Source: a virus
Taxonomy: Duplodnaviria; Caudoviricetes
Virus record (IMG/VR): IMGVR_UViG_3300042319_001750
Coordinates: 1 to 56,444 of that record
Reading direction: 5' to 3' (one strand)
Length of the DNA stretch: 56,444 nucleotides
The notes beneath the pieces were generated by a model. That model saw only the letters and a list, made by a program, of their open reading frames with translations, was not told the origin of the DNA and made no database searches. Made by a program: the position numbers and the translations under genes. The stretch's first letter is position 1. The number at the start of each line of letters is the position of its first letter. This document shows positions 1-56,444 of this stretch, in pieces.

Positions 1-13
1 AGAAGGTCACAAA

Positions 14-38
14 ACCCTTTGCTTCGGAAGGCTATGTT
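14..38 (+). promoter_or_regulatory. conserved early motif ACCCTTTGCTTCG, copy 1, followed by TATGTT
   Basis: Same 13-mer occurs at 1300 and 3491, each upstream of a transcription unit. Confidence 0.5.
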
Positions 39-78
39 GTCGGCAATGAAGCTGACACAACCCAAACCAAACACGAAA

Positions 79-609
79 ATGAAAAACACCACGACATCCG
101 CCACATCATCCGCCACATCATCCGCCACATCATCCGCCGCAACCATCGAAGATGGTAACAAGCACCTTACGGCCTTCGCCAAGGCCGCCGAGGTTTACGG
201 CAAAGCCTCCGGCACGTTCAAATCGAAGACCGTCCAGACGGTCCTCGCCCTCCGCGCCGAAGGCTACGATGACAAAGTCATCACCGCCGCGCTCCGTGCC
301 ATCGTTGAGAAGTTCGGCGTTAGCCGTCAACACCTCAACCGTGTGCTCACTGCACCTGCCGCCGAAGGCGGCGCTGGCATGGAGCCAGAGCGCAAACACG
401 AGAAAAGTGGAGCCAAGTCGGTCAAAGCTGAGCTTGGTGCCGCTGCCGCCAAAGGCGGCGTGACGGTCAAGATCGGCGATGCTCACTCGCTGTTCGCCGC
501 CCTGCTCGCCGAATTCGAAGGCAAGCACGCCAAGATCATGGTCTTGGCTGAGAAGCTCAATGAGCTTGCCTCGCAGGGCATGGAGAAGGCAGCTAAAGCT
601 GCCAAGTAA
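79..609 (+). CDS. Lys/Ala-rich putative HTH DNA-binding protein (first early gene)
   Basis: ATG at 79 after an AC-rich leader; HTH-like segment IVEKFGVSRQHLNRVL; has its own terminator. Confidence 0.6.
   Translation: MKNTTTSATSSATSSATSSAATIEDGNKHLTAFAKAAEVYGKASGTFKSKTVQTVLALRAEGYDDKVITAALRAIVEKFGVSRQHLNRVLTAPAAEGGAGMEPERKHEKSGAKSVKAELGAAAAKGGVTVKIGDAHSLFAALLAEFEGKHAKIMVLAEKLNELASQGMEKAAKAAK
95..138 (+). repeat. 12-bp tandem repeat CATCCGCCACAT x3.7 (SATS repeats)
   Basis: Direct reading. Confidence 0.95.
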
Positions 610-631
610 GGCGCAGCGCAACGTCACCCAC

Positions 632-662
632 GGGGCATCTCTTCGGAGATGCCCCTTTTTTT
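632..662 (+). terminator. intrinsic terminator
   Basis: GGGGCATCTC-TTCG-GAGATGCCCC followed by T7. Confidence 0.95.
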
Positions 663-689
663 GTGCCCTGATCTCAAGACAGGGCGAGC

Positions 690-710
690 CTTGGAACCTC
701 AGGTTCTAAG
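690..710. repeat. 21-bp palindrome copy 1
   Basis: CTTGGAACCTCAGGTTCTAAG. Confidence 0.95.
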
Positions 711-763
711 CCTCACACCATGCGGCACATGATGCGCCGCGTCACAATCCCCCAGCCTCAACC

Positions 764-784
764 CTTGGAACCTCAGGTTCTAAG
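764..784. repeat. 21-bp palindrome copy 2
   Basis: CTTGGAACCTCAGGTTCTAAG. Confidence 0.95.
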
Positions 785-825
785 CCCCCTACGAAGTAGA
801 AACCCCGCAACCCACCCACCCACCT

Positions 826-1257
826 ATGACACCCGCCAATCCCCCGCCCACCGTGCATTGCTCCTGCGGAGCTGAAACCATCCTCGACCATTGCCCCTTC
901 TGCGGGTCTCAGTCGCTCTCCCCCAGCCGCTGCCGCCCCATGAATGCCGCTACCGCAGCGGCTTCGACCATCTCCGACCTCGCCCCCCGCGCGTGGGAAC
1001 TGCTCACGAATCGAGGCTATGCCTCCCGCGCTGCTAAGCGCATCATCCAACGCCGCCTTCGGCGTGAGGGCTACCGGTTCTTCATCGCGTTGCCTGACGA
1101 AGGCCCGGCTCGATGGGGCATCCTGTCCCCCGGCGCGGGAATTCCCCGGCCTGAGGACGAGTTCTACTACGTTGGGGTGAGCCTCAACCACTGTGCCCAT
1201 CAGATGGGCAACGACAACGCCACCATCGGCTGGAAAGACTTCTGGAACTGGGACTGA
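826..1257 (+). CDS. hypothetical protein (Cys-rich N-terminus; start could be 940)
   Basis: ORF lies between palindromes 2 and 3; AC-rich leader. Confidence 0.6.
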   Translation: MTPANPPPTVHCSCGAETILDHCPFCGSQSLSPSRCRPMNAATAAASTISDLAPRAWELLTNRGYASRAAKRIIQRRLRREGYRFFIALPDEGPARWGILSPGAGIPRPEDEFYYVGVSLNHCAHQMGNDNATIGWKDFWNWD

Positions 1258-1259
1258 GC

Positions 1260-1280
1260 CTTGGAACCTGAGGTTCTAAG
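1260..1280. repeat. 21-bp palindrome copy 3
   Basis: CTTGGAACCTGAGGTTCTAAG, 2 bp after a stop codon. Confidence 0.95.
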
Positions 1281-1299
1281 CTCCTCCCGCGCTGCGTTG

Positions 1300-1322
1300 A
1301 CCCTTTGCTTCGCAGTAGTATT
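1300..1322 (+). promoter_or_regulatory. conserved early motif copy 2
   Basis: ACCCTTTGCTTCGCAGTAGTATT, identical to 3491-3513. Confidence 0.6.
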
Positions 1323-1368
1323 TCGATGGATGAACCATCACCCCAAACAACCCCACCGACAACACCCC

Positions 1369-1692
1369 ATGCAAACGACCGCCCACTACACCGCCCACTA
1401 CACCGCCGGACCAAAGAACACCCTGACCGTCGTCCGCGACGAACCCCGCCGGACCATCGCCGTTCTCGTCGTCGATGACGAGGTGGAAGCCCGTCAAATC
1501 GCCGCTGAGGTCGGCGCGAAGTTCTCGACCGACCCTCAACCCGCAACCGGACCCTCGCCCGAAGCCGTCGCAGCGTGGCGTCAACTCCGCGATGAGACCC
1601 CTCTCAGGTCATACCCGACCAGAGTCACGGACAACCGCGCGGCATACCGCCGCAAGCAACTGGGTCTCCCGCCCCTGCAGCAGACGCATTGA
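1369..1692 (+). CDS. hypothetical protein
   Basis: ATG after AC-rich leader; internal TAHY duplication. Confidence 0.65.
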   Translation: MQTTAHYTAHYTAGPKNTLTVVRDEPRRTIAVLVVDDEVEARQIAAEVGAKFSTDPQPATGPSPEAVAAWRQLRDETPLRSYPTRVTDNRAAYRRKQLGLPPLQQTH

Positions 1693-1694
1693 CC

Positions 1695-1715
1695 CTTAGA
1701 ACCTCAGGTTCCAAC
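1695..1715. repeat. 21-bp palindrome copy 4
   Basis: CTTAGAACCTCAGGTTCCAAC. Confidence 0.95.
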
Positions 1716-1742
1716 CCAGCAACCCAACAACCCAGCAACAAC

Positions 1743-1946
1743 ATGACCATCGAACGTATCTCCGATCTCACCGGACACCACCACACCCGTGACATCAACG
1801 TCACCGAAGCCCAGATCAAATGCTGGGCCGAGGGCGCACTCATCCAAGACGCCATGCCCCACCTGTCGGATGACGACAGGGAGTTCCTCATGTCAGGCAT
1901 CACCCCCGAGGAGTGGGAAACCCTCGACGAATACCCATTCCCTTAG
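1743..1946 (+). CDS. small conserved phage protein
   Basis: IQDAMPHLS..DREFLMSGITPEEW pattern recalled from small phage proteins; stop lies inside palindrome 5. Confidence 0.75.
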   Translation: MTIERISDLTGHHHTRDINVTEAQIKCWAEGALIQDAMPHLSDDDREFLMSGITPEEWETLDEYPFP

Positions 1947-1962
1947 AACCTCAGGTTCCAAC
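1942..1962. repeat. 21-bp palindrome copy 5
   Basis: CTTAGAACCTCAGGTTCCAAC; supplies the TAG stop. Confidence 0.95.
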
Positions 1963-2008
1963 CCAGCAACCCCGCAACCCAGCAACCCCCTAACACCCAC
2001 CCACATAT

Positions 2009-2230
2009 ATGAGCACCCCACGATACGACCAAGCAGTTCACCTCGCCGCTACCCATCTCCTCTCCGACCTGCCCTACAAGGCAACGGCGGAGGAAATCTT
2101 CGAGGCTCTCGACCGCCCCGAACTCCCGCCCGGATATGAGATGTGCGACGCCGTCAACCTGCCGCAGGAGGAACTCCGCGAGTGGATCGAGAACCTCGCC
2201 CGAGACTTCATGGAATTCGCCCATGAATAA
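2009..2230 (+). CDS. hypothetical acidic protein
   Basis: ORF with AC-rich leader. Confidence 0.7.
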   Translation: MSTPRYDQAVHLAATHLLSDLPYKATAEEIFEALDRPELPPGYEMCDAVNLPQEELREWIENLARDFMEFAHE

Positions 2231-2290
2231 CCCCTTTCCCCGCGTATAGCGGGGCGAAACCCAAACCCAAACCCAAACCCAAACGACAAC

Positions 2291-2809
2291 ATGAAACCAA
2301 AATCCAAATCCAAGTCCATCTCCACGCTCCCCCTCGTCCTCCCTACGCCGCCTTCAGGGGCGGCGGCCATCAAGGCTGTGACCCCACCCATCAAGCAGGC
2401 TGACCTGATCGAAGCTCTCGTAGCTCGGGCTCGCCAGAAGCACCGTGCTGCTGGAGCGGCTGCGGCGGAGGCTGCGGCGGCTGCGGAGGCCATCTTCAAG
2501 GACGCACTGATCGAGCTCTTTCGGCAGGAGCCTGAGAACTTTAGTATCATCTGCAGCGCCATGGTCGGTCAGGGTCGGCTCCAGCTAGACGTGGGGACTC
2601 TTTCCCCTGACCTCAAAAAGCTGCGCAGTGCCTGCCACGTCCCCGGCCCCGGCTACTGGGACGAGAAGCGCGTCCGCGCTGAGATCAAGGAGGGGCTCAA
2701 TGGGCAGGCGTCCCGCGTCGCTGCCATGCTGGGGGACACCCACGTCGTCGGCCTCCTCGACGATACCCTTGACGCCTTGAAAAACGCTGCCAAGAAACTC
2801 TCTGCTTAG
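2291..2809 (+). CDS. hypothetical protein
   Basis: ORF; stop lies inside palindrome 6. Confidence 0.75.
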   Translation: MKPKSKSKSISTLPLVLPTPPSGAAAIKAVTPPIKQADLIEALVARARQKHRAAGAAAAEAAAAAEAIFKDALIELFRQEPENFSIICSAMVGQGRLQLDVGTLSPDLKKLRSACHVPGPGYWDEKRVRAEIKEGLNGQASRVAAMLGDTHVVGLLDDTLDALKNAAKKLSA

Positions 2810-2826
2810 AACCTGAGGTTCTAAGC
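2804..2826. repeat. palindrome copy 6 (perfect 11-1-11)
   Basis: GCTTAGAACCT-G-AGGTTCTAAGC. Confidence 0.95.
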
Positions 2827-2850
2827 CCTGAAACCCAAACGACAACGATA

Positions 2851-3474
2851 ATGAAACCAAATCCATCCATCAAACCACTCAGCCCGTCCCAAGCGACGGA
2901 GCACCCACGTTACTCCGCTGCCATCACCCAAGCGGCGGCCCACTTCCTGTCCACCGTGCCTGAAAAGCTCGATGGGCGGCGGCTCCTCGCCATTCTGTCC
3001 TTCGGGTCGAAGGAGGACATCGCAAAGGCGGGCATCCGCCTCTGGGACAGCGTTCCCGTTGCCCGTGATGCCTCCCGCCGCATTGACGTCCTCGCCCGCC
3101 ACATGCTGGCGGTTGAGGAACACAACAACTCCAAGGATGCTGTCACCGCTTGCGACTGCCCCTTGGAGGCTGCCATCATGAAGTCCGGCATCCCGATGCC
3201 TCCGAAGGAGGTTCTCGACGCCATCCGCGAGATAGCTGCCATCAAAGGCAACAGTAAAGTGGAGATCACCTTTGACGATGTGCTCCTCGACGACTCGCTC
3301 GTGGATGACGACCACGGGCTCCCGATGGGGTGCTTCATTGCGCTCCAGAAAAGCATGCCCGGCACCCGCGTGGTGCAAGGCAAGGTGATCTCCACCCCGA
3401 AGCTCCCCGTGAGCATAGCGCAGGAGATTCTCGACGCTACCCTCGCCGAAGCTAAGAGAATCGGGCTCATGTGA
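2851..3474 (+). CDS. hypothetical protein
   Basis: ORF with CCCAAACGACAAC leader. Confidence 0.75.
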   Translation: MKPNPSIKPLSPSQATEHPRYSAAITQAAAHFLSTVPEKLDGRRLLAILSFGSKEDIAKAGIRLWDSVPVARDASRRIDVLARHMLAVEEHNNSKDAVTACDCPLEAAIMKSGIPMPPKEVLDAIREIAAIKGNSKVEITFDDVLLDDSLVDDDHGLPMGCFIALQKSMPGTRVVQGKVISTPKLPVSIAQEILDATLAEAKRIGLM

Positions 3475-3490
3475 TGCCCTCACACGTTGG

Positions 3491-3513
3491 ACCCTTTGCT
3501 TCGCAGTAGTATT
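3491..3513 (+). promoter_or_regulatory. conserved early motif copy 3
   Basis: Identical 23-mer to 1300-1322. Confidence 0.6.
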
Positions 3514-3626
3514 GGTGGCGGCGGTGAATGACCTGCCGCCGTCACCAACCCACCAATTTCCCTCGTGTTGGGAATAGGGTGGGTCGGGATGTGGATGACC
3601 TGTTATGTCTCCGCGTCCCGACCCTA
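3514..3626 (+). ncRNA. putative structured RNA or 5' leader (three hairpins)
   Basis: Stems at 3514-3546, 3548-3584 and 3581-3624 in a 270-bp intergenic gap. Confidence 0.4.
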
Positions 3627-3668
3627 ACACCCTGATTCCCTCACACCCAAAAGCCTTTCGGCTCGGTG

Positions 3669-3689
3669 CTTAGAACCTGAGGTTCCAAG
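3669..3689. repeat. 21-bp palindrome copy 7
   Basis: CTTAGAACCTGAGGTTCCAAG, exact reverse complement of copies 1 and 2. Confidence 0.95.
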
Positions 3690-3743
3690 CCCTGCCGATA
3701 CCCAAAAACAAAAACAAAAACCCAACACCCAAACGATAACAAC

Positions 3744-5330
3744 ATGGCTACCATCCCACAACTCGACCCGTCCAAAGCAACCCGCGAAGAAATGCGGACT
3801 TGGATTTCCGCCTCCGCCCGCACCATCGCCACTCACCAGAGCGGCTCGCCCACCATCACCTCGCTCCGTGAGGTGATGAAGTCCGTCGGCTTCGCCTCCC
3901 TCTCCGCCGTCATCGCGGAGGGCACCATGGAATCCCTCCGCACCTGCGTCACCAAGATGCACGATGTGGCCAAGGGGCACGGCCTGCTGGACTCGGAGCC
4001 CGCCGCTGCTTCCTGCCCGCCGCTCCCGCCGCTCCCGCCTCCGGCACCGCTTCCTGCCCCGCCGGAGCGCATTACCGTCATCCTCGACGAGGTTGACGGC
4101 CTTGACGAGGCTTCCCGCCTCGCTGACGTGGCTGCCGACTTCGCTCGTCGTGCTGCTGATGCCGCCGCTCGTGCCGCTGCTACTCCCCGCGCTGCAGGTA
4201 TGTCGGCCGCCGATCTCGAACGTCTCGACAAGGTGGAGTCGATGGCTTCCGCAACCCTTGACGCCCTGCGCGGCGAGGCTTCCAAGATCACCGACCTTCA
4301 GGAGAAGTTCGCCCCGCTGGCTGCCGTCCTTGATGCCCTCAAGTCCTCCTCGGGCGGACCACCCACCCTGCCACCCGCTGCCATCGCCTCCATCAAGGCT
4401 GCGACCTCGGGCGACAGGCTCCTGACGGAGGTGCTGCCGTTCTTCACGCCGGGCATCCAGCAGGGCAACCAGATTCCCTGCGTTGCCAGCCCGCCCAGCT
4501 TCGGAAAGACGTTCATGTCGGACGAAATCAGCCGTCTCTACGACGGCAGCTTTTTCCACCCGTTCAAGGACTCCCTCGACGAGGTTGACAGCCTCGTGGG
4601 CACCCTGATGCCCCGCTCGGATGGCACCTTCGCCGTCATCGACGGCCCGCTGGTGAGCGCCGCCCGCCTTGCCAGCACCGGCGTCAACACCCTCTTCGTG
4701 GGAGATGAAATCTTCAACGCCAGTAAGAAGACGCTGGAGTGGATGCAGTCCTTCCTCTCGCCGCGTCTCGTGGAGTTCGTCAACCCTGACGACGGCACCA
4801 CCGGTCTCCGGCGCTGCTTCGTCATTCAGACCAAGCACAGCTTGGAGGACGGCACGTTCGAGGTCATCAAGGCACCAGAGGAGTGCTTGCACTTCCTGTT
4901 CCTCGGCAACCTGCGCACCAATCCCCCAGAGGCATTGATGTCACGTTGCCGCCTCATGCGCTTCGACTACGACCCAGTGTGGGCTACTGAGACGGCGCTC
5001 CAACGCCTTGAGGGCTACTCCGGCGGTTTGTTCTCCGGCAAGGACGCTCAGGATTGGGCGAAGCGTTGGGCTACGGCGATGACGGCTACTCGCGAGGCTT
5101 ACTCCAAGATGGAGGTCAGCCGCCCGCTGTGCTTCCGCTTCCTCATCGGGGCTGTCACCCACGTTGTCCGCCAGCCGGGTGCCTCGCTCAGCATGCTCTC
5201 CGAGTATGTGGCCAAGTGGGCTCCCCATCAGATCGCCGTGCAGAATGCGGCGACCCAAGACACGGACGCTACCTCCTCCGCCCTCGTCAAGAAGATCGTC
5301 GGCTCCTGCTTCCCCGGCTCCGTCAAGTAG
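3744..5330 (+). CDS. MoxR/CobS-like AAA+ ATPase
   Basis: Walker A SPPSFGKT, Walker B LFVGDE, sensor LGN, arginine finger ALMSR; followed by peptidase and vWA genes. Confidence 0.8.
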   Translation: MATIPQLDPSKATREEMRTWISASARTIATHQSGSPTITSLREVMKSVGFASLSAVIAEGTMESLRTCVTKMHDVAKGHGLLDSEPAAASCPPLPPLPPPAPLPAPPERITVILDEVDGLDEASRLADVAADFARRAADAAARAAATPRAAGMSAADLERLDKVESMASATLDALRGEASKITDLQEKFAPLAAVLDALKSSSGGPPTLPPAAIASIKAATSGDRLLTEVLPFFTPGIQQGNQIPCVASPPSFGKTFMSDEISRLYDGSFFHPFKDSLDEVDSLVGTLMPRSDGTFAVIDGPLVSAARLASTGVNTLFVGDEIFNASKKTLEWMQSFLSPRLVEFVNPDDGTTGLRRCFVIQTKHSLEDGTFEVIKAPEECLHFLFLGNLRTNPPEALMSRCRLMRFDYDPVWATETALQRLEGYSGGLFSGKDAQDWAKRWATAMTATREAYSKMEVSRPLCFRFLIGAVTHVVRQPGASLSMLSEYVAKWAPHQIAVQNAATQDTDATSSALVKKIVGSCFPGSVK

Positions 5331-5340
5331 TCCCCTTCGG

Positions 5341-5373
5341 GGAGGGCTTGGAACTTCAGGTTCTAAGCCCTCC
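5341..5373. repeat. palindrome copy 8, extended 13-7-13 form
   Basis: GGAGGGCTTGGAA-CTTCAGG-TTCTAAGCCCTCC. Confidence 0.95.
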
Positions 5374-5403
5374 TCCCCTCAACCCCTTAATCCCTGCAAC
5401 ACT

Positions 5404-6510
5404 ATGACACCGACACCAACACCACCCACACAGATCACCACCCCTGAGTCCGACCGTGCTTTCCGCTTCTCACGGCGGCGTGAAACCCGCAAGCCTGACG
5501 GCACTGTCCGTCAACGTGCTGGCTGCCTCAATCACCTCGCTGTCAAGACGGCCAGTCCCGTTACCTACCTGCTGACCTCCAAGTGCGGCGCACCTACCGC
5601 CTCGTGGCAGTGGAAAGCTGTGGGTGCAGGCTCACGCCACATCATTGAGGTGAACCCCAACTGCGCGACCGTGTTCTTCGCCGAGGCTAAGAACAACTCC
5701 AAGCGGCGCATCGAACTCGTCAAAGCGGTCATCGCTCACGAGTCCTGTCACGGACTCTACACCTCCCGCTCTCCCGACATCCCTCGCGCTTGCCACATCG
5801 TCAAGGTTCCGTTCCGATTGCTCAACCTCTTCGAGGACTGCCGCATCGAACACAAGTATGTGAAGGAGCGCGGGAAGGAGTTCAAGTTCCGCTGGCGTCT
5901 GTTCGACGACAACATGGTCAAGGCTGGCGCAGAAGTCAGCTCCCCGATGACGTGGCTCTACACCATGAAGACTCGTGAGCCTGCCTTGTTCAAGACGCTG
6001 CCCTCCGTCATGGCGGGATTTAAGTGGACAGGCACGGACAGTATGGCGCTACCCTCCGTGGCATACGTCCACCCGCTCAAGCCGATAGAGGGGCGGCTGA
6101 CCTACATCCCTTCCCTCATCAACGTCTTTTACAGAGCGATCATCGACGCCGCCACCACTGAGGATTTGATCCCCCTCGCCCGCTACTGGACGGACATCTT
6201 TGGTAAGGAGTCCGCCTCTGACCTCCCGCCCATCATCGTTGACACGGTGTCGTCAGATATTGGAGGTGTCCCCGAACCTGCTGGAGTTGATTCGGGGGAG
6301 TCGTCCGACGCTGATCGAACGACCCGCGAGGTTGACCACCGAGCTCTCGAAGAACACGGCGGCGGCGACCCCACTGACAAGCGGGCGATGCTGACCCCCG
6401 ACAAGGTGATGCACCACAACACTGACAAGTTCGTGAAGCAGCTTCCACGCGCTGGCTTCATCCCCCTCCTCCGCTACTGCGTTGGATTTGACAGCGACAC
6501 TTCCGTCTAA
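5404..6510 (+). CDS. HExxH metallopeptidase-like protein (CobT N-terminal-like partner of MoxR/vWA)
   Basis: IAHESCHGLY and LLNLFEDCRIE motifs. Confidence 0.75.
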   Translation: MTPTPTPPTQITTPESDRAFRFSRRRETRKPDGTVRQRAGCLNHLAVKTASPVTYLLTSKCGAPTASWQWKAVGAGSRHIIEVNPNCATVFFAEAKNNSKRRIELVKAVIAHESCHGLYTSRSPDIPRACHIVKVPFRLLNLFEDCRIEHKYVKERGKEFKFRWRLFDDNMVKAGAEVSSPMTWLYTMKTREPALFKTLPSVMAGFKWTGTDSMALPSVAYVHPLKPIEGRLTYIPSLINVFYRAIIDAATTEDLIPLARYWTDIFGKESASDLPPIIVDTVSSDIGGVPEPAGVDSGESSDADRTTREVDHRALEEHGGGDPTDKRAMLTPDKVMHHNTDKFVKQLPRAGFIPLLRYCVGFDSDTSV

Positions 6511-6531
6511 CAACCCACCCACTACAACGAT

Positions 6532-7275
6532 ATGCCTAAACTCACTCCAATACTCTCTCCCGCATACTGGAAACCCACTCTCGCCCAGCGCGTCACCAAC
6601 GGATTCGCCTCCGTCATGGAGCAAGCTGAACCTGCCTCCGCTGATCCCGCACCCTCCGGCTCACGCCTCAACCACCGCGCCATCTTCACCCACAACTACG
6701 GCTCCGCATTCCTGCAGCCGTCAGCCGTTGACGGGACTCGCCGCATCCTCCTCATCGTGGACTTTAGCGGCTCCATGTCAGGCATGTGGTGCAGCCAAGG
6801 CGGCTCCGAGTTTGTCTGGGGGCTGATGCAGTTTGCCCGACAAGGCGGATGCCACCTCAAGGTCGTGCTCACTGGGCACGAGAAAGGTCCCGCTGAGCTT
6901 CCCGTTGACACCCCCTTCGAGGTGTTTGCCAGCCTAGCCCCTATGTTCTCGCAGGAAGCATTCGCTGCCACCATGCTCCGCCCACTCGTCGGTGAGATGA
7001 TGGAGGAGTCGGACATCACCATCTGCTGGACGGACGGGCAGTTGACCGATGGCTACGTTGACGCTATCCGCTGGCGTGAGAAGAACATCAACGTCATCGG
7101 TGCCTGCATCGGGAAAGACTCTGATCGAGCCCACCACCCCACCGGAGGCGTCGTCCCTCTGCGGGAAGCGATGCAGGGCTACTTCCACGCTGCCTTCCTC
7201 GACACCGACGCGGCTCGCATCTCGACGCAGATGGCAACATGGATTGCTTCTTGCCCACTGCGTGACCTCCAGTAA
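6532..7275 (+). CDS. von Willebrand factor A domain protein
   Basis: MIDAS motif LIVDFSGSM and WTDG. Confidence 0.8.
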   Translation: MPKLTPILSPAYWKPTLAQRVTNGFASVMEQAEPASADPAPSGSRLNHRAIFTHNYGSAFLQPSAVDGTRRILLIVDFSGSMSGMWCSQGGSEFVWGLMQFARQGGCHLKVVLTGHEKGPAELPVDTPFEVFASLAPMFSQEAFAATMLRPLVGEMMEESDITICWTDGQLTDGYVDAIRWREKNINVIGACIGKDSDRAHHPTGGVVPLREAMQGYFHAAFLDTDAARISTQMATWIASCPLRDLQ

Positions 7276-7284
7276 CAACCCTTC

Positions 7285-7317
7285 GGAGGGCTTAGAACTT
7301 CAGGTTCCAAGCCCTCC
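7285..7317. repeat. palindrome copy 9, extended
   Basis: GGAGGGCTTAGAA-CTTCAGG-TTCCAAGCCCTCC. Confidence 0.95.
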
Positions 7318-7367
7318 ACCCCACCCACCCCGTGAAAGTATTCATCATACCCGCTTCACTCCGCATT

Positions 7368-7652
7368 ATGACCACCAAACAGATACCCCTCGACCGCGCT
7401 AAGGTTACGCTGATCGACAAGCGTAACCCGCTATCCCACATCGTCTGCCTCCTGTGGCAGGACAAGACCCACCACATTGACGACTTCGACCTCAGCCCAT
7501 TGGGTAATGTTGTCGCCGTGCAGGATGATCTGCTCGCCTTCCCGCCTCGCGGATGGGTGACCCTTGATGGTAACTGTCGCCGCCGCACAAGCAGCTACGT
7601 CAAACTCCTCCCCGCCAGACAGCGCCGTAAACGTGCTCTCCCTACCAAATGA
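7368..7652 (+). CDS. hypothetical protein
   Basis: ORF with ATGA overlap to next gene. Confidence 0.55.
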   Translation: MTTKQIPLDRAKVTLIDKRNPLSHIVCLLWQDKTHHIDDFDLSPLGNVVAVQDDLLAFPPRGWVTLDGNCRRRTSSYVKLLPARQRRKRALPTK

Positions 7653-7999
7653 AATCGCCCGAGCAGCTCTACTATTTCGCAGACGAACCCGGCACCAAAT
7701 ACCGGATACTCAAACCCGGTGAACGCACTGGTAAGCACGCCCTCTGCTGGCATAAGTCAGCCATAGTCAAGGGAGGTTTGATCCCAGTAAAGATACCTGC
7801 TTCGCGGGACATGGTCATCCATGAGGATGATGGGAATCACTACTTCACCGTGGCCCATGTTCTCGTCCCACATGAAGCGGTCACCCACTTGCTCGACCTT
7901 TGGTTCGGCAAGTATTCCACCATCTGCGAAGACGGCGAAGAGGCCGCCGCTTGGCAGCAACTCAAGGAAGTCCTCTACCCACCAACAGAACTCGAATAA
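7649..7999 (+). CDS. hypothetical protein
   Basis: ORF in co-oriented string. Confidence 0.65.
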   Translation: MKSPEQLYYFADEPGTKYRILKPGERTGKHALCWHKSAIVKGGLIPVKIPASRDMVIHEDDGNHYFTVAHVLVPHEAVTHLLDLWFGKYSTICEDGEEAAAWQQLKEVLYPPTELE

Positions 8000-8022
8000 T
8001 AACCAACAGCACAAACAAAAAC

Positions 8023-8319
8023 ATGCCAACAATAGACCCTACACTAGCGAGTAAACTCCTCGACCTAATCCCCAAAGCATACTTCGGAAACACCAGCGAC
8101 TATGGCGGTGGCCTGATGGGCTACCACGTTGGCTGGCTCGGCACCATCTGTGTGTATGTCAAGGCTGACAACGTCTTCGACTGGCAAGACATGAGCTTCA
8201 GAGAGCTCACGTCAATGCTTGAAGGGCTCGTCGCCACAAGCGGGTTGCCCGTCAAGGTCAGCCCTGAACCAGAGCTAGTGGGCAAACACTGGCAAGTCTA
8301 CTTCACCATCAACAGCTAA
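8023..8319 (+). CDS. hypothetical protein
   Basis: ATG after A/C-rich leader. Confidence 0.65.
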   Translation: MPTIDPTLASKLLDLIPKAYFGNTSDYGGGLMGYHVGWLGTICVYVKADNVFDWQDMSFRELTSMLEGLVATSGLPVKVSPEPELVGKHWQVYFTINS

Positions 8320-8339
8320 TCACCCCCACCACAACCACA

Positions 8340-8633
8340 ATGAAACGCATCCTCAAAACCACCCCACCCCCGACAGACTTCATCCTTCAAACCCAACTCC
8401 CCGACAATCCCATCATTGGGTTCCAGACCCGTCAAGGTTTGGTGGAGAAAGGCTTCATTCAACAATACATGTATGACCCCAGACAGTGCCTGCTGCGGCT
8501 TGCCCCAATCACGTCGGGTCAACTCTTTCGAGGTTTGCCCGCAGACTTTTGTGTGTGTGTCTTGAACCACCCAGACTTGGACTATTTCCTCTTTGAAACC
8601 GAGAAGGAGCTCCTCCTCTGGCTCGCAGAGTAA
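8340..8633 (+). CDS. hypothetical protein
   Basis: ORF in co-oriented string. Confidence 0.6.
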   Translation: MKRILKTTPPPTDFILQTQLPDNPIIGFQTRQGLVEKGFIQQYMYDPRQCLLRLAPITSGQLFRGLPADFCVCVLNHPDLDYFLFETEKELLLWLAE

Positions 8634-8693
8634 CCAACTCACGGGGGCCGCGCATCCATAACCAACGCGGAACAACAACAGCAATAAACCCAC

Positions 8694-8876
8694 ATGAAAA
8701 AACAGACCGTTGACACCCCCTACAAAGGGTCATGGGCAGATACAATGAAGACGACAGACTGGAAAAAGCTCCAGCCCAAACCAGTCGGAGTCTATGTCAG
8801 GACCATAACGCTAGAAGAATACAGAATGTCTATCGGATTCCCAGCAACCCAGCAACCCAGCAACCCAGCAATATGA
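8694..8876 (+). CDS. hypothetical small protein
   Basis: ORF with ATGA overlap. Confidence 0.5.
   Translation: MKKQTVDTPYKGSWADTMKTTDWKKLQPKPVGVYVRTITLEEYRMSIGFPATQQPSNPAI
8840..8871 (+). repeat. 8-bp tandem repeat CCCAGCAA x4
   Basis: Degenerate versions also at about 1715-1739 and 1962-1987. Confidence 0.9.
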
Positions 8877-9766
8877 AAACCAAACTACACGCCTACCACT
8901 TCAACTGCGGAGTCATCCCACAAAGCCAAGCCTACCTCAAGCTGCGTGATGAACGCATGAAGGTCGAGTCCCGCAGGCACGACCGCATCAACTTCATCCA
9001 CACCGACACAACTCCTAGTGGGTGTAGGTTCAGCCACCTGACCGAGCTCTCTTCTGACGGAGCTATTACCACCTACGAGGTTGACCTCGACCCCAAGCAC
9101 CTGTTCGACGACCAGTGGAACACCAGCGATACCGAGGGGCACACCGGCTACCGAGTCTTCGACTGGGTGGAATACTACTCCCCCCACAACAAGAGTAATA
9201 TCTGGGGCCACTGGCTGGAGGTCACCGATGAAATGGTGGCGGCCCGAGACAATACCAATGCCTGCCGTTATTGCGGGGCTCAGTATGGCACCTGTCACGA
9301 GGGCCACCTGACCGCACCCCGAGACAACCCCAAGTTCTGTAAGAAGTGCCTCGGCTCCCCATACCTCAAGGAGAGCGAGCTCTGGATGTTGCGGCTGACC
9401 CCCGTGAGCCAAAAATATAGCCGCCCGCATGACGAGCTGTCGCAGGAAGACCTCGACTGGTTAAAGCCCCGCTACATCGAAGCCCAGCTTCGCGGTAACG
9501 AGGAGCGCCGTGAGGAGCGGCTGAAGAAGCAGCGTGCTGACTTGGAGAAACAGCAGCAGCTCGATGGCATGAAGTTTGACGGCATGACCCGCCTGCTCGG
9601 TGCAGACATCGAGTTGTCTAACGTCATCTTCCACGACCACGTCCCTGTGTTCAAGTTCGGCTGGCGCAATGGGCTGTCTCCTTCTGTGGCAGAGGCGATG
9701 CAGACAAAGCTGCGTGAGATTGAGTTCCCCCATCCAACCGAGTTCGTAATCAGCGACGCCAAATAA
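8873..9766 (+). CDS. hypothetical protein with CxxC...CxxC zinc-binding motif
   Basis: CRYC and CKKC motifs; coiled-coil segment. Confidence 0.75.
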   Translation: MKTKLHAYHFNCGVIPQSQAYLKLRDERMKVESRRHDRINFIHTDTTPSGCRFSHLTELSSDGAITTYEVDLDPKHLFDDQWNTSDTEGHTGYRVFDWVEYYSPHNKSNIWGHWLEVTDEMVAARDNTNACRYCGAQYGTCHEGHLTAPRDNPKFCKKCLGSPYLKESELWMLRLTPVSQKYSRPHDELSQEDLDWLKPRYIEAQLRGNEERREERLKKQRADLEKQQQLDGMKFDGMTRLLGADIELSNVIFHDHVPVFKFGWRNGLSPSVAEAMQTKLREIEFPHPTEFVISDAK

Positions 9767-9778
9767 CAGCACCCTTCG

Positions 9779-9811
9779 GGAGGGCTTAGAACTTCAGGTT
9801 CCAAGCCCTCC
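9779..9811. repeat. palindrome copy 10, extended
   Basis: GGAGGGCTTAGAA-CTTCAGG-TTCCAAGCCCTCC. Confidence 0.95.
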
Positions 9812-9837
9812 CCCTTTAACCCAACAACAACACTACT

Positions 9838-10449
9838 ATGACGACGCCACGACTGACCGACGCAACCCGAACGAACATGGCTACCACCCTTCGCCAGTGG
9901 GGTATTGAGAACACCCACCGTGAGGTCTTTGATGCTCTCCATGAGGAGGCGGTAGAGGCGGTTGACACTGCCTGCCAAGACTATGCCATCGGGTATGACG
10001 ACCTTGATCCCGACGATCGGGAGTTTCTGATCCTCGCCTACAAGGATGGGTTCTGGGAGCCGACCCATAAGCTGGAGCGTGACGAGCTCAAAGCTCATGT
10101 TGAGGGGCTATCCGCCCGCCTGTCTGACATGATCTTCTCCGCTCCGGCGGCTCCTGACGGGCGCTTCCCTGAGATGTTTGTGCCGCGAGTCCCCACGCTC
10201 AGCACCAGCCACATGACAAGGGAAGATGCTGACAGGCTACACCACCACTACCAACCTTCGGCAATGCTCAGTTCATCTGACGGAGCCCTCCTGCATATCC
10301 ACAACTGTTCCGACCCTGAAGAGGAGTATGCTGAGTTCAGTGAGGCGTTCCGCAACATCATCCTACGGCTGGTCGAAGCTGGTTACAGCTACGTTAGATT
10401 TGACAGTTGCCACGAGCCTATTGCATCCTTCCCCACCTTTGACTGGTGA
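9838..10449 (+). CDS. protein with DUF5983-like C-terminal domain
   Basis: LSTSHMT...GYSYVRFD...FPTFDW pattern, recalled and not searched. Confidence 0.55.
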   Translation: MTTPRLTDATRTNMATTLRQWGIENTHREVFDALHEEAVEAVDTACQDYAIGYDDLDPDDREFLILAYKDGFWEPTHKLERDELKAHVEGLSARLSDMIFSAPAAPDGRFPEMFVPRVPTLSTSHMTREDADRLHHHYQPSAMLSSSDGALLHIHNCSDPEEEYAEFSEAFRNIILRLVEAGYSYVRFDSCHEPIASFPTFDW

Positions 10450-10481
10450 TAGCCAGCCCACACCCCACACCCCACCAAACA

Positions 10482-10706
10482 ATGAACACCGACAACACCA
10501 CCGAGAATACTGAAGTCACCCCCAAGATCGAACGACGCGGCGGGCACCGCTCACTCCCAGATAAGGATAAACTTGCCAAGGTCAGCCACGTTGCCCGCAT
10601 CCTGCGCAGCGGTTACGGCATGGAGATTGCCTGCAAGCGAGCAGGGACAAGCTCCAACACCATCCGCAAATGGGCACGAGAACTCGGCGTCAAATTTGAC
10701 CACTGA
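10482..10706 (+). CDS. small HTH DNA-binding protein
   Basis: GYGMEIACKRAGTSSNTIRKWARE helix-turn-helix pattern. Confidence 0.7.
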   Translation: MNTDNTTENTEVTPKIERRGGHRSLPDKDKLAKVSHVARILRSGYGMEIACKRAGTSSNTIRKWARELGVKFDH

Positions 10707-10841
10707 TGTTATGAGAACCTTACTCCACTTCACTCGATCCCGATGTCGCTACTGGTGGCGCAAGCTCGTCGCCTCCCTTGACTGGTGCCCCTTATGCGGG
10801 GCCACCCTCAACCACACCCGCTCACATAAACTCTGCCCACG

Positions 10842-11375
10842 ATGCAACTTCCGAACAACCCGATAACCCGACTAAACCCTGAAGTCCTTCCTCGCGATTG
10901 GTCAACCTTGACCGGCGCTGACGGACTCGTCTATCAAGCCGATGTCGCTGTCTCCAAGGCGTCAACTCTCCGCGCGAAGGTGCTCCTGTTCAAAGACCTG
11001 CCTCACCTTCACGGCTTTTGGAAGACCGCTCTCGACCGCCCAACTCCTCACCCCGATACCCTAGCCTTGTGCAATCCGCTGACAACGACGGTCTACTTCT
11101 GCAAGGTAAAGGGCAGGCCGCAGCGTCCTCCCGAAGTGCGCGTTGACCCGCGCTACTTCTGTGTCCTCGGCTTCGCTCAAGGACACCTGACCCCCGAATA
11201 CATCGTCCACGAATCCATCCACGCAGGGTTTGCTTACAGCCGCCGAGTGCGCGGCGGCCATCGCTGGCTTGACGATGACGTTGAGGGGGAGGAGCGCATC
11301 TGTTACCCAGCCGGACGTGTCGCCGACGCCATCATTAGACGATTCCACAAGGGAGGTTTTTTCCATGCCAAGTGA
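10842..11375 (+). CDS. HExxH-containing hypothetical protein
   Basis: IVHESIHAG and downstream EER. Confidence 0.6.
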   Translation: MQLPNNPITRLNPEVLPRDWSTLTGADGLVYQADVAVSKASTLRAKVLLFKDLPHLHGFWKTALDRPTPHPDTLALCNPLTTTVYFCKVKGRPQRPPEVRVDPRYFCVLGFAQGHLTPEYIVHESIHAGFAYSRRVRGGHRWLDDDVEGEERICYPAGRVADAIIRRFHKGGFFHAK

Positions 11376-11745
11376 ACCCTACGCTACCGGAGCACGGGTC
11401 TTCCTCGTTGACGGGCCCGTCACTCTCGGCGTCATACTTCCTTCCCCCGAAGGAACCGCCGCACAATATAGGGTTGTGAAGTTGGACGGTGAAGAGGAGC
11501 CTGTAATCCTCCACACAAGACGACTGACCCCCGCAACCCTGACCCCCGGCCGCCGCGTGTTCCGCCACACTGGAGGCCCGCATCGTTTCGGGTTTATTCC
11601 CACGCTCGGCCGCACACCCCCGACATTTTCCAAAGCCCGCATGAACGCGGACGAGGAATCTATTGTGGTCCGGTGGGATAATAACGAACTGGAAGTTGTG
11701 GTTAAAGACCACTTGACTCCAATCATCTACGAGGCTAGCTCGTGA
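11365..11745 (+). CDS. hypothetical protein
   Basis: ORF. Confidence 0.55.
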   Translation: MPSEPYATGARVFLVDGPVTLGVILPSPEGTAAQYRVVKLDGEEEPVILHTRRLTPATLTPGRRVFRHTGGPHRFGFIPTLGRTPPTFSKARMNADEESIVVRWDNNELEVVVKDHLTPIIYEASS

Positions 11746-11755
11746 CCCTCGTCTG

Positions 11756-11974
11756 ATGAAGACTCCCATCCACATCCTCAACCGCATCTACCCGAACGGC
11801 TTTACATGGCACGTCTGGAAACACCAGCGCACCGGAGAGCTCCGCTCCCAGCACCGCCCGAATGGTGGCGAGTCGCTACCCCCCGGCCGCGACTGGGAGA
11901 TTGTCCGCTCCTTGCCCCACAACCCCAAGCTGTGTCAGCGTAGACTAGCTAACAAACTCTTCGACAACCTATAA
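11756..11974 (+). CDS. hypothetical protein
   Basis: ORF. Confidence 0.55.
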   Translation: MKTPIHILNRIYPNGFTWHVWKHQRTGELRSQHRPNGGESLPPGRDWEIVRSLPHNPKLCQRRLANKLFDNL

Positions 11975-11992
11975 CAAACCAAAACGCAGAAA

Positions 11993-12445
11993 ATGAAAAC
12001 CATCAAAGAACTCGCAAACACCGGATCAAAAGCCGCAGCACTACTCAACAAAGGGTGTGGCACACTAGCGGTGACACGGAATCATCCCGGCTGGCACCAC
12101 GACGAAGAGCAACGCCTAGCATTCGCTGCCGCCGTGCGTGATGCGGCGGTGCTTGCGGATTTGGAAATGAAATCAGACTCGTCACCAACACCACGAACAG
12201 ACACCATTCTGGCAAGATTCTCATGGTTTGAAAACAAGTGGATTGACCGTGAGCTACAGTTTGTGCCGAGGCTTGGCGACCGTGTATTGGTGACGGATTC
12301 CTCGCAGAAATGGGAGGGCGATGACTGGATGGTGGAAGGCGAGGTTATGCTCGTTGAATGGTCATTTCGAGGGGGCGTGTTCGGCAGCATGGTTTCGATC
12401 ACACTCAACCCTCGAATCAATCAAACTGGGCCGAATCATTTTTAA
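11993..12445 (+). CDS. hypothetical protein, possibly chimeric
   Basis: Internal M...TPRTD segment resembles the N-terminus of the 13035 gene. Confidence 0.6.
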   Translation: MKTIKELANTGSKAAALLNKGCGTLAVTRNHPGWHHDEEQRLAFAAAVRDAAVLADLEMKSDSSPTPRTDTILARFSWFENKWIDRELQFVPRLGDRVLVTDSSQKWEGDDWMVEGEVMLVEWSFRGGVFGSMVSITLNPRINQTGPNHF

Positions 12446-12455
12446 CCAACCAACT

Positions 12456-12626
12456 ATGACACCAACACCACTCACGAACTACCTCATCAAAGACAACGAC
12501 GTATCCCGCCCGCAGGCACCAATGATCCTCGGAGTCTGTGACCACGACGGTTGCCCACGGCACCGCTGCAAACAAAAACCACCCTTCTACGCAGCAATCC
12601 TCAACAAGAAAAAGAAACGCAAATGA
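12456..12626 (+). CDS. hypothetical small basic protein
   Basis: ATG after AC-rich leader. Confidence 0.45.
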   Translation: MTPTPLTNYLIKDNDVSRPQAPMILGVCDHDGCPRHRCKQKPPFYAAILNKKKKRK

Positions 12627-12687
12627 ACCAAGAACAAAAACGAATCGCCATCATCTACACCCTAACCAATGGGAAACTTGTTACCCC

Positions 12688-13038
12688 ATGACCGACACCG
12701 AACACCTACAACGAATCAAAGCCAAATGCCAAGAACTCCTAGCTATTGCTGAAAAGCGAACTGCAGGAAGGTGGAAGTGTGGGTCAGATACAGTTTGGGA
12801 CTGGGATGGTAACGAAAAAGTTGCTGACTGTGACGGTTGGAACCCTGACTTCATCGCAGCCTGCGCGGGTGCCGCCGAAGCGGGCTGGCTCTCGACCATC
12901 GCAGCGATTGACGACTGCTTAAACGTGGATTCATCGCTTCCTATTTATATTCAGAATATCACAACTGAAATGATGCTTACCGCTAATGCTCGATTAGTTG
13001 CCGCAATCATTGCCGCATGGCCAGAGGAAATTCTATGA
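12688..13038 (+). CDS. Ead/Ea22-like phage protein (tentative)
   Basis: AEKRTAGRW...DFIAAC pattern. Confidence 0.5.
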   Translation: MTDTEHLQRIKAKCQELLAIAEKRTAGRWKCGSDTVWDWDGNEKVADCDGWNPDFIAACAGAAEAGWLSTIAAIDDCLNVDSSLPIYIQNITTEMMLTANARLVAAIIAAWPEEIL

Positions 13039-13514
13039 CACTAACACCACGAACAGACGCAATCTTAGCCGACGACACAGGCGACAGTTCATTGATCCGC
13101 AATCTTGCGACACTCGCCCGCACCCTCGAACGCGAGCTTAATGCCGCGAAGGCAAAGAGTGAGCTATGCCAGTGTTCCTTGGCAACCCGACTCGTCGGAG
13201 ACGGATGCGAGAGATGCAACCCAGAAAAGGCACGGGAGATCAAAGAGCAGAATTATGAGGATAGAATCAGCGATCTTGAACGTGAACTCAACGACGCAAA
13301 CGAGCAGCTACATAAAGTCCGCATCCGTTGCTCCGAGTGGGCAGATGTAGCTGGCAAGCGCGGCGCAGAAATGGATGTCTTGCTGGCGGCTTTGGAATCA
13401 ATGGTGGCAGCAAACGGCGGTGTAGCTGTAATGCCGACAATAGAAGCCCGTAACCAAAATGCAGCGTTGATGAAAGCTAACGCAGCAATCGCCAAAGCGA
13501 AAGGAAAACCATGA
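13035..13514 (+). CDS. coiled-coil phage protein (TPRTD...LERELN family)
   Basis: ATGA overlaps on both sides. Confidence 0.7.
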   Translation: MTLTPRTDAILADDTGDSSLIRNLATLARTLERELNAAKAKSELCQCSLATRLVGDGCERCNPEKAREIKEQNYEDRISDLERELNDANEQLHKVRIRCSEWADVAGKRGAEMDVLLAALESMVAANGGVAVMPTIEARNQNAALMKANAAIAKAKGKP

Positions 13515-13795
13515 ACGCACCAACACCCGAAACTAAATATGCTCTATCTGTAATATTAGAAGAACACGGCGAACTCTGCGAAGAAACCGCGCCCTTCATT
13601 TTAGTTAGACTTTGTAAAAAACTTGAACACGACATCACCGAACTCAACCTCCGCCTGATCGACCGCCAGCAGACGCTGATGGAACAAGCCGTCAAACTCC
13701 AAGCAGCATCCCGCCTCCTCACTCGTTGCCGCGATTCAGCGGGCCGAGTTGAGATGGGTTTGTATGAGGACATCCAAAACTTTTTGAATAGCTAA
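13511..13795 (+). CDS. hypothetical coiled-coil protein
   Basis: ATGA overlap. Confidence 0.65.
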   Translation: MNAPTPETKYALSVILEEHGELCEETAPFILVRLCKKLEHDITELNLRLIDRQQTLMEQAVKLQAASRLLTRCRDSAGRVEMGLYEDIQNFLNS

Positions 13796-13797
13796 CT

Positions 13798-14025
13798 ATG
13801 ATCGACTCTCCAATATGTGTGACACACCACCTTGCCTGTGACTGTCGCGAGGCACTGATGGCGGAAGCTATGCAGACTCAACGCCGAGTGATCGACTGGC
13901 GGGATCAGAGCGATGAGGGGTTGAGGCTCCGTTGCGGAGAACTGACCTCGCAGGAAATCCGAACGATCCGCGCTGTGCTGACCGCAATTCTTCCGCCGAA
14001 CATTCAAACTGAGACACAGCCATGA
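13798..14025 (+). CDS. hypothetical protein ending inside attC-like site A
   Basis: ORF; CVTHHLACDCRE motif. Confidence 0.65.
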   Translation: MIDSPICVTHHLACDCREALMAEAMQTQRRVIDWRDQSDEGLRLRCGELTSQEIRTIRAVLTAILPPNIQTETQP

Positions 14026-14121
14026 GAAAATGCACCGCCCCATCCCCATTCTGTGAATGCCAAAAATGTTTTGATGCCAAGCAAGGTGCCGTGGCTGTTG
14101 TCTCCAGTGCCCTTGTTCGGC
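13995..14121 (-). mobile_element. attC-like site A
   Basis: GCCGAAC-ATTCAA-ACTGAGACACAGCCA ... TGGCTG(T)TGTCT(C)CAGT-GCCCTT-GTTCGGC: R boxes, unpaired spacer, two extrahelical bases. Confidence 0.75.
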
Positions 14122-14267
14122 TTGCTCCGCCGCATGAGTGCCCTGCGTGTAAGCGCACAGGGTTCTACGAGAAACCGAAAAGGAACTGCTATTACTGCCC
14201 CCACTGCTGGAATCTGTTTGGAGAGATATATGGAGACCCGAAACAAAAGATCAGGCTCGCACAATGA
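14022..14267 (+). CDS. Cys-rich zinc-ribbon-like cassette protein
   Basis: CECQKC, CPAC and CPHC motifs; starts inside site A. Confidence 0.55.
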   Translation: MRKCTAPSPFCECQKCFDAKQGAVAVVSSALVRLAPPHECPACKRTGFYEKPKRNCYYCPHCWNLFGEIYGDPKQKIRLAQ

Positions 14268-14268
14268 A

Positions 14269-14399
14269 GCCGAGCCGTCCCTGCTCTGGCACAGAGCGGG
14301 GGAGAGAAAACTAAACCGAAGGAATCAAATCTATGAATGAAGAAAACGTAAATGATGCCATAGCGCCCCGCTCTGTTGACCAGCAGCGCCTTGTTCGGA
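14269..14399 (-). mobile_element. attC-like site B
   Basis: GCCGAGC..GCTCTGGCACAGAGCGGGG ... CCCCGCTCTG(T)TG(A)CCAG(C)AGC-GCCTT-GTTCGGA. Confidence 0.65.
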
Positions 14400-14674
14400 C
14401 TCATTGGATTACCGCTCTAAGAGGATACGCCGAACCAGATCCTCCCTACCGATCCCGCTTTAACTTCGTGTGGTGGTTCTGGCTACCGAGACTCCACACG
14501 CAACGTCCCGACGCCATGAACCCGCGAGTAATCCGGCTCATCTGGCTATGCTTCGCTGTGGGGCTGGACATCTGGGGCAAGGAGTCGCGGATGTATTGGC
14601 CGAACAAGCCTGCTCTGGCAGCAAGCCCGGCTAAAAACTCAACCGAAGCGAAAGACTCACAAAATGGAAACTGA
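14333..14674 (+). CDS. Trp-rich cassette protein
   Basis: Starts in the loop of site B and ends in the loop of site C. Confidence 0.55.
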   Translation: MNEENVNDAIAPRSVDQQRLVRTHWITALRGYAEPDPPYRSRFNFVWWFWLPRLHTQRPDAMNPRVIRLIWLCFAVGLDIWGKESRMYWPNKPALAASPAKNSTEAKDSQNGN

Positions 14675-14725
14675 GTCGATACTCCAAAACGCTGGCGCAG
14701 CTTGCCAGCAGCAGGCTTGTTCGGC
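14599..14725 (-). mobile_element. attC-like site C
   Basis: GCCGAACAAGCCTGCTCTGGCAG ... CT(T)GCCAG(C)AGCAGGCTTGTTCGGC. Confidence 0.75.
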
Positions 14726-14990
14726 CTTGCCGTGGCTGAAACGTCCATCTGACTTGGGTATGTGGTGGGCATTCTGGGAGGGCAAATACTCGCTTTGGCA
14801 GGTCATCAAAATCCCGGCTGGCTGGATGGCGATGAATGAAGAAATCGGGAACAGTATGGTGGGCTGGATCAACTCCGCCAATCTCGAAATCTGCGAGCTG
14901 CAAAACTCCATTTGGTTCCCGGCGCTCGGAGGTTGGCCGAACGATAAGGCTCAGCAAAATGAAATAAAAACTCGCTTGCACATTTTCTAG
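14664..14990 (+). CDS. Trp-rich cassette protein
   Basis: Starts in the loop of site C and runs through half-site D. Confidence 0.55.
   Translation: METESILQNAGAACQQQACSALPWLKRPSDLGMWWAFWEGKYSLWQVIKIPAGWMAMNEEIGNSMVGWINSANLEICELQNSIWFPALGGWPNDKAQQNEIKTRLHIF
14936..14955 (-). mobile_element. attC-like half-site D
   Basis: GCCGAACGATAAGGCTCAGC, read on the minus strand as GCTGAGCCTTATC-GTTCGGC; no partner arm found. Confidence 0.45.
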
Positions 14991-15003
14991 CCTATCATAT
15001 AAA
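14976..15003 (+). promoter_or_regulatory. sigma70-like promoter for the tRNA
   Basis: TTGCAC-16-TATAAA with A-rich upstream sequence. Confidence 0.5.
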
Positions 15004-15017
15004 ACCACATTCCCAAA

Positions 15018-15093
15018 GGCAGGGTAGCTCAGAGGCCAGAGCGTCGGGCTCATAACCCGAAAGTCGGAAGTTCAAATCTTCCCCCTGCCACCA
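15018..15093 (+). tRNA. tRNA with CAT anticodon (Met, fMet or Ile2)
   Basis: Acceptor stem GGCAGGG/CCCTGCC, D arm GCTC/GAGC, anticodon arm TCGGG-CTCATAA-CCCGA, T arm GGAAG-TTCAAAT-CTTCC, encoded CCA. Confidence 0.95.
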
Positions 15094-15280
15094 ACTCAAC
15101 AGCCACAACATGACCACAGCACACATCATCCATCAGGTTCATCCGCTCGATCTCGCGGCCGACATCGTTATAGCTGCCAACCGGCTTCTCTTTGAATCTC
15201 ACATCCCTCACTGGTTCCGTGCCCACACCACCGACACGCATATCCATCTCACCCTGCAACCCGACAACCCACCCACCCCC

Positions 15281-15553
15281 ATGACCGTAATCGAAGTGCC
15301 CATTGACGACATCGTCCTCGACAAAGAACTCCGCCGCGACATTGACTCACAGATTCAGCGTCTTAAATCCTCCGCTCCAAGCCGCGAACGCAGCCTCGCT
15401 ATCACGAAGCTACAAGAGGCGGTGATGTGGCTCGGTATGGACCTCAAGCGCATCAATGAGGAGACCCCCGGCTCCTCACCGAATCCCTATCCAAACTCCA
15501 AGGACCCGAGCAACTTGAAGATCGAGCCCACTGCGGACGGACTCAAACTATAA
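15281..15553 (+). CDS. Acb2/Tad1-hairpin-like protein, candidate nucleotide sponge (in-frame upstream start at 15110 possible)
   Basis: SRERSLAITKLQEAVMW motif. Confidence 0.5.
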   Translation: MTVIEVPIDDIVLDKELRRDIDSQIQRLKSSAPSRERSLAITKLQEAVMWLGMDLKRINEETPGSSPNPYPNSKDPSNLKIEPTADGLKL

Positions 15554-15567
15554 ACCACGGCACACCC

Positions 15568-15765
15568 ATGGACATCGAGATAACCAACTACGTCACCCTG
15601 CCACAAGTCTTGACGGCGTATCGCAAGCAGTGGTCGTGCGATGAGATAGTCGAAGACATTATTGCGTTCATCTGTGACCAGCCAGACCAGCAGTTTGAAA
15701 ACAAACTCTTCGCCGCGTTGCAAAAATTCAAAGCCGAGAACGACCCGCCCGAACCTTCACCCTAA
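15568..15765 (+). CDS. hypothetical acidic protein
   Basis: ORF. Confidence 0.55.
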   Translation: MDIEITNYVTLPQVLTAYRKQWSCDEIVEDIIAFICDQPDQQFENKLFAALQKFKAENDPPEPSP

Positions 15766-16021
15766 CCCTGCACTATGGCCCGAAACACCTTCTCCTATTG
15801 GAGGCGCGTCCCCCACATGCAATGCCCCCTCGTCGTCAACCGAGGCTTGCCGTCCGAGTGTCGGCTTGTTGCTCGCAGCGACCTCGTCTTCATTTACCAC
15901 TATACAAGACTTGACCACCCGAACAGGGCGGTTAAAAAGAATCTCCCCCAAACAGGAGCCGCTCATTTTGAGCAACCGCGCCGGACGTATTCCGGCACAC
16001 CCCCAAGAAAACGAAACCACC

Positions 16022-16126
16022 ATGGCTAAGAAAGCTACTCCCGCCCCAATGAAAGCTGCCCCAAAAAAAGGCGCAGCAGTCCCCGCCAAGAAAGGCGCTG
16101 CTGCGCCGATGAAGAAGGGTTGCTAA
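16022..16126 (+). CDS. 34-aa Lys/Ala/Pro histone-H1-like peptide
   Basis: MAKKATPAPMKAAPKKGAAVPAKKGAAAPMKKGC; AC-rich leader; terminator follows. Confidence 0.6.
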   Translation: MAKKATPAPMKAAPKKGAAVPAKKGAAAPMKKGC

Positions 16127-16136
16127 TCAACCCAAC

Positions 16137-16179
16137 AACAGCCCCTGCTGCTTAAACGTGGCAGGGGCTGTTTTGTTTT
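16137..16179 (+). terminator. intrinsic terminator between convergent blocks
   Basis: AACAGCCCCTGC...GCAGGGGCTGTT followed by a T-rich tail. Confidence 0.85.
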
Positions 16180-16852
16180 ATCGCAGGAGCGCCAGCACTT
16201 TGACGTGCTTGGAATATTTACCGCAGGGCATTGGGAATACATTTCGCGTCATGTGCCCATACCCAGCCTCAGCTATCAGCGCCGCCAGCCCTTCCTCACT
16301 GTGAACCGTGGTGTTATTGTCGGCGTGCTCATAGAGAAACTTGTTTTGGGCCGCCTTCTCCTCCGGCGTATTAGCCAGCTTTTCTTTAGCTAAGGCAAAT
16401 TCAGTTTCACTTACATTGACCGTCATCAATACTTTTGTGTCTGCTGAAATAACTGTCTTGAGGTTGGTTAGGAACAGCTTTAGCTGCGAGGCGCTGCAGT
16501 GAATGAACAGGTCGCTGGCCAAGACGTGAGTGAATCCCCCTTTAAGTGGAGTGAAATCAAACACAGGTGTGTAGAGGAACACAGGGTTCTTTTCTGCTAC
16601 GAGGCCCTGAGCCAGTTCATGGACGACCCCCGCATGCAGGACGCTGACACAAGGCTCCACACCCGTGTAACAGTTCTTGTTCAGGAGGTCAATAAGAGGT
16701 GCCCCAATTCGGAGGCACCCACACCCCACGTCTAAAACTCTGGACGCAGGATTCATCCCGCAGCTACGGAGGGTGTGGATTAAAAAGTCTCGGCCCTTTT
16801 CCCAAGCCCCCGTTGGGCAAATGTGTTGTCTGTGATTTAGCGTCTCGCTCAT
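16178..16852 (-). CDS. class I SAM-dependent methyltransferase
   Basis: VLDVGCGCLRIG, YTGVE and SDLFIH motifs. Confidence 0.8.
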   Translation of the reverse strand: MSETLNHRQHICPTGAWEKGRDFLIHTLRSCGMNPASRVLDVGCGCLRIGAPLIDLLNKNCYTGVEPCVSVLHAGVVHELAQGLVAEKNPVFLYTPVFDFTPLKGGFTHVLASDLFIHCSASQLKLFLTNLKTVISADTKVLMTVNVSETEFALAKEKLANTPEEKAAQNKFLYEHADNNTTVHSEEGLAALIAEAGYGHMTRNVFPMPCGKYSKHVKVLALLR

Positions 16853-17709
16853 TGTAATGTCAGGTTAAGATACGTCTTGTCTATCAGGGCTTTGTTATCC
16901 TCAGCCATGCGATACCAGTCGCCCGCAAAATGCACCATCCCCAATCCCTCGTCTAATGAAAATACTTTTGGGCTCACTCGATGTGGGAAGGCGGCTTGCT
17001 CGATAGCCCCCCAGTCAAAGACCCCCGAGGACCCGCACTTCTCCGCAGCGCAGCGAGCCATGAGAATAACCGTCTCGTCGCAGGCTGTGATGTAGGCCAA
17101 CGCCACCAAGGCAGGCCACATAGGACTCTCAATGAGAGACCGGGTGAAGATAATGAACCCTCCGTAAACCCACTGCCTCTCTGGTTCTGCCAGCCATGAC
17201 TTGAACTCCTCCAAAGTTATCCCGAGCAAGGCTTTCATCATTGCGGACAGCCGCCCTCGTTGCTCTTTGATCCGCCAATCCTTGAACCCTTGGTCAAACA
17301 TAGACGACCTTCTCGTCAAGAGCTCCAGAACATTGACGTTGTATTGGTAGCTAGCTATCTGGTTACTCCCAATCAGGGCCCTCACAGTCCCCATAAAATC
17401 ACAGGGCTCGGTGAGCGCCGTGTCTGAGTCCAGTTGTAGCAGAGTGGTCATCGCAGGATATTTTTGGAATGCCTCCCCCACGAGTATGAACTTACGCATC
17501 GCCATCTCTTGGTGTCCCCAAACAGTTGTGGGCAGCTTCATCCGGTTTACCAGCACGTCGAAGGCTTGGTCGCTCGCGTGATGCACATGCGTGGTGAGTA
17601 GAATGTCCTCCCGCAAAACCCCTCCATTTCGCATCAGGGATGCCGCACAGATGACTGCGTAGTTGAGGAACCGCGCTTGGCCTGCGGCGAGCAAATGTAT
17701 CTTGGTCAT
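16849..17709 (-). CDS. GT-A fold glycosyltransferase-like protein
   Basis: LQLDSDT (DxD), YGGFIIF, MVHFAG. Confidence 0.6.
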   Translation of the reverse strand: MTKIHLLAAGQARFLNYAVICAASLMRNGGVLREDILLTTHVHHASDQAFDVLVNRMKLPTTVWGHQEMAMRKFILVGEAFQKYPAMTTLLQLDSDTALTEPCDFMGTVRALIGSNQIASYQYNVNVLELLTRRSSMFDQGFKDWRIKEQRGRLSAMMKALLGITLEEFKSWLAEPERQWVYGGFIIFTRSLIESPMWPALVALAYITACDETVILMARCAAEKCGSSGVFDWGAIEQAAFPHRVSPKVFSLDEGLGMVHFAGDWYRMAEDNKALIDKTYLNLTLQ

Positions 17710-17754
17710 GTCGCGGGGACGTTATCTAGCCCGCTCCACACAGCAACCCTATCC

Positions 17755-17783
17755 TTGACGCCCCGCAGCCCTGACGCGAAACT
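17755..17783 (+). promoter_or_regulatory. sigma70-like promoter, leaderless
   Basis: TTGACG-17-GAAACT-5-ATG. Confidence 0.45.
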
Positions 17784-17788
17784 ACCCC

Positions 17789-18280
17789 ATGCTTATCCCC
17801 GAGAAAACCAAGGACATTATCAAGAACCTCTTTGAGTCAGGCCAGTCTTTCCCAGACATCGCCGAGGCCACAGGCATCCCCATCAACGAGGTCAAGGCGC
17901 TCAAAGCTAAAGGTAAGTGGGGCCGTCAACCGAAGAAGCAGCTTGCGATGGCTGAGGCTCAGCTGGTCAACGATGAGGCCGATGCCGCCGACATTCTGGC
18001 TGCCGCTGAGGAGGCGCTCCACACCAACCCCGGCAAGCGACACTCCGACATGGTGTTCAAAAAAGTCCATGCTGCGCTGACGGGGCTGAAGTCGCTCCCG
18101 CCCCTCAAAAACTGGAAGGACATCGAGATGGCAGACAAGATTGCACGCCGCGCCGCAGGTCTTGACCGTGAAGGTTCCGGCGGTGGGACGGTCATCAACC
18201 TCGGTATCATTGCTGGGGGATACAAGCCAAGGCTCGCACCTGCAAAGAAAGTGGTTGATCTGCAAGTCGTCGAAGGGTAA
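17789..18280 (+). CDS. HTH protein, terminase small subunit-like
   Basis: N-terminal HTH (SFPDIAEATGIPINEV), helical middle, C-terminal TVINL strand. Confidence 0.5.
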   Translation: MLIPEKTKDIIKNLFESGQSFPDIAEATGIPINEVKALKAKGKWGRQPKKQLAMAEAQLVNDEADAADILAAAEEALHTNPGKRHSDMVFKKVHAALTGLKSLPPLKNWKDIEMADKIARRAAGLDREGSGGGTVINLGIIAGGYKPRLAPAKKVVDLQVVEG

Positions 18281-18351
18281 CTCGACCAATCAGTAACAAC
18301 CCACGCCGCCATTTTTCTGAGCGGTAGCTACCGACTAAAACCCGACCCCAC

Positions 18352-18843
18352 ATGAACCCTCCGACCTCCAACTTTGACGCGATCATCAACTCCCCTTATG
18401 AGGTGTTTGTCTCACAGCTTCACACTCGTTACTGGTCCGCTTCCGAGATCGCTGAAATTCGCGTGGGACTTCAGCAGCGCGTTGAACTGATTACCGACCA
18501 GCTCACCAGTGTTGATAACATTGACCGAGGCACTGCATGGCGCACGTCAACCGAGACCGCCCGGAAGTATTTCATCAAGAAGCTGTCGGTGGTCAACCAA
18601 AGGGCACAACCAGAGCCCGCCCCAAAGAAACCTGCCGGAGGCAATGGGTTCTTGGTGACCTTCCTGATTGACGGTGACCACAGTGTGGTCGCTACCAAGC
18701 AAAACCCCTCAGAACTGTGGGCCGATATGATCGCCGACGCGGAGTCCAAGGACGGCAAGCCCCCAGCCTTGGTTGCTTTTTTGAACCTATCCGAAGAGGC
18801 AGCCAAGAAGCTACCCGAATCGGTGTGGGTTGACGACCTCTAG
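18352..18843 (+). CDS. hypothetical protein
   Basis: ORF. Confidence 0.65.
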   Translation: MNPPTSNFDAIINSPYEVFVSQLHTRYWSASEIAEIRVGLQQRVELITDQLTSVDNIDRGTAWRTSTETARKYFIKKLSVVNQRAQPEPAPKKPAGGNGFLVTFLIDGDHSVVATKQNPSELWADMIADAESKDGKPPALVAFLNLSEEAAKKLPESVWVDDL

Positions 18844-19423
18844 CCTCGCTCCTTGGTGACCCAGCACCACTCTGGGTAATCCGTCGAGTCCTCCTCATAG
18901 GCATCGACTGGGAGTTGGACCTTCAAGTTGAGGCGGCACCCACACTGCGAACAGTTGTGGAGCCGGTCAGCCATCTCTGGCTTCCGGGCTTCGGGCAAGA
19001 TTCCGTCCATCGCGGCTACTTCACTGAGTCGCTTATCACATGACGAGCACCCTCCGGCCCTGACGTTGCGCGGGCAGGTAGCGCAGATCGAGGCTCGATG
19101 GTTGACGATCAGCATGGGGGCGAGATTCGCTCCCCCAAGAATCCAGTTCTTGGCTGTGGTGAAGAATCGGCCAAGCGTCTCAAACGTCACACCAATGGTT
19201 GGGGTCGCTGTTGTGCTCTCACAGTATGGCGGCTTCAGCCCCATCTGCTCACAGACGGCGCTCTCGATCGCTTCATCCGACATAGGGTCCCTCCCGTTGG
19301 AAGAGAGGAATCCACGGACGGCCCCTATTAGTTTCTGAGCGGAGAAGTTGGTGATGTAGCTCCCCGTCACCGGGTCGCGCCAGCGCCATTTTCCATTGGG
19401 GGTTTGGGCGTTGTGATTGATCT

Positions 19424-19427
<4 letters not shown>
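18840..19427 (-). CDS. Cys-rich zinc-binding protein
   Basis: CATC, CSSC and CSQCGC motifs; ATGA-coupled to the giant gene. Confidence 0.7.
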
Positions 19428-33037
<13,610 letters not shown>

Positions 33038-33045
33038 ATTACGCC

Positions 33046-33074
33046 AACATGCCTAACGCTCGGCCTTTCGTCAA
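33046..33074 (-). promoter_or_regulatory. sigma70-like promoter of the giant gene
   Basis: TTGACG-17-CATGTT-8-ATG. Confidence 0.5.
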
Positions 33075-33084
33075 GAAGGCTTCG

Positions 33085-34104
33085 TCACGGACCTTTATTG
33101 TCTCCCTTACTCGGCGCGGGAGCTCCTCCAGCCGCGGGAGGCGTAATATACCTCGAACCTGCGTCAGGACTTCCGTCATCCCCAGCAGCCCCAGATTTCT
33201 GAAGGAGCGCCTTCAGTTCTCCAAGGAGAACTTTTTGTTTATCGCGGTCGATCTCATTCTCCATCTCAGACTGGAGCACCCGGATACGAGCTGAGAGAAT
33301 TTGATTGGAGGATACGCGCTGCTTGAGCAGCCCGATCTTTGATTTGGCGAGATCGCCAAATTTACCATCCTTCTCCCGCAGCTTCTCGACTTGGTCAGGA
33401 GCCATGCCGGAGTCGATGAGGTCCTTCTTGATGGCCCGTTGATTACGGTCGCGGGTCATCTTTTCCGTCAAGGTTGCCAGCATGGAGGGAACTTCAGTCG
33501 GTTTCGACTTCTGAGATTCACGAATCTTGTTAAGCTCGGCGGTGTAGGCAGGCATGAAGTCATCATCCTGTAAATCTTCAGCGTATTTCTGGGCCAATTT
33601 CTCAGCGCCTTCCAGACTGCCGCGGGAGTCGAGGCGCTCTTCGCGTGAGACTTCACGGGCGGTGTTGCGCTCTTCCTCAGCCAGACGCTCCTTATTGGTG
33701 CGGGCTTCCGCATCCAGACGTTGCTGCTCAGTGCGAGCTCCCCCGGCGATGTCAAGGTATGACCGGACGGATTGTGAGGCAAGGGCGTTAGCGCCCCCGG
33801 GCTCAGCCATGAGCTTGCCGACCTCTTGAAAGTATCCCGGCTTGGTAGGGTCAAGCTGCGTCAGACGAGGCATGACGGCTGCCGTGGCAGCCTCTTCACT
33901 TTTGCGCCGAGCCTCGGCGTCGCGGGCGCGCTGGGCGTCTTCTTCCCGCAGACGGAGGGATTGTTCATCGCTCGCCATGGCCATCGCGTTCTTGCGAACC
34001 TCCGAGGCGGCTTTGTAGAACTCAGGCACGACAACTCCCGCCGCACGCGATGTGAGGTAGGTGGGTTGCGGGGTTGCGGGGTTGAGCCAGTCAGCGAGTG
34101 CCAT
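33085..34104 (-). CDS. putative internal virion protein (coiled-coil)
   Basis: Position and composition. Confidence 0.55.
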   Translation of the reverse strand: MALADWLNPATPQPTYLTSRAAGVVVPEFYKAASEVRKNAMAMASDEQSLRLREEDAQRARDAEARRKSEEAATAAVMPRLTQLDPTKPGYFQEVGKLMAEPGGANALASQSVRSYLDIAGGARTEQQRLDAEARTNKERLAEEERNTAREVSREERLDSRGSLEGAEKLAQKYAEDLQDDDFMPAYTAELNKIRESQKSKPTEVPSMLATLTEKMTRDRNQRAIKKDLIDSGMAPDQVEKLREKDGKFGDLAKSKIGLLKQRVSSNQILSARIRVLQSEMENEIDRDKQKVLLGELKALLQKSGAAGDDGSPDAGSRYITPPAAGGAPAPSKGDNKGP

Positions 34105-34116
34105 AGTAGGGGGAGG

Positions 34117-34983
34117 TTATGCTGTTCGGGAAGGCATCGCACGCCCTTTCGCAAGGAGGCGATCACGCTTCACTTGCGTCTCTTTCTTCTTGTCTGCCAC
34201 GAGTGGGGTAGTGCCGTCAGAAGCCGACTGGACCAGTCGGTTAGCCTCCTCGTCACTGCCCACTTTAATGCGCCCCTCGTTGAGGGCGTTGGCCAGCTTC
34301 AGTCGCGGGGAGAGAGGAGCGGCCTTGGAGGGAGTAGCGGCGGCGGGGGTGGCCCCCACATCGGAGGCCGACTGGACCAGTCGGTTAGCCTCCTCGTCAC
34401 TGCCCACTTTAATGCGCCCCTCGTTGAGGGCGTTGGCCAGCTTCAGTCGGGGGGAGGTGATCTCTGAAGGAGCTTTCTGCCCGGGAGGGACAACAGTTAC
34501 GGCGGGCTTTGAAGTGCCACCAGCGGCGGGAGGGGTAGTGCCAGCGGCGGGAGGGGTCTCTTTCGGCAGGTCAGTAATATTGCCTGCCTCGTCCATGGTC
34601 TTGCCAGAAGACTTGGCGTCAGCGTTATACTTTTGACGAGTGGACTCAAAAGTCCCAGCAGACTTGGCAGCAGCGATTTTCGCTTCACGGGTCTGGCCGG
34701 TGAGGGCTGGCGTCTGAGAGCGCATCTGGTCGGCAAGGGCTTCACGGGAGGCCACACGCCCCTGAGCGAGCGAGGTTGTATCAGCGGCGCTGCCGCCCAT
34801 GCCGTAGGCTTTGCCCTCACTTTCGAGACCAGCGGCAAACTGGAGGGCCTTCTCGTAGTTCTTCTCCTTCTTGGCTTGGCGGAGGCCCTTGCGCATGAGA
34901 GAGGCGCGACCGCGTGAAGAGGCAGACTCGCGAGCGACTTCGCGATCCATTCCAAGAGTAGTGCGGGATGCAGTGATAGCCAT
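34117..34983 (-). CDS. putative internal virion protein with internal repeat
   Basis: Basic and Ala-rich; duplicated SPRLKLANALNEGRIKVGSDEEANRLVQSASD. Confidence 0.55.
   Translation of the reverse strand: MAITASRTTLGMDREVARESASSRGRASLMRKGLRQAKKEKNYEKALQFAAGLESEGKAYGMGGSAADTTSLAQGRVASREALADQMRSQTPALTGQTREAKIAAAKSAGTFESTRQKYNADAKSSGKTMDEAGNITDLPKETPPAAGTTPPAAGGTSKPAVTVVPPGQKAPSEITSPRLKLANALNEGRIKVGSDEEANRLVQSASDVGATPAAATPSKAAPLSPRLKLANALNEGRIKVGSDEEANRLVQSASDGTTPLVADKKKETQVKRDRLLAKGRAMPSRTA
34223..34449. repeat. identical 83-bp direct repeat (34223-34305 and 34367-34449)
   Basis: Direct reading; period 144 bp, in frame. Confidence 0.95.
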
Positions 34984-34985
34984 AA

Positions 34986-35918
34986 TTAGTAGGAGGTGCG
35001 GAGTCCGGGAGACCCGTAGTTGAACGAAGGAATGACGCGAGCCTTGCCGCGGAGGCGGCGAAGTTCGGCATTTAGCAAGGTGTAAGCCTGATCGAAGTGG
35101 GCGACGGAGCTGTCAAGGTCTGACTGGTCCTCAAGGCGGAGGGCAATGAGTCCATGCTTCAGAGCGCCGATATTGTTCGGGATCACCAGATCATCTTCGT
35201 TGACGAGATCGACATGACGGCGGCTGCAGAGGGCAGTGATGGTGCAGTTGGATGGAACAGCTCCGACCTTATAGCGGCGGTAGCTGGGGTCCGTTTCACC
35301 GGGTTCGTAGACACCGAGCTCAGTGGTGCCCGTGCGAAGGGAGCAGTATTTGCTCATCAGGGGCAACGTCAGACTTTCAATGCGGAGCACCGCAGAAGGA
35401 AAGTTATTGTCACCACTGGAGAGAGTGACGCGAAGGCCATCCTGCCCATCAGCGGAGTAGAGTCGTTTACCGGCGGCGTCGTAGCCACGCAGCACAGCCA
35501 CCCCACCAATGCCAGCGTCTCCAGCGGTGACACGAAGGTAGACCGTAGCGGAAGCTGTCAGGTCAGTATGGACGCAGGCATCCTCCATTTCCATAACTGA
35601 CACCATCGTGCGGTCAAACTCATGGGAACCGGGACCAACTTCGTTGAACTCATGTGCCAGCGCGTAGATGCGTCGTGGAGCTTGGTTGGATACCCGCATA
35701 CCCAGCAACGCAGAGGCGCGCCGTGGGAGGGTGATGTAGCCATTCGGGGCGCTGAGATCGGCCTGAAATTCAGCCTTTGCCCACAGCCCACTATCAATGA
35801 ACCGCTGAAGTAGTTGGTTCGTGAGGCGGAGAAATTTCTCGTCCATTGGGTTGCCAGCGTCCACATGCTCATAGAGCAGGTCACGGGCTTTGGCGACGGT
35901 CAAGCGGGCAGAGGACAT
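34986..35918 (-). CDS. putative head-tail adaptor / tail tubular protein
   Basis: Size, position, helical termini around a beta-rich core. Confidence 0.45.
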   Translation of the reverse strand: MSSARLTVAKARDLLYEHVDAGNPMDEKFLRLTNQLLQRFIDSGLWAKAEFQADLSAPNGYITLPRRASALLGMRVSNQAPRRIYALAHEFNEVGPGSHEFDRTMVSVMEMEDACVHTDLTASATVYLRVTAGDAGIGGVAVLRGYDAAGKRLYSADGQDGLRVTLSSGDNNFPSAVLRIESLTLPLMSKYCSLRTGTTELGVYEPGETDPSYRRYKVGAVPSNCTITALCSRRHVDLVNEDDLVIPNNIGALKHGLIALRLEDQSDLDSSVAHFDQAYTLLNAELRRLRGKARVIPSFNYGSPGLRTSY

Positions 35919-35924
35919 GTTGAC

Positions 35925-35953
35925 AAAGTATATGGTTGACAGGCGGGCGTCAA
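35925..35953 (-). promoter_or_regulatory. sigma70-like promoter, leaderless
   Basis: TTGACG-17-TACTTT-6-ATG. Confidence 0.65.
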
Positions 35954-36918
35954 ACTTTTCGATGCGCCATTAGTTCGACGGTCCCTGAAGACTGAGGAAC
36001 GTAGAGGCTATCAATCGGGCGGCTACTGAATATAGTAGTTGTGGGAGCGCGGGACACCCTGACAACTCTTGTGGAGAGGAGTGGGTTGGAATAATAGGTT
36101 GTCCCTCCCGGATAGTCATTCCCCCCTTCGTCAACATAAGGAGGGTAACTAGCTGCGGGACCAAGAATTTCATCTGTCTGCCTTAGTCGGAGGTCAAAGG
36201 CCCCCACGCCCTGACCTTTTTCAAAATCTACGGGGAGGTTGCGACGCTCGCGATCAAAAAGGTAGTCAGGAGAATATCCCCTAACAGCTAGCTGGACCGT
36301 CACGGTGGTGCGTGTGCGATTCTGCGAATACCACCCATACACATAACCGGCATCGCTGTAGTGGTATCCAAGCCCGATACGTTCAGGAAGGTAAAGCGCC
36401 CCGGTAGGAATAAATTCTTTGGCTGGAGGGTTGCGGCTTAAATAGTCAGAGCTCAGTGGGGCGATACGGTATCCGCCGTATTTTGCGGAGAAATATCCGG
36501 GCAAGGTAGCAGAGTTGACCAAGTCATCAGAATGGCGGTAGCGATCTTCGTCGTCATACTCCCCGCTGGTGAGATTCCCCAGCGGAAGGAAAACAAACCA
36601 CCCCGTCTCAAGGGTTTTTACCCCACCCCCGTCGATGATTTGGCCCCCGCCTTCAATGGGGGTCCCTCCCATCGTCTCTGTTGGGATATATGAAGGGTCC
36701 CGCGACTGGAAATGAGTGATGTTAGCCCACAAATAGTTGGTGAACACAACGGGCTCCTTAACCATTTCCCGCCCGGGAACTCTGACAGAAACCATCTGAC
36801 CGGTCTTATTGTCCCACGACTCCACTCCCCGGCCAGTGTTGATGCGGAGACGCGACTTCCATTCCGCGATACGTTCAGCGGCGGCCTCGATGATTTCTCT
36901 GGCTTGGGTTGGGCTCAT
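35950..36918 (-). CDS. putative tail or receptor-associated protein
   Basis: Tyr/Gly-rich, lower GC, follows the tail fibre gene. Confidence 0.5.
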   Translation of the reverse strand: MSPTQAREIIEAAAERIAEWKSRLRINTGRGVESWDNKTGQMVSVRVPGREMVKEPVVFTNYLWANITHFQSRDPSYIPTETMGGTPIEGGGQIIDGGGVKTLETGWFVFLPLGNLTSGEYDDEDRYRHSDDLVNSATLPGYFSAKYGGYRIAPLSSDYLSRNPPAKEFIPTGALYLPERIGLGYHYSDAGYVYGWYSQNRTRTTVTVQLAVRGYSPDYLFDRERRNLPVDFEKGQGVGAFDLRLRQTDEILGPAASYPPYVDEGGNDYPGGTTYYSNPLLSTRVVRVSRAPTTTIFSSRPIDSLYVPQSSGTVELMAHRKV

Positions 36919-37097
36919 AGGGCTTCTCGAACAACGACGATAGGGAACCCGGGATGGGTGACGGTGCCTGCGTCAGCAGAATAGACACCTCCAACTTCCA
37001 GCACCGCTTCGTCAATCATGGTGGAGACAACGCGGAAGATTTCATTGGCCTGAGCTTCTGGCCCGGCCTTGCCGTCAAGGAGTTCGCCAGAGGTCAT
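36915..37097 (-). CDS. hypothetical small protein
   Basis: ATGA-coupled. Confidence 0.55.
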   Translation of the reverse strand: MTSGELLDGKAGPEAQANEIFRVVSTMIDEAVLEVGGVYSADAGTVTHPGFPIVVVREAL

Positions 37098-37312
37098 TTG
37101 AGGAAGAGGAACTGTTCAGTAGAGGTTGACAAGCCACCCACAGACCCTGCACCAAGGACGCGGAACATCCCGAAGGCCGTGTCAATCTGCTGTTCGACCG
37201 TCGTCTTCACCGCCTGAAACTGCATGTCGCCCCCAAGCTCACCGTTCAAAATCTCAAGGAGGGAGGGCTGCTGGGGTTCAGGGGTTGGAGCCTCGTCAGG
37301 ATCGGGGGTCAT
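37094..37312 (-). CDS. hypothetical small protein
   Basis: ATGA-coupled. Confidence 0.55.
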   Translation of the reverse strand: MTPDPDEAPTPEPQQPSLLEILNGELGGDMQFQAVKTTVEQQIDTAFGMFRVLGAGSVGGLSTSTEQFLFLK

Positions 37313-40300
37313 GGTTTGAAGATTGCAACTCGATTACGGTCAGCTACCAACAGGTCTCCGCCCTGCCACGTCAACCCAGCGGCGCTATTCAACGTCGTTT
37401 CTGAGCGTGTCAGAACAGAGTTGGTGGTGAAGTTAGGCTGACCTAATACAGCATGAGGTTGACTGCCGTTAGCTGGAGCCGTGTAAAAGATAAGCACGCG
37501 GCGATTGTTGGTGTCGCTGACGGCAAGTTGACCGACAGCATTCATAGACAGTCCACTTGGGCCATTGCACCAGTCTCGAGTGGCTCCAGTGAAGCTAGTA
37601 GATAGGTCTGTCTGGAACAAGATAATGTCCGGGGGAACCCCGGAAGTAGGGACGGACCCATAACCAAGGACGCGGTTAAAATACGCGTCCGCGATGTAGA
37701 GTTTGCCGTCTACTGGGCTGACACACGCTGCTGAAGGGGCCCTAAACCTCGGGAGAGAGAGTGAGCCCGCGGGTGTATAAGAGGGGCCCGTGGGTAAGAG
37801 GGCAACGCTCAAACTCGTCTGACCTAAGGCGAGGTTGGCGGCGGCATTACTGGCTGCGGGAAAACTGTTCCAAATGAGAACGCGATAATTACCCGGGTCA
37901 GTAGCGATGAGCTTCCCCGCTTGCGACCCAGAAGGAACTACAAAAATGTCAGTGATTCCCTTAAATTTAGTCGGAGAGGCTCCCGGCAAGCCTGAGGTGA
38001 AATTAACCTGCCCAAGCACCATATCTGCGGCTTGATTGTTAGTGGCCGGGTTGTTCCAAATAAGGATGCGGTTACGCACGGTGTCAGACACTAAGAGCTT
38101 CTCACCATACCACGCCACCGCTTTTGGGAGCCGAAGGTTTGATTGCGTAATAGCGACGCTATCCGAATAACTCGTCAAGTTGGGTTGACCGAGGACGAGG
38201 TCAGCCGCCTGACCCGTGGCGAGGGCTGGGTAGCTGTTCCAAATGAGAACACGGTTGGCGACTGTGTCAGCGATAGCAACCCTCCCGCTGGAACTGACGG
38301 CGGGGCGAGAGCCCAATGAGGTGCTGAGCTGAGCTGCGGAAGGAGCACCTACCCAAGTTGTATCGGCTGAACTAGATGTCTGCCCGAGGATCAAAGAAGC
38401 CGAACTGGAAGTTGGGAGGCTGCCGGAATTGTAAGAGAACCCGAGAAGGGGCACCTCGAAAGGATTTTCGTCATGGTCGTTACTCGCGATGTTGAGCTTC
38501 GCTTCGAGTGGTCCAACAGTGGTCCCCGGTGTCAACGTCACGTCAACGAAAGCACTCTGACCCGGCTCAAGCCGGGTGACAACTGTCGTGCTGTCGGCAA
38601 GAACGACGTTGGTGACGAAGAACTTTGCCGCGTCAGTGCCTGTGAGAGTGGCCGCTAAGCCAGTGAGGTCAGCATTTCCGACGTTGCGAACCCAGAATCG
38701 TTTAGTGCGGGAAGTCCCCGTCAACATAGACCCGTAAGTAGAAACGCCGGTGTTGTCGGTCAAGATGCTCCCTAAAGGGCTCTCTACCTGAATCTCATGC
38801 TCCGTGCCACCGGTGCCGGTGAGGTTGATGACGTAAGTCGGCTGGTTAGGGTCACTGCTGGCGACCGTCAACACAGCGGATTTCAAGCCGGATGTAGTCG
38901 GGGTGAACCCAATGGTCAAATTTGCAGTGCCCCCCGAAACTACGGAGGTGACGAACGACCCAACCGAAAACTGCGCTGCGTCGGTGCCGGAGAGTGTTGC
39001 AGCCAACGAGCTTAGTGTTCCAGCGCCGCGGTTGACGACCCCGAAGGTTGCCTGCTTGAGAACCGTTGCGGCGGAAAACCCGAAATAATACGAGGCCCCC
39101 GGAGACAGGTCTGCTCCAGATGGCGCAGTCACGTCAATCAGGCCGACGGCGACACCCGTGGCGCTGAGGGTCAGGAGGTAAGGGTCTTCCGCTCCAGTGG
39201 GGTCATTGTTGTTGATCGACACCGACAGCGTTTTTGCCCCGGCTTCGGTGGGAGTAAAGCTGACACTGAAGGTTCCTGTGGCTCCGGCTGCGATTGGGGC
39301 TTCGGGAGAGCTAAGTAAGTCCCAAGGAGGAGGGCTCGAAGAATCGGAGATACCTACCACAGCAGTCAACGCCCCATTTCCAGTGTTGAGGATACTGAAC
39401 GAGAATGTGCCGACGGACCCAGTGTTGACGTTGCCCAAGGCAACAGTGCTGCCGCCAGAAGGCCGCGACACTCCGGCGTAGAGCACGTCAATTTCAGGCT
39501 GCACGGCCGTCCCAGTCAGCGTCACCAGATACGACGGGATATTGACGGCGTTGGACGTGATCGTCATACTCACACTGATGGCCCCGACCGCAGCCGTAGG
39601 ACGCATTTTAACGAGAACGGTCGCATATCCGCCCGGGGCTACGGATGTAGGTAGCGTCCCAACTACCGAGAAGTAGGACCGGTATCCACCCTCAAATACG
39701 ACGGCGATTCCCGACAGGCTGAGCAGCCCATCGTTGCGGATAATGATTGTCTTGAAGGTGTCCTCAGTTGTTTGGGCTTGGCCAAAGTCGATGACACCCG
39801 TTACAGCGGGCAGCGGCACATCATCAATGGTATTGACGAGTCCGTCAGGACCGGGTGTGGAGAGTGCGATTTCTGCCTGCGGCGGGCACATCACTACAGC
39901 AATGTTTGACTCTCTCACCACCGTGGTAGCGCCAGTCGTCCGAGTCACGGTCAACCTACTATAGTAAGGCACCCCACGCGAAGCCCCTGTGACGGTCTTG
40001 GTTGCTAGCCCGAGGACGCTGAAGTCTTTGAAACCCGGCAGAAAACCAGTTTTGAATGTGGGGTCTGAAGAGACGTCCAATTTCAGAGCTGTCGTGTAGG
40101 CCAAATTTCCCCAGTTGAGTTGGAAAGATGTGGCAAAAGTGGTGCCTACAGTAAGATAAAGCTCAGGAGCTACACCTGCTTGTGAGGGGCAGTTGACGAG
40201 CATAACACGCTTGAGCCACCCGCCTTGGTGAGCTCGAAGGTCTACCTCGGCCACAATGCTCCCGGGCCAGCGAGTGTAGTTCGTGGCTGGGAATTCCTGC

Positions 40301-41574
40301 TGGAAATTGGCTGCGTAGAAGGTGATGTAATCATGCAGGCATTCCTGCACGCTGACGTCAAGCAGGGGGCTGTTGAAGGAGATAGCCTTAGGCAGCAGTG
40401 GCGTTGGCTCAGGCAGGAGAGGGCTGGTGGCTTTAGTGCTGTTCCATGTTGGGTCTCCGCCAACTACAGGAAGGGCAGAAGTCCACTCTTCAATGATCGT
40501 CGCGAGACACGGGCCGGAGTAGGCGTCTGCGACGAATCTAGGGGAGGTGACATACCCTGTGACCGCCGAGTAGATGTCGGAGTTATCGGCGTAGACTGGC
40601 GTGATGTTGACGTAGTCTAGGACAGCAGGCCAAGCCCAGTTGGTGACGATTTGGAAAGTGCGGGTTGCCTTGCCGTTGATAGCAGAGCCAGCGAGACCAG
40701 CAGCTTTCTTGGTATTCTTGATTGACCACAGAGTATTGATGGGCTGCAACTCCACGATAGACCCGTCAGACTGAATGCCAGAGGGGATCGTCGTATTGGC
40801 GGGAACCTTAGCACGCCGGAAAGAAGTTGTGGCGTTGATCTCAGGGTCAAACTCTTTGCCGATGATTTCAGAGTCAACATAACGAACTGCCACGGCGTCA
40901 AAAGTCCCTGTAGCAAAAGCGGCTACAGCTGTGTATGCCGTAGCCGGGGGGCTAAAATTACTGACCCGGACACCCGGAGGTAGGTATGTGGCAGGGCACT
41001 CAATGTAATCGTTGATGGCCAACAAAGTTCCTAGGGTGCTGAGCGCCGTCACGTTCGCAATAGTGCCGATACTGAGGGATGCAATGACTTGGCGGACGCG
41101 CAGTTTTTCCCGAGTGACCGCTACCATGACAAAAGTTGATGCGAGCACTTCATCGTTGATAGGACGCTCTTCAACCCCAGTCACAGTCCACTCAAGCGGG
41201 TAGGCTAAGACTTCGACCGGGGGCATGTCATAAGTTGACGTCACCGAAAAGTCAGACCGACGAACGATAAAAGTCTGGGTAAGCTGGGGCCAGTCAGGAG
41301 TGTCCGTCAGCTGCCAGTTGTAGCGATGCTGATTCTCCCGGTTGGCGGAGTAATACCACCGTTGCCATCCAGCGCCCCCTTCAGCGGTCACAAACACCAA
41401 CTCATGGTGAGGGAACTTTGCAGTGTCCGGGTGAGGGTCTCCATAGCTCCACGACTTGTTTTTGGGCAAGTCTCCGTCCCGGATTTCATAGAAGAGCAGG
41501 TCGGCCTGCCCCTCAGGAGTCGGGAAAGAAAGAACGGGAATGCGTTCTGGGATGTCGGGCTTCGGGCGGATCAT
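37309..41574 (-). CDS. tail fibre/adhesin with four Ig-like (ASH / choice-of-anchor D-like) domains and C-terminal NHL-like beta-propeller
   Basis: Repeated I.N.G...L and F.PT...S.D motifs; repeated AD...NRVLIWN...ADLVLGQ.NFT. Confidence 0.7.
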   Translation of the reverse strand: MIRPKPDIPERIPVLSFPTPEGQADLLFYEIRDGDLPKNKSWSYGDPHPDTAKFPHHELVFVTAEGGAGWQRWYYSANRENQHRYNWQLTDTPDWPQLTQTFIVRRSDFSVTSTYDMPPVEVLAYPLEWTVTGVEERPINDEVLASTFVMVAVTREKLRVRQVIASLSIGTIANVTALSTLGTLLAINDYIECPATYLPPGVRVSNFSPPATAYTAVAAFATGTFDAVAVRYVDSEIIGKEFDPEINATTSFRRAKVPANTTIPSGIQSDGSIVELQPINTLWSIKNTKKAAGLAGSAINGKATRTFQIVTNWAWPAVLDYVNITPVYADNSDIYSAVTGYVTSPRFVADAYSGPCLATIIEEWTSALPVVGGDPTWNSTKATSPLLPEPTPLLPKAISFNSPLLDVSVQECLHDYITFYAANFQQEFPATNYTRWPGSIVAEVDLRAHQGGWLKRVMLVNCPSQAGVAPELYLTVGTTFATSFQLNWGNLAYTTALKLDVSSDPTFKTGFLPGFKDFSVLGLATKTVTGASRGVPYYSRLTVTRTTGATTVVRESNIAVVMCPPQAEIALSTPGPDGLVNTIDDVPLPAVTGVIDFGQAQTTEDTFKTIIIRNDGLLSLSGIAVVFEGGYRSYFSVVGTLPTSVAPGGYATVLVKMRPTAAVGAISVSMTITSNAVNIPSYLVTLTGTAVQPEIDVLYAGVSRPSGGSTVALGNVNTGSVGTFSFSILNTGNGALTAVVGISDSSSPPPWDLLSSPEAPIAAGATGTFSVSFTPTEAGAKTLSVSINNNDPTGAEDPYLLTLSATGVAVGLIDVTAPSGADLSPGASYYFGFSAATVLKQATFGVVNRGAGTLSSLAATLSGTDAAQFSVGSFVTSVVSGGTANLTIGFTPTTSGLKSAVLTVASSDPNQPTYVINLTGTGGTEHEIQVESPLGSILTDNTGVSTYGSMLTGTSRTKRFWVRNVGNADLTGLAATLTGTDAAKFFVTNVVLADSTTVVTRLEPGQSAFVDVTLTPGTTVGPLEAKLNIASNDHDENPFEVPLLGFSYNSGSLPTSSSASLILGQTSSSADTTWVGAPSAAQLSTSLGSRPAVSSSGRVAIADTVANRVLIWNSYPALATGQAADLVLGQPNLTSYSDSVAITQSNLRLPKAVAWYGEKLLVSDTVRNRILIWNNPATNNQAADMVLGQVNFTSGLPGASPTKFKGITDIFVVPSGSQAGKLIATDPGNYRVLIWNSFPAASNAAANLALGQTSLSVALLPTGPSYTPAGSLSLPRFRAPSAACVSPVDGKLYIADAYFNRVLGYGSVPTSGVPPDIILFQTDLSTSFTGATRDWCNGPSGLSMNAVGQLAVSDTNNRRVLIFYTAPANGSQPHAVLGQPNFTTNSVLTRSETTLNSAAGLTWQGGDLLVADRNRVAIFKP

Positions 41575-41580
41575 ATCGTC

Positions 41581-41609
41581 AATCTAATCGCCGTCAGGGT
41601 TGACGTCAA
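41581..41609 (-). promoter_or_regulatory. sigma70-like promoter, leaderless
   Basis: TTGACG-17-TAGATT-6-ATG. Confidence 0.65.
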
Positions 41610-41935
41610 TACTTGCCCTTGCCCTTAGGCGGAGTCTTTCGATCTCCTCCCGGGCCAGCCCAAAGCTCACGACGAGCCCAATAGTTCGGGCTGGTCTTAT
41701 CGTCTTTGGTCAAGCTACCACCCTTATCGCGAATCTTGGCAGAGCGGGCGAGGTATGACTTGCGGGCGGCCGCAGAGTAATTATGGCCATAGCCTTCAGC
41801 ACCAAAATGGACGATGCGAATCTTATTGGTGTCGGGGTCGCGGACGAAGACGCTCTTCTTCTTGCCAGAAGGAGTGACCCCGGGAATTTTCCGGGGTGAG
41901 TCGAGAGTGACTTCCTTGCCGCGCCAAGTTGCCAT
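41606..41935 (-). CDS. small basic conserved viral protein
   Basis: IVHFG..GY...RKSYLAR...SPNYWARRELW pattern. Confidence 0.65.
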   Translation of the reverse strand: MATWRGKEVTLDSPRKIPGVTPSGKKKSVFVRDPDTNKIRIVHFGAEGYGHNYSAAARKSYLARSAKIRDKGGSLTKDDKTSPNYWARRELWAGPGGDRKTPPKGKGKY

Positions 41936-41938
41936 AGC

Positions 41939-42526
41939 TCAGATGAGGGTATTGCTGAACTTAGTAGTCTGGTCCCAACGAGAGACCAGCCCTTTCCAGA
42001 ATTTTGCCCGCTTCCCAACAGGAGGGGCTACCTTCCGTTCGTAGGCTTCGCGGGCTTCACGGAACCGAAGAAGAAAAGCGCGGGGCTCCTTCTCAGCGCG
42101 AGCCAGCGCAGCCAGCGTCATCGGACCAACCTTGCCGTCAACTTCTACGTCAAGGGCCATCTGCAGGATGCGGGCGCAGCCAGTAGTGCCTCGGTTGAAG
42201 GCGGTATCTCGAAGGGCCGCTTCCGAAAAAGGACTTCGAGCCCAGTTGCCTGCTGTATCTGTGACCTTCAGAATGTGCTCGGCAGCTTCCTGCTCAGCCT
42301 GCACAAACTTTTTGCCAGCGATGAGGGACGCGAGGCGGGCCGCAGCCTCGGGGTGATACCGGTCATTGATGCCCGCAACCTCGAAGGTTCCACCACCGTC
42401 ACCAGCGGGTAACCGATAGACGGCGAGGCGTCCACTACGGTCACGGCGAGCTTCCACATCAAGGATGTGTTTGCCGATTGCAAGCGAGTGTTCTGGTCTC
42501 ATTTTGGTTGGTGGGGGAGTGCTCAT
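41939..42526 (-). CDS. endolysin, GH108-like with peptidoglycan-binding segment
   Basis: DGGGTFEVAGIN, DTAFNRG, VDGKVGPMT, KFWKGLVSR. Confidence 0.75.
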   Translation of the reverse strand: MSTPPPTKMRPEHSLAIGKHILDVEARRDRSGRLAVYRLPAGDGGGTFEVAGINDRYHPEAAARLASLIAGKKFVQAEQEAAEHILKVTDTAGNWARSPFSEAALRDTAFNRGTTGCARILQMALDVEVDGKVGPMTLAALARAEKEPRAFLLRFREAREAYERKVAPPVGKRAKFWKGLVSRWDQTTKFSNTLI

Positions 42527-42759
42527 TGGGTGAGGGCGCGTAGTCGGTTGCGGTCAGCTAGGATTTCCAAATGGTCTTGCAGGTTGACCCAAACCTCATC
42601 CGTCAGTGGGACGTAGCTCTGATTTGCCCGAAGGAACAATCGTGGCGGGGCTGACGAGGGCATAGAGGCGGGAGAGTCTCGCGTGTCGTGATTCCAACTG
42701 CAACAGCCGGGCACGGTCAACAGAAGTAGAAGCACTGTAGCGAAAAATTTCATCGTCAA
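42523..42759 (-). CDS. lipoprotein, o-spanin (Rz1-like) candidate
   Basis: Signal peptide with lipobox LLLLTVPG-C; overlaps 42596-42877 out of frame. Confidence 0.55.
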   Translation of the reverse strand: MTMKFFATVLLLLLTVPGCCSWNHDTRDSPASMPSSAPPRLFLRANQSYVPLTDEVWVNLQDHLEILADRNRLRALTQ

Positions 42760-42877
42760 GATCGTTGAGTTCGACAGCTAATTTCCACGCTAACCAGATC
42801 GGAAAAATCTTAGCCGCCTCAGCTGCAGCAAGCAGGAAGGCGGACAAGGATGACGTAAGCGCGGAGAACGAGATCAC
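42596..42877 (-). CDS. i-spanin (Rz-like) candidate
   Basis: Hydrophobic N-terminus then helical segment; within lysis cassette. Confidence 0.5.
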   Translation of the reverse strand: MISFSALTSSLSAFLLAAAEAAKIFPIWLAWKLAVELNDLDDEIFRYSASTSVDRARLLQLESRHARLSRLYALVSPATIVPSGKSELRPTDG

Positions 42878-43080
42878 TTCGCGTCAGCGGCTTTGATAAG
42901 TCCGTAACCGCCAGCGATGAGGGCGACGAGTTCGCCCATGTCACCGGGGGTGCCAGTTTTCAGAAAGCTGAGGACTGCATTGGCGATAGCGGCAATGATA
43001 GTGATGACGCCGAGGACGGTAGTTTTGGAGATGGGAGAGGGCATGGCGTCAAAGATTGACATTCGGCTCTTTTTTGTCAA
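42874..43080 (-). CDS. holin candidate (2 TM)
   Basis: Two hydrophobic segments; SKTT...AADAK. Confidence 0.6.
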   Translation of the reverse strand: MTKKSRMSIFDAMPSPISKTTVLGVITIIAAIANAVLSFLKTGTPGDMGELVALIAGGYGLIKAADAK

Positions 43081-43276
43081 TCGCCTTCTTTCGCCGGATA
43101 GAGAGGGCCAGATTCCAAATAGTCAAGAATCCAACAAGGTTACCAGCTACCAAAGAACTGACGCGGAGCCATGATTCAATATCCTGCATAGAGACGATGA
43201 AAGCGAGGAGGTTAAAAGTCCCTCCAAGGATAGCAGCTAGCGTGCTTGGTAGCGCGTCAGGAGTAGGGGGCGTCAT
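43049..43276 (-). CDS. membrane protein, holin or antiholin candidate
   Basis: Two hydrophobic segments and basic C-terminus. Confidence 0.5.
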   Translation of the reverse strand: MTPPTPDALPSTLAAILGGTFNLLAFIVSMQDIESWLRVSSLVAGNLVGFLTIWNLALSIRRKKAIDKKEPNVNL

Positions 43277-43689
43277 GGCAGCTGAGCGGTTTGAGATACG
43301 TTCAGTGTGACAGGTGCGGTGGTGATGTTAGAATAGGCGGATTGGACTCGGACTTCAAACGTGAGAGGGACCACTCGCTGAGCAGCGAACTGGCCTGACA
43401 ATCCAGACAGCGTGAAGCTGACCTCGGAGAACCGATACCGAGTAGCGATGCCCCGCCCGACAATGGTCGGGGAAGTGGCATACACTAGGGGTTCGCGAGA
43501 ACCGGGGGCGGCATACGCGACAAGCCTCACAATAGTCCCGGTTGGGAGAGGCCCGACACGTCCATCCATTGAGAATGAAACGTCGATCGTCAAGCTATCG
43601 CCTCGACGAGCTGCGAGGCTGCGAATTGGGACTCGGGTTCGTGGAGACGACGCCAGAATACGGTCATTGAGGACAACGTGTAGATTCAT
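43273..43689 (-). CDS. hypothetical beta-rich structural protein
   Basis: ORF in late operon. Confidence 0.6.
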   Translation of the reverse strand: MNLHVVLNDRILASSPRTRVPIRSLAARRGDSLTIDVSFSMDGRVGPLPTGTIVRLVAYAAPGSREPLVYATSPTIVGRGIATRYRFSEVSFTLSGLSGQFAAQRVVPLTFEVRVQSAYSNITTAPVTLNVSQTAQLP

Positions 43690-43943
43690 TAGTCGAGACC
43701 GGCAGAGCCAATTTTAATCTCGACCTGATTGACGAAGCTCTTACCTTTGCCTTTTTCGCCTTCAGGTCCGGCATCTTCACCTTCTTCACCTTCTTCACCC
43801 ATCTCACACTCACATCCTTCCAGACTGATGAGGGTTAGGCGGTTGCCAGCGTCAAGCCGGAGTTCTGCCATAGCCTCAAAGGTGTCGCCTTCCTTCGTGC
43901 CCTCTGGGATTTCAAAACCTTCAGGAGTTGGGAAGCTGGTCAT
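43689..43943 (-). CDS. small acidic protein
   Basis: ORF after the capsid terminator. Confidence 0.6.
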   Translation of the reverse strand: MTSFPTPEGFEIPEGTKEGDTFEAMAELRLDAGNRLTLISLEGCECEMGEEGEEGEDAGPEGEKGKGKSFVNQVEIKIGSAGLD

Positions 43944-43969
43944 TGTCGTAGAGGGGGTGCTGTAGGGGT

Positions 43970-44036
43970 AAAAAAAAAAATGAGATCAGGGGAGGGAGGT
44001 AGGCGTAAAAGGCCAGTCCTCCCTCCCCGTCACTCA
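43970..44036 (-). terminator. terminator after major capsid gene
   Basis: GGGGAGGGAGG/CCTCCCTCCCC stem with A11 on + (U-tract on -). Confidence 0.8.
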
Positions 44037-44041
44037 GTAGG

Positions 44042-45343
44042 TTACGGAGCGATCTGAGTAGGATCGCTGGTGGCGTCACAGGCCAGACCAGCAACGCTCG
44101 GAGCGCAGCGGCGGAAGCGGAACACTGTGGCGAGGTCGGGGGCCTGTGGCTTGGCGGCCACGCTCAGCACACCGCGGAAGAAACCAATCGTCCCGTCAGG
44201 GTTGGTGGTTTCATGCGGAATGTTGAGCCAGCGGAAGTCACCCATGTAGTTCTGCGTCGAGAAGGCCGTGCCACCGCCGGGAGCGGTGATTGCCTTCGGC
44301 ACTTGGAACTCAAGAGCTTCGCGAACGAAGACGTAGGCTTCTTCAACGTCCGCGATTTCATACGCGGAGTTGAGGACGAAGCGACGTCCGTTGGTGGTTT
44401 CTTCCGGGGCGAAGGGAAGGATTTCAGTCCACTGGTAGACGGCGGGGCTGGAGTCGGGAACTTGGGTGACATTGAACCGGCGAGGGAACATGTCCACGAG
44501 ATAGAACCAACCCTTGTAGGAGCGTTCGACACCCAGAGGGGCGAGCAGCTCGTTGACGCGGGAGTTGTTGTAGCGGAAGTCATCGCGCAGGTTGAGCCCG
44601 CCGATGCCCCGGAACAGAAACTCCTGAGCTTCAGGGCTGAGCACCACAGCATAGATTGGGCGACCGTTCTCCATGCCCCAAGGTTCAGCGCCCTCACGGA
44701 CGAGCTTGAGGTAGACGCGGTCGAGGATGCCCTGCGAGATGTGCCTCATTGAGTCAACGGTGCCAACAACGGGTGTAGGCCAAGTGGCAGCTCCATCCAC
44801 GCTGGTGAGCGCGGAGGTGACGACGACCTTGTGTTCAGCCAAGTCAGCGTAGACCGAGCGGTAGTAGGTTTCCCACGCCCATTTGGTGTTGTCCTTGAGG
44901 ATGTTGAACATCGCCGTGAGCTGGTCCTTGCGCTTCGCGGCAAAGCGAAGGTCATTGACACAGATTTTCGGGCTTTGCACAGCAGCCTGCTTGAGGCCGT
45001 AGGAGCGAACCGTCTGACCGAAGTTGATGACAGCGGCGGTCGGGAGGCAGCTCAGCAACGTCTGGGGATCAGGGCTCAGCGAGCCATCACCTCCAGTGTT
45101 GTTGAAATACTGCTGGGTGTTGACGTCGGTCCACGACAGACCATTGGCAGGAAGCGAACGCTCCCAAGTGAGGACGTTGATGACGTCGCCCATTTCGTCA
45201 GGGAAGGCACCTCGCTGAGCGAGGTTGAGCCACGCAGACGTGTTGAGCGACTTGGTGTAGATGTCAGGACCGATGCGACCAGCCTCGTTGACGAGGATAG
45301 AGTTGACCGTATCGAGCTGAGATTCAGAGAGAGTAGCAGGCAT
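44042..45343 (-). CDS. major capsid protein
   Basis: About 433 aa after the scaffold, strong codon bias, own terminator. Confidence 0.7.
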   Translation of the reverse strand: MPATLSESQLDTVNSILVNEAGRIGPDIYTKSLNTSAWLNLAQRGAFPDEMGDVINVLTWERSLPANGLSWTDVNTQQYFNNTGGDGSLSPDPQTLLSCLPTAAVINFGQTVRSYGLKQAAVQSPKICVNDLRFAAKRKDQLTAMFNILKDNTKWAWETYYRSVYADLAEHKVVVTSALTSVDGAATWPTPVVGTVDSMRHISQGILDRVYLKLVREGAEPWGMENGRPIYAVVLSPEAQEFLFRGIGGLNLRDDFRYNNSRVNELLAPLGVERSYKGWFYLVDMFPRRFNVTQVPDSSPAVYQWTEILPFAPEETTNGRRFVLNSAYEIADVEEAYVFVREALEFQVPKAITAPGGGTAFSTQNYMGDFRWLNIPHETTNPDGTIGFFRGVLSVAAKPQAPDLATVFRFRRCAPSVAGLACDATSDPTQIAP

Positions 45344-45464
45344 AAAAGTAGGGGGTAGAGAGGAGGTGGGATTGACTGACAGATGAACTCCCCGAGCCAA
45401 GGGAAGGTAGGCTCATAGACTCTAACGGTGAACGGTTTTGGAGATACCGAGCGAACTCGCCGTC

Positions 45465-45492
45465 AAACTATGACGAGCCCCCTATCAGTCAA
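45465..45492 (-). promoter_or_regulatory. possible capsid promoter
   Basis: TTGACT-16-TAGTTT. Confidence 0.4.
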
Positions 45493-45500
45493 GGAAAATC

Positions 45501-46649
45501 TCATCGCCCTCCGAGCCCCTGTTCAATAGCGTCAAGGAACGATCCCGGTTTAGGGCCGGAGGCAGGCGCACTACCACCTGCAGTAGGGGCCGCCCCCTTG
45601 AAAGCACCAATCTGTCGCTCCAGCTCAGCGATCCGAACATCTTTCTCACGCAGAGCCTTGGAAAGACGAGGTAGGGCAGCTCCAGCGTAGGCACCGTAGG
45701 CACGGAGCCCGGAATCAGCGGAACTGAAATCTACGGTATCTGCCTCAGCGCGAATGGCTTTGGCGGTCGCTTCGTCTGCCAAGAAGGGCAGCTTGCGAGA
45801 CATCAACTCCCACATCTGGTCGGCAGCTTCTTTCTGTTTGCGCAGCTCCTCGACCGATTGGCGACGCTGAGTGTCTGCACGCTCGCGGTCAAACCGCTGA
45901 AGGGTCTCGGCCGCGTTCTCTTCAAGAGAGGTCTTGGTGTTGACGATGGCGTCAAACTCCTCAGCAGTCCGATAGAGCTTCAGGCGATCGGGCTCCAGCA
46001 TCGGCTCTGCCAATCGAGCGAGCTTCTTGACGCGCTCTTTGCGGTTGTCTTCCACAACAGCCGAATTGAGTGCCTCGATGTCCAGCTCGTAGGTATCTGC
46101 GAGGTCTTCCACTGTCGCTCGAACCGTGTCGAGCGGTTGGATGACGCGCTTCTGATACTCCTCTGTAGCTTCAAGTTTAACGCCGGTCAGTTCACGCTCG
46201 TAGCTTTCGAGCTTCTCACGCAGCGCAGTGGCTTCGGCTTCAGCAGCTTTCAGCTTGTTGACCGCTTCAGGCGGGGCTTGAGACGTGGACGCCTCTTCAA
46301 ATTTCCGCTTCCAATCCTTAATCTCAGACTTCAGTTCCTTCCAGCGTTGGCCCGCTTTTTCAGTCATCCCATCTGGAACCTTGTCATCGGCTTCGTCAGG
46401 TTTGACGCTCGAAGCATCTGGAGCGGTAGGCGCGTCTTCCTTCCCAAGGAAAGAGGCCATGTCGTCTTTTTCAGAGTCCGCTGGCAGAGGGCTGGCTGGG
46501 TCGTTGGAAGGACCAGCCGGTGGAGTCGGGTTGGAAGGATCAGGCGCAGGTGGTTCAGCAAACAAGTCGTCAACCGCCCCGAGGCGGTCAATGATGGTGT
46601 CTTGGACGGGAGCTTCAGGAGCAGTTGGGTTGGCGGGGTCGAGGGGCAT
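45501..46649 (-). CDS. capsid scaffolding protein
   Basis: Pro/Asp-rich N-terminus and long coiled coil, directly upstream of MCP. Confidence 0.65.
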   Translation of the reverse strand: MPLDPANPTAPEAPVQDTIIDRLGAVDDLFAEPPAPDPSNPTPPAGPSNDPASPLPADSEKDDMASFLGKEDAPTAPDASSVKPDEADDKVPDGMTEKAGQRWKELKSEIKDWKRKFEEASTSQAPPEAVNKLKAAEAEATALREKLESYERELTGVKLEATEEYQKRVIQPLDTVRATVEDLADTYELDIEALNSAVVEDNRKERVKKLARLAEPMLEPDRLKLYRTAEEFDAIVNTKTSLEENAAETLQRFDRERADTQRRQSVEELRKQKEAADQMWELMSRKLPFLADEATAKAIRAEADTVDFSSADSGLRAYGAYAGAALPRLSKALREKDVRIAELERQIGAFKGAAPTAGGSAPASGPKPGSFLDAIEQGLGGR

Positions 46650-46682
46650 ATTGGGGTGGGTGATGTGGGGGGTTGATCGCGG

Positions 46683-47030
46683 TTACTGAGCGGAGTTAGG
46701 TTTGGGGGAGTCAGCGGCCCATTTCCAAGGACCGGTTTGTTCAAGTTCAGAGGCTTTCTGAATTCTGGAGAATGCCCCCTCGTTGAATCCGGGGAGGTCT
46801 TGTAATGCACGCAGGCACGCCTCCCAACCAGCATGATATTGGTGGCAGAGGGCTCCGGCGCTGGGGTCAGATGTCGTCAAGGATTTGGGCGCGTTCATGT
46901 AACGCAACACCGCAAAAGCCCCAACCATAAAAGGCTGGCGCAGAGCAGTGCCGAGGAGGTCACGATAGCTGTCGGACCTTGACCACTCAGTGAGAGTGGT
47001 CGGGATAGGTGCTTGGGTAGTGGCTGGCAT
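46683..47030 (-). CDS. small head-assembly-region protein
   Basis: Lies between portal and scaffold. Confidence 0.55.
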   Translation of the reverse strand: MPATTQAPIPTTLTEWSRSDSYRDLLGTALRQPFMVGAFAVLRYMNAPKSLTTSDPSAGALCHQYHAGWEACLRALQDLPGFNEGAFSRIQKASELEQTGPWKWAADSPKPNSAQ

Positions 47031-47035
47031 GGAAA

Positions 47036-49309
47036 TTACACACCGAGGCGACGGAGCTTCGCGGCCTCCTTGGCGTCATTGATGGCCTGCTTCTGAGCAA
47101 ACTCAGCTTGGCGCATCTGCAGTTTTTGTTGGTGCTCCTCCTGCTTCATTTGAAGTTTGAGGTTCTGTTCGACGAGCTTGCGCTCCATCTCAGGCGGGAG
47201 GGATTGGTCCTGCGTAGGCTGCGCCTGCTGGCCTTCTTGGGCTTCACTGGCAGCTTTCTCCTCAGCTTTGCGGGCTTCGGCCTTTAGTTTTTCCTGACCA
47301 TTCCAAATCATCTCTCCGTATTGCTGGAGTTGCTGACGGTAAACAGCGACCATGTCAGAAGTAGCTGGATCGACTCCACCCATCTCGACGTGCTGTGTCG
47401 CATGAGCGTGGATCATCACCATCGGCTGAACAGCCTCACCCAGCGGTGTGTCCCCGGCTTCGATCGCGTCAAAGAATTGACGCAAGCGGGCATCATGGTG
47501 TTTCAAATGGATTAAGTGCAGTTCGTTGGACTGAACCTGAATGTCCTCCCCACCGATGAGGTGCGAGTTTTCTAACACGGCGAGTTTGTCGTCAATGGTT
47601 GGGCGTGGCTCATTGGACTCAGGGACATAGCGGTCAGCCAGTTCATAGCCAACGCGAGCTGCGATTCGATCGCGCAGTAAGTTATGGCGTCCGACGTCGT
47701 CAAAGGCCGGGGCTTCCTTGGCGAGTTCGTTGAGGATGAGCTGGCGAGCTTCAGGTGAACCGCCGCCGACGGCGCGGTTGACGGAGCACCGGTCAAAGTC
47801 AATGACGCCAAATGCCTCTGGCGGGATGCCCTCTTCAAGTAGGCGATCACGGAGTTCAATGACGAGGTCTCCGCCGGGGAGATCAGGGCCATAGGCCGGG
47901 TTGAACACGCGGCGAGCAACTTCGCGCAAGAGATTCTGGAAGGGCTCGTAGAAGAGGTTCAGGCTCGTGATGCTGAGCTTGCTCATGCGGGCGACATACG
48001 CCTCAACCTCGAATCGGGTGCGCTCCTTGTCGTCAGCAAACATCCCCACCGAACTGTATTGGCCCGACTTGCTCTGCAGCAGCGAAGACATGTCATTGAT
48101 GACGGGCATCGCGTTGTTGGCGAGATTTGGGATCGTGCGTTCGATGACTTTGTTTCCGGGCGTCAAGATAGAGTAGGGGCCATAATAGGTCAGCGACAGA
48201 TCGGCGAGAGCCTGCTCATCGGCGGGCTGAATCATCACGGAACTGGATAACATTGCCGAGTCAATCACCTGATTCCTCAAGCGGTTAGATACTTGAATGT
48301 GCGGGTAGATTTTATACCCGAGGCCGCGGATGCTGTGGACATATCCGTTGGACCCGATACCGAACATGAAGATGTGGAATGGAGGCCGGTTGGAAGGATA
48401 CTTGTCCTCCTTCTTGTAGATGAACTTGTCCGGGGTGCCGATGTCAAGAAACTGGTAGTGTGACCACATGCCAGAAAACTCCTTGACCCAGAGATGTCCG
48501 ATCGGGATTTCATTGCCCACACAATCGAAGTAGAGGTCATTGTTCTTCAAACGCTCCTGAACCTGTTCCCAGTCCATGACGCGACGGTCGCCGTTAGCTC
48601 CGACAGACTTAACAAGGGCGTCGCGAACAGCCTGCACATCCCAGCCAAGCTCAGCAGCCTGCGTGGGATTCTTGATGTATGCGTAGAGTTGAGATGGGCG
48701 GTAGCGTTGAATACTGCCAGCGAGCTCCATAGCGCCGGGGTCAGCAAGCGTGTGGCGTGGGAAGAAAAAGTCGCCGAGCTTAGCCACATGCCAACGCCAG
48801 TCGAGGTGATCTGGGTAGTAGCATACCGAGACCCCATCTGCGATGAAGTGGTGGCAGCAATAGAGGAACTTGTGGAAGAAGCTGCTCCACTTGCGGAGCA
48901 TGCTCGTGAAAATCTTGCTGATCCGGGCCTCATATTCGAGGCGCTGCGGCGCAGGAAAAGAATTGGGGCGCAAACGGAAGCGAAGGAACTCGTCAGTATT
49001 AGAGAAGAGGTCCACATAGCCGCTCATACTAAACTCCAGCAGCGCACCAGCTTCGTCAAAGTTGAGATTTGAACGCCCTCCCTGACCTGTTTCGACAAGG
49101 TCTTCATCCCGATAAGGGCGCTGACCATCGAACATCGCTTGGAACTGCGCTCTTCCGCGGCTCGATTCAGCGTCGTCGTCGATCATCTTGCGGAGCGCCG
49201 AGTGAGCAGACTTAGCGTCAGCAATGCGGCGATCGGGGACGCGCCCCTCAGTAGAAGCGGTGAGTAGACCGTCATCAGTCTGCTGAAATTCAAGGAGGGC
49301 TTTTTGCAT
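47036..49309 (-). CDS. portal protein
   Basis: 757 aa, position, ERTRFEV motif, Gln-rich coiled-coil C-terminus. Confidence 0.65.
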   Translation of the reverse strand: MQKALLEFQQTDDGLLTASTEGRVPDRRIADAKSAHSALRKMIDDDAESSRGRAQFQAMFDGQRPYRDEDLVETGQGGRSNLNFDEAGALLEFSMSGYVDLFSNTDEFLRFRLRPNSFPAPQRLEYEARISKIFTSMLRKWSSFFHKFLYCCHHFIADGVSVCYYPDHLDWRWHVAKLGDFFFPRHTLADPGAMELAGSIQRYRPSQLYAYIKNPTQAAELGWDVQAVRDALVKSVGANGDRRVMDWEQVQERLKNNDLYFDCVGNEIPIGHLWVKEFSGMWSHYQFLDIGTPDKFIYKKEDKYPSNRPPFHIFMFGIGSNGYVHSIRGLGYKIYPHIQVSNRLRNQVIDSAMLSSSVMIQPADEQALADLSLTYYGPYSILTPGNKVIERTIPNLANNAMPVINDMSSLLQSKSGQYSSVGMFADDKERTRFEVEAYVARMSKLSITSLNLFYEPFQNLLREVARRVFNPAYGPDLPGGDLVIELRDRLLEEGIPPEAFGVIDFDRCSVNRAVGGGSPEARQLILNELAKEAPAFDDVGRHNLLRDRIAARVGYELADRYVPESNEPRPTIDDKLAVLENSHLIGGEDIQVQSNELHLIHLKHHDARLRQFFDAIEAGDTPLGEAVQPMVMIHAHATQHVEMGGVDPATSDMVAVYRQQLQQYGEMIWNGQEKLKAEARKAEEKAASEAQEGQQAQPTQDQSLPPEMERKLVEQNLKLQMKQEEHQQKLQMRQAEFAQKQAINDAKEAAKLRRLGV

Positions 49310-49314
49310 GGAAA

Positions 49315-50082
49315 TCAGGATTTAGCTCGACGGACAACCCGTGGAGAGGCGGCAGCATTAACCTCGGTCTTGGGCTCCGTGTCAACCTTGACGACTTCGG
49401 GGGTGACTTCGGGGGTGGCAACCTCAGTGACTTCAACTGGGGGCAGGTAGGCCCGGTCACGGGGAGTCTCCGTCAACGGGACCAGCGTGACAGCCCGGCC
49501 CCAAGTCCGCGGGATCACCACCTCGACGGTGGAAGGGGCGTCAACTGCAGTGTCAGAGCAATAAAATAGAGAGGACTCCCGATGAAAAGGAGTCAGTTGA
49601 CTGCCGTGAGCAAGGTGGACAGGAGGGGAGGTGCCTCGGAAGCAGGGGCACTCCCAAGCCCGTAGGCGCTTAAAGGCTCCTGACCGGTAGACTCCGGTGG
49701 TATGCAGATTCTGCGCTCCAATAAGGAGCGAGGTGGCGAACCGCAAACTATCTTCAATTCGGCTCAGCCAACCCGGACCCCCTACGATCGTGGCACCGGG
49801 GTCAAGCCAAAGAGTGTCAGGATGTGGGTTGCGAAAATAAGTCACCCACAAAAAGTTGTGCGGGTGGGCCATCAGCGACATTGACACCGATGACAGCGTC
49901 ACTCCCCCGAACTTGGTTTTGAGGCGTGCGTCAGCGGAGAACTTTTCCGCTATAGGCAGGCACTCGGCAGCCGTCAGGATGTAAAGCTGGTGGCCTTCCC
50001 CGGGGGTTGAAGTGCTCAACATCTTGAGCAACGCGGGTAGATGGGGGATGGTGTCAGGGGAGACGGGGATGGTCAGTCGCAT
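49315..50082 (-). CDS. hypothetical protein, degenerate GT-A-like
   Basis: LWLDPG segment; weak. Confidence 0.45.
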   Translation of the reverse strand: MRLTIPVSPDTIPHLPALLKMLSTSTPGEGHQLYILTAAECLPIAEKFSADARLKTKFGGVTLSSVSMSLMAHPHNFLWVTYFRNPHPDTLWLDPGATIVGGPGWLSRIEDSLRFATSLLIGAQNLHTTGVYRSGAFKRLRAWECPCFRGTSPPVHLAHGSQLTPFHRESSLFYCSDTAVDAPSTVEVVIPRTWGRAVTLVPLTETPRDRAYLPPVEVTEVATPEVTPEVVKVDTEPKTEVNAAASPRVVRRAKS

Positions 50083-51146
50083 AGGTCCGACAGGTAGCTG
50101 CTGATGGGTGGGAGGAATTTCCGAAGTTTTATTTTACGAGCAGCCGCGCGTAGCGCAAGCGAAGGTTTTCGGAACAATCGGCGAGCGATAGCTTCGTCAG
50201 CCCATTCAGGGAAGCTCCTGAAGTTTTCTTCCAAAATGAAGCGGCGAGCATACTCTCGGTTAGACATCGTCAAGTCAGGCGCATACTTGCAGTAGTAGAA
50301 ACAGGCGTCGTCGATCGTGTCAAACCGCCGAGTAGCTCGGCCGGAAACCGTCACCCGCCACCCTCCCGGAGGAGTGGGCCAGTTGGCGTAGATTGCAGCC
50401 AAGATACCCTCAGCCTGAGCTTGCACGGCGCTGCCCCCAATGATTGGAAAACTCGAAGGAATCTCAGCCCAGTTGGTGAAGCAAGCATTTGACTCCGGCC
50501 GAACGTAGATGTTGTCGGGATTGCTGAGGCTGACCTCCGCGATCGTAGGCACGCGGGCTCCCTCGGCGACGGCCATCACGGGATTGTGGTTTCCAATGCA
50601 GAGGCAGGCGCTCAAGCAAGTGTCAAGAGTTGACCCGCCCCAGTCATCCGGGAGCCTGTGATCGACGGTCACTCCTTCAGGGATGAGGGGTTGAAAAGCG
50701 GTGTGCTCCTCAGAACTGCCAATAAAGATCAGGCGGTGTCGGTGCAGGGATGCCATCAATGCCCCCCAAGGAAACAGCGGGTTCTGTTGCAGGAGCGACC
50801 GGGATAGCACGACATGAGTCCCCGTTGCAGCTAGCCGTTCAAACCACGGCTTGGCGGCGTAGAGTCCGCAGTAGTATCTCATCTTCGTGAGCATGGCCCG
50901 ACCTTCCTGCTTGGATGAGTAGGGGCGCAAATCGAGCCCATACTGCTGTAGCGGAGGGAGCCCACGCTGGACGCTGCGAATCCACGGCATGCGGCCCGAG
51001 ATCGCCTTGATGCTGTCAAAGTAGTCGCGTGCGGCTGGTTCCCTGAGCGGGAAGTAGACGTGGTGAGGGCCCCCGGGAATGTGGGCAAGAATACCCATCG
51101 CATAAAACGCCTCATGTAGGCGACTGGCTGGGGATACGACTTTCAT
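50073..51146 (-). CDS. GT-B (family 9-like) glycosyltransferase-like protein
   Basis: LIFIGS.EE...ACLCIGN...MAVAEG..VPTI pattern. Confidence 0.5.
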   Translation of the reverse strand: MKVVSPASRLHEAFYAMGILAHIPGGPHHVYFPLREPAARDYFDSIKAISGRMPWIRSVQRGLPPLQQYGLDLRPYSSKQEGRAMLTKMRYYCGLYAAKPWFERLAATGTHVVLSRSLLQQNPLFPWGALMASLHRHRLIFIGSSEEHTAFQPLIPEGVTVDHRLPDDWGGSTLDTCLSACLCIGNHNPVMAVAEGARVPTIAEVSLSNPDNIYVRPESNACFTNWAEIPSSFPIIGGSAVQAQAEGILAAIYANWPTPPGGWRVTVSGRATRRFDTIDDACFYYCKYAPDLTMSNREYARRFILEENFRSFPEWADEAIARRLFRKPSLALRAAARKIKLRKFLPPISSYLSDLCD

Positions 51147-51147
51147 A

Positions 51148-52917
51148 TCAGAAGAACCTACGGGCGCGACCAGCTACATCAAGGCGCTTGAGTGCCTTCT
51201 TCAGCGAGGAGACCTGCTTGCCAGAAGCCGGGCGAGTGGCAGGACGTTCTACGGAGGAAAACCCCATGCGGGAACGACAGAGGTCTATGAGAATGAAAGC
51301 AGCATCAGCCAAGTCGGGGCTGAACCCGACACGGTCCTTCATGTCAATCTTGCGCTCAGCCCGGAGTAGTAGCTTACCCCCACCCTTGACGGTGTCGTAC
51401 TTGCGCGAGACCATTTCGCGGATCGTGGAAGCGTCAAGCCCGCTGAGTTGTTTAGCTCGGAGCAGCTCCTTGCCCGCGAACCACAGCTCAGAGACACGGT
51501 CATGGTATCTCTCATAGGAGGGGGACTTGTCAGATGAGGAGACAGGCACGTCTGAAGCACGCCCGCTGAAGTTGACCCGGAGGAATTCAGGCCCCCACAA
51601 CACAGCAAGCACGTCAGCAAAAGGAGCTCCACCAGCCGTGGCGTCGAGTGCGAAATTGCGAAGGGTCACCCCACGCTTGATGCACTCGTCTCGGACTTGT
51701 CGGCAGATTTGGTGAGTGCGGGGGTCTATTTTGTTGGTGACATCTTCCGAAATGAGGAGGACCTCATCAAAGTTGAGGTGCCTCGCACCACCAAACGTCT
51801 TACCGACTGTCCCAAAACGCAGGACACATCGGTCTCCGCCAGCGGTGAAAGCTACGTCAAGGGCGGCAACCCGGCTTTTAGGGCTGTCGTGAGACCACAC
51901 TGGCGAAGAAGTCCCCCCACCACGCTCAATTTCGATGTCAGAATAGATGCTGTCCTCCGCTCCGATCGGGCACCAGAATCCTTTCACCATTCGGTAGTAG
52001 GCGACGGACTTCTCACCTAGCTTGGCGGCTTCATCGAGGTCGTCCTGCTTCGCGAGAAACGGGTATTTAATGAACCCGAGAGTGATGTTGGGGCTGCGCT
52101 CCGCATCGAACCGAATGAACTGGCCGTGCTTGGTGCGCCACGAGTAGTCCATTTCAGTGACCGACGACCATCCGTCGAATGGCTCTGAGAAGCGGCCGTG
52201 GGGGTCGTAGTGCGAGTTGGGGTTCCCGATGCCAACCATCTTGAAGTCCTCGTTGCGGGCGAGGTTGGAGAAAGCAGTCGTCAAGATGCTGTCTGCGAGC
52301 TCAGGCAACTCGTCGGCTACCAGTCGAAGACGCGGTGCCTTGAAACCCATGAACTTGTTTTGCGCATCACGTTCCTTCTTGCGGTCAGATGCGACGAGGG
52401 TCAGTCCAAACTTGTCAGACTGGATACCATCAGCCTCAAACCGGATCACACCTTGCGAGGAGACCAGTTTACCGGGCAGCCCGGGGATCGCTTGGAAATA
52501 ATCCTCAACCGTGGACCAGATACGCTTGCGGCTATCCTTGAGGCTGGTGGAGGTATAGAGAACCTGCGTCGCGTGTGGGGCGCATAGCCACTCAATGAGC
52601 CCCCATACCGCAAAGAAGTCAGTCTTACCTGAGCTCGCGCAACCTCCGACTGACAGATATTTGTTGGTGCAAATGGCTTCGAGCATCTCCTCCGCCCACG
52701 GGTGCCAGACGAAGTGCTTGCTGGAGGATGGTTGGTTCCAGAGAAGGTCTACCGCCCTGCGAAAGTGATGAGGCTTGCCGGGAGAATCGGGAGCTCCTTC
52801 ACGATAGCAGAGAAGCTCGATGTCGAGGTCGCTGACTTCAGGGCCCCAGATCAATCCATAGACCTCCCGCTCGGAAGGAATTGAAGTTCGTGAATGTTTT
52901 TTCTTGACTGAGGCCAT
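51148..52917 (-). CDS. terL: terminase large subunit
   Basis: Walker A GCASSGKT, Walker B LVADE, GIGNP, RNase H ALDVA, SPDLADA. Confidence 0.9.
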   Translation of the reverse strand: MASVKKKHSRTSIPSEREVYGLIWGPEVSDLDIELLCYREGAPDSPGKPHHFRRAVDLLWNQPSSSKHFVWHPWAEEMLEAICTNKYLSVGGCASSGKTDFFAVWGLIEWLCAPHATQVLYTSTSLKDSRKRIWSTVEDYFQAIPGLPGKLVSSQGVIRFEADGIQSDKFGLTLVASDRKKERDAQNKFMGFKAPRLRLVADELPELADSILTTAFSNLARNEDFKMVGIGNPNSHYDPHGRFSEPFDGWSSVTEMDYSWRTKHGQFIRFDAERSPNITLGFIKYPFLAKQDDLDEAAKLGEKSVAYYRMVKGFWCPIGAEDSIYSDIEIERGGGTSSPVWSHDSPKSRVAALDVAFTAGGDRCVLRFGTVGKTFGGARHLNFDEVLLISEDVTNKIDPRTHQICRQVRDECIKRGVTLRNFALDATAGGAPFADVLAVLWGPEFLRVNFSGRASDVPVSSSDKSPSYERYHDRVSELWFAGKELLRAKQLSGLDASTIREMVSRKYDTVKGGGKLLLRAERKIDMKDRVGFSPDLADAAFILIDLCRSRMGFSSVERPATRPASGKQVSSLKKALKRLDVAGRARRFF

Positions 52918-52942
52918 AGTTGTTGTTTTTTACGACTCTGCC

Positions 52943-52971
52943 ACATTACTGCATGACCAAAACCAAGTCAA
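52943..52971 (-). promoter_or_regulatory. sigma70-like late-operon promoter overlapping the recombinase start
   Basis: TTGACT-17-TAATGT, about 25 nt upstream of the terL ATG. Confidence 0.6.
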
Positions 52972-53825
52972 CCAAACCAAAAACCGCCACCTCGACAGTT
53001 CAGGCATATCTGAAAAGTCATAGATTTGAGGGGCTCTCCATCCACCACATCCGCACGGTGCGCAAGCACATGGGCATTTTCGTGAAATACTTCAAGGAAG
53101 CGCCGCTGGAAGAAGTCACTCCAGAGGAAGTGCTCTGCTCCATGCCCAAAAACTGGGGGCAGACCTCGAAGGCCAACTACATTCGAGCGGTTAAGACTCT
53201 CGCTAATTGGGCGCGGGATAATGACTACCTACCTTACGACCGCCGCACATTTGCCGAGCGTATCAGGAAGCCGAAGGAGGTTCCATTGGAGCCAGAGTTC
53301 TTCACGACTGAAGAAATGCGCCGACTACTGACTGTGGCGGGTATGTTGGTTGGGGGAGAAGAAGAGTTTCTGTTGTCCCTGATTATCCTTGGGGGTTTCG
53401 CTGGACTACGCTCCAGCGAGATCGGACGTTTGCGGTGGGTAGACATCGACCTCCCTCACAAAGCCGTGAGGTTGACGCCGAAGATCACAAAGACATCGTC
53501 TCGTCGTATTGCACTGCTCCCTGACAACGGGGCTGCGTGGCTGGAACACATCAAGGATAAGTCGGGGTTCGTTGTTCCCCAACACCTTATCCCAAATTTG
53601 AACCGCTACATCGGCACACTCGCCAAAGAAGCTGGTGTGGAGTGGAAGAACAATGCCCTCCGCCATTCATACGTCACCTATGCCATGGCACAGGAGCGCG
53701 ATGCGTGGAAAGTAGCCGAGCAAGTGGGCAACTCACCCCGTGTTTTGCAAGCCCATTACAAAGGGCTTGTGCTCCTCCCAGACGCAGTTGAGTGGTTTGG
53801 TATCACCCCTGACAACACCCTATGA
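52953..53825 (+). CDS. tyrosine recombinase (core-binding plus catalytic domains)
   Basis: GLRSSE (R), TKT (K), NALRHS, VGNSP, AHY (Y). Confidence 0.9.
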   Translation: MTKTKSTKPKTATSTVQAYLKSHRFEGLSIHHIRTVRKHMGIFVKYFKEAPLEEVTPEEVLCSMPKNWGQTSKANYIRAVKTLANWARDNDYLPYDRRTFAERIRKPKEVPLEPEFFTTEEMRRLLTVAGMLVGGEEEFLLSLIILGGFAGLRSSEIGRLRWVDIDLPHKAVRLTPKITKTSSRRIALLPDNGAAWLEHIKDKSGFVVPQHLIPNLNRYIGTLAKEAGVEWKNNALRHSYVTYAMAQERDAWKVAEQVGNSPRVLQAHYKGLVLLPDAVEWFGITPDNTL

Positions 53826-54304
53826 AGACCATCATCGCAGTAGACCCCGGCCTTAGCGGCGGAATCGTAATCGGAGACAAGGACGAGGTAGCTCCTCACG
53901 CAGTCACTTCTATGCCTGACACTGAAGCGGATGTCGTAGAACTTCTGCGGGAGGCCGTGAACTCCAACTATGACAGGGGTTCTCTTGCCCTCGTCATTGA
54001 GAAGCTGCCCCTCTTCGTCTCCGTCCCCGGAGGCCGCGTCAGCGGAGCCAGCATGGCAAAACTCCACCGCAATGCGGGGCTCTTGACGGGCGCTGCATTA
54101 GCTCTGTCAATCCGCATCGTCGAAGTTGACCCCCATTCATGGCAGAAACATTTCCGCCTCGGCACCAAAGCCTCTGCCGGTGGATACACCGCTTGGAAGA
54201 ACGTGCTCAAGGGGGAGGCGCAGAAGCGTTTCCCGACCGTCAAAGTCACTCACGCAATCGCAGACTCACTCCTGATTTGGGAGTTCGCAAAAACCCTAAA
54301 ATGA
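53822..54304 (+). CDS. RuvC-like Holliday junction resolvase
   Basis: IIAVDPG, VIEK, WQK, IADSLLI. Confidence 0.8.
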   Translation: MKTIIAVDPGLSGGIVIGDKDEVAPHAVTSMPDTEADVVELLREAVNSNYDRGSLALVIEKLPLFVSVPGGRVSGASMAKLHRNAGLLTGAALALSIRIVEVDPHSWQKHFRLGTKASAGGYTAWKNVLKGEAQKRFPTVKVTHAIADSLLIWEFAKTLK

Positions 54305-56444
54305 AGAAACCATACCCACAGCAAGAGGCACATATTGAAGTGCTCGCCAACGTCATCAGCCGTCATAACGCGGCCCTTGACTCATCGAAGACAGGAACAG
54401 GCAAAACCCTATGTGCAGCCGAAGTGGCGAAGCGTCTGGGACTCAGTGTGTTTGTCATCGCACCCAAAGCCACGCTGGTAAACTGGTCCCGCGTTCTCAA
54501 GGAGCAGGGTGCTGGAGTCATCGGCATCATCAACTATGAGAAGCTCCGCACAGGGAAGTCGGGCTTCGGGGATTGGAAGAAGGGGTCGTTCTTTTACAAC
54601 CTACCTCCAAAGACGTTGGTGGTGTTTGACGAGGTGCATGCCTGCAAAGGGCACTACACACAAAACGCGAAGATGCTTATTGCATCCAAAACGCTGCCGA
54701 CGCTCATGCTCAGCGCAACCGCCTGCGAGAACCCTGTGGAGTTGCGGGCCATGGGATACCTGCTCGGGCTGCATTTCCTGAAGGACTTCTACGGGTGGGC
54801 TACACGATTTGGAGCCATGCCCAACGCTTGGGGAGCACTTGAGTTTATCAAGCGCCCCGGAAGTGACGCACATCTCGATCGGCTGCGCCGACTTATCTAC
54901 CCGTCGCATGGGAGCATGCTGACGAGAGAAGACTTGGCAGAGTTCTTCCCCAATGGGCAGATCATCTATGACCCTATTTCCTTTGGCAGCGCAGGAGAAA
55001 TCAAGAAGTTGCTCGATGAGTGCAGTGACGAGCTGCAAGCCATCTTTGAGAAGGAAGCCGAAGAGAAGATCACCTTAAAGGGCAACCCAGCCGAGGCCGT
55101 CGTCAAGCTGACGAGGGCTCGCCAGAAGGTTGAGCTTCTCAAAATGCCAGAAATTCGCCAGATGGTGCATGACCGTCTTGAAGAAGGGAAGTCTGTAGTG
55201 GTGTTTCTGAACTTCAACCAGAGTGTGCGCTACCTTTGCGACCTACTGGAAGAAGACGGGGTCACCGCTGGGAAGATTTGGGGCGAAGAGCCCCGCGTTG
55301 CGAAACGCCAGCAAGTGATTGACGCGTTTCAACAGGACGAGATTCATGTCCTCATCTGCAATATCGGAGCGGGAGGGACCGGCGTGAACCTGCACCACAC
55401 TGACTCGGCCGTCCGACCACGCGAGTCTCTCATCTCCCCGTGCTACAATGCGAAAGTAATGGACCAAGTCTTCGGACGCATTGACCGAGCAGGAGCAAAA
55501 TCTGACCCGATCAATCGCGTTCTCGTGGCGGCCGGGTCTGTCGAAGAAAAAGTTTTAGAATCTGTGCAAATCAAGATTGACAACATGAACCGGCTGCACA
55601 AGAAGTCGTTTATTACCACTATGCCAAGAACACCAACATACCCAACTCCCTCCAAAGAGGGTTCCATTGAAATCGACGCCACTGTCGTCGAATCCCCAGC
55701 CGAAGCTGCTGTTGCTTCACCAGCGCCCGCAGTTGAAATCCCCAAAGTGAAGCGTGAACGCAAGCCAAAAAAGGCTCCGGTCGAAGCAGAAGTAGCCGTC
55801 ACCCCACCAGCACCCGAGGTGACCACTCCAGAAGTGTCCCCAGCGCCTACCACAGGTGAAGATGCTGTGAAAAAGAGTGGTGAACGAGGACACGCTCCGT
55901 TCTCCCCTTCGCAACTTGATCCCTTGTCAATCTGCCCCGGCTACATGGGTGGCTCATCCAGTGCATCAGGCATGAAGGCCGCAGAGCAGGGCACTCGATG
56001 CCACGCTGCTTGTGAGACTGGGGACACGACTGGGCTCACCGACGAGGAAAAGATGCTTGTCGAAATGGCGATGGGCTACGAGGCCGATGTTACGGACGGG
56101 GCAGTCGAAGTGAAGCGCGAAATCTGTGTCGAGGTTTTCGATCAGTGGGGCTTCCTCGACACCCTCGCCATCAAGAAGGGCGGCAAGGCTGACATCGTTG
56201 ACTTCAAGTTCGGCATCATGCCCGTCCGTGAAGCGGAGAAGAACATCCAGATGAAAGCCTACACCTACGGCGTGTGGGTCATGTTCCCGAGCATCAAGGA
56301 AATCACTGTCCACCTCGTGCAGCCGAAGCTCGACTCTATTTCTTACCACACATGGGACAGAGATCGTGACATGGAGAAAATCGGTGAGGAGATCAAGCAC
56401 GTCATTGAGCGTGCCAAGCTGGCCCGCATTGACTTCTTCTCAGC
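54301..56444 (+). CDS. SF2 (SNF2-like) helicase fused to Cas4-like PD-(D/E)XK nuclease; runs off the window end
   Basis: Translated by hand: TGTGKT, FDEVH, LSAT, GTGVNL, QVFGRIDR, then HAPFSPS, GTRCH, GFLD, IVDFKFG, QMKAY in the same frame. Confidence 0.85.
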   Translation, partial: MKKPYPQQEAHIEVLANVISRHNAALDSSKTGTGKTLCAAEVAKRLGLSVFVIAPKATLVNWSRVLKEQGAGVIGIINYEKLRTGKSGFGDWKKGSFFYNLPPKTLVVFDEVHACKGHYTQNAKMLIASKTLPTLMLSATACENPVELRAMGYLLGLHFLKDFYGWATRFGAMPNAWGALEFIKRPGSDAHLDRLRRLIYPSHGSMLTREDLAEFFPNGQIIYDPISFGSAGEIKKLLDECSDELQAIFEKEAEEKITLKGNPAEAVVKLTRARQKVELLKMPEIRQMVHDRLEEGKSVVVFLNFNQSVRYLCDLLEEDGVTAGKIWGEEPRVAKRQQVIDAFQQDEIHVLICNIGAGGTGVNLHHTDSAVRPRESLISPCYNAKVMDQVFGRIDRAGAKSDPINRVLVAAGSVEEKVLESVQIKIDNMNRLHKKSFITTMPRTPTYPTPSKEGSIEIDATVVESPAEAAVASPAPAVEIPKVKRERKPKKAPVEAEVAVTPPAPEVTTPEVSPAPTTGEDAVKKSGERGHAPFSPSQLDPLSICPGYMGGSSSASGMKAAEQGTRCHAACETGDTTGLTDEEKMLVEMAMGYEADVTDGAVEVKREICVEVFDQWGFLDTLAIKKGGKADIVDFKFGIMPVREAEKNIQMKAYTYGVWVMFPSIKEITVHLVQPKLDSISYHTWDRDRDMEKIGEEIKHVIERAKLARIDFFS

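Follow-up and report, generated by a model that had tools for sequence, protein, structure and literature searches.

Palindromes at successive gene junctions of a phage genome and its relatives, with a candidate role in separating early messages

Background

In the RNase III sites of the T7 early genes and in bacterial REP elements, hairpins between co-transcribed genes, located just past stop codons, fix the 3' ends of the preceding messages or protect them. The T7 sites are longer, irregular helices with no identical sequence, and RNase III needs a helix of about 20 pairs. REPs, imperfect palindromes of 20-40 nt whose sequence depends on the lineage, owe their spread to a dedicated transposase-like protein and extend beyond a single operon. 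Core sites of tyrosine recombinases (lox/FRT/dif/attB type) have conserved outer arms, inverted to each other, and a variable centre; this centre is a crossover region of constant length, 6-8 bp, whose asymmetry sets the polarity, and the sites of an array all point one way. In integron attC sites, a folded single strand of ~57-141 nt carries R and L boxes as well as extrahelical bases.

The PeSL (promoter-early stem-loop) cassettes of T4-type phages are short conserved regulatory repeats with a stem-loop, found in a plastic region among small early genes; they combine a strong sigma-70-like promoter with a terminator, and indels or replacements between relatives break at the repeats (PMC2839356, PMC4122927). 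The 17-bp repeats of Cluster O mycobacteriophages (TGTTCGGNNNCCGAACA) have perfect 7-bp arms around a variable 3-bp centre without meaningful orientation. They occur genome-wide in tens of copies, many intergenic, a third in coding regions and few in rearrangements; they are predicted to bind dimeric proteins and have no assigned function (PMC4351075). The stoperators of the temperate Cluster A mycobacteriophages are described as asymmetric repressor-binding sites of 13-17 bp, bound by monomers and oriented with transcription, that halt elongating polymerase; many copies lie genome-wide, in short intergenic gaps near stops (PMC9283540). The early promoters of phage N4, as outlined in PMC4496689, are three asymmetric DNA hairpins read by the virion RNA polymerase; each is a short stem with a 3-nt loop, in which some stem positions are conserved and others covary, and the bases at -11, -10, -8 and +1 are defined. 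A hairpin promoter of this type has 5-7 pairs, a purine at -11, G at -8 and C at +1 on the template strand, starts at a fixed distance, and a virion-carried single-subunit RNA polymerase as its reader.

Distribution of the palindromes

An exact search for CTTRGAACYTSAGGTTCYAAS over the entire window, the whole record of an uncultured lake phage (56444 bases), gave 15 strand matches at ten places, which start at 690, 764, 1260, 1695, 1942, 2805, 3669, 5347, 7291 and 9785; 0.00 were expected (100 shuffles). These are the ten copies listed in the first-pass annotation, which had noticed none past 9.8 kb, and no place was added in the 56444 bases with 3 mismatches tolerated or with the 13-nt core searched at 1 mismatch. 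The annotation also had the array begin at 690. This needs correction, since the close relative G003 carries two further copies just ahead of the window's start point and the array is thus cut by the window. Its other counts hold: two orientations occur (copy 7 carries the sequence of copies 1 and 2 in reverse complement), four copies have G/T at positions 4/18, five A/C and one A/T, and all copies are intergenic for the set of ORFs judged coding. The central base is G in copies 3, 6 and 7 and C in the other seven.

The palindromes are given here without strand. Site 1 (690..710, CTTGGAACCTCAGGTTCTAAG) is the first past a canonical intrinsic terminator (632..662, + strand) behind the first ORF, and a site follows this terminator in four genomes (G000, G001, G002 and G003). 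Site 2 (764..784) has the same sequence, 74 nt apart. Sites 3 (1260..1280) and 4 (1695..1715) start 2 nt past a stop codon, for site 3 the TGA at 1255-1257; site 4 is bare, with A/C at positions 4/18. Sites 5 (1942..1962) and 6 (2805..2825), the latter the sole A/T copy, contain the TAG stop codons of two ORFs, as had been described; these ORFs end at 1946 and 2809 (the second running 2291-2809). Site 7 (3669..3689) lies 54 nt upstream of an AAA-ATPase gene. Copies 8-10 are lengthened, as the annotation had it, through GGGAGGG/CCCTCC flanks. Site 8 (5339..5375, palindrome 5347-5367) has the clamp GGGGAGGG/CCCTCCTC, giving a 17-pair helix, and is preceded by a small hairpin, CCCCTTCGGGG (5332-5342). 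The clamp is GGAGGG/CCCTCC in site 9 (7285..7317, palindrome 7291-7311) and GGGAGGG/CCCTCCC in site 10 (9778..9812, palindrome 9785-9805), the array's last copy.

The sites lie 0-25 nt past a stop codon and ~20-60 nt before the next start. In six genomes, 32 of the 41 measurable sites start at most 25 nt past the upstream stop, 12 of them at no more than 3 nt (median 16 nt), and the median distance to the next ATG in the same set is 38 nt. Between each site and the next start codon is a C/A-rich leader with no Shine-Dalgarno, for example at 1716..1742 (+ strand). Only two strong + strand terminators occur in 1-17000, the one at 632..662 and a terminator-like hairpin at 16137..16172, which closes the rightward block. 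No T-run was found behind the palindrome stems and no -10/-35-like element at a fixed distance within -45..+60 of the sites; sigma-70-like sites were not enriched (5 found against 5.6 expected). The sole standout in -45..+60 is a C at position 22 of the sense strand, present in 32 of 37 sites. Right after the strong intrinsic terminator, at a place where one would expect a promoter, come the window's first sites; this was counted against a role in the transcript.

Relatives and lineage-specific motifs

The array is real and is kept in related phages. The proposed scan of the genome and its relatives was run and, besides the ten copies of the record, found the same motif in five related viral contigs, with 5-12 copies each, in every case in the same block of small, co-oriented genes. 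At the same type of junction, more distant relatives have other palindromes: TTGGAAAC-AT-GTTTCCAA, CTTACAAT-N6-7-ATTGTAAG and GTTGCA-N3-6-TGCAAC. The outer arms are constant, whereas the inner stem and loop differ in sequence and length yet remain complementary. At two G001 sites, the inner stem CC/GG has become AA/TT; the G001 orthologue of site 9 has this AA/TT stem and a different clamp (CGGCGG/CCGCC). One G001 site has a 2-nt centre, and L178, L176, L177 and G006 have other stems with loops of 2-7 nt, those of G006 having 5-7 pairs and 3-6 nt loops. Between the arms CTTRGAA/TTCYAAG, the centre is mostly 7 bp long, with 6 in G001 24875, 5 in L178 and 6 in L176. Outer-arm spacing is 5, 6 or 7 bp across sites and lineages, and it varies within genomes at 1/12 sites in G001, 1/5 in L177 and ~4/10 in G006. 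Some centres are fully symmetric (CCTAGG, ACATGT). In G006, a terminator-like hairpin follows the motif at two junctions.

Evidence for a hairpin form

Flank clamps of at least 5 contiguous pairs occur at 16 of 59 sites, against 2.2 expected (0/5000 permutations), and at least 9 different clamp sequences are found among the 16. In 37 aligned sites, 70.4% of cells are paired, compared with 66.0 +/- 1.0 in shuffles (0/500), and the covariation score is 0.141 against 0.099 (1/500); sliding the alignment by one column lowers pairing to 45-50%. Adjoining small hairpins also covary, with CTTCGG loops on the sense strand. Taken together, the clamp excess and the complementary inner changes indicate that a hairpin form is under selection and that its reader appears to co-evolve with the motif. 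The annotation had held that the A.C mismatches favour a double-stranded site over an RNA stem. That point is fair and still counts, but the annotation underplayed the selection on a hairpin form that the covarying flank stems and lineage-specific inner stems show.

Positions 4/18, read on the sense strand, form A.C in 13/37 sites, G.U in 12/37, A-U in 12/37 and G-C in 0/37. Folded as RNA, clamped sites form 15-17 pairs (-23 to -30 kcal/mol) and bare sites 5-9 pairs (-4.4 to -10 kcal/mol), with bare A.C sites reaching only -4.4 kcal/mol. The sense strand has no folding advantage; the complementary strand folds better at 27/40 and 21/26 sites, which the C/A-richness of the sense strand probably explains. 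What stays invariant is the outer TT.GAA / TTC.AA, which reads more like protein contacts than like a requirement of stem stability. The A.C mismatches, the weak folds of bare sites, the lack of a sense-strand advantage and these contact-like bases were all counted against a transcript role. Integron attC sites were also considered and rejected: the elements are 21-37 nt long with one helix of 9-17 pairs, and by eye no R-box consensus is present beyond AAC/GTT.

Candidate proteins

A conserved ORF at 19..609 (+ strand), with an HTH-like stretch (GVSRQHLNRVL) and no family match, adjoins the array and is a candidate DNA-binding protein. It is kept in G001, G002 and G005 at 43-68% identity, the Q.LNR stretch included; its structure model (pLDDT 50.9) is too poor for use. 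A second candidate is an 86-aa HTH ORF at 10446-10706. Among relatives with other motifs, G006 lacks a detectable homologue of either, and L176, whose contig starts past the place of the ORF ending at 609, lacks one of the 86-aa ORF. A small Xer-like tyrosine recombinase (52920..53825, + strand), with two domains that score far under family cut-offs, is conserved in all relatives tested (G001, G003, G004, G005 and G006) at 45-86% identity. Neither a processing enzyme nor an RNA-binding protein was identified.

The opposite strand encodes a 4537-aa protein of the large polyvalent (ejection) kind (19424..33037, - strand). It carries no RNA polymerase signal, has no Pfam, PHROG or PDB match, and contains none of the polymerase motifs searched by pattern. 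ART-PolyVal occurs in its homologues, and polyvalent-protein domains are suggested by Atlas leads; the giant protein looks like a polyvalent ejection protein. It has one domain (aa 2913-3149, E 5e-10) in common with an N4-like virion RNA polymerase, located outside that protein's polymerase part. PF00940 is absent from 5/5 records, a weak test, as control genomes gave no match either.

Proposed role of the palindromes

The palindromes most likely separate early messages. The leading reading, tentative and somewhat short of probable, is that they are transcribed stem-loops that punctuate a long early transcript, as processing points or 3'-end barriers. They would be cis-acting elements at the borders of successive early expression units, acting mainly in the transcript. 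The rightward block, presumably early, would be transcribed as a long RNA in which the conserved hairpin folds right behind each unit's stop codon, lengthened by a G+C clamp behind larger genes. The hairpin might block nucleases at the 3' end, be cut between cistrons, or both, and it would leave the next gene's unstructured C/A-rich leader open to the ribosomes of a host that would use no Shine-Dalgarno. Because the motif switches as a whole between lineages, the fixed stem base (CTTRGAA / TTCYAAG with the C at position 22) may be read by a sequence-specific, co-evolving factor. As repeats of 21-30 bp, the sites also act as crossover points at which early gene units are deleted or swapped.

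Placement just behind stops among co-oriented genes is shared with the T7 RNase III sites and REPs. Transcription across a site is suggested by one RNA-library contig (3626-3780) that spans site 7, although contaminating DNA is possible and contigs cannot show RNA ends. Neither class of site here reaches the ~20 pairs of an RNase III-like helix, and bare sites, unlike T7 sites or REPs, have only 5-9. The likeness to PeSLs lies in the short stem-loops between small genes and in the exchange points; however, no promoter-like element (at a fixed distance or by enrichment) and no T-run accompanies the palindrome, the unit is just 21-35 bp and its sequence switches whole between lineages (PMC2839356, PMC4122927). 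The Cluster O repeats, as presented in PMC4351075, are similar in their short arms and variable centre, but the sites here lie in one block, strictly at junctions, are often clamped and are used as breakpoints. Stoperators, as outlined in PMC9283540, likewise occupy short gaps near stops; the sites here are palindromic, and any repressor or lysogeny would be putative. The N4 promoters offer a comparable stem and 3-nt loop at the presumed entering end, whereas 10-12 symmetric sites and no polymerase were found here (compare the N4 features given in PMC4496689).

Alternative explanations

It may instead be that the palindromes are duplex-DNA operators, on which a dimeric phage protein, possibly the product of the ORF ending at 609 or of ORF 10446-10706, binds half-sites TTRGAA for early shut-off or a stoperator-like elongation block. 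This is unlikely, but the HTH operator suggested in the annotation is a live rival: the first of these ORFs adjoins the array and is itself preceded by sites in G001, G002 and G003, the relatives with other motifs lack detectable homologues as noted, and the invariant half-sites show dyad symmetry around a centre free to vary, as in the Cluster O repeats, also predicted to bind dimers (repeat features in PMC4351075). Position 4 behaves independently in the two halves (25/37 sites hybrid, never G in both, no side preference), as would be expected if one weak half-site is tolerated. However, half-site spacing varies by 1-2 bp even within genomes, A-type sites lack stoperator asymmetry, and neither the flank clamps nor the variable inner length and symmetric CC/GG -> AA/TT change have a role in a duplex site. 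No promoter element stands at a fixed distance, the candidate's structure model offers no help, and the C at position 22 and the pyrimidine at the sense-strand centre (27/37 sites) are directional. On the template strand, the loop centre is accordingly a purine in 27/37 sites, one argument for hairpin promoters of the N4 type. In such a model, improbable here, negative supercoiling would extrude each palindrome and a phage RNA polymerase entering with the DNA would start an early transcript at each site. The 9 pairs, 3-nt loop and covarying inner pairs (5-7 pairs in G006) resemble N4 by its published outline (PMC4496689), the sites cluster in the presumed first-entering tenth of the genome and follow a terminator in four genomes, and both the opposite-strand order terminase-portal-capsid-giant protein and the giant protein's common domain recall that phage. 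Yet no polymerase was found by Pfam, PHROG, PDB, motif patterns or PF00940 (a very divergent enzyme is possible), the giant protein's homologues are polyvalent and its common domain is not in the polymerase part, the sites are symmetric, the expected start bases are pyrimidines, and terminator-like hairpins stand behind the G006 motif. It is very unlikely that the sites are pause points, or binding points of an ejected protein, in stepwise genome entry or protection. They are confined to ~10 kb adjoining a large region, non-coding and with tandem repeats, in which two related contigs have their ends, and a giant ejection-type protein is encoded, but the 31-bp 'terminal repeat' of G005 lies inside a tandem array and so does not establish the genome ends, and the strict placement at gene junctions before leaders points to gene expression.

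The annotation had also proposed recombinase sites, and part of this stands: the Xer-like gene is present, and the suggested comparison of breakpoints, once run, placed lake-population deletion breakpoints inside sites. Variants in two lake runs lack site 2 (joint 713->788), one lake variant has lost the unit that lies between sites 4 and 5 (joint 1717->2000), and in one lake contig the flank of the first site of the array is fused to position 2809, within site 6. Two of the 4 listed joints and one of the listed loose ends fall inside or at sites, and the sites involved share their central base each time. The palindromes could then be core sites of this enzyme, with 7-bp arms and a 5-7 bp crossover region, in an exchangeable cassette array; this is quite improbable. 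Apart from the recombinase, no recognisable DNA-binding enzyme is kept in all lineages tested, and constant arms around a variable centre match the layout of such sites. However, the mixed central bases and fully symmetric centres would permit inversions, and none was seen in the 5 syntenic relatives, nor a strand-changing joint among the 4 listed; these relatives are collinear and their units hold the same order. The centre, mostly 7 bp, is 5-6 bp in some sites and varies within genomes, the clamps are unexplained, and bare sites leave just 7-bp arms. Population breakpoints fit site-specific and general recombination alike, and the latter, at identical repeats of 21-30 bp, accounts for the same breakpoints, as shown for PeSLs (PMC2839356). 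Very improbable is the fuller proposal that the sites are working targets of the enzyme in an integron-like array, from which units of one to five genes would be excised, lost or captured between co-infecting phages, with lineage-specific arms as a compatibility code; if true, a lytic-looking phage would have a dedicated gene-exchange system, not a repeat by-product. Similarity borders between relatives (G001, G003) also often coincide with sites.

A palindrome array in the rightward gene block

A pattern search of the window for CTTRGAACYTSAGGTTCYAAS finds ten places, starting at 690, 764, 1260, 1695, 1942, 2805, 3669, 5347, 7291 and 9785 (sites 1 to 10 here), where 100 shuffles give a chance expectation of 0 matches. 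These are exactly the copies listed in the first-pass annotation, which noticed none later; there is no further place in the 56444 bases with three mismatches allowed, or with the 13-nt core sought at one mismatch. Its finer details were reproduced as well: copies 1 and 2 recur in reverse complement as copy 7; at positions 4/18, four copies have G/T, five have A/C and one has A/T; in two cases the ORF upstream takes its TAG from the site; and GGGAGGG/CCCTCC flanks extend the arms of copies 8-10.

Between them, the ten sites mark off nine units, each with one to five ORFs. They lie in a rightward block that runs from 52920 to the end of the window and then from 1 to about 16150; the leftward block (16178-52917) contains large virion-type genes, among them those for the terminase and a 4537-aa protein. 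We infer from where it lies, and from the small size of its genes, that the site-bearing block is early. The window is an entire IMG/VR viral record, rated 85% complete, and about 8-10 kb is missing between its end and its start. In relatives, this missing stretch carries a family A DNA polymerase, a dATP/dGTP diphosphohydrolase-like gene, an APS kinase and a large non-coding region. The runs in which this DNA occurs are lake and freshwater metagenomes. Megablast with window 1-12000 gave no match to cultured phages and tblastn with the terminase gave only remote Streptomyces phage matches, so no cultured relative or host was obtained.

Conservation and replacement of the motif

Among viral contigs, a motif scan found 14 stretches on 11 contigs, with many copies on four. 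Five syntenic relatives carry the motif: G003 and G004, at about 84-99% nucleotide identity to the window in the aligned pieces, and G001 (69 kb), G002 (a 15 kb fragment) and G005 (61.5 kb), at about 66-83%. With up to 5 mismatches allowed, there are 8 sites in G003, 5 in G004, 11 in G001, 9 in G002 and 7 in G005, confined in all five records to one block of co-oriented genes of about 10 kb. A twelfth site in G001 has a centre of 2 nt. In G005 the arms are kept, and the centre is ATT or AAT in six of the seven sites. Two sites of G003 fall just ahead of the window's starting point; the window therefore cuts the array.

More distant relatives were found through a conserved AAA-ATPase gene that itself lies inside the array, and they carry other palindromes. 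These are CTTAGAAAC-A-GTTTCTAAG in contig L178 (ATPase identity 79%; 1 copy), TTGGAAAC-AT-GTTTCCAA in L176 (68%; 10 copies), CTTACAAT-N6-7-ATTGTAAG in L177 (54%; 5 copies) and GTTGCA-N3-6-TGCAAC-AC in G006 (42%; 11 forward and 4 reverse matches, two of the reverse ones at the same places). They occupy the same kind of junction, so the architecture and placement of the element are constant and its sequence is swapped wholesale between lineages.

Among the bacterial contig matches listed, gut 'Oscillospiraceae' MAG contigs (58-62% G+C) contain dozens of copies whose 9-bp arms are identical to those of the phage sites, CTTAGAACC-NNN-GGTTCTAAG, including the 21-mer used by G005. They are found within non-coding elements of 360-820 bp, in the long inverted ends (for example, L049 1327-2005); Rfam gave no match for these elements. 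The remaining matches listed are singles, near the roughly 35 expected by chance on our own estimate. The identical arms are probably a coincidence, and they were not used to infer a host.

Hairpin anatomy and covariation

In 37 aligned sites, the outer-arm bases TT.GAA and TTC.AA are invariant, while the inner two pairs and the centre are variable yet still complementary. Two G001 sites change CC/GG to AA/TT; one of them is the orthologue of window site 9, and its clamp, the extra complementary stem flanking the core, also differs (CGGCGG/CCGCC). Outer-arm spacing is usually 7 bp, but 6 in the G001 site at 24875 and in L176, and 5 in L178. Paired cells reach 70.4%, compared with 66.0 +/- 1.0 in shuffles (0 of 500 as high), and the covariation score is 0.141 against 0.099 (1 of 500), counts that do not amount to probabilities because the site sequences are related. 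Pairing falls to 45-50% in versions slid by one column.

At least five contiguous flank pairs occur in 16 of 59 sites from nine records, where exchanging flanks between sites gives an expectation of 2.2 (0 of 5000 permutations). There are at least nine different clamp sequences, such as GGGAGGG/CCCTCC, CGGCGG/CCGCC, GCGACC/GGTCGC, GAGTC/GACTC, GGTAGC/GCTACC and CCCG/CGGG; orthologous sites are non-independent in this count, and different clamp sequences are independent. Clamped sites trail the larger conserved genes (the ATPase, the vWA-like protein and the phrog_26133 protein), and bare sites, which have no clamp, trail the small genes. We conclude that selection acts on a hairpin form, at least at the clamped sites.

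Some observations do not fit a plain stem. At pair 4/18, 12 of the 37 sites have A-U, 12 have G.U, 13 have A.C and none has G-C, the weak half falling on either side with equal frequency, and bare A.C sites reach only -4.4 kcal/mol as sense RNA. The complementary strand is the better folder at 27 of 40 and 21 of 26 sites. This was not taken as support for a template-strand hairpin: the effect lies in the flanks, and since the core itself is unbiased (G.T 12, A.C 13), the advantage is ascribed to the C/A-rich sense strand.

Small neighbouring hairpins that overlap the left arm of the first sites also covary (CTCC/GGAG, TTCC/GGAA, TCTC/GAGA, TCCC/GGGA), and CTTCGG-loop hairpins precede several clamped sites. 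A tRNA is the only Rfam match in the window and in G001. The over-represented word AACCYTGAC was dropped as a second motif, as it falls in coding sequence. Ahead of the first sites, G001 (L023 3738-4060) and G003 (L036 3790-4100) have a non-coding stretch of about 300 nt that is conserved between them and cut off from the window; it contains several hairpins, for example around ATTTTGGCCAAAAT, and has no Rfam match in G001.

Placement of the sites and transcription signals

Across six genomes, 32 of 41 measurable sites start within 25 nt of the upstream stop codon (12 within 3 nt; median 16) and the next ATG follows a median of 38 nt after the site, distances that rest on automatic ORF calls, some of them miscalled. 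Within -45 to +60 of the sites there is no conserved fixed-distance element except a C at position 22, a directional feature present in 32 of 37 sites; on the sense strand, 27 of 37 sites have a pyrimidine at the centre. Sigma-70-like sites are not above chance (5 found, 5.6 expected). Only two strong terminator hairpins are encoded on the + strand of 1-17000, at 632-655, behind an ORF ending at 609, and at 16137-16172. A site lies 6-35 nt downstream of the T-run of the first of these terminators in G000, G001, G002 and G003.

C/A-rich sequence lacking a Shine-Dalgarno motif stands before the start codons, those of late genes included. From site to start codon, the leaders consist of tandem C/A-rich units of 7-12 nt (CCCAGCAA, CCCCGCAA, CCCGACAA, AACCCAA), likewise without Shine-Dalgarno sequences, as at window 1716-1742, 1963-2008 and 2231-2290 and in G005 at L030 816-849, 3771-3789 and 8690-8720. 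Such leaders may be a translation-loading platform in a host that does not use Shine-Dalgarno sequences. Several non-early genes have TTGACG about 17 nt ahead of a weak -10-like hexamer, with 5-8 nt from its end to the ATG (upstream regions for window 34986-35918, 37309-41574 and 17789-18280), which suggests leaderless or near-leaderless messages.

Population variation and candidate proteins

Window 1-12000 was compared with contigs from three DNA runs of lakes and from one RNA library, and was interpreted where such contigs cover it. Sites are touched by two of the four listed joints: 713->788, found in two runs, deletes one site of the twin pair 1 and 2, and 1717->2000, found in one run, removes the unit between sites 4 and 5. 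The joints 8404->8578 and 8674->8870 touch no site. There is also a loose end, in which the flank of the array's first site is joined directly to 2809, inside site 6. In the site-linked events the partner sites share the central base and identical sequence, and general recombination between repeats fits these breakpoints as well as site-specific exchange does. One RNA-library contig spans site 7, which is weak evidence of read-through because such libraries can contain DNA; contigs from this run give neither RNA ends nor strand.

A Xer-like tyrosine recombinase (52920-53825) is kept in every relative tested, at 45% identity in G006. An HTH-like stretch occurs in the ORF ending at 609, which G001, G002 and G005 retain; in G005 its homologue and the terminator are at the other contig end, with tandem 25-31 bp repeats between it and the sites. 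Its structure model (pLDDT 50.9) is too poor for fold comparison.

The 4537-aa protein had no Pfam, PHROG or PDB match. It resembles an N4-like virion RNA polymerase solely over aa 2913-3149, an HExxH domain that in the N4-like protein comes after the polymerase part; T7-like internal core proteins have this domain too. The homologues of the 4537-aa protein are unnamed proteins from metagenomes, with ART-PolyVal in seven of 19, and the Atlas leads are polyvalent-protein domains. It is read as a putative polyvalent ejection protein, in which a polymerase domain is improbable. A polymerase-motif pattern search for RNA polymerase gave nothing convincing, and PF00940 was not found in five records, a weak test given that control genomes gave no match either.

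Possible roles of the sites

Variable inner length, symmetric inner changes, clamps and covarying neighbour hairpins favour a folded single strand. Protein contact, possibly on the duplex, is favoured by outer bases that do not vary and by half-sites that vary independently. A role at the transcript level is tentatively the best single reading, though it falls short of probable; it is preferred because the sites are tightly coupled to stop codons and lack promoter elements, the block is long and free of terminators, and the neighbour hairpins are of RNA type. The stem-loop behind each unit would end or split the early message, and the stem base would be recognised by a lineage-specific factor. 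The main rival, a dimeric operator or roadblock, is somewhat unlikely. Hairpin promoters would agree with the site architecture, but no enzyme was found for them and they seem quite improbable. The proposal of the first-pass annotation that the sites serve the tyrosine recombinase gains from the site-linked deletion breakpoints and the retained Xer-like gene; mixed polarity, the collinear gene order of relatives and the lack of any strand-changing joint among those listed make it very improbable. DNA entry, or some function not considered here, is unlikely.

T7 RNase III sites and REP elements are among the closest known systems. So are four phage systems. PeSL cassettes of T4-type phages (PMC2839356, PMC4122927) share the exchange-point feature, but their promoter is missing here; N4 hairpin promoters (PMC4496689) share the hairpin geometry, but their polymerase was not found here; the 17-bp repeats of Cluster O mycobacteriophages (PMC4351075), themselves unexplained, look alike but are distributed differently; and stoperators (PMC9283540) also count among the closest. 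Two composite junctions of G006 (L172 13675-13800 and 14190-14320) are nearer in build to PeSL than the window's sites are, as the motif comes first, then a strong hairpin plus short T-run, then a 40-nt element that is conserved (TTCTGGTCATCGG...GTCAGAA), and last the leader. We class the element with the intergenic regulatory repeats of phages, as a new form of them; literature searches for such repeats gave nothing on this phage group, which leaves absence unproven.

The uncultured lake phages of this group have a compact, portable punctuation mark of constant architecture and lineage-switched sequence. Read as RNA, it would point to a factor that recognises the hairpin and orders early expression in a host lacking Shine-Dalgarno sequences, as well as to a natural insulator part 21-35 nt long; read as DNA, it would be a new operator or promoter code. 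Either way, the sites are where early gene units, probably anti-defence genes, are lost and swapped in natural populations, so that the turnover of such genes can be traced in metagenomes.

Neighbouring genes and contig ends

A conserved trio lies within the array (window 3744-5330, 5403-6510 and 6532-7275), comprising the ATPase (a weak AAA_5 match), an unknown protein and a DxSGS-motif protein that by eye resembles a vWA/MIDAS domain; the trio is reminiscent of MoxR-vWA pairs. Farther along, a tRNA gene (15018-15090; Rfam 74 bits), whose G001 counterpart is tRNA-Met, is followed by an ORF (15110-15553) whose Acb2/Tad1 hairpin domain (E 5.7e-8) belongs to a family that sponges up nucleotides used in defence signalling. 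At the place of this tRNA, G005 has an ARAGORN tRNA (L030 11369-11446) with anticodon TTA, which would read the TAA stop, a possible suppressor tRNA.

Part of what is missing from the window is found in G003 (L035 16291-16695 and L036 3218-3796), where a dATP/dGTP diphosphohydrolase N-terminal domain (E 4.9e-27) adjoins the family A DNA polymerase and there is an APS kinase gene (E 8e-46). Such a diphosphohydrolase domain occurs in the MazZ enzymes of 2-aminoadenine genomes.

At the ends of G005 (L030 1-168 with L033 1380-1519) and at that of L176 (1-150), tandem arrays of 23-31 bp units sharing GCGTCTAG directly precede the first sites. These arrays may be true genome ends, iterons or a break in the assembly; in G005, the 31-bp 'terminal repeat' falls within the array.

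Follow-up and report, generated by a model that had tools for sequence, protein, structure and literature searches.

The question raised by this locus is what three inverted repeats of 127-131 bp and a lone repeat arm are doing among the small genes of a freshwater phage. The stretch analyzed, hereafter called the window, is a phage record of 56,444 bp, 85% complete by CheckV. An earlier, sequence-only reading had reported the repeats, with coordinates and features that were all borne out here, and had likened them to integron attC sites. Integrons are usually seen as bacterial devices in which a single top-strand promoter drives the cassettes. The likeness to attC holds for the boxes, the one-sided bulges, the variable loops and the breaks of homology at the AAC box, and the region is probably an integron cassette array without integrase (CALIN) carried by a phage.

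All parts of the array are given on the + strand, read as the bottom strand of the sites. The upstream gene (13798..14025, 75 aa in the ORF list) enters site A, the R'/L' arm of which forms its last 10 codons, and its stop overlaps the start of ORF A as ATGA; it has a homologue at 88% identity in the true relative L018. Site A (13995..14121, 127 bp, GCCGAAC...GTTCGGC) has its R' box at 13995-14001 and its R'' box at 14115-14121, and the crossover is predicted at 14000|14001. Cassette A (14001..14274, 274 nt) comprises the interior of the site and ORF A (14022-14267), which encodes a Cys-rich protein of 81 aa. Site B (14269..14399, 131 bp, GCCGAGC...GTTCGGA; R'' box at 14393-14399) has a degenerate R' box, with AGC in place of AAC; the left triplet of the L018 homologue is AAC. 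Cassette B (14275..14604, 330 nt) is made up by the interior of site B and the conserved body of ORF B (14333-14674, 113 aa). Site C (14599..14725, 127 bp, GCCGAAC...GTTCGGC), with boxes at 14599-14605 (R') and 14719-14725 (R''), has a perfect 17-nt inverted repeat at its base. Cassette C (14605..14941, 337 nt), formed by the interior of site C and ORF C (14664-14990, 108 aa), has no homologue among the fetched loci. The lone R' box GCCGAAC (14936..14942, within TGGCCGAAC at 14934-14942) is read as Pro-Asn in ORF C, which ends 48 nt past it; in integron terms, this box is the intI/attI-proximal end of the array. The three sites span 731 bp, and the record has no intI, as in a CALIN. Proteins A, B and C share no similarity with each other and, as most cassette proteins, have no Pfam family. 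Directly past the array are found a tRNA-Met (CAT; 15018..15093, + strand) and an accessory gene (15110..15553, + strand) with an Acb2/Tad1 hairpin domain (Pfam PF24729, 33.3 bits vs. a cut-off of 27), a family annotated as anti-defence sponges.

The repeats stand out from the rest of the window. The pattern CCGARC-N(100-128)-GTTCGG has 5 matches, corresponding to the three sites, two of which are also read on the - strand; the mean in shuffled sequences is 0.62, and 5 matches were reached in none of 100 shuffles. A structure-aware scanner run on the 56,444-bp record returned exactly sites A, B and C, and nothing in the reversed control. Arm alignment at threshold 9 gave 21 hits vs. 0 control hits; allowing AGC, 20 hits vs. 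10 control hits were obtained in six records. A constrained-fold scan counting pairs was dropped as unspecific (2-5 control hits per genome), and a strict-box scan as too narrow. The 9-mer CTTGTTCGG occurs in four exact copies, all inside the array; with one mismatch it is not enriched in the whole window (21 vs. 16.2 expected). In Rfam, which may hold no attC model, only the tRNA locus was matched at E <= 10. Alignment of 11 sites by MAFFT and RNAalifold recovered only the 6 R-box pairs, because stems differ in sequence and bulge position, and no covariance model was built. A model from 62 aligned bacterial sites was also dropped: nearly all belong to one Xanthomonadales-type family, so that the model would test sequence rather than attC structure, and short sites were split by MAFFT.

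Folded as single-stranded DNA, the + strands of sites A, B and C reach -26.6, -19.8 and -38.0 kcal/mol, respectively (z = -4.3, -1.6 and -6.5). Folding had been proposed as a check: A and C beat their shuffles, and B alone is not significant by energy. As had been noticed, bulged nucleotides gather on one arm, the right arm having two in site A (C, T), three in site B (C, A, T) and three in site C (C, T, C), vs. 0, 0 and 1 on the left arm; the bulged C and T in the right arm of site C are six base pairs apart. The folds also agree on an unpaired spacer next to the R box in site A (5x5) and in site B (about 4-7 nt), and on none in site C, which has 17 perfect pairs. Loops measure about 48-66 nt, and their sequences are unrelated among the window sites. 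By the definition in Nivina 2016 (PMC5027507), an attC site has R boxes with AAC/GTT and, on the bottom strand, extrahelical bases opposite AAC that end with a conserved T; its spacer measures 5-6 nt and the whole site 57-141 bp. The lengths of the window sites (127, 131 and 127 bp) fall inside this range, and sites in linked arrays measure 86-153 bp.

The same organization recurs in contigs linked to the window by cassette B. Across 24 sites (window plus linked contigs), 413 stem positions are Watson-Crick pairs, 7 are G.T, 7 are A.C and 17 are other mismatches, and 52 bulged nucleotides lie on the right arm vs. 9 on the left. The innermost bulge is a T in all but three sites, the exceptions being site C of the window and two L013 sites. 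The arms of each site are complementary to each other, and co-vary between homologous sites. As a positive control, the scanner was run on bacterial IntI loci, in which it finds arrays of, for example, 12, 12 and 15 sites, with the same polarity relative to intI as the phage arrays. The bulges are G then T in 69/93 bacterial sites; the first extrahelical base of phage-type sites is usually C, vs. the canonical G. The boxes of sites A and C depart once from RYYYAAC/GTTRRRY (G at position 4), and boxes GCCTAAC/GTTAGGC are also carried by linked arrays (G003). Features counting against an attC assignment are the AGC of site B, the C at the first bulge, the G at box position 4 and the missing spacer of site C.

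Whether the sites delimit exchanged units was monitored in metagenome assemblies, that is, in contigs rather than reads. Homologues of cassette B were found in 14 viral contigs, in at least eight different neighbourhoods and with at least eight different downstream neighbours. In all nine blastn pairs reaching that end, homology stops at 14601-14610, at the GCCGAAC box. In L018, exactly 14002-14275 (cassette A) is missing, the junction being at the two R' boxes, and 14000/14001 is the exact point past which both L018 and contigs of run X5 depart from the window. One X5 contig joins 14000 to 14276, cassette A being absent, and another carries 13995-14273 with 0 differences between other flanks. 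A contig of run X4 is identical over 14226-14606, then continues with a different cassette. In an X6 contig 13968 is bridged to 14953 by 64 other letters, and the whole three-cassette block is thus absent. Joints or loose ends of lake-metagenome contigs fall at 14000/14001, 14273-14276 and 14606. The gain and loss of cassettes with breaks at the AAC (GTT) box, which the sequence-only reading had suggested looking for, is seen, with one exception, an L018 breakpoint at the right (R'') box, not predicted by exchange restricted to the bottom strand. The comparison had been conceived for related phages; junctions could indeed be compared, mostly among unrelated phages sharing only the cassette, as G001, G002 and G003, which have only cassette B in common with the window. 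By these contig comparisons, cassettes are mobile between unrelated phages, and the cassette boundary is at AA|C of the R' box.

Each attC had also been supposed to supply a translation start and an N-terminus for combinatorial protein assembly. Start and leader do lie inside the site. Yet an attC normally travels and co-varies with its downstream gene, hence gene and N-terminal leader usually stay together; the part that changes partners is a short C-terminal tail after the Asn codon. The same leader on a different gene body was seen in one case, in L018. The array region (12500-16500) matched only at the tRNA in a blastn search of 50,697 deposited phage records, and has no close cultured relative there; protein B gave 145 pattern matches, and 0 confirmed relatives, among 185,579 prokaryote species, each represented by one genome.

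An integron integrase is not encoded in the window, in line with the sequence-only reading, and for this reason the array is classed as a CALIN. The only tyrosine recombinase of the record, a Xer-like protein encoded outside the array (52920..53825, + strand; PF00589, 35.8 bits), scores 24.9 bits against TIGR02249 (cut-off 265), and is ruled out as an integron integrase; XerA is its best family (47.3 bits vs. a cut-off of 220), and its gene is 38 kb away from the array. No remnant of an IntI was detected in the window, tblastn of a true phage IntI finding nothing better than E = 0.85, and no IntI flanks the array or is present in G004 (71% complete), the only true relative. Other phages carrying cassette B do encode one. 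The product of L009:9932-10927 (L009/G002) scores 290.4 bits against TIGR02249, above the cut-off of 265, and its full-length alignment with VchIntIA (2a3v; E = 4.9e-54) includes the IntI-specific insertion. Its gene stands, in canonical geometry, 735 bp past 5-6 arrayed sites whose boxes are GCCGAAC, on a contig encoding terminase and major head protein. L006, a complete genome with direct terminal repeats, has another IntI-like gene, which at 186.8 bits falls short of the cut-off of 265. IntI-like genes were found in only 3 of 11 cassette-B records examined, and a tyrosine recombinase is lacking altogether from G003, a complete phage genome that carries 10 sites, indicating that an array can persist without a resident IntI.

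The proposal that the phage uses a host integron integrase finds no support in these data. Since other phages carrying this cassette and this type of site have IntI genes of their own, a phage-borne enzyme acting in trans is at least as likely as a host enzyme. The nearest bacterial IntIs are only 35-45% identical and come from many phyla, hence no host could be called. For the PVC host hinted at in the sequence-only reading, the sole basis is L058, an integron of the inverted type from a Planctomycetia MAG, whose boxes are GCCGAAC/GTTCGGC.

The sites had been described as oriented on the minus strand (attC top), with genes on the plus strand, and three independent lines bear this out: where the bulges sit, where homology breaks, and how intI is placed and oriented in a phage contig carrying the same cassette. 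In homologues of gene B, differences number 548, 372 and 1340 at codon positions 1, 2 and 3. The longer ORF lies on the intI (attC bottom) strand in 12/15 phage cassettes vs. 8/75 in bacterial arrays, 67/75 bacterial cassettes having it on the top strand. Genes supported by Pfam (DUF1643, E = 2e-46; R2K ATP-grasp, E = 7e-12) start inside sites on the + strand. Greedy clustering of ORFs was set aside, being swamped by antisense ORFs.

The sites are closely interwoven with reading frames. The ATGs at 14022, 14333 and 14664, and the stops ending at 14025 and 14674, all fall within sites as had been pointed out, and the six peptides then quoted from the arms are all present in the translations. 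Among the 24 full sites, a frame-0 stop lies inside every one, the start codon of an ORF of at least 45 aa inside 21, and stop and start overlap as ATGA or GTGA in 8. Where an upstream frame is open for at least 50 codons, the AAC is read as a codon (Asn) in 21 of 23 sites, vs. 16 of 30 in bacterial arrays. As the AA|C crossover falls in an Asn codon of constant frame, translation of the upstream ORF invariably ends within the following site, next to the start codon of that cassette. The right box is read in two frames, as LVR in sites A and B and as CS in site C and L018, so it is conserved at the nucleotide level.

A wider survey covered 221 confirmed IntI-bearing IMG/VR viral contigs, of which 80, with 81 loci, were kept. 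Contigs were searched with patterns from a 19-sequence IntI alignment, a two-sequence alignment having given 5 loci only. At least two sites were found in 14 of the 81 loci; in all there were 58 hits vs. 15 control hits, and the frame rule was obeyed in 11 of 13 sites. These contigs have a GC content of 60-67% and long ORFs on both strands, and a GC-phase test of the coding strand failed calibration on bacterial arrays (15 vs. 17); neither the antisense rule nor the frame rule is claimed for them.

The hairpins might alternatively be elements of the phage mRNA, processing or coupling stems, the ends of which serve as recombination microhomology with no integrase involved, in the manner proposed for the promoter/stem-loop cassettes (PeSLs) of T4-type phages. 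Sites are in fact transcribed in the same sense as the genes, their loops contain stops and starts, the window lacks an IntI, and one breakpoint falls at the R'' box. An RNA would, however, tolerate G.U pairs on one strand only, and G.T and A.C are symmetric, 7 each in 444 aligned stem positions. Nor are one-sided bulges spaced as in attC sites, attC boxes, even GCCTAAC/GTTAGGC in G003, or a true IntI beside such an array in canonical geometry features that stems of this kind account for. Over 12500-16200 a scan for the sigma-70-type consensus found no promoter (1.6 expected), and no terminator-like site was detected on the + strand of the array, the nearest ones (15172-15186, weak; 16137-16172, strong) being both downstream; the sites are thus not promoter-terminator units, and the mRNA interpretation is improbable. 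About as improbable, or slightly more so, is that the repeats are folded-DNA substrates of another recombinase, as the Xer-like enzyme of the phage (52920-53825), the host XerCD or an HUH enzyme. The attP hairpin of the CTX phage is recombined by XerCD, the window does encode an enzyme of Xer/XerA type (47.3 bits to XerA), boxes are one position off the attC consensus, and the first bulged base is off canon. Against this reading, the recombinase is encoded 38 kb from the array, relatives of it are absent in four of five cassette-B records searched and weak in the fifth, G003 keeps 10 sites with no tyrosine recombinase, and the only recombinase located next to an array scores above the cut-off for integron integrases; no HUH-type gene came to notice. 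Translation of the arms, and the recurrence of motifs (LVR..., ...WPN) at protein termini, are what would be seen if the repeats were merely protein motifs shared by paralogous small proteins, or due to chance. This reading, refuted by the difference in frame at the right box and by the compensatory changes between the co-varying, complementary arms of homologous sites, is left with almost no probability; proteins A, B and C are in addition mutually dissimilar, and the pattern count exceeds that of all 100 shuffles.

In an integron cassette array, the reading preferred here, the + strand of the window would be the recombinogenic bottom strand, and would fold, when single-stranded, into imperfect hairpins: each has an R box and a long loop of variable sequence, bases on the arm facing the AAC triplet are extrahelical, and a spacer next to the R box is left unpaired in sites A and B. 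A cassette would consist of a C, left arm, loop, right arm, gene body and GCCGAA. IntI may act on the sites of the window; as the integrase is outside the record, and is encoded by other cassette-carrying phages, it would act in trans, and would be provided by a co-infecting phage or by the host. Cassette genes lie on the bottom strand, unlike in canonical integrons, and each attC consequently forms the 5' part of the gene that it travels with, the loop holding the start codon and the right arm encoding the first 15-25 residues. Crossover would occur within an Asn codon (AA|C), the frame of which is the same in nearly all cassettes. The upstream ORF, whichever cassette comes next, would run through the next left arm and stop in the next loop, near or overlapping the next start. 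Judging from geometry alone, translational coupling would be kept in any cassette order within a long + strand transcript. A broader model, given somewhat less than an even chance, is that of a phage-adapted integron, in which a pool of small cassettes spread among unrelated freshwater phages would be moved by phage IntI, with genes on the bottom strand, ribosome entry and start within attC, and AA|C locked in an Asn codon, the result being a chain of coupled ORFs in any order.

The location of cassette ORFs on the attC bottom strand (12/15 vs. 8/75 in bacteria) and the AA|C crossover fixed in an Asn codon (21/23 sites) appear to be new. The chemistry of integron recombination would seem to be set here in a different expression logic, suited to a phage, with opposite reading, placement within a long phage operon and junctions standardised to a codon. 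If confirmed, this would provide a mechanism for exact gene-by-gene mosaicism in phage accessory regions, as opposed to illegitimate recombination, and an instance in which attC sites coexist naturally with coding sequence; the cassette pool, which unrelated phages would share and which here neighbours an anti-defence-family gene, would then be a place to look for counter-defence genes. The phage-adapted integron, if true, would parallel in nature the coding attC sites made by engineering, and would offer phages a plug-and-play standard for accessory, possibly anti-defence, genes.

Reports of attC clusters in phages are recent, and describe them as carrying ordinary cassettes. Phage integrons and CALINs as such are already published (Qi, Rajabal, Ghaly, Tetu and Gillings 2023, PMC9892861). 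As reported in the available text of that paper, in which a CALIN has at least two predicted attC sites, phages carry attC clusters without integrase and with accessory cargo, like the window. Five of six attC sites tested from virulent phages recombined with IntI1, the junction being G|TTRRRY, and the few complete integrons comprised pieces of Vibrio chromosomal integrons, a class 1 mosaic (P1 phage) and a Shewanella prophage. Cassettes there have the orientation of bacterial arrays, or the sites are divergent, and bottom-strand ORFs, in-site starts and a fixed junction frame are not described in the text available, which does not include supplementary tables S1, S2 and S4, data that could bear on this claim; the phages considered here are uncultivated freshwater ones, with a divergent integrase (45% identity or less to bacterial IntIs). 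In the literature consulted, antisense or frame-locked phage cassettes were not found.

With canonical chromosomal arrays, as represented in PMC5027507 and by controls L071, L084 and L108, the window shares R boxes, the AA|C crossover, extrahelical bases with a terminal T, in sites A and B the unpaired spacer, and the long loop; intI lies on the bottom strand at the attI end in both types. Unlike those arrays, the window has its genes on the bottom strand, C rather than G at the first bulge, GCCGAAC rather than GCCTAAC boxes, and sites lying within coding sequence. PeSLs are intergenic units of promoter and terminator, which recombine by homology. In the accounts available (PMC2839356, PMC4122927), PeSL cassettes of T4-type phages resemble the present ones in having stem-loop motifs beside small accessory genes that are gained and lost. 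The window differs in that neither promoter nor terminator motifs are present, sites overlap coding sequence in place of an intergenic early promoter with a stem-loop terminator, and an integron integrase is linked. Structure and reading frame share the same DNA in synthetic coding attC sites too (Nivina 2020, PMC7439510); those are engineered, whereas the present ones are natural and systematic, and have the crossover in a fixed codon. Coupling of translation to the next gene is similarly known for ORF-11 at attI1 (review PMC8876359), only at attI, on the top strand and for the first cassette, whereas here it would occur at every attC junction, on the bottom strand. The CTX attP hairpin is, as the sites described here would be, a folded single strand serving as tyrosine recombinase substrate, but it is a single site for whole-genome integration at dif rather than an array, and has different boxes.

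The window record is linear, with a CheckV completeness of 85%. Three imperfect inverted repeats lie on its + strand between 13995 and 14942: site A (13995-14121; GCCGAAC...GTTCGGC), site B (14269-14399; GCCGAGC...GTTCGGA) and site C (14599-14725; GCCGAAC...GTTCGGC), in which the lowest 17 base pairs are perfect. They are followed on the same strand by a lone GCCGAAC box (14936-14942). The inverted repeats in the array are more than chance. The end-to-end site pattern has 5 matches, both strands of two palindromic-ended sites being counted, a figure reached in none of 100 shuffles (mean 0.62). Folded as ssDNA, the + strands of A, B and C score -26.6, -19.8 and -38.0 kcal/mol (z vs. shuffles -4.3, -1.6 and -6.5), site B being unremarkable on fold energy alone. 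A scanner requiring AAC...GTT, at least 3/4 outer box pairs and an aligned stem found sites A, B, C and no others in the whole record, and none in the reversed control. The repeats, boxes, ORFs, starts and stops described in the sequence-only reading were confirmed in all details, and the peptides it quoted were all found in the translations.

As judged from sequence comparisons, sites A-C are evidently cassette boundaries. Relatives of protein B are encoded by 14 viral contigs. In all-against-all blastn, gene B homology ends at the GCCGAAC box, or a few chance bases off, in every pair reaching it, and past the box after gene B at least 8 different continuations are found. The right arm upstream of gene B is conserved along with the gene; so, in several contigs, is the left arm, with compensatory changes, and in the L011 locus, for instance, the arms differ from the window on both sides, pairing being kept. 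Since arms are conserved with gene B, the site belongs to the gene downstream. ORF B is the sole ORF in common between the window and each of three viral records (G001, G002 and G003), two of which are complete genomes with direct terminal repeats. The only true relative, G004 (locus L018), has 10 ORFs in common with the window and lacks exactly cassette A (14002-14275), the junction falling at the two left boxes.

Further, independent instances come from metagenomes of lakes and fresh water (four runs, as assembled contigs, not reads). In one contig, 14000 is joined to 14276; another has 13995-14273, without a single difference, between other flanks; one matches the window exactly over 14226-14606, then continues with the cassette found downstream of B in locus L005; one diverges directly after 14001; one, from run X6, bridges 13968 to 14953 via 64 other letters, the whole cassette block being therefore absent. 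Chimeric assembly is unlikely, as assembly words are far longer than the boxes in common. The X6 contig departs from the window right after the first copy of a 21-nt direct repeat (13947-13967 and 14925-14945, 76% identity) containing CCGAACGAT. The first copy resides within the upstream gene, the second at the lone box, and the repeat may be the mark of an older junction. Two gene B copies have lost the site features and look like cassettes fixed in place: the one at L014 3516-3740 begins directly at ATG GTT CG and has its stop right after TGG CCG AAC, and the one at L016 6001-6213 has degenerate boxes, no site being detectable in its genome (G005).

According to Nivina et al. (2016, PMC5027507), attC extrahelical bases sit opposite the AAC triplet on the bottom strand, the furthest being a conserved T; spacers measure 5-6 nt, and sites 57-141 bp. 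On the + strand of the window, homology breaks at an AAC box in the left arm, and bulged bases occur in the right arm; each of these features, independently of the other, makes the + strand the bottom strand; the position and strand of the integron integrase (IntI) gene in the phage contig L009 provide a third line. The antisense polarity proposed earlier is borne out by all three, as the attC reading is by bulges, breakpoints and the linked phage IntI. The sites and genes A-C are probably attC-type integron cassettes. They differ from the attC canon because the boxes carry G at position 4, the first bulged base is C instead of G, site C has no spacer, and the left box of site B reads AGC. The AGC looks like a local mutation, as the L018 homologue of site B has AAC, and the match to cassette A in an X5 metagenome contig ends just before the changed base.

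Stems were compared in 24 sites, from the window and the contigs with cassette B. They vary in sequence yet pair (413 Watson-Crick, 7 G.T and 7 A.C pairs, 17 other mismatches). Wobbles are few and equally frequent on either strand, the opposite of the pattern expected from a one-strand RNA stem. A protein motif shared by the translated arms is ruled out: the right box GTTCGG encodes Leu-Val-Arg in A and B, Cys-Ser in C and L018, and the two reading frames indicate that the nucleotide sequence is what stays conserved, the sites being elements of the DNA itself. Bulges are strongly one-sided: the right arms hold 52 bulged nucleotides, the left arms 9, and the innermost is T except in 3 of the 24 sites.

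The same scanner was run on bacterial loci retrieved with the phage IntI. Arrays in this control include up to 15 sites and are located upstream of intI; read on the intI strand, their bulges fall in the right arm, the same geometry relative to intI as in phage. Bulged bases are the textbook G and T in 69/93 sites. In two bacterial MAGs, of Planctomycetia (L058 9026-10281) and Frigoriglobus (L050 9379-10711), the integron is inverted: its sites follow intI, and the bulges occupy the opposite arm. The boxes of the former are GCCGAAC/GTTCGGC, like those of phage sites, the sole hint of a PVC host. Phage G003 (same as L013; complete genome of 71.6 kb, direct terminal repeats) packs at least 10 attC-type sites, many with canonical GCCTAAC/GTTAGGC boxes, into 8.4 kb (55918-64276); the cargo includes an R2K ATP-grasp protein, and no tyrosine recombinase was found in this genome.

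The phage IntI gene resides at L009:9932-10927 (+ strand; 331 aa; TIGR02249 290.4 bits, curated cut-off 265), 735 bp past the last of five to six GCCGAAC-box sites, all at lower coordinates. The contig, identical to the independently assembled L010/G002, further carries genes for a large terminase (361 bits) and a major head protein. Over its whole length, the integrase can be aligned with that of the Vibrio cholerae integron (structure 2a3v; E = 4.9e-54), the IntI-specific segment included. In G001, a complete 58-kb phage, an IntI-like gene lies 2 kb from cassette B; it scores 186.8 bits, under the cut-off, TIGR02249 being still its best family. IntI relatives are encoded on 221 IMG/VR contigs (80 kept), some of which may be provirus edges; integrases on viral contigs are thus not rare there. 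The dependence on a host integrase stays a proposal, and the cassette pool itself includes a phage-encoded IntI. The window lacks IntI, as originally noted: tblastn with the phage IntI yielded nothing, and the sole tyrosine recombinase is Xer-like. An integrase for the window array would act in trans, supplied by the host or by a co-infecting phage. Just 5' of the L009 intI, a 78-aa ORF ends ...TCT AAC ATC TAA (9905-9935); its lone CTCTAAC box, which keeps the AAC frame and precedes the intI start by 15 nt, is a candidate attI crossover point.

The + strand ORFs around the sites measure 75, 81, 113 and 108 aa. ATG codons at 14022, 14333 and 14664 fall within sites, as do the stops that end at 14025 and 14674; the arms are translated, as had been proposed. 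The + strand really is the coding strand, as indicated by codon-position bias in gene B (548/372/1340 pairwise differences at positions 1/2/3) and by two Pfam-supported cassette ORFs, DUF1643 (E = 2e-46) and R2K ATP-grasp (E = 7e-12), starting within their sites. An open frame of at least 50 codons is present upstream of 23/25 boxes, and AAC is read as a codon in 21 of the 23, window site B and one L013 site being the exceptions. In GCCTAAC-type boxes TAA closes one frame, which sets the null expectation at one half or less; the bacterial control splits 16 vs. 14. The rule also holds at 11/13 sites in seven IntI-bearing viral contigs of high GC and ambiguous coding strand. The AAC frame meets a stop within all 24 full sites, ORFs of at least 45 aa start within 21, and stop and start overlap (ATGA or GTGA) in 8. 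By the AAC-frame rule the crossover is locked in one Asn codon, and any neighbour cassette gives a short tail and a stop beside its own start. The original interpretation is largely correct, and the finding real; combinatorial protein assembly was overstated, as the leader normally moves with its gene and the neighbour determines the C-terminal tail only. In one leader swap, the leader of B is joined at the right box to an unrelated body (L018), which bottom-strand exchange leaves unexplained.

The longer ORF is opposite to the intI strand in 67/75 cassettes of the bacterial control, and, unusually, on the intI (bottom) strand in 12/15 cassettes of phage arrays. A scan for the sigma-70 consensus only found no sigma-70-like promoter at 12500-16200, and on the + strand a strong terminator-like hairpin is first met at 16137-16172, which places the array inside a long + strand transcription unit. 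Translational coupling, we infer, is kept after cassette reshuffling. Integrons or parts thereof are reported in 21 phages, among them 17 CALINs (attC clusters without integrase), and 5/6 attC sites of virulent phages recombine with IntI1 (Qi et al. 2023, PMC9892861); phage-borne attC arrays were hence already known, the window array being a CALIN. Engineering has produced coding attC sites (Nivina 2020, PMC7439510), and translational coupling over a recombination junction is described for ORF-11 at attI1 (review, PMC8876359). Supplementary tables aside, no publication was found that describes cassette genes on the bottom strand which start in attC loops and have a codon-locked crossover.

A tRNA-Met (CAT) gene (15018-15093, + strand), 76 nt after the lone R' box, is the sole part of 12500-16500 matching deposited phages, and has very high contig depth in metagenomes. 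Just past array and tRNA, a 147-aa protein (15110-15553, + strand) features an Acb2/Tad1 hairpin domain (PF24729, 33.3 bits, cut-off 27), annotated as a family of sponges of defence signalling nucleotides; its location there points to an anti-defence or accessory island. Most large proteins of the phage match no Pfam family. A 4,537-aa ORF spans 19424-33037 (- strand), and a 1,421-aa ORF with Ig-like (HYDIN/ASH/Cep192-type) domains and an NHL repeat spans 37309-41574 (- strand). On the + strand, 9838-10449 encodes a protein with a DUF5983 C-terminal domain, and 54139-56442 a helicase (ResIII/Helicase_C) fused to a DUF2800 domain, open at the record end.
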